Shown: piece by piece, positions 1 to 64,000 of the stretch
How positions within the stretch are numbered: position 1 is the stretch's first letter
Layout of the letters: each line of letters starts with the position of its first letter
Source of the DNA: Octopus sinensis
Taxonomy: Eukaryota
Reading direction: 5' to 3'
Assembly: GCF_006345805.1 (NCBI RefSeq)
Contig: NC_043020.1
Span: forward strand, 15,934,001-15,998,000
Length of the DNA: 64,000 nt
The notes under the pieces: generated by a model
The model's input: the letters and a program-made list of their open reading frames with translations, nothing else
Told to the model about the DNA's origin: nothing
Databases searched by the model: none
Program-made: the position numbers and the translations under genes

Positions 1-310
1 GTGTGTTTCTGTGTGTGTGTGTGTGTGCATGAGTATTTAGTATGTGTACGTGCTTGTATGTTCCTATGTATTTGTGTGTGTGTGTGTGTGTGTGGAGTGT
101 ATGTATTTTGTGCATGTGCATTTGTATTTGTGCATTAATATGTGTTTGTGAGCGTGTTTGCAAGTGAGCGTGTGTTTGTGCATGTGTGTGTTCATATGGG
201 TTTGTGAGTGTGTTTGAGAGAGAGAGAGAAAGAGATAGTGTGTTTGTGTGCATATCTCGTGCTCGTAGATGAGTGTGCATTTATGTGTGTTTGTCTGTGC
301 GTTTTGTCTC
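1..310. repeat. Degenerate (GT)n/(GA)n microsatellite tract
   Basis: Long interrupted gtgtgt runs; the ORF 64..336 is an H/T-rich artefact. Confidence 0.9.
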
Positions 311-1037
311 AAGCAGAAGTGTTCTTGCAACAACACGGATGACCAGCATTATAAAGCTGTGTACATAGATGGTCTTGCTTGACAGCCCCCTCACCACCAT
401 CACTGCCCACCACCACCATACCACCAACAACAACAACTTCAACACATCCAACAAAAATCTCGTTACACTTAACAAACCTATTGATTCTCACTTTTATTTA
501 TCAAAAACAAACCTATTGACCTCAAACATCTTGATTTATTTGTGTCGACATATATATATGTATCTGTGTGTGTATATATGCATGTGTGTGTGTACATACA
601 CACACACACATACATATGCCTACATATATACATATACACATACATAAATATACACACACACACACACAAGATAGTCACAGCTGGACAATTCAGTTCTGTT
701 ACAACTTCACTATTCATACCTTCCTGTACTTATTGGTACTATTACTACTTGAACAACCACCACCACCAAAATCACTAAGATGGCTTCTACAACTACTACC
801 TGTACTACAATTACTACTACTACAAGTAACACAATTCACTCTAGCAAATACCCACCCACTTACTCTCTCTGTCCCCACCCACTTTTGCCAAATCTCTTTC
901 AAACACCCTACTGTCTTAATCCGACAATTCTGCCTATTATGTAGTTTGAATGAGAAACTGTAACTAAAGATTAAGATTATTAACCCCACAGAGAGAGGAA
1001 AGAAGAGAGACAGCATAGCGATGGTTTTGGCTGACTG

Positions 1038-1102
1038 TCATCCTGTACTCCCATTGTTGCTAGTGAAATGGTATGTGCCGGTTGTCTGAGCAACTGGGTG
1101 TC
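1038..1102 (-). CDS. Possible terminal coding exon (xHPVAQTTGTYHFTSNNGSTG*)
   Basis: Minus-strand acceptor ...gtttgtttcggcattag|GA, then 20 open codons to TGA; non-repetitive sequence. No homology recognised. Confidence 0.2.
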
Positions 1103-1441
1103 CTAATGCCGAAACAAACAGGACATTAAGATTACAAAAATAGAGATTCTCACTTTGAGGGGCCACCAAGATACCCCAACACTATTATTTATCTCTTTGT
1201 AATTATTTCTGATTCTGTCTCACTCCCTCCTCTAAATGAGAGTAGTCATATGGCTCCTACAACAAAAATCTATGCCCCACCCATTTCTCTCATACCTTAA
1301 CCATCTCCAAGCATAAAGCTACCCTTTCTCATCTCAGGTCCCGTAGTCTTGGGTGTGGCACGGTGACCTCACAAATGCTGGTACCATGTAAAATGCACCC
1401 AGGACAATTTCTTATTCCTTGGTCATTTCAAATTCTGATAT

Positions 1442-1484
<43 letters not shown>

Positions 1485-1490
1485 TATAAA

Positions 1491-1612
1491 AGATAAAGAT
1501 AGTTATAGCTGGTCTTTGTGGTTACCCTGGATTTCATGTCCATAAAACTAAGCGCTTTTCTGAATGTGAAACCCAAGGTAACCCCATAGACTGACCATAA
1601 CTATCTTTGTCT
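1491..1612. mobile_element. Small MITE/hairpin with ~47-bp imperfect terminal inverted repeats
   Basis: agataaagatagttatagctggtctttgtggttaccctggatttca is the imperfect reverse complement of tgaaacccaaggtaaccccatagactgaccataactatctttgtct; abuts a (TA)n tract. Confidence 0.7.
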
Positions 1613-1681
1613 AACTACTCTACTGCTTTATAACTTAGAGTGTGCTTCTCTTTCAGATTTATGATTACTGACTATATATAA

Positions 1682-1716
<35 letters not shown>

Positions 1717-2044
1717 CATATGAGAGAAAGAGAAAGAAAATGAAATTCATAAGATTCTTTATTGATCACTTAATTACTACGATCATTTCAACCCTTTATG
1801 CATTAGTCCCTTGCAGGTGAGATTCTGTCCAAATAGTTGTGGTGCATTTCTTGGTACAGATATGCCTTGTGAGGTGACTTGTCAAAAGGTACCTTGTTCT
1901 TTAGTGTCTGTTTTGCTTATTTAAACTGGAATACAATTTGGCATTTGCCCATAGCTTCTTGCATACAACAGAAAGTAGGAGTTAGAATGAAGAACAGTTC
2001 TCTTACAGGTAATGAACCTACTTATAAAGAATCAAAAATAAAAT

Positions 2045-2262
2045 AAAGCATGGCTGTGTGGTAAAACGTTTCCTTCCCAACCACATGGTTTGGGGTTCAG
2101 TTTCACTGTGAGGCATCTTGAGCAACTGTCTTCTACAATAGTCCTAGGCCAACCAAAGCCTTCTGAGTGGATTTTGTAGATGGAAACTGAAAGAACGCTG
2201 TTGTATATGTGTGTGTGTGTGTGTTGTCCCCTCACCACCCCTTGACAACAAGCATGGGACAG
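2045..2262 (+). mobile_element. tRNA-derived SINE family A, 5' portion
   Basis: ggctgtgtggtaa...ggttcag...cttgagcaactgtcttctac...gtggattttgtagatggaaactgaaagaa, matching fuller copies at 5598, 32277, 50210 and 62083. Confidence 0.8.
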
Positions 2263-2339
2263 TTTGTCTGACATTTAACAACAACCTCAAGGAGGACACA
2301 GGATTGGGTTCTATCCATGAAAAGAAAATTGGCAACGAT

Positions 2340-2830
2340 GGATCTAGATGATGGGCAAAATGGCTTTTTCTTTGAGGATTAGGTGTCCTAAGTAAGTAAG
2401 GTATAGATTTCTTCGACCAAGATTTTCCTGAGGCTTTTTTTTTTCACTGCTTTCACAGATTCACAGGACTCTCTGTTGCCATCCAATTCCATTATTAAGA
2501 ATTTGAATTGGGAGCTTGAATCAAAATGAATCTTTCATTACACAACCATGCATGCTGCCCATATGGATGTGTCACAGGTAATCTCTTGATAGAGCTTAGT
2601 GATTCTGACAATCTTCAAGGATTCCTCCACTGAGCATCAATGTAAGAAGCATTGCTGACTCAGCTGAGCTCTTCTATTGCTTCACAATCAACCATTCTGC
2701 AATCCCATGACTTCCCCACAATCACTGGCAGGGTGGCTGAACAGGTATTATGCCTTGCCAAAGGGCAGCCCTCAACTATGCAGGGCACAATCATCACTCC
2801 ATGAGGTATTTTCAAAATACCTGCATACCT
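2340..2830 (-). repeat. Unclassified degenerate dispersed repeat (homologous to 34580-35250)
   Basis: Reverse complement shares blocks with 34580-35250, e.g. atgcaggtattttgaaaatacctca, gctgccctttggcaag, cagccaccctgccag, aagctctatcaagag, ggatggcaacagagag. Confidence 0.7.
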
Positions 2831-3035
2831 AAGGTTAATGACAACAATGTGAAAAAAATACTGATGATAGTTTTATCCGTTAAACTTCCTCACAACATTG
2901 GTCTTTTGAAATGGTGAAACTAAATTGCATTGGCTGGCTATGGCAAAACACTTGCCATGACAGACTCATAACAACTATTATTATTATTATCTAGTTCTTC
3001 TTTTACTCCTTTCAGTGATTTCAATATTTGAACAT

Positions 3036-3260
3036 TGGTTTACCCTTTGGAATTTAAACCAGTCATATCTAGCCCAAATATGCCTCTTGTTTTAAGTTCA
3101 AGCTAGCCTCTCACACCTACCCTACAATGTCATCCTAAAAGTTGGTAATAATATCATTAAAATCTCAAAGCTATGAGACAATACATGACAGACAGACATA
3201 GAGACAATATTAATGAATAAGCTTTACATTTGAAAGAGTAATTTGAACACTAAAGGGTTA
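3036..3260 (+). mobile_element. Non-autonomous piggyBac-like element
   Basis: Begins (t)taccctttg and ends aaagggttaa (CCC/GGG termini with TTAA); a related inverted copy lies at ~37530-37778. Confidence 0.5.
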
Positions 3261-4210
3261 AGGTGGTGAGCTGGCAGAAACATAAGCATGCCAGGCAAAA
3301 TGCTTAGCAGCATTTCACCCAGCTCTACATTCTGAGCTTAAATTCCGCTGAAGTCGACTTTACATTTTATCCTTTTGGGTCGATAAAATTAAGTACTAGT
3401 TGAGTACTGGGGTTGATGTAATCAGATTACCCTCTACCACTAAATTTCTGGCTTTGTGTCAAAATTTGAAATCATATGCATATATAACATATATAAGGCA
3501 GTGAGCTGGCAGAATTGTTAGCATGCCAGGCAAAATGCTTGGCAGCATTTCTGTCCGTCTATATGTTCTGAGTTCAAATTCTGCTGAGGTCAATTTTGCT
3601 TTTCATCCTTTAGGGGTCGATGAAATAAGTACCAGTTACACACTGGGGTAAATGTAATCAACTAGCCCTCTGCCCCAAATTTTCAGCCTTTTGTGCCTAT
3701 AGTAGAATGGATTATTATTATTGCTATTATTAGTATTATTACCATTATTATTATTTAAGGCAGTGAGCTGGCAGAATCGTTAGCATCATGCCAGGCAAAA
3801 TGCTTAGCAACATTTCCGTCCGTCTTTATATTCTGAGTTCAAAATCTGCTGAGTCAACTTTACCTTTTATTGTTTCAGGGTCAATAAAGTAAGTACCAGT
3901 TGAGCACAGCAGTCAATGTAATCTATTTCTTTACTACTCACAAGGGGCTAAACACAGAGGGGACAAACAAGGACAGACAAATGGATTAAGTCGATTACAT
4001 CAACCCCAGTGCGTAACTGGTACTTATCTAATCGACCCTGAAAAGATGAAAGGCAAAGTCGACCTCGGCAGAATTTGAACTCAGAACGTAACAGCAGACG
4101 AAATACGACTATGCATTTTGCCTGGCGTGCTAACATTTCTGCCAGCTCGCCGCCAATGTAATCGACTTACTCCCTCCTTTGAAGTTGCTGGCCTTGTGCC
4201 AAAATTTGAA
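3260..4210. mobile_element. Cluster of SINE family B copies (three +, one -)
   Basis: Repeated aggcagtgagctggcagaa...ttctgagttcaaattc...ttttcatcctttnggggtcgataaa...gtaccag at ~3260, ~3496 and ~3758; inverted copy 3937-4155. Confidence 0.85.
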
Positions 4211-4884
4211 ACCAATATTTGGACATCGGTGACACAGGCGAACTGTCTTTCAATAGTTTTATTTGGTTATAATTGTCTCCCCACTTCAATATTTTGTCTG
4301 GTACCTATTTCAAGATTTTTGCAGAATATAAATTGCAATGCTGACATTGAGAAGAAATAACTCAAATGACTACAAATACTGGAGGGCATTTCTGTTGAAA
4401 TGTACTAATTTCTGTCCATTGCACACCAATATAAATCCTTCAAGACAATGCCCCAGCATGGCCACAGTCCAATGACTGAAACAAGTAAAAGATAAAAGAT
4501 TATACTGCAATTTGACTGACCACTATGCCACTCCACTCTAACTCCCCTTCACCTTGCTTATTGACTAAAAGGTTGTTGAGTTATGACTGGTGTCTGTATT
4601 ATGAAACACTCTGCTGTTAGTTCTCTGCTGTCGTCAATCACCAGACAAAAGAACAATGGACACAACACAACATCAACGTCTGAAGAAGCAACAACAACAA
4701 CAACAACAGCAACATACATGCCATCCGTTTAAGACGCCAGAGACCAAAGACTGTTACAGGAACCAAAGTCTTCAGAACTGACAAGGATAAAAGCAAAATC
4801 AAAACAACAAAAATAAAAGCAAAATCAAGAAGAAAAACCAAAAACCAATTCATGAAACTTCCTGAACTATATTGCTTACTAATT

Positions 4885-5090
4885 CAGAGAGAGAGAGACA
4901 GAGAGAGACAGACAGACAGACAGAGACAGAGAGAGACAGACAGACAGACATACAGAGACACAGAGAGAGAGAGACAGACAGACATACAGAGACACAGACA
5001 GAGACAGAGAGAGAAAGAGACAGACAGACATACAGAGACAGAGAGAGAAAGAGAGACAGACAGAGGGAGAGAAGGAAAGAAAGAGAGAAG
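4885..5090. repeat. (AG)/(AGAC)n compound microsatellite
   Basis: Direct reading; the overlapping R/E/T/D-rich ORFs are artefacts. Confidence 0.9.
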
Positions 5091-5283
5091 AGTATTTTTG
5101 AGAAGAAGTGACATTAGCATAAACTTTACACACGTCCACCCAACATCTATTTATTTATGACTACTGTTCCATGCAGATACCGAGTAGACAGATCTTATTC
5201 CCACCCACCCTTCCCATTCTACGTTTTGTCCTGTTCTATCAGTTTTCAGTTCCAAGGTGTCTCTTGCAGCTGTCCTTCAAGAT

Positions 5284-5373
5284 TCAGATTTTTCTTGTAC
5301 TCCTCAGATCAAAATTAACCCCCAAACCCTTTGCCACTTCATTAACCCTGTCATTCAGGGAGTTGTGATTGTA
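5284..5373 (-). CDS. Candidate terminal exon (YNHNSLNDRVNEVAKGLGVNFDLRSTRKI*)
   Basis: Acceptor ...gtgtgtaggtag|TAC, 29 open codons then TGA; phase-compatible with the candidate exon 6153-6186. Confidence 0.25.
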   Translation of the reverse strand, partial: YNHNSLNDRVNEVAKGLGVNFDLRSTRKI

Positions 5374-5597
5374 CTACCTACACACACCTTTAATTCAGTA
5401 TTTTCCCTGTCTATATGGATGCATGGTTAAGACGGTCAGCTCTCAAGCATGTAGTTTCAGGTTCAGTCCCACAGTAGCCCTCACAAGCAGGAAGAACTCA
5501 AATTTTGACATGTGTAAAATCATTCTTGCTTGACTGAACAAATATGGTTTTGGATCATTTTCCCCTGTAAAACAACATTGTAATAATAATATATATT

Positions 5598-5992
5598 GAG
5601 GAGTGGCTGTGTAGTAAGTAGCTTGCTTACCAACCACATTGTTCCAGGTTCAGTCCCACTGTGTGGCACCTTGGGCAAGTGTCTTCTACTATAGCTTCGG
5701 GCCAACCAAAGCCTTGTGAATGGATTTGGTAGACATAAATTGAAAGAAGCTTGTCGTATATATGTATATATATGTACGTGTGTGTATATGTTTCTGTGTC
5801 TGTGTTTGTCCCCCCAACATCATTTGACAACCGATGCTGGTGTGTTTACATCCCCGTCACTTAGCAGTTCGGTAAAAGAGACCGATAGAATAAGTACTAG
5901 GTTTACAAAGAATAAGTCCTGGTGTCGATTTGCTCGATTAAAGGTGGTGCTCCAGCATGGCCACAGTCAAATGACTGAAACAATTAAAAGAG
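5598..5992 (+). mobile_element. SINE family A, near full-length
   Basis: gaggagtggctgtgtagtaagtagcttgc...ggttcagtccc (A/B-box-like head), internal (TA/TG)n, 3' ...ggccacagtcaaatgactgaaacaattaaaagag. Confidence 0.9.
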
Positions 5993-6152
5993 TAATACTT
6001 AGCCATCCTGGGCACTAACCATGAACTATAAAATAACTTTTTCAATATATCCAACTTCTATATGGGAAAAACCTACAACCTTCTACTCTAATAAACTATT
6101 ATTGTTCCTGTAAGTTGTTTTCTATACCTTCTACGGACAGCTCAAAGCTTAC

Positions 6153-6298
6153 TATTTTCCTAAATCTAGGTCCTTGGATTTTGCAACTACACATTATTAC
6201 ATTGAAGAGTATAGGTTCGAAATGTCTAACACTTTTCCATTCTTTCCAAGCATCCAACACCTGCTTGTTGTTCCCTCACCTGTCTCTGTACATTTGAA
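6153..6298 (-). CDS. Two candidate micro-exons (6280-6298 and 6153-6186)
   Basis: tag|TTCAAATGTACAGAGACAG|gtgagg and tgtgtag|TTGCAAAATCC...GAAAATA|gtaagc. Canonical splice sites, but more than one frame is open, so the assignment is weak. Confidence 0.25.
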
Positions 6299-6334
6299 CT
6301 ATATATAATATATATATAATATATACCTTGGACT

Positions 6335-6739
6335 TCAGAACAACCTGCTGTGCTTGAGGAGACCTATTGAGTCAAGTACATGAATATCGAAATAAATATC
6401 AAATGGAAATAGTAGTTGTGATACCTGTGCCGGTGGCACGTAAAAAGCACCAACCGAATCGTGGCCGATGCCAGCGCCGCCTAGACTGGCTTCCGTGCCG
6501 GTGGCACGTAAAATGCACCAATCCGATCGTGGCCGTTGCCAGCCTCGCCTGGCACCTGTGCTGGTGGCATGAAAAAAGCACTCACTACACACACGGAGTG
6601 GTTGGCGTTAGGAAGGGCATCCAGCTGTAGAAACACTGCCAGATCAGACTGGAGTCTGGTGCAGCCTTCTGGCTTCCCAGATCCCCAGTCGAACCGTCCA
6701 ACCCATGCTAGCACGGAAAATGGACATTAAACGATGATG

Positions 6740-6742
<3 letters not shown>
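6335..6742 (+). mobile_element. SINE-like family C with (GAT)n tail
   Basis: ...gtggcacgtaaaa repeats, ttggcgttaggaagggcatccagctgtagaaac, ccaacccatgctagcacggaaaatggacattaaacgatgatga. Confidence 0.85.
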
Positions 6743-6772
<30 letters not shown>

Positions 6773-7089
6773 TACACACATAGAAACATAACTGCATGTT
6801 TTATCAGCTCTCTAACATCATGTCCTTCTCTCACAGCCAGAATATATGTGCAATATGTGATGCATATGCATGCATCAGATACAACAGAGTAGGGAGAAGT
6901 CGTCATTCGGAATTCTGTTATTGGTATATTGGAATCATGTCTGACTGCTGGCAAAAAAAATCTTCAGAGATCTGAGTGGAAACCTTGTGCAGAAGTTTGT
7001 GTGCTCCTGTCAGCTTCTCCTCTAGGGAAGACACGTTTCAAAGCATAATTAATTGAACAACTCACAAAAATCATGTCTAGCAGAAAGCT

Positions 7090-7292
7090 ACAGCATCTAG
7101 TTTTGTTGTTGTTGTTGTTATTATTATTATTATCATTATTATTATTATTATCATTATAATTATTATTATTTATTTATTTATTTGTCTGTTTATTTATTCA
7201 CTACAACTATTTTTCTGAATGCTCTTATAATTTATGCTGTTTGAGCTATCTATTTTTGATTTTACTGTTAGTAGTATTTCCTTTCTTGTATC

Positions 7293-7326
<34 letters not shown>

Positions 7327-7330
7327 GTAG
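7090..7330. repeat. (ATT)n/(GTT)n microsatellites
   Basis: Direct reading. Confidence 0.9.
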
Positions 7331-8692
7331 TTGTTGTATTTCTTTTCATTAAAACATTTGTGGGGGGCTGGGGTAAAGAAAAACGATTGAAGTTATAGCT
7401 GAATGAACAAGAAGATAAGATAAACACGAATAAAATATATATATATATATATATATCAATATATGGAGGAGGGAAAGACGAAAAGTGAAGGGTTAAAAAA
7501 ATGTAGTTAAATGGGATTAAATTTTCTCCAAAAGAAAAAGGGGAAAAAAATAACTTTTCGATATGAATTCATAAATTGATATAGTTTTATAGTGTTTTTA
7601 GAGAGCGTATTAAAATGTTTTATGGTAAGTAACTGGTATGGATTTTTTTCCACTATGTAGATGCATGCACAAACACACGCATATACGCATATTCGTAAAT
7701 ATATACATATACATACTGTGCAGTGCACGTGTGTGTGTATACATTTGCTTGCTTCTCTGTGGTTATATTTATAGATAGAGAAAATAAACACAGCTATCAG
7801 ATATAAAATGGGAAATTCTGTTTAGATAAGGCCAATCTAAGTTAATGATAATATTCATATGTGACATCTTTACTGACCTTTATCACCTCACAAGAAGAGT
7901 TCTCTCTGAAAAGAAACAAAAAAACAACAATAGTAAACTTAATTTACAAAAAAATAATCATAGGAATCAGAATTATTTTTGTAGATTTAAAAAATCTTTA
8001 TCTTTAGGGACAGCGAGAGGTTATTTGTTTCGTCTTAATGTTCTTATTTCGATTTACCATTTATTTTTTTTTCGTTTTGGCACTTAGTAAATTTATTTCT
8101 TCTTCTTAACCAAAAGGACCTTTTTAATTTTTTTAATTCTTCATTGCAAAAAGCTAAAACGACTTCTATTTTAATTTTTTCGTGTCCTTTTAACTTTAAT
8201 CTCTCAATTGACTGAACTTGGTACAAACATGTCCTTGGAACTTATTCTACCCTCCAGAGTATTATCCAATATGTTCCAAGTTTTCTCCAAGCCATATAAA
8301 CCCTTTCTCATCCATTTTTTTTTTTACAAATTTGTTTTTATCTTTTGTTGGCTTTTCCCCCCCTTTTCTTCTGCTGTCATTGAATTTTGCAATTTAACAT
8401 AATCAATGGCAAGTGTTTTTGTAACCCAGAGGGTTGCTAAAGCCTTGTGTAATAGAGCATAGCATGTGGTGTTGAGTCTCCAAGACAGACTTGAGTAGAA
8501 GACTTCCACATTGCTGCTTCTTACATTTTCATTTGTTGTTACATCCTCGCTCCAAATCAAGAGAAACAGAATTGACCAATCAACTACAACCGACTCATTG
8601 CAAGCCAATGAATGAGGTTTCTACATGCTAGAAATAGCAGCCAGATCTCATCTTATAAAATGGTAGTCTGTGTGGGATAAAGTAATTTGGAT

Positions 8693-9045
8693 TATATTCA
8701 GGTCACTGCCTGGAATCGAACTCAGAATCTTGGGGTTAGTAGCCTGCACTCTTAACCACTATGCCACAGCATATGGTGTAGTGGTTAAGAGCGCAGGCTA
8801 CTAACCCCAAGATTCCAAGTTCGATTCCAGGCAGTGAGCTGAATAATAATAATAATAATAATAATAGTAATAATAATAATAATAATAACAACAACATTGA
8901 AAAATACTTTAGGAATGAGAACCCAGGTTTGAAATTTCCCCAGGACTCCTGATGAAGGCTGGAGGGTATATCAGTCGAAACGTGTTAACAACAAACAAGA
9001 TGAGGACAAATATCCCTCAAATGTAAATAATGTAATAATGTACAA
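8693..9045 (+). mobile_element. tRNA-head element with (AAT)n linker and hammerhead-like tail; head duplicated in inverted orientation
   Basis: A box TGGTGTAGTGG 8774-8784 and B box GTTCGATTCC 8819-8828; inverted head copy 8693-8766; CTGATGA 8949-8955, stem ggctg/cagtc, GAAAC 8977-8981. Confidence 0.7.
8944..8987 (+). ncRNA. Minimal type-I hammerhead ribozyme-like motif (probably degenerate)
   Basis: CUGAUGA-a-GGCUG(loop)CAGUC-GAAAC-GU core. There is one extra A before stem II, and stem I pairing after the cleavage site is imperfect in this copy. Confidence 0.55.
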
Positions 9046-9117
9046 GGCACCAGTAGTTATCCATTTCATCTCCAGTACACCACAAAGTCAAAAGCACTAA
9101 CAGCCACATATATTTTA

Positions 9118-9400
9118 CCTTCTCCATGAGGTAGTGAGTTTGATTCCTGAACCAGGCTGTGTGTTGTGTTCTTGAGCAAGAAACTTTATTACACGTTGCT
9201 CCAGTTCACTTATCTGTAGAAATGAGTTGTGATGCCACTGGTGCCAAGCTGTACCAGCCTTAGCCTTTCCTTTGGATAACATCGGTGGAGTGGAGAGGAG
9301 AGGCTGGTATGCATGGGCGACTGCTGGTCTTCCATAAACAACCTTGCCTGGACTTGTGCTTTGGATGTGCAATCCCATGGTCATTCATGACCAAAGGAGG
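9118..9400 (+). mobile_element. CORE-like tRNA SINE family D
   Basis: gtgagtttgattcc B-box remnant, then cttgagcaagaaactttattacacgttgctccagttcacttatctgtagaaatgagt, which resembles the CORE domain; inverted copies at 38535 and 60410. Confidence 0.7.
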
Positions 9401-9487
9401 GGGGTCTTTTTTTGTTCCTTATTTAATATGTAGCCTCATGTTGTAACATAGATATGAAGTTCTTGGAAGTTTGTATATTTTTGTGAA

Positions 9488-9828
9488 TAGGGTGTTCAGG
9501 CTGAATTTGATTGACTGTATAAATGGATAAACAAACACAATATCCAATCCAAAAAGTTTTTTAAAAATCAATAAATATCAACTAGATTATGACTGGGAGG
9601 TAACAGTTTACTCAAAGTAGTTTCCCTCCGCCTCCACCATGGCCTCAGAATGGCTCCATAACCTGGTGCATAAATTCTTCAATGAGTCACTGGTGAGACC
9701 TTAACCACCAGCTCAGTGTTGATGTTGCAGACAGAGCAGTTGAGGTTTTTCTCAACCTCACTGCACACATAGCAATCCATGGGATTACAATTGGGCTGGT
9801 AAAGTCATAGAAGTTCTCCAACAACCAT
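9488..9828 (-). pseudogene. Tc1/mariner (DD37D/maT-like) transposase C-terminus and probable TIR
   Basis: Minus strand reads ...RKSQKWLLENFYDFTSP(deletion)NCNPMDCYVCSEVEKNLNCSVCN...CTRLWSHSEAMVEAEGNYFE* (stop at ~9608-9610); TIR-like tagggtgttcaggctgaatttg at ~9488. Confidence 0.85.
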
Positions 9829-12800
9829 TTCTGACTCTTTCTGTAGGTATGGCAAAGGAGTCAAATCCTTCTGATTCTTTATGAAGGAATGGCAAAGGAG
9901 TCAAATCCTTCTGATTCTTATTGAAGGTATGGCAAAGGAATCAAATCCTTCTGATTCTTTCTGAAGGAATGGCAAAGGAGTCAAATCCTTCCGATTCTTT
10001 CTGAAGGAATGGCAAAGGAGTCAAATCCTTCTGATTCTTATTGAAGGTATGGCAAAGGAATCAAATCCTTCTGATTCTTTCTGAAGGAATGGCAAAGGAG
10101 TCAAATCCTTCCGATTCTTTCTGAAGGAATGGCAAAGGAGTCAAATCCTTCTGACTCTTCCTGAAGGTATGGCAAAGGAGTCAAATCCTTCTGATTCTTT
10201 TTGAAGGTATGGCAAAGGAGTCAAATCCTTCTGACTCTTCCTGAAGGTATGGCAAAGGAGTCAAATCCATCTGACTCTTTCTGAAGGTATGGCAAAGGAG
10301 TCAAATCCTTCTGACTCTTTCTGAAGGTATGGCAAAGGAGTCAAATCCTTCTGATTCTTTCTGAAGGTATGGCAAAGGAGTCAAATCCTTCTGACTTTTC
10401 CTGAAGGTATGACAAAGGAGTCAAATCCTTCTGACTCTTTCTGAAGGTATGGCAAAGGAGTCAAATCCTTCCGATTCTTTCTGAAGGAATGGCAAAGGAG
10501 TCAAATCCTTCTGACTCTTTCTGAAGGTATGGCAAAGGAGTCAAATCCTTCTGACTCTTTCTGAAGGTATGGCAAAGGAGTCAAATCCTTCTGACTCTTT
10601 CTGAAGGTATGGCAAAGGAGTCAAATCCTTCTGATTCTTTCTGAAGGAATGGCAAAGGAGTCAAATCCTTCTGATTCTTTCTGAAGGAATGGCAAAGGAG
10701 TCAAATCCTTCTGACTCTTTCTGAAGGAATGGCAAAGGAGTCAAATCCTTCTGATTCTTTCTGAAGGAATGGCAAAGGAGTCAAATCCTTCTGATTCTTT
10801 TTGAAGGTATGGCAAAGGAGTCAAATCCTTCTGACTCTTTCTGAAGGTATGGCAAAGGAGTCAAATCCTTCTGACTCTTCTGAAGGTATGGCAAAGGAGT
10901 CAAATCCTTCTGACTCTTTCTGAAGGAATGGCAAAGGAGTCAAATCCTTCTGATTCTTTCTGAAGGAATGGCAAAGGAGTCAAATCCTTCTGATTCTTTT
11001 TGAAGGTATGGCAAAGGAGTCAAATCCTTCTGACTCTTTCTGAAGGAATGGCAAAGGAGTCAATTCCTTCTGATTCTTTCTGAAGGAATGGCAAAGGAGT
11101 CAAATCCTTCTGATCTTTTTGAAGGTATGGCAAAGGAGTCAAATCCTTCTGACTCTTTCTGAAGGTATGGCAAAGGAGGCAAATCCTTCTGACTCTTTCT
11201 GAAGGTATGGCAAAGGAGTCAAATCCTTCTGATTCTTTTTGAAGGTATGGCAAAGGAGTCAAATCCTTCTGACTCTTTCTGAAGGTATGGCAAAGGAGTC
11301 AAATCCTTCTGACTCTTTTTGAAGGTATGGCAAAGGAGTCAAATCCTTCTGATTCTTTTTGAAGGTATGGCAAAGGAGTCAAATCCTTCTGATTCTTTCT
11401 GAAGGTATGGCAAAGGAGTCAAATCCTTCTGACTCTTTTTGAAGGTATGGCAAAGGAGTCAAATCCTTCTGATTCTTTTTGAAGGTATGGCAAAGGAGTC
11501 AAATCCTTCTGACTCTTTTTGAAGGTATGGCAAAGGAGTCAAATCCTTCTGACTCTTTTTGAAGGTATGGCAAAGGAGTCAAATCCTTCTGACTCTTTTT
11601 GAAGGTATGGCAAAGGAGTCAAATCCTTCTGACTCTTTTTGAAGGTATGGCAAAGGAGTCAAATCCTTCAGACTCTTCTTGAAGGTATGGCAAAGGAGTC
11701 AAATCCTTCTGATTCTTATTGAAGGTATGGCAAAGGAGTCAAATCCTCTGATTCTTTCTGAAGGTATGGCAAAGGAGTCAAATCCTTCTGACTCTTTTTG
11801 AAGGTATGGCAAAGGAGTCAAATCCTTCTGATTCTTCCTGAAGGTATGGCAAAGGAGTCAAATCCTTCTGACTCTTTCTGAAGGTATGGCAAAGGAGTCA
11901 AATCCTTCTGTCTCTTTCTGAAGGTATGGCAAAGGAGTCAAATCCTCTGACTCTTTCTGAAGGTATGGCAAAGGAGTCAAATCCTTCTGACTCTTCCTGA
12001 AGGTATGGCAAAGGAGTCAAATCCTTCTGATTCTTTTTGAAGGTATGGCAAAGGAGTCAAATCCTTCTGACTCTTTCTGAAGGTATGGCAAAGGAGTCAA
12101 ATACGTCTCTGAATCTTTTTGAAGGTATGGCAAAGGAGTCAAATCTTCTGACTCTTCCTGAAGGTATGGCAAAGGAGTCAAATCCTTCTGACTCTTTCTG
12201 AAGGTATGGCAAAGGAGTCAAATCCTTCTGACTCTTTCTGAAGTATGGCAAAGGAGTCAAATACTTCTGATTCTTTCTGGAGGTATGGCAAAGGAGTCAA
12301 ATCCTTCTGACTCTTTTGAAGGTATGGCAAAGGAGTCAAATCCTTCTGACTCTTCCTGAAGGTATGGCAAAGGAGTCAAATCCTTCTGATTCTTTTTGAA
12401 GGTGTGGCAACGGAGTCAAATCTTCACTCTTCCTGAAGGTATGCCAAAGGAGTCAAATCCTTCTGACTCATTCTGAAGGTATGGCAAAGGAGTCAAATCC
12501 TTCTGACTCTTTCTGAGGTATGGCAAAGGAGTCAAATCCTTCTGACTCTTTCTGAAGGTATGGCAAAGGAGTCAAATCCTTCTGACTCTTTCTGAAGGTA
12601 TGGCAAAGGAGTCAAATCCTTCTGACTCTTTTGAAGGTATGGCAAAGGAGTCAAATCCTTCTGACTCTTTCTGAAGGTATGGCAAAGGAGTCAAATCCTT
12701 CTGATTCTTTCTGAAGTATGGCAAAGGAGTCAATCCTTCTGATTCTTTTTGAAGGTATGGCAAAGGAGTCAAATCCTTCTGACTCTTCCTGAAGGTATGG

Positions 12801-15800
12801 CAAAGGAGTCAAATCCTTCTGACTCTTTCTGAAGGAATGGCAAAGGAGTCAAATCCTTCTGATTCTTTCTGAAGGTATGGCAAAGGAGTCAAATCCTTCT
12901 GACTCTTTTTGAAGGTATGGCAAAGGAGTCAAATCCTTCTGATTCTTTCTGAAGGTATGGCAAAGGAGTCAAATCCTTCTGACTCTTTTTAAAGGAATGG
13001 CAAAGGAGTCAAATCCTTCTGACTCTTCCTGAAGGTATGGCAAAGGAGTCAAATCCTTCTGACTCTTTCTGAAGGTATGGCAAAGGAGTCAAATCCTTCT
13101 GATTCTTTCTGAAGGTGTGGCAAAGGAGTCAAATCCTTCTGACTCTTTTCGAAGGAATGGCAAAGGAGTCAAATCCTTCTGATTCTTTCTGAAGGAATGG
13201 CAAAGGAGTCAAATCCTTCTGATTCTTTCTGAAGGAATGGCAAAGGAGTCAAATCCTTCTGATTCTTTCTGAAGGAATGGCAAAGGAGTCAAATCCTTCT
13301 GATTCTTTCTGAAGGAATGGCAAAGGAGTCAAATCCTTCTGACTCTTCCTGAAGGTATGGCAAAGGAGTCAAATCCTTCTGACTCTTTTTGAAGGAATAG
13401 CAAAGGAGTCAAATCCTTCTGACTCTTTCTGAAGGAATGGCAAAGGAGTCAAATCCTTCTGACTCTTTCTGTAGGTATGGCAAAAGAGTCAAATCCTTCT
13501 GACTCTTTCTGTAGTATGGCAAAGGTGTCAAATCCTTCTGATTCTTTCTGAAGGAATGGCAAAGGAGTCAAATCCTTCTGACTCTTTTTGAAGGAATGGC
13601 AAAGGAGTCAAATCCTTCTGACTCTTTCTGTAGGTATGGCAAAGGTGTCAAATCCTTCTGATTCTTTCTGAAGGAATGGCAAAGGAGTCAAATCCTTCTG
13701 ACTCTTTTTGAAGGAATGGCAAAGGAGTCAAATCCTTCTGACTCCTTTTGAAGGAATGGCAAAGGAGTCAAATCCTTCTGATTCTCTCTGAAGGAATGGC
13801 AAAGGAGTCAAATCCTTCTGATTCTTTCTGAAGGAATGGCAAAGGAGTCAAATCCTTCTGATTCTTTTTGAAAGCATGGCAAAGGAGTCAAATCCTTCTG
13901 ATTCTTTTTGAAAGTATGTCAAAGGAGTCAATCCTTCTGATTCTTTTGAAAGTATGGCAAAGGAGTCAAATCCTTCTGATTCTTTCTGAAGGAATGGCAA
14001 AGGAGTCAAATCCTTCTGGTTCTTTTTGAAAGTATGGCAAAGGAGTCAAATCCTTCTGATTCTTTTTGAAAGTATGGCAAAGGTGTCAAATCCTTCTGAT
14101 TCTTTCTGAAGGAATGGCAAAGGAGTCAAATCCTTCTGACTCTTTTTGAAGGAATGGCAAAGGAGTCAAATCCTTCTGACTCTTTTTGAAGGAATGGCAA
14201 AGGAGTCAAATCCTTCTGACTCTTTTTGAAGGAATGGCAAAGGAGTCAAATCCTTCTGACTCTTTCTGTAGGTATGGCAAAGGTGTCAAATCCGTCTGAT
14301 TCTTTATGAAGGAATGGCAAAGGAGTCAAATCCTTCTGACTCTTTTTGAAGGAATGGCAAAGGAGTCAACCTTCTGACTCCTTTTGAAGGAATGGCAAAG
14401 GAGTCAAATCCTTCTGATTCTTTCTGAAGGAATGGCAAAGGAGTCAAATCCTTCTGATTCTTTTTGAAAGTATGGCAAAGGAGTCAAATCCTTCTGATTC
14501 TTTTGAAAGTATGGCAAAGGAGTCAAATCCTTCTGATTCTTTTTGAAAGTATGGCAAAGGAGTCAAATCCTTCTGATTCTTTTTGAAAGTATGGCAAAGG
14601 AGTCAAATCCTTCTGATTCTTTCTGAAGGAATGGCAAAGGAGTCAAATCCTTCTGATTCTTTCTGAAGGAATGGCAAAGGAGTCAAATCCTTCTGACTCT
14701 TCCTGAAGGTATGGCAAAGGAGTCAAATCCTTCTGACTCTTTTTGAAGGAATAGCAAAGGAGTCAAATCCTTCTGACTCTTTCTGAAGGAATGGCAAAGG
14801 AGTCAAATCCTTCTGACTCTTTCTGTAGGTATGGCAAAAGAGTCAAATCCTTCTGACTCTTTCTGTAGGTATGGCAAAGGTGTCAAATCCTTCTGATCTT
14901 TCTGAAGGAATGGCAAAGGAGTCAAATCCTTCTGACTCTTTTTGAAGGAATGGCAAAGGAGTCAAATCCTTCTGACTCTTTCTGTAGGTATGGCAAAGGT
15001 GTCAAATCCTTCTGATTCTTTCTGAAGGAATGGCAAAGGAGTCAAATCCTTCTGACTCTTTTTGAAGGAATGGCAAAGGAGTCAAATCCTTCTGACTCCT
15101 TTTGAAGGAATGGCAAAGGAGTCAAATCCTTCTGATTCTCTCTGAAGGAATGGCAAAGGAGTCAAATCCTTCTGATTCTTTCTGAAGGAATGGCAAAGGA
15201 GTCAAATCCTTCTGATTCTTTTTGAAAGCATGGCAAAGGAGTCAAATCCTTCTGATTCTTTTTGAAAGTATGTCAAAGGAGTCAAATCCTTCTGATTCTT
15301 TTTGAAAGTATGGCAAAGGAGTCAAATCCTTCTGATTCTTTCTGAAGGAATGGCAAAGGAGTCAAATCCTTCTGGTTCTTTTTGAAAGTATGGCAAAGGA
15401 GTCAAATCCTTCTGATTCTTTTTGAAAGTATGGCAAAGGTGTCAAATCCTTCTGATTCTTTCTGAAGGAATGGCAAAGGAGTCAAATCCTTCTGACTCTT
15501 TTTGAAGGAATGGCAAAGGAGTCAAATCCTTCTGACTCTTTTTCAAAGGAATGGCAAAGGAGTCAAATCCTTCTGACTATTTTTGAAGGAATGGCAAAGG
15601 AGTCAAATCCTTCTGACTCTTTCTGTAGGTATGGCAAAGGTGTCAAATCCGTCTGATTCTTTATGAAGGAATGGCAAAGGAGTCAAATCCTTCTGACTCT
15701 TTTTGAAGGAATGGCAAAGGAGTCAAATCCTTCTGACTCCTTTTGAAGGAATGGCAAAGGAGTCAAATCCTTCTGATTCTTTCTGAAGGAATGGCAAAGG

Positions 15801-18800
15801 AGTCAAATCCTTCTGATTCTTTTTGAAAGTATGGCAAAGGAGTCAAATCCTTCTGATTCTTTTGAAAGTATGGCAAAGGAGTCAAATCCTTCTGATTCTT
15901 TTTGAAAGTATGGCAAAGGAGTCAAATCCTTCTGATTCTTTTTGAAAGTATGGCAAGGAGTCAAATCCTTCTGATTCTTTCTGAAGGAATGGCAAAGGAG
16001 TCAAATCCTTCTGGTTCTTTTTGAAAGTATGGCAAAGGAGTCAAATCCTTCTGATTCTTTTTGAAAGTATGGCAAAGGTGTCAAATCCTTCTGATTCTTT
16101 CTGAAGGAAGGCAAAGGAGTCAAATCCTTCTGACTCTTTTTGAAGGAATGGCAAAGGAGTCAAATCCTTCTGACTCTTTCTGAAGGAATGGCAAAGGAGT
16201 CAAATCCTTCTGACTCTTTCTGTAGGTATGGCAAAGGAGTCAAATCCTTCTGACTCTTTCTGTAGGTATGGCAAAGGTGTCAAATCCTTCTGATTCTTTC
16301 TGAAGGAATGGCAAAGGAGTCAAATCCTTCTGACTCTTTTTGAAGGAATGGCAAAGGAGTCAAATCCTTCTGACTCTTTTTGAAGGAATGGCAAAGGAGT
16401 CAAATCCTTCTGACTCTTTTTGAAGGAATGGCAAAGGAGTCAAATCCTTCTGTCTCTTTCTGAAGGTATGGCAAAGGAGTCAAATCCTTCTGACTCTTTC
16501 TGAAGGTATGGCAAAGGAGTCAAATCCTTCTGACTCTTCCTGAAGGTATGGCAAAGGAGTCAAATCCTTCTGATTCTTTTTGAAGGTATGGCAAAGGAGT
16601 CAAATCCTTCTGACTCTTTCTGAAGGTATGGCAAAAGAGTCAAATACGTCTGACTCTTTTTGAGGTATGGCAAAGGAGTCAAATCCTTCTGACTCTTCCT
16701 GAGGGTATGGCAAAGGAGTCAAATCCTTCTGACTCTTTCTGAAGGTATGGCAAAGGAGTCAAATCCTTCTGACTCTTTCTGAAGGTATGGCAAAGGAGTC
16801 AAATCCTTCTGATTCTTTCTGAAGGTATGGCAAAGGAGTCAAATCCTTCTGACTCTTTTTGAAGGTATGGCAAAGGAGTCAAATCCTTCTGACTCTTCCT
16901 GAAGGTATGGCAAAGGAGTCAAATCCTTCTGATTCTTTTTGAAGGTGTGGCAACGGAGTCAAATCCTTCTGACTCTTCCTGAAGGTATGGCAAAGGAGTC
17001 AAATCCTTCTGACTCTTTCTGAAGGTATGGCAAAGGAGTCAAATCCTTCAGACTCTTTCTGAAGGTATGGCAAAGGAGTCAAATCCTTCTGACTCTTTCT
17101 GAAGGTATGGCAAAGGAGTCAAATCCTTCTGACTCTTTCTGAAGGTATGGCAAAGGAGTCAAATCCTTCTGACTCTTTTTGAAGGTATGGCAAAGGAGTC
17201 AAATCCTTCTGACTCTTTCTGAAGGTATGGCAAAGGAGTCAAATCCTTCTGACTCTTTTTGAAGGTATGGCAAAGGAGTCAAATCCTTCTGATTCTTTCT
17301 GAAGGTATGGCAAAGGAGTCAAATCCTTCTGATTCTTTTTGAAGGTATGGCAAAGGAGTCAAATCCTTCTGACTCTTCCTGAAGGTATGGCAAAGGAGTC
17401 AAATCCTTCTGACTCTTTCTGAAGGAATGGCAAAGGAGTCAAATCCTTCTGATTCTTTCTGAAGGTATGGCAAAGGAGTCAAATCCTTCTGACTCTTTTT
17501 GAAGGTATGGCAAAGGAGTCAAATCCTTCTGATTCTTTCTGAAGGTATGGCAAAGGAGTCAAATCCTTCTGACTCTTTTTAAGGAATGGCAAAGGAGTCA
17601 AATCCTTCTGACTCTTCCTGAAGGTATGGCAAAGGAGTCAAATCCTTCTGACTCTTTCTGAAGTATGGCAAAGGAGTCAAATCCTTCTGATTCTTTCTGA
17701 AGGTGTGGCAAAGGAGTCAAATCCTTCTGACTCTTTTCGAAGGAATGGCAAAGGAGTCAAATCCTTCTGATTCTTTCTGAAGGAATGGCAAAGGAGTCAA
17801 ATCCTTCTGATTCTTTCTGAAGGAATGGCAAAGGAGTCAAATCCTTCTGATTCTTTCTGAAGGAATGGCAAAGGAGTCAAATCCTTCTGATTCTTTCTGA
17901 GGAATGGCAAAGGAGTCAAATCCTTCTGACTCTTCCTGAAGGTATGGCAAAGGAGTCAAATCCTTCTGACTCTTTTTGAAGGAATAGCAAAGGAGTCAAA
18001 TCCTTCTGACTCTTTCTGAAGGAATGGCAAAGGAGTCAAATCCTTCTGACTCTTTCTGTAGGTATGGCAAAAGAGTCAAATCCTTCTGACTCTTTCTGTA
18101 GGTATGGCAAAGGTGTCAAATCCTTCTGATTCTTTCTGAAGGAATGGCAAAGGAGTCAAATCCTTCTGACTCTTTTTGAAGGAATGGCAAAGGAGTCAAA
18201 TCCTTCTGACTCTTTCTGTAGGTATGGCAAAGGTGTCAAATCCTTCTGATTCTTTCTGAAGGAATGGCAAAGGAGTCAAATCCTTCTGACTCTTTTTGAA
18301 GGAATGGCAAAGGAGTCAAATCCTTCTGATTCTTTCTGAAGGAATGGCAAAGGAGTCAAATCCTTCTGATTCTTTTTGAAAGCATGGCAAAGGAGTCAAA
18401 TCCTTCTGATTCTTTTTGAAAGTATGTCAAAGGAGTCAAATCCTTCTGATTCTTTTTGAAAGTATGGCAAAGGAGTCAAATCCTTCTGATTCTTTATGAA
18501 GGAATGGCAAAGGAGTCAAATCCTTCTGATTCTTATTGAAGGTATGGCAAAGGAATCAAATCCTTCTGATTTTTTCTGAAGGAAAGGCAAAGGAGTCAAA
18601 TCCTTCCGATTCTTTCTGAAGGAATGGCAAAGGAGTCAAAACCTTCTGATTCTTTCTGAAGGAATGGCAAAGGAGTCAAATCCTTCTGATTCTTTCTGAA
18701 GGAATGGCAAAGGAGTCAAATCCTTCTGATTCTTTTTGAAAGCATGGCAAAGGAGTCAAATCCTTCTGATTCTTTTTGAAAGTATGTCAAAGGAGTCAAA

Positions 18801-21800
18801 TCCTTCTGATTCTTTTTGAAAGTATGGCAAAGGAGTCAAATCCTTCTGATTCTTTATGAAGGAATGGCAAAGGAGTCAAATCCTTCTGATTCTTATTGAA
18901 GGTATGGCAAAGGAATCAAATCCTTCTGATTTTTTCTGAAGGAAAGGCAAAGGAGTCAAATCCTTCCGATTCTTTCTGAAGGAATGGCAAAGGAGTCAAA
19001 TCCTTCTGATTCTTTCTGAAGGAATGGCAAAGGAGTCAAATCCTTCTGATTCTTTATGAAGGAATGGCAAAGGAGTCAAATCCTTCTGATTCTTATTGAA
19101 GGTATGGCAAAGGAGTCAAATCCTTCTGATTCTTTCTGAAGGAATGGCAAAGGAGTCAAATCCTTCTGATTCTTTCTGAAGGTATGGCAAAGGAGTCAAA
19201 TCCTTCTGACTCTTTCTGAAGGTATGGCAAAGGAGTCAAATCCTTCTGATTCTTTCTGAAGGTATGGCAAAGGAGTCAAATCCTTCTGACTCTTCCTGAA
19301 GGTATGGCAAAGGAGTCAAATCCTTCTGATTCTTTTTGAAGGTATGGCAAAGGAGTCAAATCCTTCTGACTCTTCCTGAAGGTATGGCAAAGGAGTCAAA
19401 TCCATCTGACTCTTTCTGAAGGTATGGCAAAGGAGTCAAATCTTTCTGACTCTTTCTAAAGGTATGGCAAGGAGTCAAATCCTTCTGATTCTTCTGAAGG
19501 TATGGCAAAGGAGTCAAATCCATCTGACTTTTCTGAAGGTATGACAAAGGAGTCAAATCCTTCTGACTCTTTCTGAAGGTATGGCAAAGGAGTCAAATCC
19601 TTCCGATTCTTTCTGAAGGAATGGCAAAGGAGTCAAATCCGTCTGACTCTTTCTGAAGGTATGGCAAAGGAGTCAAATCCTTCTGACTCTTTCTGAAGGT
19701 ATGGCAAAGGAGTCAAATCCTTCTGACTCTTTCTGAAGGTATGGCAAAGGAGTCAAATCCTTCTGATTCTTTCTGAAGGAATGGCAAAGGAGTCAAATCC
19801 TTCTGATTCTTTCTGAAGGAATGGCAAAGGAGTCAAATCCTTCTGACTCTTTCTGAAGGAATGGCAAAGGAGTCAAATCCTTCTGATTCTTTCTGAAGGA
19901 ATGGCAAAGGAGTCAAATCCTTTTGATTCTTTTTGAAGGTATGGCAAAGGAGTCAAATCCTTCTGACTCTTTCTGAAGGTATGGCAAAGGAGTCAAATCC
20001 TTCTGACTCTTTCTGAAGGTATGGCAAAGGAGTCAAATCCTTCTGACTCTTTCTGAAGGAATGGCAAAGGAGTCAAATCCTTCTGATTCTTTCTGAAGGA
20101 ATGGCAAAGGAGTCAAATCCTTCTGATTCTTTTTGAAGGTATGGCAAAGGAGTCAAATCCTTCTGACTCTTTCTGAAGGAATGGCAAAGGAGTCAATTCC
20201 TTCTGATTCTTTCTGAAGGAATGGCAAAGGAGTCAAATCCTTCTGATTCTTTTTGAAGGTATGGCAAAGGAGTCAAATCCTTCTGACTCTTTCTGAAGGT
20301 ATGGCAAAGGAGGCAAATCCTTCTGACTCTTTCTGAAGGTATGGCAAAGGAGTCAAATCCTTCTGATTCTTTTTGAAGGTATGGCAAAGGAGTCAAATCC
20401 TTCTGACTCTTTCTGAAGGTATGGCAAAGGAGTCAAATCCTTCTGATCTTTTTGAAGGTATGGCAAAGGAGTCAAATCCTTCTGATTCTTTTTGAAGGTA
20501 TGGCAAAGGAGTCAAATCCTCTGATTCTTTCTGAAGTATGGCAAAGGAGTCAAATCCTTCTGACTCTTTTTGAAGGTATGGCAAAGGAGTCAAATCCTTC
20601 TGATTCTTTTTGAAGGTATGGCAAAGGAGTCAAATCCTTCTGACTCTTTTTGAAGGTATGGCAAAGGAGTCAAATCCTTCTGACTCTTTTTGAAGGTATG
20701 GCAAAGGAGTCAAATCCTTCTGACTCTTTTTGAAGGTATGGCAAAGGAGTCAAATCCTTCTGACTCTTTTTGAAGGTATGGCAAAGGAGTCAAATCCTTC
20801 AGACTCTTCTTGAAGGTATGGCAAAGGAGTCAAATCCTTCTGATTCTTATTGAAGGTATGGCAAAAGAGTCAAATCCTTCTAATTCTTTCTGAAGGTATG
20901 GCAAAGGAGTCAAATGCTTCTGACTCTTTTTGAAGGTATGGCAAAGGAGTCAAATCCTTCTGACTCTTCCTGAAGGTATGGCAAAGGAGTCAAATCCTTC
21001 TGTCTCTTTCTGAAGGTATGGCAAAGGAGTCAAATCCTTCTGTCTCTTTCTGAAGGTATGGCAAAGGAGTCAAATCCTTCTGACTCTTTCTGAAGGTATG
21101 GCAAAGGAGTCAAATCCTTCTGACTCTTCCTGAAGGTATGGCAAAGGAGTCAAATCCTTCTGATTCTTTTTGAAGGTATGGCAAAGGAGTCAAATCCTTC
21201 TGACTCTTTCTGAAGGTATGGCAAAGGAGTCAAATACGTCTGACTCTTTTTGAAGGTATGGCAAAGGAGTCAAATCCTTCTGACTCTTCCTGAAGGTATG
21301 GCAAAGGAGTCAAATCCTTCTGACTCTTTCTGAAGGTATGGCAAAGGAGTCAAATCCTTCTGACTCTTTCTGAAGGTATGGCAAAGGAGTCAAATCCTTC
21401 TGATTCTTTCTGAAGGTATGGCAAAGGAGTCAAATCCTTCTGACTCTTTTTGAAGGTATGGCAAAGGAGTCAAATCCTTCTGACTCTTCCTGAAGGTATG
21501 GCAAAGGAGTCAAATCCTTCTGATTCTTTTTGAAGGTGTGGCAACGGAGTCAAATCCTTCTGACTCTTCCTGAAGGTATGGCAAAGGAGTCAAATCCTTC
21601 TGACTCTTTCTGAAGGTATGGCAAAGGAGTCAAATCCTTCTGACTCTTTCTGAAGGTATGGCAAAGGAGTCAAATCCTTCTGACTCTTTCTGAAGGTATG
21701 GCAAAGGAGTCAAATCCTTCTGACTCTTTTTGAAGGTATGGCAAAGGAGTCAAATCCTTCTGACTCTTTCTGAAGGTATGGCAAAGGAGTCAAATCCTTC

Positions 21801-24800
21801 TGACTCTTTTTGAAGGTATGGCAAAGGAGTCAAATCCTTCTGATTCTTTCTGAAGGTATGGCAAAGGAGTCAAATCCTTCTGATTCTTTTTGAAGGTATG
21901 GCAAAGGAGTCAAATCCTTCTGACTCTTCCTGAAGGTATGGCAAAGGAGTCAAATCCTTCTGACTCTTTCTGAAGGAATGGCAAAGGAGTCAAATCCTTC
22001 TGATTCTTTCTGAAGGTATGGCAAAGGAGTCAAATCCTTCTGACTCTTTTTGAAGGTATGGCAAAGGAGTCAAATCCTTCTGATTCTTTCTGAAGGTATG
22101 GCAAAGGAGTCAAATCCTTCTGACTCTTTTTAAAGGAATGGCAAAGAAGTCAAATCCTTCTGACTCTTCCTGAAGGTATGGCAAAGGAGTCAAATCCTTC
22201 TGACTCTTTCTGAAGGTATGGCAAAAGAGTCAAATCCTTCTGACTCTTTCTGAAGGAATGGCAAAGGAGTCAAATCCTTCTGACTCTTTTCGAAGGAATG
22301 GCAAAGGAGTCAAATCCTTCTGATTCTTTCTGAAGGAATGGCAAAGGAGTCAAATCCTTCTGATTCTTTCTGAAGGAATGGCAAATGAGTCAAATCCTTC
22401 TGATTCTTTCTGAAGGAATGGCAAAGGAGTCAAATCCTTCTGATTCTTTCTGAAGGAATGGCAAAGGAGTCAAATCCTTCTGACTCTTTTCGAAGGAATG
22501 GCAAAGGAGTCAAATCCTTCTGACACTTTTTGAAGGAATAGCAAAGGAGTCAAATCCTTCTGACTCTTTCTGAAGGAATGGCAAGGAGTCAAATCCTTCT
22601 GACTCTTTCTGTAGGTATGGCAAAAGAGTCAAATCCTTCTGACTCTTTCTGTAGGTATGGCAAAGGTGTCAAATCCTTCTGACTCTTTTTGAAGGAATGG
22701 CAAAGGAGTCAAATCCTTCTGACTCTTTTTGAAGGAATGGCAAAGGAGTCAAATCCTTCTGACTCTTTCTGTAGGTATGGCAAAGGTGTCAAATCCTTCT
22801 GATTCTTTCTGAAGGAATGGCAAAGGAGTCAAATCCTTCTGACTCTTTTTGAAGGAATGGCAAAGGAGTCAAATCCTTCTGACTCCTTTTGAAGGAATGG
22901 CAAGGAGTCAAATCCTTCTGACTCCTTTTGAAGGAATGGCAAAGGAGTCAAATCCTTCTGATTCTCTCTGAAGGAATGGCAAAGGAGTCAATCCTTCTGA
23001 TTCTTTCTGAAGGAATGGCAAAGGAGTCAAATCCTTCTGATTCTTTTTGAAAGTATGGCAAAGGAGTCAAATCCTTCTGATTCTTTTTGAAAGCATGGCA
23101 AAGGAGTCAAATCCTTCTGATTCTTTCTGAAGGTATGGCAAAGGAGTCAAATCCTTCTGATTCTTTTTGAAGGTATGGCAAAGGAGTCAAATCCTTCTGA
23201 CTCTTCCTGAAGGTATGGCAAAGGAGTCAAATCCTTCTGACTCTTTCTGAAGGAATGGCAAAGGAGTCAAATCCTTCTGATTCTTTCTGAAGGTATGGCA
23301 AAGGAGTCAAATCCTTCTGACTCTTTTTGAAGGTATGGCAAAGGAGTCAAATCCTTCTGATTCTTTCTGAAGGTATGGCAAAGGAGTCAAATCCTTCTGA
23401 CTCTTTTTAAAGGAATGGCAAAGGAGTCAAATCCTTCTGACTCTTCCTGAAGGTATGGCAAAGGAGTCAAATCCTTCTGACTCTTTCTGAAGGTGTGGCA
23501 AAGGAGTCAAATCCTTCTGACTCTTTTCGAAGGAATGGCAAAGGAGTCAAATCCTTCTGATTCTTTCTGAAGGAATGGCAAAGGAGTCAAATCCTTCTGA
23601 TTCTTTCTGAAGGAATGGCAAAGGAGTCAAATCCTTCTGATTCTTTCTGAAGGAATGGCAAAGGAGTCAAATCCTTCTGATTCTTTCTGAAGGAATGGCA
23701 AAGGAGTCAAATCCTTCTGACTCTTCCTGAAGGTATGGCAAAGGAGTCAAATCCTTCTGACTCTTTTTGAAGGAATAGCAAAGGAGTCAAATCCTTCTGA
23801 CTCTTTCTGAAGGAATGGCAAAGGAGTCAAATCCTTCTGACTCTTTCTGTAGGTATGGCAAAAGAGTCAAATCCTTCTGACTCTTTCTGTAGGTATGGCA
23901 AAGGTGTCAAATCCTTCTGATTCTTTCTGAAGGAATGGCAAAGGAGTCAAATCCTTCTGACTCTTTTGAAGGAATGGCAAAGGAGTCAAATCCTTCTGAC
24001 TCTTTCTGTAGGTATGGCAAAGGTGTCAAATCCTTCTGATTCTTTCTGAAGGTATGGCAAAGGAGTCAAATCCTTCTGACTCTTTTTGAAGGAATGGCAA
24101 AGGAGTCAAATCCTTCTGACTCCTTTTGAAGGAATGGCAAAGGAGTCAAATCCTTCTGACTCCTTTTGAAGGAATGGCAAAGGAGTCAAATCCTTCTGAT
24201 TCTCTCTGAAGGAATGGCAAAGGAGTCAAATTCTTCTGATTTTTTCTGAAGGAATGGCAAAGGAGTCAAATCCTTCTGATTCTTTTTGAAAGTATGGCAA
24301 AGGAGTCAAATCCTTCTGATTCTTTTTGAAAGCATGGCAAAGGAGTCAAATCCTTCTGATTCTTTTTGAAAGTATGTCAAAGGAGTCAAATCCTTCTGAT
24401 TCTTTTTGAAAGTATGGCAAAGGAGTCAAATCCTTCTGATTCTTTCTGAAGGAATGGCAAAGGAGTCAAATCCTTCTGGTTCTTTTTGAAAGTATGGCAA
24501 AGGAGTCAAATCCTTCTGATTCTTTTTGAAAGTATGGCAAAGGTGTCAAATCCTTCTGATTCTTTCTGAAGGAATGGCAAAGGAGTCAAATCCTTCTGAC
24601 TCTTTTTGAAGGAATGGCAAAGGAGTCAAATCCTTCTGACTCTTTTTGAAGGAATGGCAAAGGAGTCAAATCCTTCTGACTCTTTTTGAAGGAATGGCAA
24701 AGGAGTCAAATCCTTCTGACTCTTTCTGTAGGTATGGCAAAGGTGTCAAATCCGTCTGATTCTTTCTGAAGGAATGGCAAAGGAGTCAAATCCTTCTGAC

Positions 24801-27105
24801 TCTTTTTGAAGGAATGGCAAAGGAGTCAAATCCTTCTGACTCTTTTGAAGGAATGGCAAAGGAGTCAAATCCTTCTGATTCTTTCTGAAGGAATGGCAAA
24901 GGAGTCAAATCCTTCTGATTCTTTTTGAAAGTATGGCAAAGGAGTCAAATCCTTCTGATTCTTTTTGAAAGTATGGCAAAGGAGTCAAATCCTTCTGATT
25001 CTTTTTGAAAGTATGGCAAAGGAGTCAAATCCTTCTGATTCTTTCTGAAGGAATGGCAAAGGAGTCAAATCCTTCTGGTTCTTTTTGAAAGTATGGCAAA
25101 GGAGTCAAATCCTTCTGATTCTTTTTGAAAGTATGGCAAAGGTGTCAAATCCTTCTGATTCTTTCTGAAGGAATGGCAAAGGAGTCAAATCCTTCTGACT
25201 CTTTTTGAAGGAATGGCAAAGGAGTCAAATCCTTCTGACTCTTTCTGAAGGAATGGCAAAGGAGTCAAATCCTTCTGACTCTTTCTGTAGGTATGGCAAA
25301 GGAGTCAAATCCTTCTGACTCTTTCTGTAGGTATGGCAAAGGTGTCAAATCCTTCTGATTCTTTCTGAAGGAATGGCAAAGGAGTCAAATCCTTCTGACT
25401 CTTTTTGAAGGAATGGCAAAGGAGTCAAATCCTTCTGACTCTTTCTGTAGGTATGGCAAAGGTGTCAAATCCTTCTGATTCTTTCTGAAGGAATGGCAAA
25501 GGAGTCAAATCCTTCTGACTCTTTTTGAAGGAATGGCAAAGGAGTCAAATCCTTCTGACTCCTTTTGAAGGAATGGCAAAGGAGTCAAATCCTTCTGATT
25601 CTCTCTGAAGGGATGGCAAAGGAGTCAAATCCTTCTGATTCTTTCTGAAGGAATGGCAAAGGAGTCAAATCCTTCTGATTCTTTTTGAAAGTATGGCAAA
25701 GGAGTCAAATCCTTCTGATTCTTTTTGAAAGCATGGCAAAGGAGTCAAATCCTTCTGATTCTTTTTGAAAGTATGTCAAAGGAGTCAGATCCTTCTGATT
25801 CTTTTTGAAAGTATGGCAAAGGAGTCAAATCCTTCTGATTCTTTCTGAAGGATGGCAAAGGAGTCAAATCCTTCTGGTTCTTTTTGAAGTATGGCAAAGG
25901 AGTCAAATCCTTCTGATTCTTTTGGAAAGTATGGCAAAGTGTCAAATCCTTCTGATTCTTTCTGAAGGAATGGCAAAGGAGTCAAATCCTTCTGACTCTT
26001 TTTGAAGGATGGCAAAGGAGTCAAATCCTTCTGACTCTTTTGAAGGAATGGCAAAGGAGTCAAATCCTTCTGACTCTTTTTGAAGGAATGGCAAAGGAGT
26101 CAAATCCTTCTGACTCTTTCTGTAGGTATGGCAAAGGTGTCAAATCCGTCTGATTCTTTCTGAAGGAATGGCAAAGGAGTCAAATCCTTCTGACTCTTTT
26201 TGAAGGAATGGCAAAGGAGTCAAATCCTTCTGACTCCTTTTGAAGGAATGGCAAAGGAGTCAAATCCTTCTGATTCTTTCTGAAGGAATGGCAAAGGAGT
26301 CAAATCCTTCTGATTCTTTTTGAAAGTATGGCAAAGGAGTCAAATCCTTCTGACTCTTTTTGAAGGTATGGCAAGGAGTCAAATCCTTCTGATTCTTTTT
26401 GAAAGTATGGCAAAGGAGTCAAATCCTTCTGATTCTTTTTGAAAGTATGGCAAAGGAGTCAAATCCTTCTGATTCTTTCTGAAGGAATGGCAAAGGAGTC
26501 AAATCCTTCTGGTTCTTTTTGAAAGTATGGCAAAGGAGTCAAATCCTTCTGATTCTTTTTGAAAGTATCGCAAAGGAGTCAAATCCTTCTGATTCTTTCT
26601 GAAGGTATGGCAAAGGAGTCAAGTCCTTCTGACTCTTTTTGAAGGAATGGCAAAGGAGTCAAATCCTTCTGACTCTTTCTGTAGGTATGGCAAAGGAGTC
26701 AAATCCTTCTGACTCTTTTTGAAGGAATGGCAAAGGAGTCAAATCCTTCTGATTCTTTTTGAAGGAATGGCAAAGGAGTCAAATCCTTCTGATTCTTTTT
26801 GAAGGTACGGCAAAGGAGTCAAATCCTTCTGATTCTTTCTGAAGTATGGCAAAGGAGTCAAATCCTTCTGACTCTTTTTGAAGGAATGGCAAAGGAGTCA
26901 AATCCTTCTGATTCTTTTTGAAGGAATGGCAAAGGAGTCAAATCCTTCTGATTCTTTTTGAAGGTATGGCAAGGGAGTCAAATCCTTCTGATTCTTTCTG
27001 AAGGAATGGCAAAGGAGTCAAATCCTTCTGATTCTTTTTGAAGGTATGGCAAGGGAGTCAAATCCTTCTGACTCTTTCTGAAGGAATGGCAAAGGAGTCA
27101 AATCC
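9829..27105. repeat. 40-bp satellite array (~430 units), consensus GGCAAAGGAGTCAAATCCTTCTGA(C/T)TCTTT(C/T)TGAAGG(T/A)AT
   Basis: Continuous head-to-tail 40-bp periodicity with point variants and occasional 1-bp deletions; no unique spacers. Confidence 0.99.
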
Positions 27106-27235
27106 AGCTGCAAAACATTACCTTCCAACAGCGACCCTCACCAGCCAAGGACTGACTGACCACAGTCTCCAGCAGCTTCACATAGTCATCTGAATTGAGC
27201 CTAAGGCCCTGTTCAAAGACGTGGAGCCAAATTCC
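27106..27235 (-). pseudogene. Same Tc1/mariner transposase, segment upstream of the second catalytic Asp
   Basis: Minus strand, with frameshifts, reads (P)HVFEQGLRLNSDDYVKLLETVV..WLVRVAVGR.(Y)VLQLD, running into the first satellite unit (D-L-T-P..CHT). Confidence 0.85.
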
Positions 27236-27340
27236 CGTGTGCAGACATAGTCAGAATCCCTTTCTGCTGGCTGCAGCCTTGTGCTCTCTGTTGCAACTGC
27301 CTGTGTCCCATCTTACAGCTTTTACAGCATTCACAGAGCA

Positions 27341-27946
27341 TTAACCCTTTCAATACCAACCCGGCTGAAACCGTCTGTGGCTCTGTAGTACAAATGTTTT
27401 GTTTTCATAAGTTTTGAATTAAAATCTTCCATTAAACCTTAGTCACAATTATTGTTCTAAACACTAGCTGAATGATAACGAAGTTCATCATCATCATCAT
27501 CATCGTTTAACGTCCGTTCTCCATGCTAGCATGGGTTGGACAGTTTGACCGGGGATCTGGGGAGCCAGAAGGCTGCACCAGGCTCCAGTCATATCTGGCA
27601 ATGTTTCTACAGCTGGATGCCCTTCCTAGTGTAGTGCGTGCTTTTTACGTGCCACCCCCACAGGTGCCAGGTGAGGCTGGCAACAGCCACGGTCGGATTG
27701 GTGCAATTTACGTGCCACTGGCACGGAAGCCAGTCGAGGCGGCGCTGGCATCGGCCACGATTCGGATAGTGCTTTTTACATACCACCAGTCCAGGGGTCC
27801 TGGCATCTGCCGGGTGCCAGTCATAGGATTGGTTCAATTTCGATTTTGATTTCACTTGTTATTTTACTAAATTCTTTGTTACATTTAAAATTAATTGAAA
27901 GAAACACAGAGTCTCTCAACAGAAACATGGTAACAAAAGTGTTAAA
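27341..27946 (+). mobile_element. piggyBac-like MITE interrupted by a family C SINE (27486-27857)
   Basis: ttaaccctttcaatacc... start; sequence resumes after the SINE with ttattttactaaattctttg...gtgttaa; an uninterrupted sister copy lies at 28014-28240. Confidence 0.7.
27486..27857 (-). mobile_element. SINE-like family C
   Basis: (cat)n cgtttaacgtccgttctccatgctagcatgggttgga...gctggatgcccttcc...ttttacgtgccac repeats. Confidence 0.85.
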
Positions 27947-28013
27947 ACAGATGTAAAAATGAATGATACATAAATATGAAGACACCTTGGGCCACTGCTA
28001 GTTCTTCCCGTCT

Positions 28014-28240
28014 TAACCATTTTGATACCAACCCACCTGAAACCACCTCTGGTTCTGTAGTACTAATGTCTTGTTTTCAAAAGTTCTGAATTATAATCTT
28101 CCACCAAACCTTAGTCACAATTTATGTTCCTAACACTAGCTTAATGATAACTAAGTTATTTTACTAAATTCTTTGTTATATTTAAAGTTACTAAAAGAAA
28201 CACAGAGCATCTCAAAATAAATACAGTAATGAAAGGGTTA
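28014..28240 (+). mobile_element. piggyBac-like MITE
   Basis: ttaaccattttgatacc...gtaatgaaagggttaa; TTAA at both ends; homologous to 27341-27946. Confidence 0.7.
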
Positions 28241-28446
28241 AGCAGCAGTCATGATGTAGGCATTTTACCTGGTGCAAATCATCATGATACAGATGATTCT
28301 TTTCTAGTCTTCAGATAGCTTCTAGTCCTCCATGTCAGCTAACTTGTTCTCAACTACAACTTTAATCATTATGCTCTTCAACACCATCAACTGTTCAGCA
28401 TTATATTAAGCTATTCCCCAAAACGGTGGCATTAAAAAATCATGAA

Positions 28447-28667
28447 ATTTACCCCAAACACCCTTACTCTTTTATTTGTTTCAGTCATTTGATTGTGGCC
28501 ATGCTGGAGCACCACCTTTAATCGAGCAACTCGACCCCGGCACTTATTCTTTGTAAGCCCAGTACTAATTCTATCGGTCTGTTTTGCTGAACCGCTAAGT
28601 GACAGGGACATAAACACACCAGCATCGGTTGTTAAGCAATGCTAGGGAGACAAACACAGACACACAA

Positions 28668-28702
<35 letters not shown>

Positions 28703-28858
28703 CATATATACGATAGGCTTCTTTCAGTTTCCGTCTACCAAATCCACTCACAAGGCTTTGGTCAGCCCGAGGCTATAGAAGAAGACACTTGCCCAAGGTG
28801 CCACGCAGTGGGACTGAACCCGGAACCATGTGGTTGGTAAACAAGCTACTTACCACGT
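28447..28858 (-). mobile_element. SINE family A
   Basis: Reverse complement of the family A consensus. Confidence 0.9.
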
Positions 28859-29534
28859 GGTAAAATACTTTTCTCCATTACCATTAAAAAGAAAATCAAT
28901 CAAATGTTTTCCTCACTTATAACCCCACAACTGTCACTTTAAAGTATACATGAGAAGTTCTCCATCATTTCTGATTTCATTGTGCATCACAGATTAAAGT
29001 CTTTCAGATACCAACTTGTTTTTCATACCACCTCTGGTTCAATAATATAAACTTCTTGATTTAAAGTGATCTAATTAAAAATGTACAATCAAAATTTCAT
29101 ACTAATTTATTCTCCAAACATTAGCATAACGACAAAATTATTTGATTACATTCTTCATTATTTTCAAAATTAATTAAAATTCATTATACACTTGAAAGAA
29201 ATTTTTAGCTGTGTAAGTTACAAAGTAGTCTCACTAGCATTGGTTCTACAATAAAAGCACCCAGTACACCTCAGTACAGTCAGTAAAGTGGTTGTTGTTA
29301 TGAAGAGCATCCAGCTGTAGAAACCAAGAACCATGTGGTTGGGAAGCAAGTTTCTTACCACATGGCCATGTGGTGGAATTCTTTATCCTTTTTTTTTTTT
29401 TTCTGTATTGTTTCTGACAGTTGGATACACTGCAACATGCCTTGAACAACAGGGCTCAATACAGACTGATTCAGAGAAAGTAAAGTTTGAATGTTCCATC
29501 GTGTGTGGACAGCAGTCTAGCATCTTAACCTTAC

Positions 29535-29608
29535 AGCCATGATTAAAAATAGAGTTCCTGTCTATTGCAAAGACGAACATTTCATGAGAGATGTAACTGA
29601 AGATGCAA
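29535..29608 (-). CDS. Coding exon of unidentified membrane protein gene (CIFSYISHEMFVFAIDRNSIFNHG)
   Basis: Acceptor tatttttatctag|T, donor T|gtaagg; only one frame is open and it is in phase with exon 30128-30184. The frame could also read through to a stop at 29383. Confidence 0.6.
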
Positions 29609-30127
29609 CTAGATAAAAATATTTATTATCGAGTGTCTGCTATTTCTGGATTATTTCGATAATGTTCATCACCGTAATCATGAATATATCACACAAAAAC
29701 ACACAAGAAAAAAAAAGAAGAGATTCATATATTTTATTTCATTTCTAATCTACTAGTAGTTTATATTTGGAATTATACAAAGATATAAACATACTATGTT
29801 AGTATTTGCTTGAATTCTTTGTTTCATTGTTTTTGTGTCGGCTTCAAATCAATAAGAATCGGTCTACTGAGAGAAAGGAATAAAAAAACAAAACAAAAAA
29901 AAAAAAAACTGAAGAATTAGCGAACATCCTGTCATAATGTTTATCAAAGAAGTACAGGGGGAGTTTTAAAAAGTGGATCTATTTCAGAGAATTACCAGCA
30001 TCACCAATGCCACCTTGATTATCGATACTAATACCAGTACCACCAAAACCACTAGTACCAACACCACCACCACCAACAACAACAACAACAGCATTAACGC
30101 CAACACCATCACTGTTCACACACTCAC

Positions 30128-30184
30128 AGTAACCAGACCATTCCACAGACAATATATCCAGTTGGCACATGACCAATCAGCTTC
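30128..30184 (-). CDS. Coding exon (KLIGHVPTGYIVCGMVWL)
   Basis: aattttag|G ... CT|gtgagt; phase 2-2, joining exons 32038-32128 and 29535-29608. Confidence 0.65.
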
Positions 30185-30289
30185 CTAAAATTAGGATGCT
30201 AAAGTTTTGAAAGAAGATTGGAATGGAAATTATCATTTTCCGCACTATTAACCTCATAATTATATTGTATATTTATATCTACTTTATGT

Positions 30290-30591
30290 TGTGTTTGTCT
30301 ATGAATATGGGTGGGTATATGTGTGTATATGCACACACATATACATACATACATATCTATACCTACACACATGCACATACATACATATGTATACCTACAC
30401 ACATGAACATACATACATATGTATACCTACACACATGAACATACATACATATATACCTACACACATGAACATACATACATATATATACCTACACACATGA
30501 ACATACATACATATATATACCTACACACATGAACATACATATATATACCTACACACATGAACATACATACATATATATACCTACACACATG

Positions 30592-30658
<67 letters not shown>

Positions 30659-30681
30659 ACACACATGAACATACATACATA

Positions 30682-30728
<47 letters not shown>

Positions 30729-31085
30729 ATATATACACACATATACATATATATGTGTGTGTGCTTACATAAGCATTCCTACACATATATAAACACAGAA
30801 ATACATATATATACACATACATACATGTGTATACATATACACACATATACATATATATATACATATACACACATATACATATATATATACACATACACAC
30901 ATATACATATATATATACACATACACACATATAGATATATATATATACACATACACACATATACATATATATATATACACATACACACATATACATATAT
31001 ATATATACACATACACACATATACATATATATATATACACATACACACATATACATATATATACTTTGATACTTTGATACTTTGA
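30290..31085. repeat. Compound microsatellite-derived minisatellites (~26-36 bp units)
   Basis: Units such as atatacctacacacatgaacatacatac and acacatacacacatatacatatatatatat. Confidence 0.9.
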
Positions 31086-31395
31086 TAGGTTTCGGCCATT
31101 ATTGGCCCAGGCCATGTCTAACTTAATAGCACCACCTGGTGAAGTCTTTCAAGTCAGAATTTGGGCACTATGGCCCACTCAAGTAGAGAGTTATTGTTTA
31201 CAGAGACATATCCGGGTGTAGGGGGTTTATCCGGGATTTCTTGAAGGAATCTGTCCAAAGACTTCTTGAACCCTATAGGGTCAGTTTCTGTTTTAATGTG
31301 TTTTGGTGTAATGTTAAAGAGAGCGGGGCCAATTGAGGTGAAATAATTGTGCCGTATTGTTGTTATGAGATGAGAGTGCGATTTTTGTTTTGGTA
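31066..31395 (-). mobile_element. 5'-truncated CR1-like LINE 3' end
   Basis: ...NYFTSIGPALFNITPKHIKTETDPIGFKKSLDRFLQEIPDKPPTPGYVSVNNNSLLEW; short UTR and (ATCAAAGT)n tail. Confidence 0.8.
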
Positions 31396-32037
31396 TATAT
31401 ATATACACATACACACATATACATATATATATATATATACACATACACACATATATATATATATACACATACACACATATAGATATATATATATATACAC
31501 ATACACACATATAGATATATATATATATACACATACACACATATAGATATATATATATACACATACACACATATAGATATATATATATACACATACACAC
31601 ATATAGATATATATATATACACATACACACATATAGATATATATATATATACACATACACACATATACATATATCAACCCATGCTAGCATGGAAAACGGA
31701 CGCTAAACGATGATGATGATGATGATGATGATAACACACATATACATATATATATATACACATACACACGCATATATATATACACATATATATATATATA
31801 TATACATATATACACACATATATACACACATATATATATGTATATATACATACATGCACATATACATACATACAGATATACATACATATACATATATATG
31901 TGTGTGTGCATGTATACACAGACAGGTACACACACACATACATACAGAAAGATACATAAATAGATAGATAGATAGATAGATAAATAGACTGATAGATAGA
32001 CACACACACATACACATACATGTATGTCTAAACTTAC

Positions 32038-32128
32038 ATGTTATAATACCTTGATTGGTGCTCTAGGTTCACTCCTAGGCATACAGAACTAAACAAAACA
32101 GCACTACACAAGGTCATTACCACATAGC
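32038..32128 (-). CDS. Coding exon (GYVVMTLCSAVLFSSVCLGVNLEHQSRYYNM)
   Basis: tatctttag|GC ... AT|gtaagt; 91 nt, the only open frame, phase 1-2. Confidence 0.65.
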
Positions 32129-32276
32129 CTAAAGATACACATTATGATAAACTATATTTAACAGTGAAACAATTCATATGAATGAGATAAACACTGGCAA
32201 ATGATTGTGAAAATCCCGGAGACTCACTGTTGCACTTCCCATGCACTTAATAACTTCAGATAACCTCACAGTTATA

Positions 32277-32465
32277 GGCGCAGGAGTGGCTGTGTGGTAA
32301 GTAGCTTGCTAACCAACCACATGGTTCTGGGTTCAGTCCCACAGTGTGGCATCTTGGGCAAGTGTCTTCTGCTATAGCCCCGGGCCGACCAATGCCTTGG
32401 GAGTGGATTTGGTAGACGGAAACTGAAAGAAGCCTGTCGTATATATGTGTATATATATATATATA

Positions 32466-32499
<34 letters not shown>

Positions 32500-32694
32500 C
32501 TGTGTTTGTCCCCCTAGCATTGCTTGACAACTGATGCTGGTGTGTTTACGTCCCCGTCACTTAGCGGTTCGACAAAAGAGACTGATAGAATAAGTACTGC
32601 GCTTACAAAGAATAAGTCCCAGGGTCGATTTGCCCGACTAAAGGCGGTGCTCCAGCATGGCCGCAGTCAAATGACTGAAACAAGTAAGAGTAAG
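32277..32694 (+). mobile_element. SINE family A, full length with 7-bp TSD (agttata)
   Basis: agttata at 32270-32276 and 32695-32701 flanks ggcgcaggagtggctgtgtgg...caagtaagagtaag. Confidence 0.9.
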
Positions 32695-32789
32695 AGTTAT
32701 ATTCTTTACAAAATTTGGCGGCACACCTGAACTAAAAATATAGGGAAAACATTCTATTCAGATTACACTGTAGCATACCTATTTCTTAC

Positions 32790-33228
32790 TACCCACAAGG
32801 GGCTAAACACAGAGAGGACAAACAAGGACAGACACACGGATTAAGTCGATTACATCGACCCCAGTGCGTAACTGGTACTTAATTTATCGACCCCGAAAGG
32901 ATGAAAGCCAAAGTCGTCCTCGGCGGAATTTGAAACCAGAACATAACGGCAGACGAAATACGGCTACGCATTTCGCCCGGTGTGCTAACGTTTCTTATTT
33001 CATTATTGCCCACAAGGGGCTAAACATAGAGGGGACAAACAAGGACAGACACACGGATTAAGTCGATTACATCGACCCCAGTGCATAACTGGTACTTAAT
33101 TTATCGACCCCGAAAGGATGAAAGGCAAAGTCGACCTCGGCGGAATTTGCACTCAGAACGTAGCGACGGGCAAAATACCGTGAAGCACTTCGCCCGGCGT
33201 GATAACGTCTCTGCCAGCTCGCCGCCTT
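32790..33228 (-). mobile_element. Two tandem SINE family B copies
   Basis: cccacaaggggctaaaca...cgacccc...ggcggaattt...ttcgcccgg occurs twice head-to-tail. Confidence 0.85.
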
Positions 33229-33242
33229 CCACTGTAACATAC

Positions 33243-33300
33243 CTATCATCATATTGTAGCACAGCAGTGTGCTGTGGCATACTAATTGTGGAACACTGAT
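33243..33300 (-). CDS. Coding exon (ISVPQLVCHSTLLCYNMMI)
   Basis: taactttag|ATC ... G|gtatgt; 58 nt, phase 0-1, joins 32038-32128 in frame. Confidence 0.6.
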
Positions 33301-33409
33301 CTAAAGTTATATATGATGAAATGAGTAAATCCTTAAAATCCTTTAAAATGTTTCAGCAAGAAAGCTGCAGTCATGCTGGGGCACCACCGTTGATTGTGCT
33401 ACACTAATA

Positions 33410-33790
33410 TGTGAAACCCCCTCTGATACGAGGCACTTGGTCAACAAGGGAGTTTGATGCCACTGCCCGCATCTGTGTTTCCTGCCGAGAAGTAGGTTCA
33501 TCTGGAACCCCTGACAAGAAGAGATTGAGTTTAGTTTTAAAGAAATCCACATCCACACCATGCGGGTCTCTCAGGCATTTAGGAAGGATATTGAAGAGCT
33601 GTGGTCCCCTGAAACCCAAGCTGTTGCAATATCTGGTCCTGTATTTTGATGGTGATGTTGGGATCTTTGGCACCATGCAGTGGCACCCTGTTCTGCTGTT
33701 GGGGTAACTTTCAATGCCAAAATTTGGGACAAGGCCCTCCAGGATTTTCCAGATGTATATCACTGCACATCTCTCCTGCCTCAATTCTAA
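33410..33790 (-). mobile_element. CR1-like LINE ORF2 C-terminal fragment
   Basis: RQERCAVIYIWKILEGLVPN...SLGFRGPQLFNILP...FKTKLNLFLSGVPDEP...SNSLVDQ, typical of the CR1-clade ORF2 C-terminus. Confidence 0.85.
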
Positions 33791-34579
33791 TAGTCACTGT
33801 TTCCATCATCATGTTTTTAAAGTCTAATTTTCCCTGTTCACATCATGGGTCAGACAGAATTTTTGTTGAGGCAGATTTTCCAGTTAGATGCCCTTCCTGA
33901 CACCAACCCTGACCAGATTCCAAGTAATTTCATATTTCCCCATTACCGGATATGTTTCCATGGAAGATTTTGAATGAAGAACAACACTTGCCTAACTGAT
34001 GTTTGTTTACAGCTATCATGCAATATCAAGGCAAGCAGAAAGAGATACACATGCATGCATGCACATACACATACATGTAAGTACACAGATGCAAAACAAA
34101 GAAAGAAAACAGTACTCAAATACCAATGGTAGAGTGAAATACTATTTTGTTTAAGCTGAAAAAACTTCACAAATAAGTTGTGAAATTTTGTTCAGCTTTA
34201 ATCACACACACAACAGGCTTCTTTCACTTTCTGTCTACCAAATCTACTCACGAGGCTTTTGTCTCTGTAAGATTATAAAATAAGTTAACCCTTTAACGCA
34301 ATGTTTCTCAACCATTTTTCTACCTAGGCACTCCCTTTGATTCTTATTTTACTTGAGTAGACCTTCATAGGCATTCAATGTTTAAAAAATCCTATTATAT
34401 TTTTAGAATTAAATAGAAATTGCATTAAAAAATTGGTAAAATATTTTGTGAATTATAGAAGTACAACCAATTTATTGCACATAATCGCTTGATCTGGCAG
34501 TTCCAGCAGCTGTAGCAGATAATTCTCATTTGTCAGTGAGAGGTCTTCTCAGAATAAATAACACAGTATTCTGTGTTCC

Positions 34580-35250
34580 GTGGATATGCAGGTATTTTGA
34601 AAATACCTCACAGAATCACAAACGTGTCCTGCATAGTTACAGGCTGCCCTTTGGCAAGCCAACATACCCTTCAGCCACCCTGCCAGGGATACAGAAAAAT
34701 CATGGGACTGCAGCATGAGGGATTGTGAAGGGTAGCAGAAGGGCTCAACTAATCCAATAGTGCTTCTTACACTGATATTGGGTGGAGGAGCTGGCAGAAA
34801 TGGCGGCGAGCTGGCAGAACCGTTAGCACACCGGGCGAAATGTGTAGCCGTATTTCGTCTGCCGTTACGTTCTGAGTTCAAATCCCGCCGAACACGACTT
34901 TGCCTTTCATCCTTTCGGGGTCGATAACTTAAGTACCAGTTACGCACTGGGGTCGATGTAATCGACTCAATCCGTTAGTCTGTCCTTGTTTGTCCCCTCT
35001 GTGTTTAGCCCCTTGTGGGTAATAAAGAAACAGATATTGGGTGGAGGAATCCTAGAAGACCAAAGGTTAGGATCACCAAGCTCTATCAAGAGAGTAACTG
35101 CAATGGATCCATAGGGGTGGTTATCAAAGGTTGTGAAAATCAGCTTATGAAGGGTTCACTATCACTCAAGCTCTCAATTCAAGTTCATAATGGACTTGGA
35201 TGGCAACAGAGAGTTCTGAGAATCTGCAACAGCAGTGAAAACAAAACATC
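34580..35250 (+). repeat. Unclassified dispersed repeat split by a SINE B insertion
   Basis: Homologous to 2340-2830 (inverted); colinear across the SINE. Confidence 0.7.
34790..35032 (+). mobile_element. SINE family B with 16-bp TSD (gatattgggtggagga)
   Basis: TSD at 34774-34789 and 35033-35048; CpG-intact, probably young copy. Confidence 0.9.
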
Positions 35251-35427
35251 TGTGTTCTAAAACAACATTCATATAAAAAGTTAGATTAAAAAACTGCCAT
35301 TTGATATTAATACTGCCTCGTCATTATTAATTTTATATATCTATCTACCTACATATATAATACTGTATCTGTCACTATAAGCTCCTTCTATAAAATAAAT
35401 TAATTTACTCTGCAATGTATTGAGTAC

Positions 35428-35464
35428 CTTATTTACTGTGGTTAACTCCAACTCAACCCGGGAC
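35428..35464 (-). CDS. Candidate coding exon ([12 protein letters not shown])
   Basis: atatgtag|G ... AAG|gtactc; the only open frame, phase 2-0, joins 33243-33300. Confidence 0.45.
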
Positions 35465-35539
35465 CTACATATATATATATATATACATATATGGTTCTAT
35501 ATAGACACAAAAATCCATATTTCTATACAAGAACAAATT

Positions 35540-35570
<31 letters not shown>

Positions 35571-35795
35571 ATGTATATGTATATATATACATATGTATGT
35601 ATATATATATGTATGTATACATATATATGTGTGTGTGTAAATATATATATATAAACATATATATATGCGTGTGCATATATATATACATACATATATATGT
35701 GTGTGTGTGTATGTATATTTACATATATATATGTGTGTGTATATGTATATATACATATATATATGTGTGTGTATATGTATATATACATATACATA

Positions 35796-35882
<87 letters not shown>

Positions 35883-35959
35883 ATATATACATACATATAA
35901 GAGGGATGGCTACTATGTAGACATCCATTATGCTAGAAGTAGATCTGCTATGGTCTTAC

Positions 35960-36272
35960 CACCAAGAAAGAAATCTAAATTTACATATATATACATAAAT
36001 ATGTATGTATATATATATACGTGTGTGTGTGTATATATATATGTATGTGTGTATATATATATATACATATATATATGTGCGTGCATATATATATATATAC
36101 ACACATGCACACACACACATATATATATATGTATGTATATACACACACACATATATATTAATTTTATATATATATATATATATGTGTGTGTGTATATATA
36201 TACATATATATGTCTGTGTATATATATACATACATGTATGTGTGTGTGTATATATATATATACATACATATA

Positions 36273-36319
<47 letters not shown>

Positions 36320-36660
36320 TATATACACACACATACATATATACAATTAATAAAAATCAGGAGAACAGAGATTTACACATCCAGGTTTTCTTATACAGTT
36401 AATCACATCTTTCCTTTGATGTGATTAACTATATAATAAAACCTGGATGTGTTAATCTCTGTTCTCTTGATTTTTATTAATTTATTATTTCTTCTCTGAT
36501 ACTGTGCAGTCTCTACAGAGACATTTGGATTTACCAAAGTGAGGATTTCCTAAGTAAAGTCAAGTCAACTAACTTGAGTTCATCTACATTCACTGAAGTT
36601 AGCCAGCATAGTTAATCAGTAACAGCAAACACGATACCTGCCAAGATTATATATATATCC
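35960..36660 (-). CDS. Two candidate micro-exons (36638-36660 GYIYNLG; 35960-35974 FLSW)
   Basis: taatag|GGA...AG|gtatcg and aaatttag|A...TG|gtaaga; phases chain into 35428-35464, but both are very short and embedded in microsatellite. Confidence 0.22.
36345..36482. repeat. Hairpin/foldback element (~65-bp arms)
   Basis: aattaataaaaatcaggagaacagaga...gttaatcacatc / gatgtgattaac...tctctgttctcttgatttttattaatt. Confidence 0.8.
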
Positions 36661-36713
36661 CTATTAACCAATTTTGGAAATTTACCTTTTAGATATATAT
36701 ATATATATATATA

Positions 36714-37190
36714 TCATCATCATCATCGTTTAGCGTCCGCTTTCCATGCTAGCATGGGTTGGACGGTTCAACTGGGATCTGGGAAGCCAGAAGGCTGCAC
36801 CAGGCAAAGTCTGATCTGGCAATGTTTCTACGGCTGGATGCCCTTCCTAATGCCAACCACTCTGTGAGTGTAGTGGGTGCTTTTTACATGCCACCGGCAC
36901 AGTTGCCAGACAAGGCTGGCAAACGGCCACGACTGGATGGTGCTTTTTATGTGCCACCGGCACGGGGGCCAGGCGAAGCTGGCAATGCCCACGATTGGAT
37001 GGTGCTTTTTACGTGCCACCAGCACGAGGCCAGTCGGGGCGGCACTAGCAACGGCCACATTCGGATGGTTCTCTTACGTACCACTGGCACTGATATCACA
37101 GCTGCAATTTCCATTGATGTTGATCGATTTCGACTTGGATTTTCACTTGCCTCAACAGGTCTTCACAAGTAGAGTTCTGTGTCCCATACA
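36714..37190 (-). mobile_element. SINE-like family C
   Basis: (cat)n cgtttagcgtccgc... with three internal ~60-bp repeats. Confidence 0.85.
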
Positions 37191-37784
37191 TAATAATAAT
37201 AATAATAATAATAATGATAATAATAATAATAATATAATAATAATAATAATAATAATAATATGAGGGACTATTATTCCAAACTTACAGGGAAAAATTCAAT
37301 TTAGAAATACTAAATCAAATTTCACAAAATATAATATATATATATATATATATAAATTAGAAAAAAAAACGCCTTTTATCAATTCAATAATGAAAAATTA
37401 AATTATACCATTTAGAAAAATTACATATTATAGAAAGATTAAATATAAGATAAAACCTATAATAATGATTAAGTAATTTGCAAAATAGTAAATAAAATGT
37501 ATATATAGCACGGACAATGTAAATTAGTCTTTCAAAAATGCAGAAAAATCATCAACTTCATTCAACATTCAGATTATTCTGTCAAATGTATTGCTTATTT
37601 ATTCAAATTGTTTCGAAATAATATATTATCTCATAGCTTTGAGATTTTCATAAGGTGACTGCTTATTTTTAGAATGACATTGTAGGGCAGGTGTGACAGG
37701 TTGTATCTGGCTGCTTTGAACATAAAACGGAGAATATTTTGGCAGGATAAGGCCAGTTTGAATATTAAAAAGTTAAACATTTAT

Positions 37785-38153
37785 TTATTCTTTTATTTGC
37801 TTCAGTCATTTTACTGCGGCCATGCTGGAGCACAGCCTTTAGTTAAACAAATCGACCCCAGTACTTATTCTATTGGTCTCTTTTGCTGAACTGCTAAGTT
37901 ACGGGGAAGTGAACACACCAACATTGGTTGTCAAGCGATGGTGGGGGGACAAACACAGACACACACACACACACATATATACATACATACATATATACGA
38001 CGGGCTTCTTTCAGTTTCCGTCTATCAAATCCACTCACAAGGTTTTGGTCGGCCCGAGGCTATTGTAGAAGACACTTGCCCAAGGTGCCACACAGTGGGA
38101 CTGAACCCGGAACCATGTGGTTGGTTAGCAAGCTACTTACCACACAGCCACTC
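37785..38153 (-). mobile_element. SINE family A
   Basis: Reverse complement of the family A consensus. Confidence 0.85.
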
Positions 38154-38534
38154 CGGCTAGATCGTGATTTCAATTCCTAGACCTGGTGGTGTGTTGTGTT
38201 CTTGAGCAACGCACTTCAGCTCACGTTGCCCTACGATAACTTAAACACCTGACACATGGCACAATGTCAAAAAGGGTCAAAATTTTCAGCTCTTGAAACT
38301 TCCACTTGTTCCCTAGCAAAATATTCTGCTGCATCAGGGAGCCAGTTGTAGTTTCAAGCAACGAAAATTCTGACACCATATTATGAATAAATGTTTGAGC
38401 AAAGTTAATGGTCTTTGTATGTTTGTCAGTGGCTAACTTATGTCTTCCACACTGCAGTCGCTTTAGTTTCAGCACACAATCTCAGACGGAAACACTTGCT
38501 ATGCAAGTACATCTCCATTATACATACAATTATG

Positions 38535-38865
38535 CTGAGACACCCTTTGGTCATGACTGACCATGGGATTGCACCTAGAAAGTTACCCTCCCAGGCCCAA
38601 GTCCGGGCAAGGTTGTTTATAGAAGACCAGCAGTCGCCCATGCATACCGGCCTCCCCTCTCCATGCCACCAGTGTTATCCAAGGGAAAGGCAAAGGCCGA
38701 TACAGCTTGGCACCTGTGATGTCGCAACTCATTTCTACAGCTGAGTGAAGTGGAGCAACGTGAAATAAAGTGTCTTGCTCAAGAACCCAACACGCAGCCC
38801 AGTCCGGGATTCAAACTCACAACCTCATGATCGTAAGCTCAATGCTCTAACCACTGAGCCATGCA
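38535..38865 (-). mobile_element. CORE-like tRNA SINE family D
   Basis: Reverse complement head tggctcagtggttagagc...gagtttgaatccc, followed by CORE-like cttgagcaagacactttatttcacgttgctccacttcactcagctgtagaaatgag. Confidence 0.8.
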
Positions 38866-38884
38866 CTATATATATATATATATA

Positions 38885-39094
38885 AAAACTTAAGTAATAC
38901 TTTATAATTAGGGTTCAGCAAAGATTTGCTTCACCACATACCGAAGTTTAGAAATAGCAGTCAAAAAACCTTAGCTATTTCTTCTACTTTAAAAAGAAGA
39001 AATAGCTAAAGTTTTTTGACTGCTATTTCTAAACTTTGGTATGTGGTGAAGCAAATCTTTGCTAAACCCTAATTATAAAGTATTACTTAAGCTT
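38885..39094. repeat. Near-perfect palindromic element (~100-bp arms)
   Basis: cttaagtaatactttataattaggg...ccacataccgaagtttagaaatagcagtc / gactgctatttctaaactttggtatgtgg...ccctaattataaagtattacttaag. Confidence 0.9.
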
Positions 39095-39533
39095 ACCATG
39101 AAATGGTCTTTTCCATGCCAAATTCTACTTGGTGAAATTACTGATTACTTCTTAATTAATTAATTTTACCCTTTGTTATTATATATAAACTTATGTGGAA
39201 ATTGATGCATGGTGTTCAATTAAATAATAATATAAATAATATATATGCGTATATGGGTACAGGATGTCACCAACTGTAAACAACATGAAGTACGAAAACA
39301 AGTGAGTTAAATACACAAATAACGAGAGAAAACAGGACAAGTAACACAAAGAAAAACCCTTCCTCAGCTGTCTACTCCTCATTTCGAGCATTCAACGACA
39401 ATATGAGTCTTCCAAGACAGTTGCTCCCATAACTTCCAAAATAAATTTTGGATTTTATGGGAACAAAAACAGGAAACCAAGCAATCAAGTTTTGAAATCA
39501 AACTTAGTGTTCTGAATTTTGTACTGAACAAAA

Positions 39534-39750
39534 ATGGCTGCTCCTACATTTGAAGCTTTTCTGGAAGAAATCTTGTTTGATTCTGACTCAGATGACAATT
39601 TTGAAGGATTTACTCAGATACCAATAATTAAATTATTCAAGGTGATGATGAGAATGTAGACTGGGCTTACAGTTATATTGAGAATGATGTACAGAGTGAA
39701 CACTATCATCCATGGCTGGCTGATTTAAGGAAAGTAATGACCCCAAAGAG
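39534..39750 (+). pseudogene. Possible degenerate piggyBac-like transposase N-terminus
   Basis: MAAPTFEAFLEEILFDSDSDDNFEGFT..., an acidic leader of the type seen in piggyBac transposases, then frameshifted. Confidence 0.3.
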
Positions 39751-40619
39751 GTACATTTCTGAGGGACAACTCTCATCTATTCCTTAATAAATTACATAAA
39801 AATAACATTCATCCATTCTTTTATTAGTACACATAAAATCAAGTCTGTACATGTAATACAATGAAACTTATAACAATTTTAAAACAGTAGATGTTCATGT
39901 CTTCTGTTCCCTCAAAAATAATGCAGGGGTAGGGAAAACTATTCTAGGGGCAAATCAGTGTGCTAAAGGTTAAACAGCTTTGTTGATGCTCTTTTTACAT
40001 GGCACCAGCACTGGTGAGGTTCCTTGTACTTTACAATACAAGAGAGTTCCCTCAACTGATTGGGAGAATAGTGTTGAGAAGTTAATGTACAACAGAAAGA
40101 AATAGGAACAGGTTTGTTGTGGGGGAGATTCATAACTATTTTGTATTTTACATGGGTGAGTGGGTAGGTGCTAGTATCGAGGTGGTTCCACAAGAAGAAA
40201 TAAATATGGTGGTAATGGAGTCTATCTTTGAGGTATGTGCTACACACACACATGCACAAACATCCATAAATCCAAATGTGTCTACAAACACAGACACACC
40301 CACATACTTACACACCCCCACACACATACATACAGAAGGTGTCTAATAAATACGTAATGACATCTGTAGAATTTCATGAAGAAAACCACCTGGCTGTCTG
40401 GGATGTAACAGCAGACATTAATAGTAATTCTGATAGATAGCAAATCAAGCAGAGTAGTGGGCGGATCTAATACGTACATTATCTGTATGTGTGTGTGTGT
40501 ATAAAGATGTGTGTCTAAATATGTGGTGTCTATATAACAATATGTTGTGTTTGTATGTAAATATGTTGTGTTTGTATGTAAATATAAATATATACATATA
40601 TATATATATAACAATTTTA

Positions 40620-40966
40620 CATGGACCCCTGTTGAGATAGGGGGCTCTGAAAGGGGTCTCAGGGAGTAGCATCCCTACCTTCCTGAGCTAGTTTTCCACC
40701 ACATTTCTTAAAAGTCGTAATAGAGGCCTTGGTCTTGGAACCACTCTTGTCTAGAAACTGAGGTTGGGAGCAAGCAAGGGCATGCACCCCATAGAAAATC
40801 CAGCTCCAAAAAAGCCTCCTGATAGCAAGGAAAAATGCTCAAAGGTTGGGGTGGGCTGCACCTGCCTGCCTCAGCTGCTATGACATTGAGGTAGATCAGG
40901 CCATCCCTGTTAACGGGGACAAAATCCAGATTTAAAACACTGGACGATGATGATGATGATGATGAT
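40620..40966 (+). mobile_element. Unclassified retroposon with (GAT)n tail
   Basis: GC-richer segment ending aaaacactggac(gat)n. Confidence 0.45.
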
Positions 40967-41119
40967 AACCACTAGTCTACGAAGAACACAGAATTTTCCT
41001 GCTTTTCAAAACACGAAGATATAGCTGTGATTTTTAGCTGGTATGCATATATAACTCACTCCTGGTAATCAACAGGTCAAGCTCCAGCAAGGAACTATTG
41101 TAAACACTGTAATAATCAA

Positions 41120-41760
41120 TTAACATCCGTTTTCAAATGCTAGCATGGGTTAGACAGTTTGGCGGGAATTGGCCAGCTGGAGAGCTGCTCAGGCTCCATT
41201 TGCTTTGACATGATTTCTATGGTTGGATGCCCTTCCTAAGACCAACCACTTTACAGCTTTTACGTGACAGCGGTACATGCACTTTTATGTGACACCAGCA
41301 TGGGCGCTTATATGTCGCATTGTCACAGGCATTTTTATGTGACACCAGCATGGGTGCTGATATGTGACACTTCCACATGTACTTTTATGTGACACCATCA
41401 CAGGTACTTTTACGTGACACTGGCACATGGCACCAGCATGGGTGCTTTTATGTGGCACTGCAGAGGCACTTTTAGTAACACTGGCACAGGTGCTTTTATG
41501 TGACACTGGCATGAGCCCTTTTATGTCACACAGGCACTTTTAAGTAGCACTGACATGGGTGATTTTATGTGGCACAGATGCTTTTACATGACACCAGCAC
41601 AGGCACTTATACATGCCACAGGCACGGGTGATTTTATGTGGCACCAGCATCCATGCGCCCACAAGACTAGGATCTCTTGCTGAGAGAGGGGTGCCTGTAT
41701 GCATAGATTACAATTTTACTTAGCTTGGTGAGTCTTCTCAAGCAGAGCAAACTGCCAAAT
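41120..41760 (-). mobile_element. Old family C copy with expanded internal ~24-bp tandem repeats
   Basis: taacatccgttttcaaatgctagcatgggttag...ggatgcccttcc, then many cttttatgtgacaccagca-like units at 41275-41650. Confidence 0.75.
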
Positions 41761-41901
41761 ATATGGCTTCCTTGAAAACTTCATTTTAATATGTGTAGTG
41801 TCTGTTAATGATTATAATATTCGTCACTGTGAAGTTGGCAACTTGGTATCACTTGTGTGACCAATGCAACACTGCATGACCAGCAATACTGAAACTACTA
41901 T

Positions 41902-42110
41902 AGGGCAGTGAGCTGGCAGAAACGTTAGCACACTGGGCAAAATGCTTAGCGGTATTTCATCTGTCTTTACAGTCTGAGTTCAAATTCCACCGAGGTTGAC
42001 TTTGCCATTCATCCTTTCAGGGTCAATAAATTAAGAACCAGTTGCATACCGAGGTCAATCTAATCAACTGGCCCCCTTCCAAAAAATTTCGAGCCTTATG
42101 CCTAGGGTAG
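41902..42110 (+). mobile_element. SINE family B
   Basis: gggcagtgagctggcagaaacgttagc...tcatcctttcagggtcaataaattaag. Confidence 0.85.
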
Positions 42111-42259
42111 AAAAGAATATTGAAACTACTATTAACGGCAAGTTTGACTCCACAAGAAATCCAACACAGTACTTTAAGACATTTTACTCTAAGATATTGC
42201 AACCCAGCAAACATGGGAGGCCATCTCAATTATCACATGCTATTCCAACTCAGCAGAGC

Positions 42260-42895
42260 ACAACAGTCCAAATGAGCACCATGAAGAATCCAGCTGAGAA
42301 CCATGGACAGTCAAAATGATCACCATTGAGAGTCCAAGCAGTACCATGGATTGCCAAGCTGAGCACCTTGGAATGTATAGCTAATCATCATGGAGAGTCT
42401 AATTGAGCATCATGGAGTGACCAGTTGAGCACCACAGAGATTTCGACTGAGCACAATGGAGAGTCCAACTGAGCACCATGGAGAGTCCAGCTGAGCACCA
42501 TGGAGCACTCAGTCAAGAACCACGGAGCACCCAGTCAAACATCATGGAAAGTCCAGCTGAGCACCATGGAGTATCCAACTGTGAACCATGGAGAGTCCAG
42601 CTGAGCACCATGGAGTGTCCAACTGTGAACCATGGAGAGTCCAGCCGAGCACCATGGAGAGTCCAGCTGAGCACCATGGAACATCTGGCTGAGCACCATA
42701 GAGAGTCAAACTTGAGCGTCCAGCTAAGCACCATTGACAGCTCAAGTGAGCACCATGTAGCATCTGGCTGAGCACCATAGAGCACTCAGTCAAGAATCAT
42801 TGAGCACCCAGCCAGACATCAAGGAGAGTCCAACTGAGCACCATGAAGAGTGCAGCTCTGTACCATGGAGAGTCTGGCTGAGCACCATGGAGGGT
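42260..42895. repeat. Degenerate 22-bp minisatellite (GGAGAGTCCAGCTGAGCACCAT)
   Basis: Repeated ctgagcaccatggagagtccag; 22 is not a multiple of 3, so the overlapping ORFs cycle through frames. Confidence 0.9.
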
Positions 42896-43160
42896 CAAAC
42901 TTATACAAAAGATGAACCGATGAGTACAACAAACAAACTCCAACTGAACATGGCAAGTCATACACCAATCATTCATCAATATAACAGCTGCTACTGCTTC
43001 TAGCAGTGAATTATAGTGTGGCCACTCTGCACCTACTTGGAGCCATGTAGACTGAGCTATGCAGAGCTAATTACTAAGACAATCATAGACATGAAGCAGA
43101 GCAGCTGAAAGGATGCGAGTGACTTTCGTCTTGGTTACAGTTAACAGCAAAATTCCTTAC

Positions 43161-43200
43161 CAACCACCCATCAGTCAATTTACATAAAACTATGCTCATT
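43161..43200 (-). CDS. Candidate coding exon (MSIVLCKLTDGWL)
   Basis: ctttagtag|A ATG... TTG|gtaagg; the only open frame; could carry the start codon. Confidence 0.3.
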
Positions 43201-43410
43201 CTACTAAAGCCAAGAAATTGCATCTAAATTACTGTGTCATTCGGACCTCAGGAGACAATATAACTGGGAAAATATGTGTGGATTTACAGATATTCTAGCA
43301 GCAAAATTATCATGGGAAATGTTTATCTACAGTCTCCTTATCAGCTCTAGTGTCGGAATAAACAAGCAGATAGATGATGAAACAAGGGAAAGAAATAGTT
43401 AGAGGTGACG

Positions 43411-43444
<34 letters not shown>

Positions 43445-43689
43445 TTCTCCGCTATCGCACTGCTTTTGATGTCTGTCTCCGGTTGAATGATACAAACATC
43501 AATAAAACATGTTCGTCGCAAACGACATTTTCTCAGAATCGAGTTTGCTTCAAGACAACATGGCTAAATGTTCATTCTGATTGTTGGCGGCAACATATAA
43601 AAATATCTTTGATCACTGCTTTTATGTGTGTCAAAGGGGAATGGGAGTGTAAATGTAGATGTGTGAGTGTGTGTTTAAATATACATATA

Positions 43690-44176
43690 TATACATACAC
43701 ATACAAACACATATGTAAATATATATTTATATATATATATATATATATATATGTACATATATATATAGATATACATATATATAGTACATATATATATATA
43801 TAGATATACATATATATATGTACATATATATATAGATTTACATATATATATATGTACATATATATATAGATTTACATATATAATGTACATATTATATAGA
43901 TTTACATATATTATATGTACATATATATATAGATTTACATATATATATATATGTATATATATATAGATTTACATATATATATGTACTATATATATAGATT
44001 TACATATATATATATGTACATATATATATAGATTTACATATATATATATATATATATATATAGATATACATATGATGATATATTATATATATATATATAT
44101 ATAATGAATGTACATATTATATATATATTGTAAACACACACATGCATATATATATATATATATGTAAACACACACA

Positions 44177-44215
<39 letters not shown>

Positions 44216-44420
44216 CATGTAAACACATAATATATATATATGTACACATATATATACACACACATTTATATATATATATACGTGTAGATATATATATATT
44301 TATATTATTATTATATATATGTGTGTGTGTGTAGATACATACATACACACACACACCACACACATATTTACATATATATATATATATAAATATAGATATA
44401 TTAAAGACACCTACCATTTT
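43690..44420. repeat. (TA)n-rich compound micro/minisatellite
   Basis: Units such as tatatatagatttacatatatatatgtaca. Confidence 0.9.
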
Positions 44421-44759
44421 AAGAGCCACTGATGACCATTATATGTACAAATGTGTATACATCTGAAGATCATTAATAAAAATTGTATATATACTCATGT
44501 TTTTAGTTATATTTTCCTACTTGCATCACCAAACCTAAATATCAGTGTTTGTGTGTGTGTGTGTATATATATATACACACACACACACATACATATATAT
44601 ACACATAAATTTAGATATATATGTATATATATACTTATATGTGTATGTGTGAACATATATATACATGTAGATATACATATAAATATATACATAAATACAT
44701 ATACATACATATGTAGTTATAAATATATATATATATATATATATACATAGATACATATA

Positions 44760-44927
44760 TCATCATCATCATCATCGTTTAACATCCGTTTTCCGAGCTA
44801 GCATGGGTTGGATGGTCAACCAGGGTCTGGGAAGCCAGGAGGCTGCACCAGGCTCCAGTCTGATCTGGCAGAGTTTCTACAGCTGGATGCCCTTCCTAAC
44901 GCCAACCACTCCGTGAGTGTAGTGGGT
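44760..44927 (-). mobile_element. Family C 3' fragment
   Basis: (cat)n cgtttaacatccg...ggatgcccttcctaacgccaaccactccgtgagtgtagtgg. Confidence 0.85.
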
Positions 44928-44958
44928 AAACATAAACATACATAAATACATATATACA

Positions 44959-45470
44959 TATCTGTAAATATAATATGTGATATTTGTTCAGTAGCCATGA
45001 TAAAACTCCGAGTTTCGGATGTTGGGGCGGAAACTCACGCTGACATCTCTTCAGTTATTGGGCCATCGGAAAAAATGCTATGGAAATGACCATTAAACAA
45101 ATGGAAATTACTGTGTGATTGACTGTTATCAAGACAAAAGAGCCATTAGAATGACCCCTAAGGGGAGGGAGTAAAGGTAAGGGAGTATGTGGGTGTGCAG
45201 GTGTGCAAGTGTATGTATGGACATGCGTGCTTATGCGATTGCTATGAACATTTTTGCTCCCTTCCCTTACTTAGCAGTCATTCAAATAGCTCTTTTGTAA
45301 TAACGGTCAATCATACAGTAATTTCCCTTCGTTTAACAGTCATTTCGATAGCATTTTTTCCGAAGACCCAATAACTGAAGAGATACCGGCGTGGGTTTCC
45401 GCCCCGACATCCGAAACTCAGAGTTTTATCATGGCTACCGAATAATTGTCACATATTATATTTACAGATA
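44959..45470. mobile_element. MITE/foldback element with ~190-bp TIRs
   Basis: atctgtaaatataatatgtga..gtagccatgataaaactc..tcggatgttggggcggaaac / gtttccgccccgacatccga..gagttttatcatggctac..tcacatattatatttacagat. Confidence 0.85.
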
Positions 45471-46075
45471 AATTCCTCTATTTACATAATATCAAGGTCT
45501 CTTTCATTCTTTTGTTGTCTTACCATTTCTATCAATATACACATACATATATATATATTTTTTTTCTTTACTGCCCACAAGGGGCTAAACATAGAGGGGA
45601 CAAACAAGGACAGACAAAGGGATTAAGTCGTTTACATCGACCCCAGTGCGAAACTGGTACTTTATTTATCGACCCTGAAAGGATGAAAGGCAAAGTCGAC
45701 CTCGTCGGAATTTGAACTCAGAACGTAACGGTAGATGAAATATGGCTACGCATTTCGCCCGGCGTGCTAACGTTTCCAACACTTAACCAATGTGCCATGC
45801 AGTGGGACTGAACCCAAAACCAAGAGCTTGGGAAGCAAGCATCTTACCATACAGCCACACCTGATTATCTATGCTTTTGTCTAGAGCTATTTATTCCATT
45901 TTTTTTTAGTTTTATCTTCATTTATTTTTAATGTTTACAATCTACATTTCCTACACATACTCCAGGCAGGCTTCTTTGGTTCTCACCTCTGACCTTGTTT
46001 TTTTTCAATCTAAGCCATATATTCTATTTATTTTTCAAAATGAACAAACTTTAAATTGTATGTGCATATGTATAG

Positions 46076-46655
46076 ACTGTGTGGTAAATAGCTTGCTTAT
46101 GAACCACATGGTTCCGGGTTCAGTCCCACTGCATGGCACTAGGGCAAGTGTCATCTACTATAGACTCGGGCTGACCAAAGCCTTGTGAGTGGATTTGGGA
46201 GATGGAAACTGAAAGAAGCCCGTCGTATATATGTATATATGTGTGTGCGTATATGTTTGTGCGTCTGCGTTTGTCCCACAACATCGCTTGACAACTGATG
46301 CTGGTGTGTTTATGTTCTCGTAACTTAGCGGTTCGACAAAAGAGACCGATAGAATAAGTACTAGGCTTACAAAGAATAAGTCCTGGGGGTCGATTTGCTC
46401 AACTAAAGGCAGTGATCCAGCATGGCCAAAGTCAGATGACTGAAACAAGTAAAAGAGTATACAAATGAATGGCACACACACATACTGGTGTGTTTATGTC
46501 CTCGTAACTTAGCGGTTCAGCAAAAGAGACCTGTAGAATAAGTACCAGGCTTACAAAGAATAAGTCTTGGGGTCGATTTGCTCGACTGAAGGTGGTGCCC
46601 CATCATGGACACAGTCAAATGACTGAAACAAATAAAAGATTTAAAGAGTATGTAG
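46076..46655 (+). mobile_element. SINE family A plus tandem duplicated 3' half
   Basis: 3' segment ctggtgtgtttatg..cttagcggttc..agaataagt..gggtcgatttgctc occurs at ~46282 and ~46485. Confidence 0.85.
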
Positions 46656-46731
46656 TGTGCATGTATGCATGCATGTGGGTGTGCATTCTTTTCTTTTCCC
46701 CACTGAAGTTTTTGCATCCAACTGTTTACAC

Positions 46732-46958
46732 CATTGCTTCCCAAAGTGGGTGATAATGCCCACAGGTGGTCGATTTCAAATTACAGGTGAGCGATGGACA
46801 AATTACAAGTGAGCGATGGACAAATTACAGGTGAGCAATGGGCAAATTACAGGTGAGCGATGGGCAAATTACAGGTGAGCGATGGGCAAATTACAGGTGA
46901 GCGATGGACAAATTACAGGTGAGCAATGGACAAATTACAGGTGGGCGATGGGCAAATT
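46732..46958 (+). mobile_element. hAT-like terminus with eight 22-bp subterminal tandem repeats
   Basis: cattgcttcccaaagtggg TIR-like start; CAAATTACAGGTGAGCGATGG(A/G) x8 at 46777-46952. Confidence 0.6.
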
Positions 46959-47779
46959 TCTAGAAAATCCTTCGTGAAAAAGAACTTTTAGAAATTAAGT
47001 CTGCATTTATTTATACGTAGGCATGCCTAGAATAAGGATGTACTTTTATCAATTTGACTACTCACATGAGACGTCACTTTGTATTAAAAAAGCAGACTTG
47101 TTTATTGATCGAATATTTTTGTCACACAGTCATTGAGATGGGTGTCATATGTGCTAAAATAGCAGCCAAATAGGCCTAGACCTTAAATCATGCTCCACCA
47201 CAATTTTTTTTTTAAGCATAATTGTATGCATGTGTAGAATACATGTGTAGAATACAAATTTGTAAAAATTTTCTGCAAACTCTGAAAAATAAAAAAATTA
47301 TGAGTGGTTATATGTTGTGCGTAATTCTGTGGTTTCATATCAAAACACAAGTGCTATTTTCAGGATGTTGACAAAATGTGCAGTCACGCACAAAATGACA
47401 GCTTTGAAATCGTGTTACTTGAATTGATGAAAATGATCAAACTTTAAACCGCTATGACATTCTAAAAACATTTTTCTGGAAAAAGTTGAATAACTCCAAC
47501 AATTTAGCTTGGAAAGGTATATTAATGTGCCAAATTTTAAAATTTTCAATAAACTTTAATGTTTGAAATGCTGGCAGCCAAACGAACTAGATTCATCTTT
47601 GCTCCAGTAAAGATGTGTCATCTGACTCTGCTCTATCAACTTCTCTTTGTGAATACCATAATGCTTTTCTGATGCCATCCATAGAAATTCGTTTTCATAT
47701 TTTCACTTTACTGATACCTTCAGTCAAGAAAATTTGTTGACAGTACAGTAGTGATTATTTATCATTTAGATTTATTCCC

Positions 47780-48050
47780 TCTCCATTGCTTGGCACACTG
47801 GCAGCATTTAGTAGCAAAAAAATATGAACGGTAGGTTGAACGATGCACTACAGTTAGTTATTGAGACTGTGAACAAATTGAAATCTAGTCCCTTGTCAGA
47901 TTGAATTTTCTGTCAACTCTATCTGAGAAATGATGAGGACTATACCAAACTCCTATACCATACTGAAGTGTGGTGCCTATCAAAATGAAACTGTGTTTTA
48001 CGCTTTGTTGAACTGTTTCATATAATTATATCTTTCTTTGAAGATATTCC
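47780..48050 (+). pseudogene. hAT (Buster/Charlie-type) transposase fragment
   Basis: HCLAHWQHLVAK..LNDALQLVIETVNKLKS..NDEDYTKLLYHTEVWCLSK*NCVLRFVELF, resembling the HC..H and HTEVRWLS motifs. Confidence 0.8.
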
Positions 48051-48059
48051 ACTAACCAA

Positions 48060-48345
48060 CAATTGTGGCAAAATTTGTGCCTCACTTGCTCACCTATGAT
48101 CAAAAGCAGTCATGACTGAACGCATGCCATGATCTGAAAGAACAGTTGGAAATTGAGCTGGGCCTTTATTTGAAGGTCATCTCTGGTGATGAAAGCTGGC
48201 ACTATGGAATTTGCAGATGTGGAAGAGGTGAAGAAAAGACGATGGAGACACTAAAAGGCATCACTTTGCAAGAATTTGAACACTGCTTCAAATAGTGGAA
48301 AACATTTCTGGACCAGAGCATTGCTTCAAATGGAGAATTTTAGGT
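48060..48345 (+). pseudogene. Internally deleted mariner transposase remnant
   Basis: FVPHLLTYDQK ... KVISGDESW ... F(A)DVEEVK ... EFEHCFK*WK. Confidence 0.65.
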
Positions 48346-48364
48346 TGTGAAGTATGAAATCTGT

Positions 48365-49430
48365 AGTAAGGTATATGGTAAGTTTTGACACCTGCTCATT
48401 TTGCACCATTATTACATTTTGACAATCTTTATTTTTTGTTAGAAAGCTGACACACCTATTTCTTTATTCTAACTCATTTTGCACTTTATAAATTGTCTTT
48501 TGCTATTTTTGCTTAGAGATGAATAAATTGGAAATTCGTAGTTTTGAAATATGAGTTCTTTCTTGGAAACACAACATCACAGACAGCTTAGAATATTAAT
48601 GGAGTATTTCATTCTAATGTTATTACACAGCAGACAGTATCAAATTGGTTTGCAAAATTTTGTTCTGGTAACTTTGACCTCAAAATGAGCAATGCTTTCG
48701 ACCAGAAACAAAGGTGGATAATGATTAAATGAAAGCCACCATCAAGTGAGATCCCTCTCAAAGTGCCCATGAATTATCATTGTTGTTTGGTGATTGTAAG
48801 CAAACAATATTGCCTCACCTCAGTTCAGATCAGTAAAGTGAAAAGTTGGATAAGTTGGTTCCACATGAACTCAATGTAAATCAGAAACAGCAATGTTTGG
48901 AAGCCAGCATTATATTACTTTCTCATCACAAAAATTAATCATTTTTTAATCAAATTGTAACGTGATGAGGAATGGATCCAATACAATAACTGTAAATGTT
49001 CAGCACAATGGTTGGACAAAGATGAGCCACCAAAACACAGTCCAAAAAGCCAAATTCATCAAAAGAAGCTGAAGGTGTGTGTTTGGTGGTCTGGTGCAAT
49101 GTGCTCCATTATGATTTTATTAAACCTGGCTCATCAATCATGGCCAAAGTATACTGCAGCCAAATGGACCAAATGATGCAGAAACTTATAAAAAAAACTA
49201 CCTAGATTAATCAACAGACTCACTCCTATTTTATTGCAAGACAACGCCAGACCACACATTGCAAAAATGACATTGGTGAAACTACAGGAGTTGTAGTTGG
49301 AAGTTCTCTATCATCCACCATACTCACCTGATCTTGCTCCCACTGACTACCACTTCTTCCAGAATTTGGATTAACTTTTTGACAGGAAAAGAATTTAATA
49401 TCGATGATGCTGTAAAACAGGCCTTCCACA
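48365..49430 (+). pseudogene. Mariner (DD34D) transposase pseudogene
   Basis: From ATG ~48519: HTH region, LVPHEL, (T)xDE.WI, KxVCVWW, LLQDNARPH, HPPYSPDLAPTDYHFF; multiple stops and frameshifts. Confidence 0.9.
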
Positions 49431-49559
49431 CTTGAATGGTGGCAACGACCACGGTTGGATGGTGCTCTTAGCGCTCCACTAGCACGGATGCCAACACACA
49501 TATACGTATATACACACACTTACATATAGATGCACATATACACACACAGACATACAAAC

Positions 49560-49600
<41 letters not shown>

Positions 49601-49791
49601 TATATATATTATATTATATTATATTATATTATATTATATTATATACACACACACATACTTACATTTTTTTTTTCTCTAGTTTCAGCTCAGAGCTGCGGCC
49701 ATGCTGATGCACCATATAAATATATATTCTATGTAACTCAAATTGTCAGTCAGCGTCTGTGTAAGACTGAAGGCGGAATCTGTTGAAATCT

Positions 49792-49914
49792 CTAAGTCTG
49801 TGTTCCAAAGATTGTAAAGTTCTTGCTACAATCATTGAAATAGCTCCAAGCTAGTGCTGCCAGTTGGCTTCTTTGTTCCATAGCATAGCAGGCAGACATA
49901 TAATCTATGGTGAA
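49792..49914 (-). CDS. Candidate exon (FTIDYMSACYAMEQRSQLAALAWSYFNDCSKNFTIFGTQT*)
   Basis: Strong acceptor tttttctcctag|TTC, 40 open codons; LAWSYFND loosely resembles the AWxYxND helix of transcriptional cyclins. No convincing donor. Confidence 0.25.
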   Translation of the reverse strand, partial: FTIDYMSACYAMEQRSQLAALAWSYFNDCSKNFTIFGTQT

Positions 49915-50209
49915 CTAGGAGAAAAATTCTTTGTCTGGTATGGCTTCTCGAGAAAAATGATATCAACAGGTTATCAAAAATAAATGGTAGGTCATTTGTT
50001 CTCAAAAACGAAAGCTAAATTAATAATGATAATAATAATTCTTTCTACTATAGGCACAAGGACTGAAATTTTGGTGGGAAGGGACTAGTTGATTACATCA
50101 ACCCCAGTGCATAGCTGGTACTTATTTCAGTGACCCCAAAAAGATGAAAGGCAAAGTTAACCTTGTCGGAATATGAACTTAGAACATAAGGACAAATGAA
50201 ATGTTGCTA

Positions 50210-50374
50210 GGCGCAGGAGTGGCTGTGTGGTAAGTAGCTTGCTAACCAACCACATGGTTCCAGGTTCAGTCCCACTGTGTGGCATCATGGGCAAGTGTCT
50301 TCTGCTATAGCCCCAGGCCGACCAATGCCTTGTGAGTGGATTTGGTAGACGGAAACTGAAAGAAGCCTGTTGTA

Positions 50375-50419
<45 letters not shown>

Positions 50420-50632
50420 TTGCGTGTCTGTGTTTGTCCCCCTAGCATTGCTTGACAACTGATGCTGGTGTGTGTTTACGTCCCTGTCACTTAGCGGTTT
50501 GGCAAAAGAGACCGATAGAATAAGTACTGGGCTTACAAAGAATAAGTCCCGGGGTCGATTTGCTCGACTAAAGGCGGTACTCCAGCATGGCCGCAGTCAA
50601 ATGACTGAAACGAGTAAAAGAGTAAAAAGAGT
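50210..50632 (+). mobile_element. SINE family A, full length
   Basis: ggcgcaggagtggctgtgtgg...gagtaaaagagtaaaaagag; inserted into a family B remnant. Confidence 0.9.
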
Positions 50633-50639
50633 AAGCATT

Positions 50640-51240
50640 TTGCCCAGCTTGCCACATTTGTTTCCAAATTTTGGCACAAGGCCAGCAATTCTAGGGAAAG
50701 GGGTAAGTCAATTACATTGAGCCAGTGTTCAGCTGGTACTTATTTTATTAACCTCCAAAAGAAAGACACAGTCAACCCTGGCAGTGTTTGTACTCAGAAC
50801 AAAAAGACAGACAAAATGCTGCTAAACATTATTTTGCCCAACGTGCTAACAATTCTGCTAGCTCACTGCCTCAAAAATAATAATGATTTCAAATTTTAGC
50901 ACAAGGCCAGCAATTTTGGAAGATGGAGTAAGTTGATTAGATTGATTCCAGTACTCAACTAGTACTTATTTAATCACTCCCAAAAGGATTAAAGGCAGTC
51001 GACCGTGACAGAATTTGGACTCAGAATGTAAAAATGGACAAAATGCTGCTAAGCATATATTCCTTGGCATGCTAATGATTCTGCCAGCTCACTGCCTTAC
51101 TTCTACTAATGATAACAACAACAACAACAATGATAGTGTACAATGCTACAAATATGTGGCAGAAGAATTTGAATATCAGAATGTAAAGCCAAAAGCAATG
51201 CTAAGCATGTCTGGCATACTAACGATTGTCAGCTTGCCGT
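50640..51240 (-). mobile_element. Three degenerate head-to-tail family B copies
   Basis: ggcacaaggccagcaatt...gtactta...actcagaa...atgctgctaa...ctgccagctc repeated. Confidence 0.7.
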
Positions 51241-51277
51241 CTTATTATTATTACTACTCGCCAAAGAGCAAAAAAGA

Positions 51278-51670
51278 TTGATCTTTAGCAAGCTGCAAAA
51301 GGGAAAGCGCTCACAAGGCAGCCAGAAGAAGCGCTTTAAGGACACACTGAAAGCCTCACTGAAAGCCTTCAACACTGACCATGACACTTGGGAGAAGTCT
51401 GCTCTAGACAGAGAAGGGTGGCGATCAGCTGTCCACAAGGGTGCCATCACATGTGAGACCAATAGGATCTCTGCTGCAGAAGACCGCAGACAAGCCAGGA
51501 AGAACAGAGCTAACAACCCTGTAGCAGGCGCTACCATTCCCTGTCCATGCTGTCAAAGACTCTTTCGGGCGCAGACTGGCCTCACTAGCCGTCTGCGGAC
51601 TCACAAAACAAGCCCATCCCCACCCCAGGATGACTAGATAGTCTTCGTCACATCGACAGACAAACTACAT
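51278..51670 (+). mobile_element. RTE (BovB-like) LINE 3' end, 5'-truncated
   Basis: GKRSQGSQKKRFKDTLKASLK...WEKSALDREGWR...CPCCQRLFRAQTGLTSRLRTH (C-terminal zinc-finger-like), then a short UTR. Confidence 0.9.
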
Positions 51671-51687
51671 ACATTATTATTACTTGT

Positions 51688-52830
51688 GAGGTGGTGAGCT
51701 GGCAGAATCATTAGCAAGCCGGGCAAAATGCTAAGTGGCATTTTGTCCACCCTTGTTCCAAGTTCAAATTCCACTGAGGTTGATTTTGCCTTTCATCCTC
51801 TCAGGGTCAATAAAATAAGAACCAGGTACACACTGGGATCAATGGAATTGACTATCTCCTCCCCGAAATTTCAGGCCTTTTGCTTATAGTAGAAAGGATT
51901 ATCATTATTATTATTATTAATAACAATAATAGTTCCAAATTTTGCCACAAGGGCAGCCATTTTGGGGCAGGGGAATAATAATAATGATGATAATGGCTTC
52001 TGATATAAGCACAAAGCTTATATTAAGCAATTTTAAGGAGAGGAGATAAGTTGATACCTCTGTCCCCAGTATTTGACTGGTATCTTATTTTATCAATGCA
52101 GGAGAAATTGAAAGCAAAGTTGGCCATGGCAGAATTTGAAAATAGAATATAAAGAGTTGGAAGAAATAGCACAATCTACTGCCCTCACTAATAATTTCTA
52201 GTTTAGGCACAAGGCCTGGAATTTATTAAGTGGAAGCAAGGGAACTTGTTAAGCTTATTAACGAAATTAGGCCAACATTTAAGAGTTTCTATTGCCTCTA
52301 CAGTAGGTACAAATCAGAGATATCAACACTCCCCAAGCATGAAATTGAGTAGTCAATGTTTTTCTCCCTGAAGTCCCAGATGAACTTAGTCAGTGAAGAG
52401 TAATCTTTTTTTGTATTTAAAAGAGTGAATATGGTTATGTAATCTGAGCATGAATTTTTATTTATCTAGATGGGTGGGTTTTAGTCAGTACTATTAACCA
52501 GCTTCTGAAAAGATGAAAGATAGTGTTAACAATGGCAACATGAGTTGAGCTCAGAATGCAAAAAGTCAGAACAAACATCATGAGACATTTCGTCCACCAT
52601 CTAACAACCTTGCTAGTTCACCACTCTTCACTTTTCTCTAACAGACAAAGTGCCTGAAATTTGTTGGGAGAGCTTAGGCAATTAGATAAATCCAAGAACT
52701 TGACTGGTATTTTATTTTAGTAACTCCAGAAGATGATAAAGTTGACCATCACAACATTTGAACTGTGTGTGTAAAGAGACATAGCTAAATGTAACCAGGC
52801 ATTTATTCTGCCCATCTATTCTTTCTGCCA
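51688..52830. mobile_element. Further degenerate family B copies
   Basis: Recurring gtggtgagctggcag, ggcacaaggcc, actggtattttatt and gaactcagaat motifs. Confidence 0.6.
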
Positions 52831-52882
52831 ATCCTTAACAATAACTGGAATGCTTAAAAGATACACCCAAGGAAATAATTAA

Positions 52883-52939
<57 letters not shown>

Positions 52940-53250
52940 CACTGTGATCACAGTGACCGACCAGGCTATCAGATGTTGCTACACATCGCTGGTCACAATG
53001 TACTTCGCATTGTTTTAGCCTTCAAATGATGCCACCTTGCTGGCTAAGCGAGCAGGCCAACAGAAGACAGAGTGAGAGAAAGTTGTGGTGAAAGAGTACA
53101 GCAGGGATCGCCACCACCCCCTGCCGGATCCTCCTGGAGCATTAGGTGTTTTCGCTCAATAAACACTCACAACTCCCGGTCTGGGAATCGAAACCACGAT
53201 CCTACAACCGTGAGTCTGCTGCCCTAACCACTAGACCATTGCACCTCCAC
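52940..53250 (-). mobile_element. tRNA-derived SINE (family D-related)
   Basis: Reverse complement head tggtctagtggttagggc...gtttcgattcccagacc; body partly shared with 54870-55160. Confidence 0.7.
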
Positions 53251-53283
53251 AAATAAATATATATATAAAAGTGTATCTGTTAC

Positions 53284-53532
53284 CTACATACTTCCTCCCC
53301 AGTATTTTGATACACACAAAATGAATATAAATAAAAAATTTTACTAATAGACAGTAAAGAAATAATAATTGTGAAGCCATAGTGGATAACTATGATAGAT
53401 GAAGTCGAATTAAAGAAATCTTTGCTGATGAAGATAGGGTTAGCTGTGTCATAAATGATTGAATGAATATTTGTCATGTGAAAGACGATTCTGGTGAAGA
53501 CAGGAAAACAGATTATATAGAAAATAGTTTCT
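53284..53532 (-). CDS. Candidate hydrophobic coding exon (ETIFYIICFP...IIVIHYGFTIIISLLSISKIFYLYSFCVYQNTGEEVC)
   Basis: ttttactgtatgcag|A acceptor, 82 open codons, AG|gtaaca donor (alternative GAA|gtatgt); non-repetitive. Confidence 0.3.
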
Positions 53533-54289
53533 CTGCATACAGTAAAACACACCAACATATTTCTTTAATGGCATCAGCAACATTTCTCCAATACTTCTCT
53601 CTCTCTCTTCTTGCTTTCTATCCAATTTCTCCCCGACACTCTCCCTTACTTTTCCCTTCAAAGATCAAATAAACACACATGAAAATTATACATGGATAAA
53701 TTACGAATTAAGCCCATATTCCTGTATATTTTCAATGGATATTAAACTTACGCACATATTGTCAAATATTTTATTCCATAACTTCACAAAGAAAAATATG
53801 GTAATAAATAAAAATTCAAAATCATATCACATAACCCTTTTAAATGCAAAACAAAAGACAACTGCACTTTACTACCTAAATTCATCTGGAACCTCAAGGA
53901 GAAAACCAACTATCCAGTTTCATGGTCAATCATAGGTAGTGCTCCTCCACCTAGAGGAGGTGTTGGTATCAGTGATTTGTGCTTAATAAAGGCATTGGAA
54001 ATTATTAAATGTAGGTCTAATTTAACTAATAAGTTTAATAAACTATTAATCTGTTGCTTTCTCATATTCAATAAAAGCATAAAATTTCCATTAAAAAAAA
54101 ACTGATTACCAAGATGGGCATTAATTTATCATGTACCTCCATTCTGATAACATGCAGAAACCAGATCTTCATTTATTCTAGTTCCTTTCAAACCTCATCT
54201 CTAAATAAATCTTTATTCCTCACTCACTGGTACTTCTGGGATTATAGTATTAAACAGCCATCTCTTTGCAGTCCTCACCATCATGATCA

Positions 54290-54500
54290 CCATCATCATC
54301 ATCATTTAAGAACCATTTTCCATGCTGGCATGGGTTGGACAGTTTAACAGGAGTTGACAGGTTAGAAGACTACACCAAGCTCTACTGTCTGCTTTGGTAT
54401 GATTTCTATGGTTGGATGCCCTTCCTAATGCCAACCAATTTAGAGAGTATACTGGTTGCTCTTTTTTACAAGGCACCCGCACCAGAGAGGTCACCAAGTA
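54290..54500 (-). mobile_element. Diverged family C copy
   Basis: (cat)n ttaagaaccattttccatgctggcatgggttggac...ggatgcccttcc. Confidence 0.75.
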
Positions 54501-55229
54501 ATTTGCAAGACAAGACCCAGAAAATGAGGGATAGGGTTGTATTGAGGAAGGTGGCTTTATGCCACATGATGAGAGGTTAGAGTATGACAGAGGGAAAGAA
54601 ACAAATATCTTGCAATAGTCGATATATTTGGTTACCCAAGTTGGAAAAGGAAAGAAGAAAGAAGATCAAAGAAAGTAATCTGACATATCCCGTATCTACA
54701 GTGTCTATTTACTAAAATATCTCTTGGGTGGAGTGAACCCTTGCTGTTTAATTTATAATTCGGACATTCTCAAAAAATATACCACAGTGACTTTAAGATA
54801 GCTAATGGTAACTTCATTAATTTATTACTGTAGAAGTCACATAATTTTTCTATATGTATTGGAAGATCATGTGATCACATGATTGACCAGACTATTGGTT
54901 GTTGTTATACATCACTGGTCACAAAGCAGTTTGGATTATTTTAGCCTTTGAATGATGCCACCCCACTGGCTAGGCAAGTAGACCAATATTCCACCCCACC
55001 CCCCACCGCCAATCAGAAGGCTAGTTCATCACAGGGTTATCTATTTACAGCTGAGTGGACTGGAGCAATATGAAATAACGCAACATACCACTCGGTTGCG
55101 AAACAGAACCCATGATTGCTAGATCATGAGTGCAACACCCTAACCACTAAGTCTCACACCTTCATGAAAGATAGATTTTCTTAAATTAAAATTATCAAAA
55201 CAATTTTTGTTCTTTTTTAAAAAATTTTT

Positions 55230-55805
55230 TTTTAGGTACTGACCAAATGAGTATGATCACGAACAAAAGTGGCCAAAATAGAATTCCTCCAAATGGTATC
55301 TTGATGGGATGTCTGGCTCAAAGACCAGAGATTCTCTCCAAGTCAAGCCACTACTTCACCATTTTGCGAGATCCAGTACTATGGACATATGATTAGAATG
55401 TCAAAAGAAAAAATATCACAAGACATATTCTTCAAGCCGAGCCAACCAGCAATAAACCTATGGAGTAGACCAAGAACAAGATCATCATCATCATCATCGT
55501 TTAACATCCGTTTTCCATGCTAGCATGGGTTGGACGGTTCAACTGGGGTCTGGGAAGCCAGACTGGCTGCACCAGGCTCCAGTCTGATCTGGCAGTGTTT
55601 CTACAGCTGGATGCCTTTCCTAATGCCAAGATGCCCTTCCTAACACCAAATATGCCCTTCCTAACGCCAAGATGCCCTTCCTAACACCAAAACGATAATT
55701 GCTTAATATCCATAGTGTCAGTTTGTCACACCTGGGAATCCATCCAGAAAGTGAAATGTTTCTGATAGGACCATACAGCCCTTCTAGGAACAGAGGGCAG
55801 TGAAG
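55230..55805 (+). mobile_element. Degenerate RTE LINE remnant interrupted by family C copy (55483-55690)
   Basis: QYYGHMIRM...SRPRTR before and LGIHPE...* after the SINE, resembling the RTE ORF2 C-terminus. Confidence 0.55.
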
Positions 55806-56204
55806 ATGGATGAAAGGATGGGAGAGAGAAGCACATATCACAAATCTTTTACAAAGGACCATTAATAATGTGTAGGTGCTTTTGTTATTCCCAGCATTTC
55901 AGACATAATTGTTCTGGGAGTAATCTGCATGGAGGAAGTTGTCAGTAGTAGTGTTGACGATTTCTAGTTTAGTTTCAGATTCAAAATACCTGCAAAGTAT
56001 TCTCTTGCCTTCCATAATTAACCATTTCCTTCCATTATTTTGAAAAAAAGGAATATTTTGAATTTTCTGTTTGCTTGAATGTCCAGCTTTTCTCTACAAG
56101 CAAAAATTTGTACGAAATGAATCTTTGATTCCTTGCTAACCCAATGTATTTACTTTGATCCTATATGGCTAATATATTTACACAAACACACAAACATATA
56201 TATA

Positions 56205-56598
56205 CTCTTTTACTCGTTTCAGTCATTTGACTGCGGCCATGCTGGAGCACCGCCTTTAATCGAGCAAATAGACCCTAGGACTTATTCTTTTGTAAGCCCA
56301 GTACTTATTCTATCCGTCTCTTTTGCCGAACCGCTAAGTAACGGGGACCTTAAACACACCAGCATCGGTTGACAAGCAATGCTAGGGGCACAAACACAGA
56401 CACACAAACATATACACACACATACATATATATATATACATATATACAATGGGCTTCTTTCAGTTTCCGTCTAACAAATCCATTCACAAGGCTTTGGTCA
56501 GCCCGAGGCTATAGTAGAAGACACACAAAGGGCCACACAGTGGGACTGAACCTGGAGCTATGTGGTTCATAAGCAAGCTACTTACCACACAGCCATTC
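56205..56598 (-). mobile_element. SINE family A
   Basis: Reverse complement of consensus. Confidence 0.85.
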
Positions 56599-56848
56599 CT
56601 ATACCTATAAAATACAATTGAATTTATCGTTTAATGATTAAATTATTTAATTGTTCAATTTATTATTTTGGTTTCCATTTCTAATATATATATACATATT
56701 AAGAAACTATAAGTTTATTTAATTTATCTATTTACTGACTTGTTAAGAGCAATAGTCCATAACATTGTTATTTATATAGATAGAAAAACCACTACATTCT
56801 TCGGATATTTAATATTCCTTAGGGGGTTATTTAACACCTAACTGAATT

Positions 56849-56882
<34 letters not shown>

Positions 56883-56932
56883 TATATACACACACACACA
56901 CATTTATATATATATCATCATCGATGATTATA

Positions 56933-56984
<52 letters not shown>

Positions 56985-56987
<3 letters not shown>

Positions 56988-57590
56988 TCATCATCATTTA
57001 GCATCCGTTTTCCATGCTAGCATGGGTTGGACGGTTCAACAGGGGTCTGTGAAGCCGGAAGGCTGCATCAGGCCCAGTCAGATCTGGCAGTGTTTCTACG
57101 GCTGGATGCCCTTCCTAACGCCAACCACTCCGTGAGTGTAGTGGGTGCTTTTTACGTGCCACCCGCACAGGTGCCAGACGGAGCTGGCAAACGGCCATGA
57201 ACGGATGGTGTTTTTACGTGCCACCGGTACAGGGGCCAGGCAAGGCTGGCAACGGACACGAACGGATGGTGTTTTACGTGCCACCGGCACGGGGTCCAGG
57301 CGAGGCTGGCAACGGACGTGAGCGGATGGTGCTTTTACGTGCCACCAGCACGGGGGCCAGGTGAGCCTGGCAACGGACAAGAATGGATGGTGCTTTTATG
57401 TGCCACCGGCACAGGAGCCAGGCGAGGCTGGCAGTGGACACGATGATCGGATGGTTCACTTAACCACAGCTGCAACTTCCACTGATGTTGATCGGCCTCA
57501 ATTTTGGTTCTGCTTTCTGATTTGATTTGGTTTGATTTTCATTTTGATTCTGACTGTTCTCACTGGTCTTGCCGGGTCTTCTCACGCACA
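56985..57590 (-). mobile_element. Family C copy with five internal ~61-bp tandem repeats
   Basis: ggatggtg(c/t)ttttacgtgccaccggcacggg..ccaggcgaggctggcaacggac repeated at 57145-57450. Confidence 0.9.
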
Positions 57591-57597
57591 GCATACT

Positions 57598-57628
<31 letters not shown>

Positions 57629-57759
57629 ACACACACACACACACATATATATTGTATAAACAGGACCTGAAAGATTACTTTAAGATACATGGTGTATTTT
57701 AGAAATATGCCTGTTCAAGTATCATAATAGCATGAAACTATTAGTAGCTCTTTTGGTTG

Positions 57760-57983
57760 TGTATTTCATTTGATGTATATGTATTATGGATATATACATA
57801 TATACACACTATATATATATATATACATTATACATATATATATATACACACACTATACATATATATATATATATACACACTATATATATATACATATATA
57901 CACACTATATATATATACATATATACACACACACTATGCATATATATACACACACTATACATATATATACACACACACTATAC

Positions 57984-58044
<61 letters not shown>

Positions 58045-58071
58045 TATATGCATGATACATATGTATAGATA

Positions 58072-58137
<66 letters not shown>

Positions 58138-58280
58138 GACACACACACACATATTTACGCACTGTACATATGTATATATATACATATATACACACACATA
58201 TATATATACGCGCTATACATATATGTGTAGATATGTAAACATACATATCTATATACATAGATAAATACACACAGATATAT
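57760..58280. repeat. (TA)/(CA) compound microsatellite
   Basis: Direct reading. Confidence 0.9.
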
Positions 58281-59136
58281 AAATACACAAAATTATATTC
58301 TTGTAGTGATTGAATACCAATATTTCCCAAATATAAATATAAATGAAAACAACAATAAGAAGAACAACAACGATGATGATAATAAATATTGTTTAAATGC
58401 TTTTAAGCATTCAAAGAGATAACAGCAGAATTTGCCTTCTCACAGCGGAGAAGAGAAAACGAAGCCCTGTAAAGACAGCTAAACATTCCAATACAACAAA
58501 ATCGTGTAGCAATAACAAACAAGATTTCTGAAAGAGAAGCCGTAGTGTACAGAAGACCCTGCATCAAAGTTGATAATAAACAGCAATGTATCGTGACAAA
58601 ATGTGTCGCACATACACACACACAGACACACACATGTACAGGATAATTTTTACAAGATACAAACTACAGCCATAGAATCTGGAGATAATCATTTTTAAAG
58701 AAATTCCCAAATAATAGGTCAGTTATGCAGGGGCATTTTTAGTTAGGACTATAATTTATTTGAGTTATTAATATTTTTTATAGAGAAAACATAAAATCAA
58801 GTCACACATTAATAAAAAAAAAACGTGGTTTTATTTTGTTTTTTTTTTCTTTTAATTAATAAATAATGAGGTTATAACAGTCAGGCATGAAGCCCAAACT
58901 TTTGATTCCATTTCCAGAATCATCATCGTCGTTGGCTTTGCATCGACTTTTCTGTGCTTATGGGTCACATATTATTTGGTGTAACACATTTTTCTGTGGT
59001 CAGTTGCTTTTCACCTGTCTATCAATTAAGGTCCCAACCTTCACCTGTCTACCAAGTAAGGTCATATTTTCCCATAGTCCTTTAGACATAACACAACACA
59101 ATGACCAGACATGTTTGCATGCAACGTCGCAAACAG

Positions 59137-59720
59137 GTGTGGCTGTGCAGTAAGAAGCTTGCTTCCCAACCACAGGGTTCTGGGTTCAGTCTCATTGCAT
59201 GACACCTTGGCCAAGTGTCTTCTACTATAGCCTCGGGCCAAACAAAGCCTTGTGGGTGGATTTGGTAGATGAAAACTGAAAGCTCATCCTCTGTGTGTGT
59301 GTATTTTGGCACAGGGCCACCAATTTATGGGGAAGTAGTAGGCTGATTAAACTGATCCCAATGTTCAACTGGTACTTATTTTATCAACCCCGAAAGGGTG
59401 AAAGGCAAAAGTCAGCCTTCACATGATTTGAACTCAGACTGTAAAGACAAATGAAATGCTGCCAAGCATTTTGCCTGGCTTACTAACGATTCTGCCAGCT
59501 TGCCACCTTAAGGTAAACTAGAAATATTGGTTTCAATGTTTAGCACAAGGCCAGCAACTTTGGGGGAAGGAATAAGTTGATTACATTGACCCCACTACTC
59601 AACTGGCATTTATATTATCAAACCTGGAAGGATGAAAGACAATGCTGACTTCAGTAGAATTTGAACTCAGAACATTAAGATGGACGAAATGCTGCTAAGC
59701 TAACTAATCTGCCAGCTTGC
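59137..59720. mobile_element. Family A 5' part (+) followed by two family B copies (-)
   Basis: Consensus matches; ctgccagcttgccaccttaaggtaaa..agaaatattgg is duplicated at ~59492 and ~59710. Confidence 0.75.
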
Positions 59721-60409
59721 CACCTTAAGGTAAATTAGAAATATTGGTCAACTAATTGTTTTGGTAGTGACATCTGGGAATGGTAATAGTTTCTCTTGAA
59801 AAGTGGGACAGGAGATAAAATTCTTTTAACAAGCAACTAATTGTTTTTACCATATTTTACCTTTCTTGTTGCAGTCATTTACCTGCATCAGGTATGTTAG
59901 CTTCCCTGCCAAAAGCCCTTAGGTAACGACCTGACCATAAATTTGGCTTAAATTTTTTTGTGGCACATCATCATTTTAATGTCCACTTTTCCATGCTTCC
60001 ACGGGTTGGACAGAAATTATCGAGGCAGATTTTCTATAGCCAAATGCCCTTCATGATACCAACCCTCATCTGTTTCCAAACAAGGTAATATTTTGCAAGG
60101 CATACTGGAAATGAATGACACCACTTGTATGACAGGGACAATCATTTACATCTGTCATGTAATGTCAAAACAAGAAGACACAATCCCATCCACACACCAC
60201 CCAAAACACATTGGGTTTTTTTCAGTTTCTGTCAACCAAATCAACTCACAAGACTCTATGATCAGCCCAGGGCTAAAGTAGAAGGCATTTACTCAAGATG
60301 CAATACAATGGACTGAACCTAGAACCATGTGGTTGGGAAGCAAACCTCCTAACACACAGCCATGCCTGTTCCTATTTTACACACACACACACCAGAGTAT
60401 ATATATATT

Positions 60410-60680
60410 GGAGACCCCCTTCGGTCACGACACAGACCATGGGATTGCACCTAGAAAGTTACCCTCCTAGACACAAGTCCGGGCGAGGTTGTTTATGGAA
60501 GACCAGCAGTCGCCCATGCATACCAGCCTCCCCTCTCCACGCCACCAGTGTTATCCAAGCTGAGTGAACTGGAGCAACGTGAAATAAAGTGCCTTGCTCA
60601 AGAACACAACAAGCAGCCCGGTCCGGGATTTGAGCTCACAACCTCACGATCGTAAGCTCGACGCTCTAACCACTGAGCCA
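60410..60680 (-). mobile_element. Family D SINE with internal deletion
   Basis: Matches 38535-38865 but lacks the segment between ttatccaag and agctgagtg. Confidence 0.8.
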
Positions 60681-60683
60681 TAT

Positions 60684-60964
60684 ATATATAATTATAACAA
60701 TAAGGGTTTTGCAACAAGTTGCCTGACCACATACCGAAAATTTTAGAAATAGCAGCCAAAGGACTACTATTTCCTTTTTCTACAAAAATATGTTTCCACA
60801 GACAACAATATTTGTAACTCACAAATGAGTTACAAACATTGTTGTCTGTGGAGACATACTTTTGTAGAAAAAGGAAATAGTAGTCCTTTGGCTGCTATTT
60901 CTAAAATTTTCGGTATGTGGTCAAGCAACTTGTTGCAAAACCCTTATTGTTATAATTATATATA
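60684..60964. repeat. Near-perfect palindromic element (~137-bp arms)
   Basis: aattataacaataagggttttgcaacaagttg...gtaactc-acaaat-gagttac...caacttgttgcaaaacccttattgttataatt. Confidence 0.92.
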
Positions 60965-61111
60965 AAAAAACTTTTTGTATAAGTTTTTACCGAATATGTC
61001 CTTTTCCATACCGAAAAACTACTAGGTGAAATTTGTTGACTTTATTAAATTAATTATCTTTCACCCTATATCTGTAATGATATATATATATATATATATA
61101 TAGGTATATAG

Positions 61112-61275
61112 TCGTCACTAATTGTGACTGAGGGTGTTGTATAGCACCTATATTGCTAGAAATAAGAGTTAAAAGCCTTAAAGTTCCATAATTGTTTATG
61201 CATCTTTAAGGGTTTTCACTCTTATTTCTAGCGATATAGGTGCTATTCGTCACCCTCAGTCACAATTAGTGATGA
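61112..61275. repeat. Hairpin element (~70-bp arms)
   Basis: tcgtcactaattgtgactgagggtg..atagcacctatattgctagaaataagagt / actcttatttctagcgatataggtgctat..caccctcagtcacaattagtgatga. Confidence 0.88.
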
Positions 61276-61330
61276 TTAAATCTTTCATTTATGGTTTTAT
61301 ATTGCGTGTAGCTGCTTATATTCATTTTTA

Positions 61331-61405
<75 letters not shown>

Positions 61406-61459
61406 AAATATTGAATTTCTAAATCTCTCGTAGAGACATGTACGGTGGTGGGGCGATAG

Positions 61460-61724
61460 AATGGTTGTATACTGTCAATCTAACAAGAACGTGACAGTAG
61501 GGGGTACACCACCGCTGTATAGCCCTAGGAAGCATCGAACGCTTCCTGATAGCTTTGACACATTTTTTCCCTGTGTCCTTATATACATATATACGTATAT
61601 GTATATAAGGACACAGGGAAAAAATGTGTCAAAGCTATCAGGAAGCGTTCGATGCTTCCTAGGGCTATACAGCGGTGGTGTACCCCCTACTGTCACGTTC
61701 TTGTTAGATTGACAGTATACAACC

Positions 61725-61727
<3 letters not shown>
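61460..61727. repeat. Perfect palindrome, 132-bp arms, 4-nt loop
   Basis: ORFs 61461..61712(+) and 61475..61726(-) are identical except at the centre; loop tacg at 61592-61595. Confidence 0.95.
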
Positions 61728-61803
<76 letters not shown>

Positions 61804-62082
61804 CATGGAATTTTAATTGAGGACTTAATCAACAGTTGCTCTGTACTTGTGCATTTGTTCAAATGGATTTTCAAGCAGGCAGCAGAAGAATTGCAACACC
61901 TCATCCATTTTAGTCATCTGATAACGAGGGGAGTAGAGGGTGTATAATGACTTTTGTTGCGACAATAAATTTCTCACTTGTCACAGATTGAACCTAAAAC
62001 CAAGTGGTTGGGATGAAAGTTTCTCACCACACAGCCATACTTGCACCCATTGTTAAACAATATTATTATAATGTTGGACAAA

Positions 62083-62660
62083 GGTGCAGGAGTGGCTGTG
62101 TGGTAAGTAGCTTGCTTACCAACCACATGGTTCCGAGTTCAGTCCCACTGCGTGGCACCTTGGGCAAGTGTCTTCTACTATAGCCTCGAGCCAACCAAAG
62201 CCTTGTGAGTGGATTTGGTACATGGAAACTGAAAGAAGCCCATCGTATATATGTATATATGTGTGTTGCTTGACAACCGATGCTGGTATGTTTGCATCCC
62301 CGTAACTTAGCGGTTCGGCAAAAGAGACTGATAGAATAAGTACTAGGCTTACAAAGAATAAGTCCTGGGGTCGATTTGCTCGACTAAAGGCGGTGCTCCA
62401 GCATGACCGCAGTCAACTGACTGAAACAAATAAAAGAGTAAAAGAGTAAAGGCAGTGAATGGGCAGAATCCTTAGCATGCTGAAGAAAATGCTTAGTGGC
62501 ACTTCATTAATCTTTACATTTTGAGTTCAATTTCTGCTGAGGTCAACTTTGCTTTTCACTCTTTCGGGACTGATAAACTGAGTACTAGTTGAACTTCAGT
62601 GTCGAGTTTATCGACTTCCCCTCCCCTCAAAAACTCCTGGCCCTATGCCAAAATTTGAAA
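62083..62660 (+). mobile_element. Family A SINE directly followed by family B SINE
   Basis: ggtgcaggagtggctgtgtgg...agagtaaaagagtaa|aggcagtgaatgggcagaatc. Confidence 0.85.
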
Positions 62661-62669
62661 CCATTATTT

Positions 62670-63453
62670 TGAAGATGTCCTAAAACTGCCACCACACTGA
62701 GGAAAATTGATTGTGTTCACCACTTGGTGATGGATGACAAGTGATCGACTATAACTCAAATAGCCAATGCTATAAGCATATCCCATGAGAGTGTTGAGAA
62801 TATTCTGCCCAATGAACTTGCCATGATGAAGGCTTCTTCTTGGTTGGCACCATGTCTTCTGACACCTGATTAAAAGTACAACAGACTAATCGCATAACAG
62901 GAAAATCTGACACTGTTTGAGGTAGATCCAGCTGGTTTCCTTGAATGTTTCCTAACCCAAGATGAGTGTTGGGTTCATCATTTTGAGCAAGAGACAAAGA
63001 GACAATCCATGAAGTAGAAATATTCCTCCTCATCAGCTCCAAAGAAGGCCAAAGTCGTTTCATGTGCAGAGAAAGTGATGGCCTCAATTTCTTGGGATGC
63101 AAAAGGGTCTTGTTTCATCAGGACAATGCTCCAGCACACAAGTCCTTGTTTTCAAATGCTGCTGTGTGTGACTGGCTTTGAACTGTTTGATCAGCCTCCC
63201 TATCATCTGTTCCCAAACATGAAAAAATACTTGGCTCGGAACCAGTATCACACTGATGATGTCATATCTGCTGTTGATGAGTTTCTTGACCAACAGGATG
63301 AAAGTTTCTTCGCTAATGGGATCCAAGCACTGCAACACTGATGGGAGAAGTATATGAACTGCAAGAGGGATTATGTGGAAAAATAAACTTCATTTAGTCA
63401 CATACTATGGGAGTATTTTGGTCAGCCTATGAACTTTTCACCTGACCCTTGTA
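62670..63453 (+). pseudogene. Mariner transposase remnant with right TIR
   Basis: FLTQDECWVHHFE.ETKRQS...KAKVVSCAEKVMASISWDAKG (deletion) ...YHLFPNMKK...GIQALQH*WEK...DYVEK*; TIR cagcctatgaacttttcacctgacccttg-ta at 63422-63453. Confidence 0.85.
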
Positions 63454-64000
63454 TTTCCTTGCCTATAAAAGATTTCTGTCCAGAGATCTGCCAAAATATC
63501 TGCTAAATTCTAAGAGAAATATTAGTGAAATAAAAGACGGAGATGCTTTGTCACACAGAGAAGCTGCAGAGAGAAACTGCAGGGTCAACTCAGAGGTTTT
63601 ACATGCTCTTCTAAATTCACTACCATGTTAGAAACCTGTCCTTATCATCAACAGGTATCTAATGGTACAAACATTTTGCCCCTTAGCCTGTATGCTTTGC
63701 CTGAGTGGAGCATCAAGGACTGAACTAGTTAGTCTATGAACTTTCACCTGACCCTTGTATTTCCTTGCCTATAAAAGATTTCTGTTCAGAGATCTGTCAA
63801 AATATCTGCTAAATTTTAAGAGAAATTAATAGTGAAATAAATGCCAGAGATGCTTTGTTCCACAGAGAAATTGCAGGATCAACTCAGAGGTTTTACATGT
63901 ACTTCTAAATTCACCACAATGTTTAGAAACCTATCCTTGTCATCAACAGGTATCTAATGGTACAAACATTTTGCCCCTTAGCCTGTAGGCTTTGCCTGAG
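63427..64000. repeat. ~307-bp tandem duplication beginning inside the mariner TIR
   Basis: ctatgaacttt(t)cacctgacccttgtatttccttgcctataaaagatttctg at 63427 and 63734; the second unit runs to the window end. Confidence 0.9.

What the first reader, a model, noticed from the sequence alone, without database searches (positions are those of the whole stretch)
9488..27235. 17-kb satellite born inside a transposase gene, from the catalytic-Asp segment
Seen in sequence: on the minus strand the right flank encodes HVFEQGLRLNSDDYVKLLETVV..WLVRVAVGR..VLQLD. The 40-bp unit reads gat ttg act cct (t) tgc cat acc ttc aga aag agt cag aag = D-L-T-P-CHT-F-RKSQK plus one extra base. The left flank continues WLLENFYDFTSP..NCNPMD..EAMVEAEGNYFE*. 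Established knowledge: DD37D/maT transposases have ..YVFQQDxAPxHT..SQxWLxENF..WPPNSPDxNPxDY, where QQD holds the second catalytic Asp. Inference: a ~13-codon piece starting at that Asp was amplified ~430-fold in place, with both junctions preserved and cag-nn-g-gat microhomology (cagctggat vs cagaaggat) at the seam. This is a rare complete snapshot of satellite origin from a transposon coding sequence.
Basis: partly seen in the sequence, partly recalled or inferred. Interest (0 to 1): 0.88.

Follow-up and report, generated by a model that had tools for sequence, protein, structure and literature searches.

The report
Tandem array born inside dead transposon
A 40-base piece of a long-dead "cut-and-paste" transposon gene was copied head-to-tail 433 times where it sat, making a 17-kb repeat block; this is a clean example of a known way for repetitive DNA to arise, not a new kind of thing.

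Summary
Window 9829-27105 is an uninterrupted array of 433 copies of a 40-bp unit (17,277 bp). It lies inside a degenerate maT-like (DD37D) Tc1/mariner element on the minus strand.

When the array is collapsed to one unit, the element aligns colinearly, with no gap at either seam, to full-length 349-353-aa transposases (tblastn E 2e-20 and 4e-23). It also aligns to three unamplified DNA relatives from other assemblies.

The unit corresponds to codons D254-K266, starting at the second catalytic Asp, plus one inserted T.

It has imperfect 24-nt terminal inverted repeats next to TA, a 409-bp internal deletion that removes the first catalytic Asp, and a nested 897-bp MITE insertion. It was already dead, so the "catalytic Asp" is a positional landmark only.

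The array grew further by multi-unit block duplications.

Not established:
- whether this is a true genome-wide satellite or a single-locus array;
- the claimed microhomology, which is at most 1 nt at the junction;
- the host species.

Satellites derived from transposable elements, including a ~40-bp transposase-fragment satellite in Chenopodium, are already described. This is a new member of a known kind, of moderate interest.

The parts
9488..9489 (.). TA next to the 3' end of the element. It is either the target-site duplication or an eroded terminal CA>TA; the assignment is tentative to within 2 nt.
   Evidence: + strand reads gtgaaTAGGGTGTTCAGG. Relatives end ...ACACCCTG|TA (L001, L002).
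9490..9513 (-). 3' terminal inverted repeat (about 24 nt)
   Evidence: matches the L002/L001 terminus GTCAAATTTAGCCCGAACACCCTG with 4 mismatches. About 18/24 identical to the 5' TIR.
9490..9828 (-). 3' part of the transposon: C-terminal coding remnant (about aa 267-353 of P0004, frameshifted, with a 25-bp deletion at about 9795 that removes VWPPNSPD), stop codon at 9608-9610, 3' UTR and TIR
9829..27105 (-). Tandem array of 433 units of 40 bp, 42.5% G+C. The unit covers transposase codons D254-K266 (DSAPCHTSGKSQK, now D-L-T-P-[+T]-C-H-T-F-R-K-S-Q-K). Stop codons occur in every frame.
27106..27223 (-). Transposon coding remnant just upstream of the unit (about aa 215-253: HVFEQGLRLNSDDYVKLLETVV / PWLVRVAVGR / VLQL), with two frameshifts and a stop
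27223..27230 (-). Junction of an internal deletion. 409 bp present in the intact relative (L004 294-702) are missing here, including the first catalytic Asp (FSDEK).
27231..27344 (-). N-terminal coding remnant, second piece (CSVNAVKAVRWDTGSCNREHKAAASRK, about aa 38-64)
27345..28241 (.). Nested insertion (897 bp plus a duplicated TTAA). It is a composite of two ~230-bp MITE copies with outer TIRs TTAACCCTTTCAATAC/GTAATGAAAGGGTTAA. The first copy is interrupted at 27486-27857 by another repeat.
   Evidence: Removing it restores colinearity with L004 (...GCTGCTTAATGCTCTG...) and with P0004 aa 36|38.
28242..28464 (-). 5' part of the transposon: 5' TIR (AGGGTGTTTGGGGTAAATTTCAT, 28464-28442), leader, and first coding remnant (MED*KLSED*KRIICIMMI..YIMTAA, aa 5-36)
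28465..28466 (.). TA next to the 5' end (putative target-site duplication)
   Evidence...aaagagTA|AGGGTGTTTGGGG

Best explanation
A maT-like (DD37D) Tc1/mariner DNA transposon inserted here in minus orientation and decayed into a pseudogene. The damage includes a 409-bp internal deletion, frameshifts, stop codons, a 25-bp deletion and a nested MITE insertion. A 40-bp stretch of its coding remnant then duplicated in tandem at this spot. That stretch covers the codons from the second catalytic Asp to the Lys before WL(S/L)ENF, and it already carried a 1-nt insertion and several C>T/G>A changes. The array then expanded to 433 copies (17.3 kb). The first duplication needed little or no junctional homology, so I infer replication slippage or end-joining repair. 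I infer that later growth came from unequal exchange or replication-based duplication of single units, and then of blocks of tens to hundreds of units. The array encodes nothing, and the position at the catalytic Asp is incidental. Directly shown: the array, its exact seams, the homology of the unit and both flanks to one transposase, the dead state of the host copy, and the block duplications. Inferred: the order of events, the molecular mechanism, and that this locus is where the array was born.
For: Array. Colinearity through one unit, protein level: E 1.8e-20 and 4e-23; the unit's Asp sits in the invariant D254 column; the conceptual peptide is 55% identical to P0004. Colinearity at DNA level, no gap at either seam: L001, L002; L004, about 82% identity at aligned positions; the unit consensus differs from the L004 segment by 5 transitions and 1 inserted T. 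Relatives carry a single copy of the segment: P0001, P0002, L004. Family identity: 1468 homologues, full-length 347-353 aa with DDE_3 and HTH domains; a match to the Sleeping Beauty catalytic domain 5cr4 at E 1.5e-7, aligning QQD with SB's QHD motif and NSMD with SB's NPIE motif, which from my own knowledge of SB are D244 and E279; D2-D3 spacer 37. The founder unit was already broken: 423/433 units carry the extra T. At the polymorphic columns the majority consensus equals the outgroup state, and both edge units differ from the consensus by only 1 nt. Growth by block duplication: blocks of 12-33 units recur at lags of 34, 114/115 and 229 units with 99.4-100% identity. The unit and flanks are absent from the rest of the window.
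Against: The conceptual peptide from the window alone gets no Pfam hit; the family assignment rests on better-preserved relatives. The source genome could not be searched, so 'born here' rather than 'copied here from another locus carrying the same element and array' is not proven. The junction shows no convincing microhomology that would point to a mechanism. The array length depends on an assembly I cannot check against reads.
Confidence: 0.85

Rival explanations
1. The amplification did not start at this locus. A non-autonomous, internally deleted maT derivative carrying one or a few copies of the 40-bp repeat spread by transposition or segmental duplication, as with the Xenopus miDNA4 MITE and its internal satellite. 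This locus would then be one of several arrays of a dispersed family, possibly homogenised among loci.
For: The copy keeps both TIRs and is internally deleted like a typical non-autonomous derivative. Such MITE-satellite composites are documented for Tc1/mariner (PMC12628747, PMC9659126). A relative in another genome (L003) has a 3x 66-bp tandem repeat over the same codons, so this segment may duplicate recurrently.
Against: There is no second copy of the unit or the flanks in 64 kb. Four relatives examined across this segment have a single unit: L001, L002 and L004 at DNA level and P0091 of L005 at protein level only. A 19-kb element is unlikely to transpose. Nothing was found in the JGI metagenome contigs or in the protein collection, though those sources barely sample animal genomes.
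Confidence: 0.2
2. An unrelated, pre-existing satellite inserted into or recombined with a transposon remnant.
For: None found.
Against: The unit is homologous to the transposon at exactly the position of the array: 35/40 identical to L004, with 'TFRKSQK' identical to P0002. Flank-unit-flank reconstitutes a contiguous transposase alignment, with no lost or extra bases at either seam.
Confidence: 0.02
3. The array is real, but its length or internal organisation is an assembly artefact (a collapsed or expanded tandem repeat).
For: Tandem arrays of short units are hard to assemble. Internal blocks are 99.4-100% identical over 0.5-1.3 kb.
Against: The 102 unit variants are arranged in long, non-periodic and only partly repeated orders, which gives unique anchors. 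No exact long duplicates were seen. Both seams are clean.
Confidence: 0.08

Closest known systems
Chenopodium CficCl-61-40 satellite, derived from the tnp2 transposase domain of the CACTA-like transposon Jozin (PMC7320549)
   Same: A fragment of about 40 bp from a class II transposase coding region serves as the starting monomer of a tandem array that directly abuts the transposase remnant.
   Different: Plant versus animal. CACTA versus Tc1/mariner (maT). In Chenopodium it is the major genome-wide satellite, arising repeatedly from many elements; here only one locus is known, and both junctions lie inside one element.
Xenopus miDNA4, a Tc1/mariner MITE with an internal satellite (described in PMC12628747 and PMC9659126)
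   Same: A Tc1/mariner-type non-autonomous element bounded by TIRs, with an internal tandem repeat of variable copy number.
   Different: For miDNA4 the authors propose capture of a pre-existing tandem repeat, and the repeat is not transposase coding sequence. Here the unit is the element's own coding remnant. Dispersal of this element is unknown.
Bari1 heterochromatic cluster of Drosophila melanogaster (summarised in PMC9659126)
   Same: Tandem amplification of Tc1/mariner-superfamily sequence at a single locus.
   Different: In Bari1 the repeat unit is the whole element (about 80 copies). Here it is a 40-bp internal fragment.
Satellites derived from retrotransposon or foldback-element internal repeats (Ogre/LTR-derived arrays, PMC7004042; Tetris, PMC4079207)
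   Same: Short tandem repeats inside a transposable element expand into long satellite-like arrays, and the parent-element junctions are sometimes visible in long reads.
   Different: Those arise mostly from non-coding, already repetitive parts of the element (UTRs, TIRs, LTRs). Reviews note that a coding origin is the less common case (PMC9659126).

Membership tests
maT / DD37D family of Tc1/mariner transposons | Catalytic triad DD37D (37 residues between the 2nd and 3rd Asp) (bioRxiv 10.1101/2022.10.13.512200) | tested here: met
   Met in the relatives to which the window copy is colinear: P0004 has D162/D254/D292 with a spacer of 37, and there are no indels in that stretch among P0003/4/6/11/18. 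The L002 protein aligns its 2nd and 3rd acidic residues to the QHD and NPIE motifs of the Sleeping Beauty catalytic domain, which are SB D244 and E279 from my own knowledge. The window copy is a relic: the 1st Asp is deleted, the 2nd is present in each unit, the 3rd (NPMD) is present, and the spacing is broken by a 25-bp deletion.
maT / DD37D family of Tc1/mariner transposons | Element of about 1.3 kb encoding a transposase of about 346 aa | tested here: met
   Full-length relatives are 347-353 aa on contigs of 1.25-1.6 kb. L004 is 1292 bp with an intact 349-aa ORF. The window copy, without the array and the nested insertion, is about 0.8 kb because of the 409-bp deletion.
maT / DD37D family of Tc1/mariner transposons | Terminal inverted repeats of 13-48 bp and a TA target-site duplication | tested here: met
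   TIRs of about 24 nt, about 18/24 identical to each other and matching the termini of L001/L002. TA lies next to both ends, but the terminal 1-2 nt are eroded, so the TSD call is tentative.
maT / DD37D family of Tc1/mariner transposons | N-terminal PAIRED-type helix-turn-helix DNA-binding domain | tested here: met
   Relatives carry PF01498, PF13384 or PF13412 hits. The window retains remnants of aa 5-64.
maT / DD37D family of Tc1/mariner transposons | Phylogenetic placement within the maT clade together with reference elements | not tested
   No reference maT sequences were at hand. The only named hits are Anopheles 'Tc1-like transposase DDE domain-containing protein' and Caligus 'Tcb2 transposase'.
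Satellite DNA derived from a transposable element | Long head-to-tail array of near-identical monomers | tested here: met
   433 units, 17,277 bp, 93% matches.
Satellite DNA derived from a transposable element | The monomer is homologous to a defined segment of a transposable element | tested here: met
   The unit corresponds to codons D254-K266 of the transposase and is 35/40 identical to L004.
Satellite DNA derived from a transposable element | High genomic abundance or multiple arrays (satellite in the strict sense) | not testable with these tools
   The source genome is not available here. There is no other copy in the window, none in the JGI metagenome contigs, and no ORFs derived from the array in the protein collection. 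None of these sources samples the host genome.
Non-autonomous Tc1/mariner element with internal tandem repeats (miDNA4 type) | Many dispersed copies with a variable number of internal repeats | not testable with these tools
   Only this copy is visible. L001, L002 and L004 (DNA) and P0091 of L005 (protein only) carry one unit.

The most novel reading that the evidence does not exclude
This locus is the actual birthplace of a lineage-specific satellite family that has since spread, or is starting to spread, through the host genome. In addition, the stretch around the second catalytic Asp of maT elements may be a recurrent hotspot for tandem duplication: a relative in another genome independently carries a 3x 66-bp repeat over the same codons. 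If so, the unamplified orthologous locus in sister species would allow the birth of a satellite and its expansion rate to be dated.
Probability: 0.12. Interest if true: 0.55.

Novelty: new member of a known kind. Interest (0 to 1): 0.3.

Why it matters
The origin of a satellite can rarely be traced, because arrays diverge quickly and their junctions are lost. Here both junctions, the parent element and outgroup copies are all available. That gives the founder sequence, its state at the time of amplification (already a pseudogene), and the mode of growth (block duplications). This makes the locus a useful worked example, and it is a coding-sequence origin from a Tc1/mariner element, which the reviews consulted here do not list. 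It does not change the current view that transposable elements seed tandem repeats. Its weight depends on whether the 40-mer is abundant elsewhere in the genome, which could not be tested.

Tried and rejected
- Pfam and PDB searches with the window's frameshift-corrected peptide gave no significant hit. The family was reached only through relatives.
- A dyad symmetry in the unit (GACTCCTTT...AAAGAGTC) looked like a possible slippage-promoting hairpin. Its folding energy is no better than that of shuffled sequences (z -0.66 and -0.94), so I dropped it.
- Microhomology at the seams: CAGCTG against CAGAAG is 4/6, and the true junctional overlap is at most 1 nt (G, if 9828 was G as in L001/L002/L004). 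I do not treat this as evidence for a mechanism.
- L001 as a possible orthologous unamplified locus: its flanks share nothing with the window, so it is a paralogue or comes from another species.
- Looking for the satellite elsewhere: an exact 27-mer scan of the JGI metagenome contigs found 0 hits; a protein search with all array reading frames found no candidates; exact look-ups of one seam-spanning ORF at each seam (27038-27193 + and 9785-9904 -), of a 3'-flank ORF and of two other window ORFs found nothing on record. These are weak negatives, because the collections hardly cover the host genome.
- Rfam and tRNA scans of the window found nothing.
- Literature on octopus satellites: nothing relevant was found. 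The sample accessions of the relatives were not found in any paper, so neither the host species of the window nor those of the relatives were identified.
Full report
**Observation**

Tandem Repeats Finder reports a single large array at 9829-27105, with period 40, 433.0 copies, 93% matches and no indel signal. I segmented it by wrap-around alignment to the consensus. This gives:
- 433 units and 102 distinct variants;
- 42 units with a 1-nt gap and 2 with an insertion;
- nothing foreign inside the 17,277 bp.

The mean pairwise difference between units is 2.83/40. Only seven columns are appreciably polymorphic: 10, 21, 23, 25, 28, 29 and 34. On the minus strand the consensus is GGATTTGACTCCTTTGCCATACCTTCAGAAAGAGTCAGAA (42.5% G+C). 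This is the reading the first-stage reader gave. Neither the unit nor either flank recurs elsewhere in the window.

**What the flanks are**

The frameshift-corrected peptide from the window alone finds nothing in Pfam or the PDB. In the large protein collection it finds two short ORFs, P0001 and P0002. They read straight through the seam region with a single copy of the segment...GRPFVWQQDSASCHTAGKTQKWLSENFYDFTSPNV and ...GRPYVWHQDSAPWNTFRKSQKWLSENFYDFTSLNF.

The better-preserved copy on the P0001 contig (L002) gave a 212-aa conceptual protein with these results:
- It hits Pfam DDE_3 (E 4e-5, below the gathering score).
- It hits the Sleeping Beauty catalytic domain 5cr4 (E 1.5e-7). Its QQD motif aligns with SB's QHD and its NSMD with SB's NPIE, which from my own knowledge of SB are the catalytic residues D244 and E279.
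- It retrieves 1468 homologues. The full-length ones are 347-353 aa, carry DDE_3 and HTH_Tnp_Tc3_2-type domains, and sit on contigs of about 1.3 kb.

In P0004 the catalytic residues are D162, D254 and D292, with 37 residues between the second and third. This is the DD37D signature that defines maT, along with a length of about 1.3 kb, a transposase of about 346 aa and TIRs of 13-48 bp (bioRxiv 10.1101/2022.10.13.512200).

**The colinearity test**

I replaced the array by its last unit and ran tblastn with P0004 and P0003. The hits are colinear:

| P0004 residues | Window coordinates |
|---|---|
| aa 5-36 | 28333-28241 |
| aa 38-64 | 27340-27260 |
| aa 215-282 | 27223, through the unit, to 9780 |
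| aa 286-321 | 9795-9688 |
| aa 324-353 | 9700-9611, followed by the stop at 9608-9610 |

The E-values are 1.8e-20 (P0004) and 4e-23 (P0003).

At DNA level the same construct aligns without a gap at either seam to three unamplified relatives: L001 and L002 and L004. L004 is a 1292-bp contig with an intact 349-aa ORF (P0005) and is the closest relative, about 82% identical at aligned positions.

In a protein alignment, the Asp at the start of the unit falls in the invariant D254 column.

Against L004, the unit consensus differs by five transitions, all C>T or G>A in the window, and one inserted T. That is 35/40 identical, which is as close as the flanks are. The unit is therefore the element's own sequence at that position, not an inserted foreign satellite.

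**Full anatomy (minus strand is the element's sense strand)**

The element runs from about 28464 to about 9490, not to 27235.
- It has imperfect TIRs of about 24 nt, about 18/24 identical to each other and matching the termini of L001/L002. TA lies next to both ends. The last 1-2 nt are eroded, so the TSD call is tentative.
- A nested 897-bp composite MITE with a TTAA duplication and TIRs TTAACCCTTTCAATAC/GTAATGAAAGGGTTAA sits at 27345-28241. Removing it restores colinearity with both L004 and P0004.
- Relative to L004, 409 bp (L004 294-702) are missing at 27223-27230, which removes the first catalytic Asp.
- A 25-bp deletion at about 9795 removes VWPPNSPD.
- There are also several frameshifts and stop codons.

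The host copy is a long-dead, internally deleted element.

**State of the founder and growth of the array**

The extra T that breaks the reading frame is present in 423 of 433 units. The five transitions relative to L004 are in the consensus. The simplest reading is that the amplified piece was already pseudogene sequence.

At the polymorphic columns the majority base equals the outgroup base, so the consensus approximates the founder. Both edge units differ from the consensus by one base.

The order of unit variants is not a simple higher-order repeat. Blocks of 12-33 units recur at lags of 34, 114/115 and 229 units with 99.4-100% identity, and longer motif strings recur up to four times. The array therefore grew partly by duplication of blocks of tens to hundreds of units. 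This is what unequal exchange produces, though that mechanism is an inference.

Every reading frame of the array is closed within 40 codons, so the array has no coding potential.

**The seams and the mechanism of the first duplication**

In element sense, the 5' seam reads ...TTTTGCAGCT|GGATTTG, internal junctions read ...TCAGAA|GGATTTG, and the 3' seam reads ...TCAGAA|ATGGTTG. The relatives have CAGCGG GAT or CAGCAA GAT upstream and CAGAAG TGG downstream.

This means 9828 was probably G, and the duplicated segment is bounded by a shared G. True junctional homology is therefore at most 1 nt, set within CAGnnG/CAGnnG (4/6). I do not regard this as evidence for microhomology-mediated origin.

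A dyad in the unit does not fold better than shuffled controls.

The first step (slippage or an end-joining duplication) remains inferred.

**What could not be tested**

Whether the 40-mer exists elsewhere in the host genome is the main open point.
- The available collections barely sample animal genomes.
- The exact-pattern scan of the JGI metagenome contigs, a protein search with all array frames and exact look-ups of window ORFs, including one seam-spanning ORF at each seam, all returned nothing. These are weak negatives.
- L001 is not an orthologous locus.
- The host species was not identified. The 'octopod' attribution is untested.

**Comparison with what is known**

It is well established that transposable elements seed tandem repeats and satellites (reviews PMC9659126 and PMC12628747). 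Most cases come from TIRs, LTRs or UTRs. Coding-region origins are listed mainly for LINE ORF2 and gag.

One case among DNA transposons is strikingly parallel. In Chenopodium, a fragment of about 40 bp from the tnp2 transposase domain of the CACTA-like element Jozin is the start monomer of the major CficCl-61-40 satellite (PMC7320549).

For Tc1/mariner, the cases listed in those two reviews are the Bari1 whole-element cluster, the Xenopus miDNA4 MITE with an internal satellite, and a mariner found inside ant satellite DNA. An origin from a Tc1/mariner transposase coding sequence is not in those lists.

The present locus is therefore a new member of a known kind, and an unusually complete one.

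**Seen in passing**

This is P0025, on a 1.1-Mb contig from another assembly (L003). The repeat is a 66-bp unit present three times at 98% identity, reading NGRPYVWKQDSSPCHTSDNKGS. It also spans the second catalytic Asp and overlaps the window's unit by eight codons.

A single random 22-aa duplication would overlap a given 13-aa stretch about one time in ten. The protein-based scan also cannot see out-of-frame repeats.

**Verdict**

The element boundary, the microhomology claim, the functional meaning of the Asp, the 'satellite' status and the rarity claim need correcting or remain open.

Interest is moderate.

Noticed in passing
L003 6396-6595 (ENA ERZ26859072 ctg12645_122x_l): A relative of the same maT-like transposase (P0025) in another genome carries a 66-bp x 3.0 tandem repeat (98% matches), reading NGRPYVWKQDSSPCHTSDNKGS three times. 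It spans the same second catalytic Asp and overlaps the window's unit by 8 codons. It is the only internal tandem repeat found among the 122 relatives scanned at protein level. It could mark a duplication hotspot or be coincidence (about 1 in 10 by chance).
   Followed up: partly
window 27345-28241: A composite insertion nested in the transposon, with a TTAA duplication. Two ~230-bp MITE copies (27341-27945 and 28013-28241) have outer TIRs TTAACCCTTTCAATAC/GTAATGAAAGGGTTAA. The first copy is interrupted at 27486-27857 by a repeat that has a (CAT)n head and 63-68-bp subrepeats (GTGCTTTTTACGTGCCACC...). Similar subrepeats form arrays at 36876-37033 and 57144-57440.
   Followed up: partly
window 8695-8845: A near-perfect palindrome with 72-nt arms (92% complementary) and a 7-nt spacer. 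It is made of two inverted tRNA-like SINE heads and is followed by an (AAT)n run. ARAGORN calls no tRNA there.
   Followed up: partly
window 49315-49359 (+) and 63002-63145 (+): Weak remnants of other Tc1/mariner transposases, apparently from a different family (PPYSPDLAPTDYHFF; LFHQDNAPAHKS). The tblastn E-values are above 1, so these are hints only.
   Followed up: no
window 33404-33784 (-) and 51278-51637 (+): ORFs of 126 and 119 aa that I judged, by eye only, to resemble C-terminal tails of non-LTR retrotransposon proteins; no family search was run on them. No exact match for either is on record in the gene collection. The window otherwise lacks long ORFs and is dense in (TA)n/(CA)n microsatellites and 22-66-bp minisatellites, for example at 42265-42901 and 46777-46958.
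   Followed up: no
L004 (ENA ERZ23491055 scaffold_189805, 1292 bp): An apparently intact copy (349-aa ORF, P0005) of the subfamily closest to the window's dead element, assembled in a sample labelled as a metagenome. L001 and L005 come from a single 'metagenome' sample (ERZ21867824) and carry decayed copies. These contigs look like animal host DNA within metagenome assemblies.
   Followed up: no
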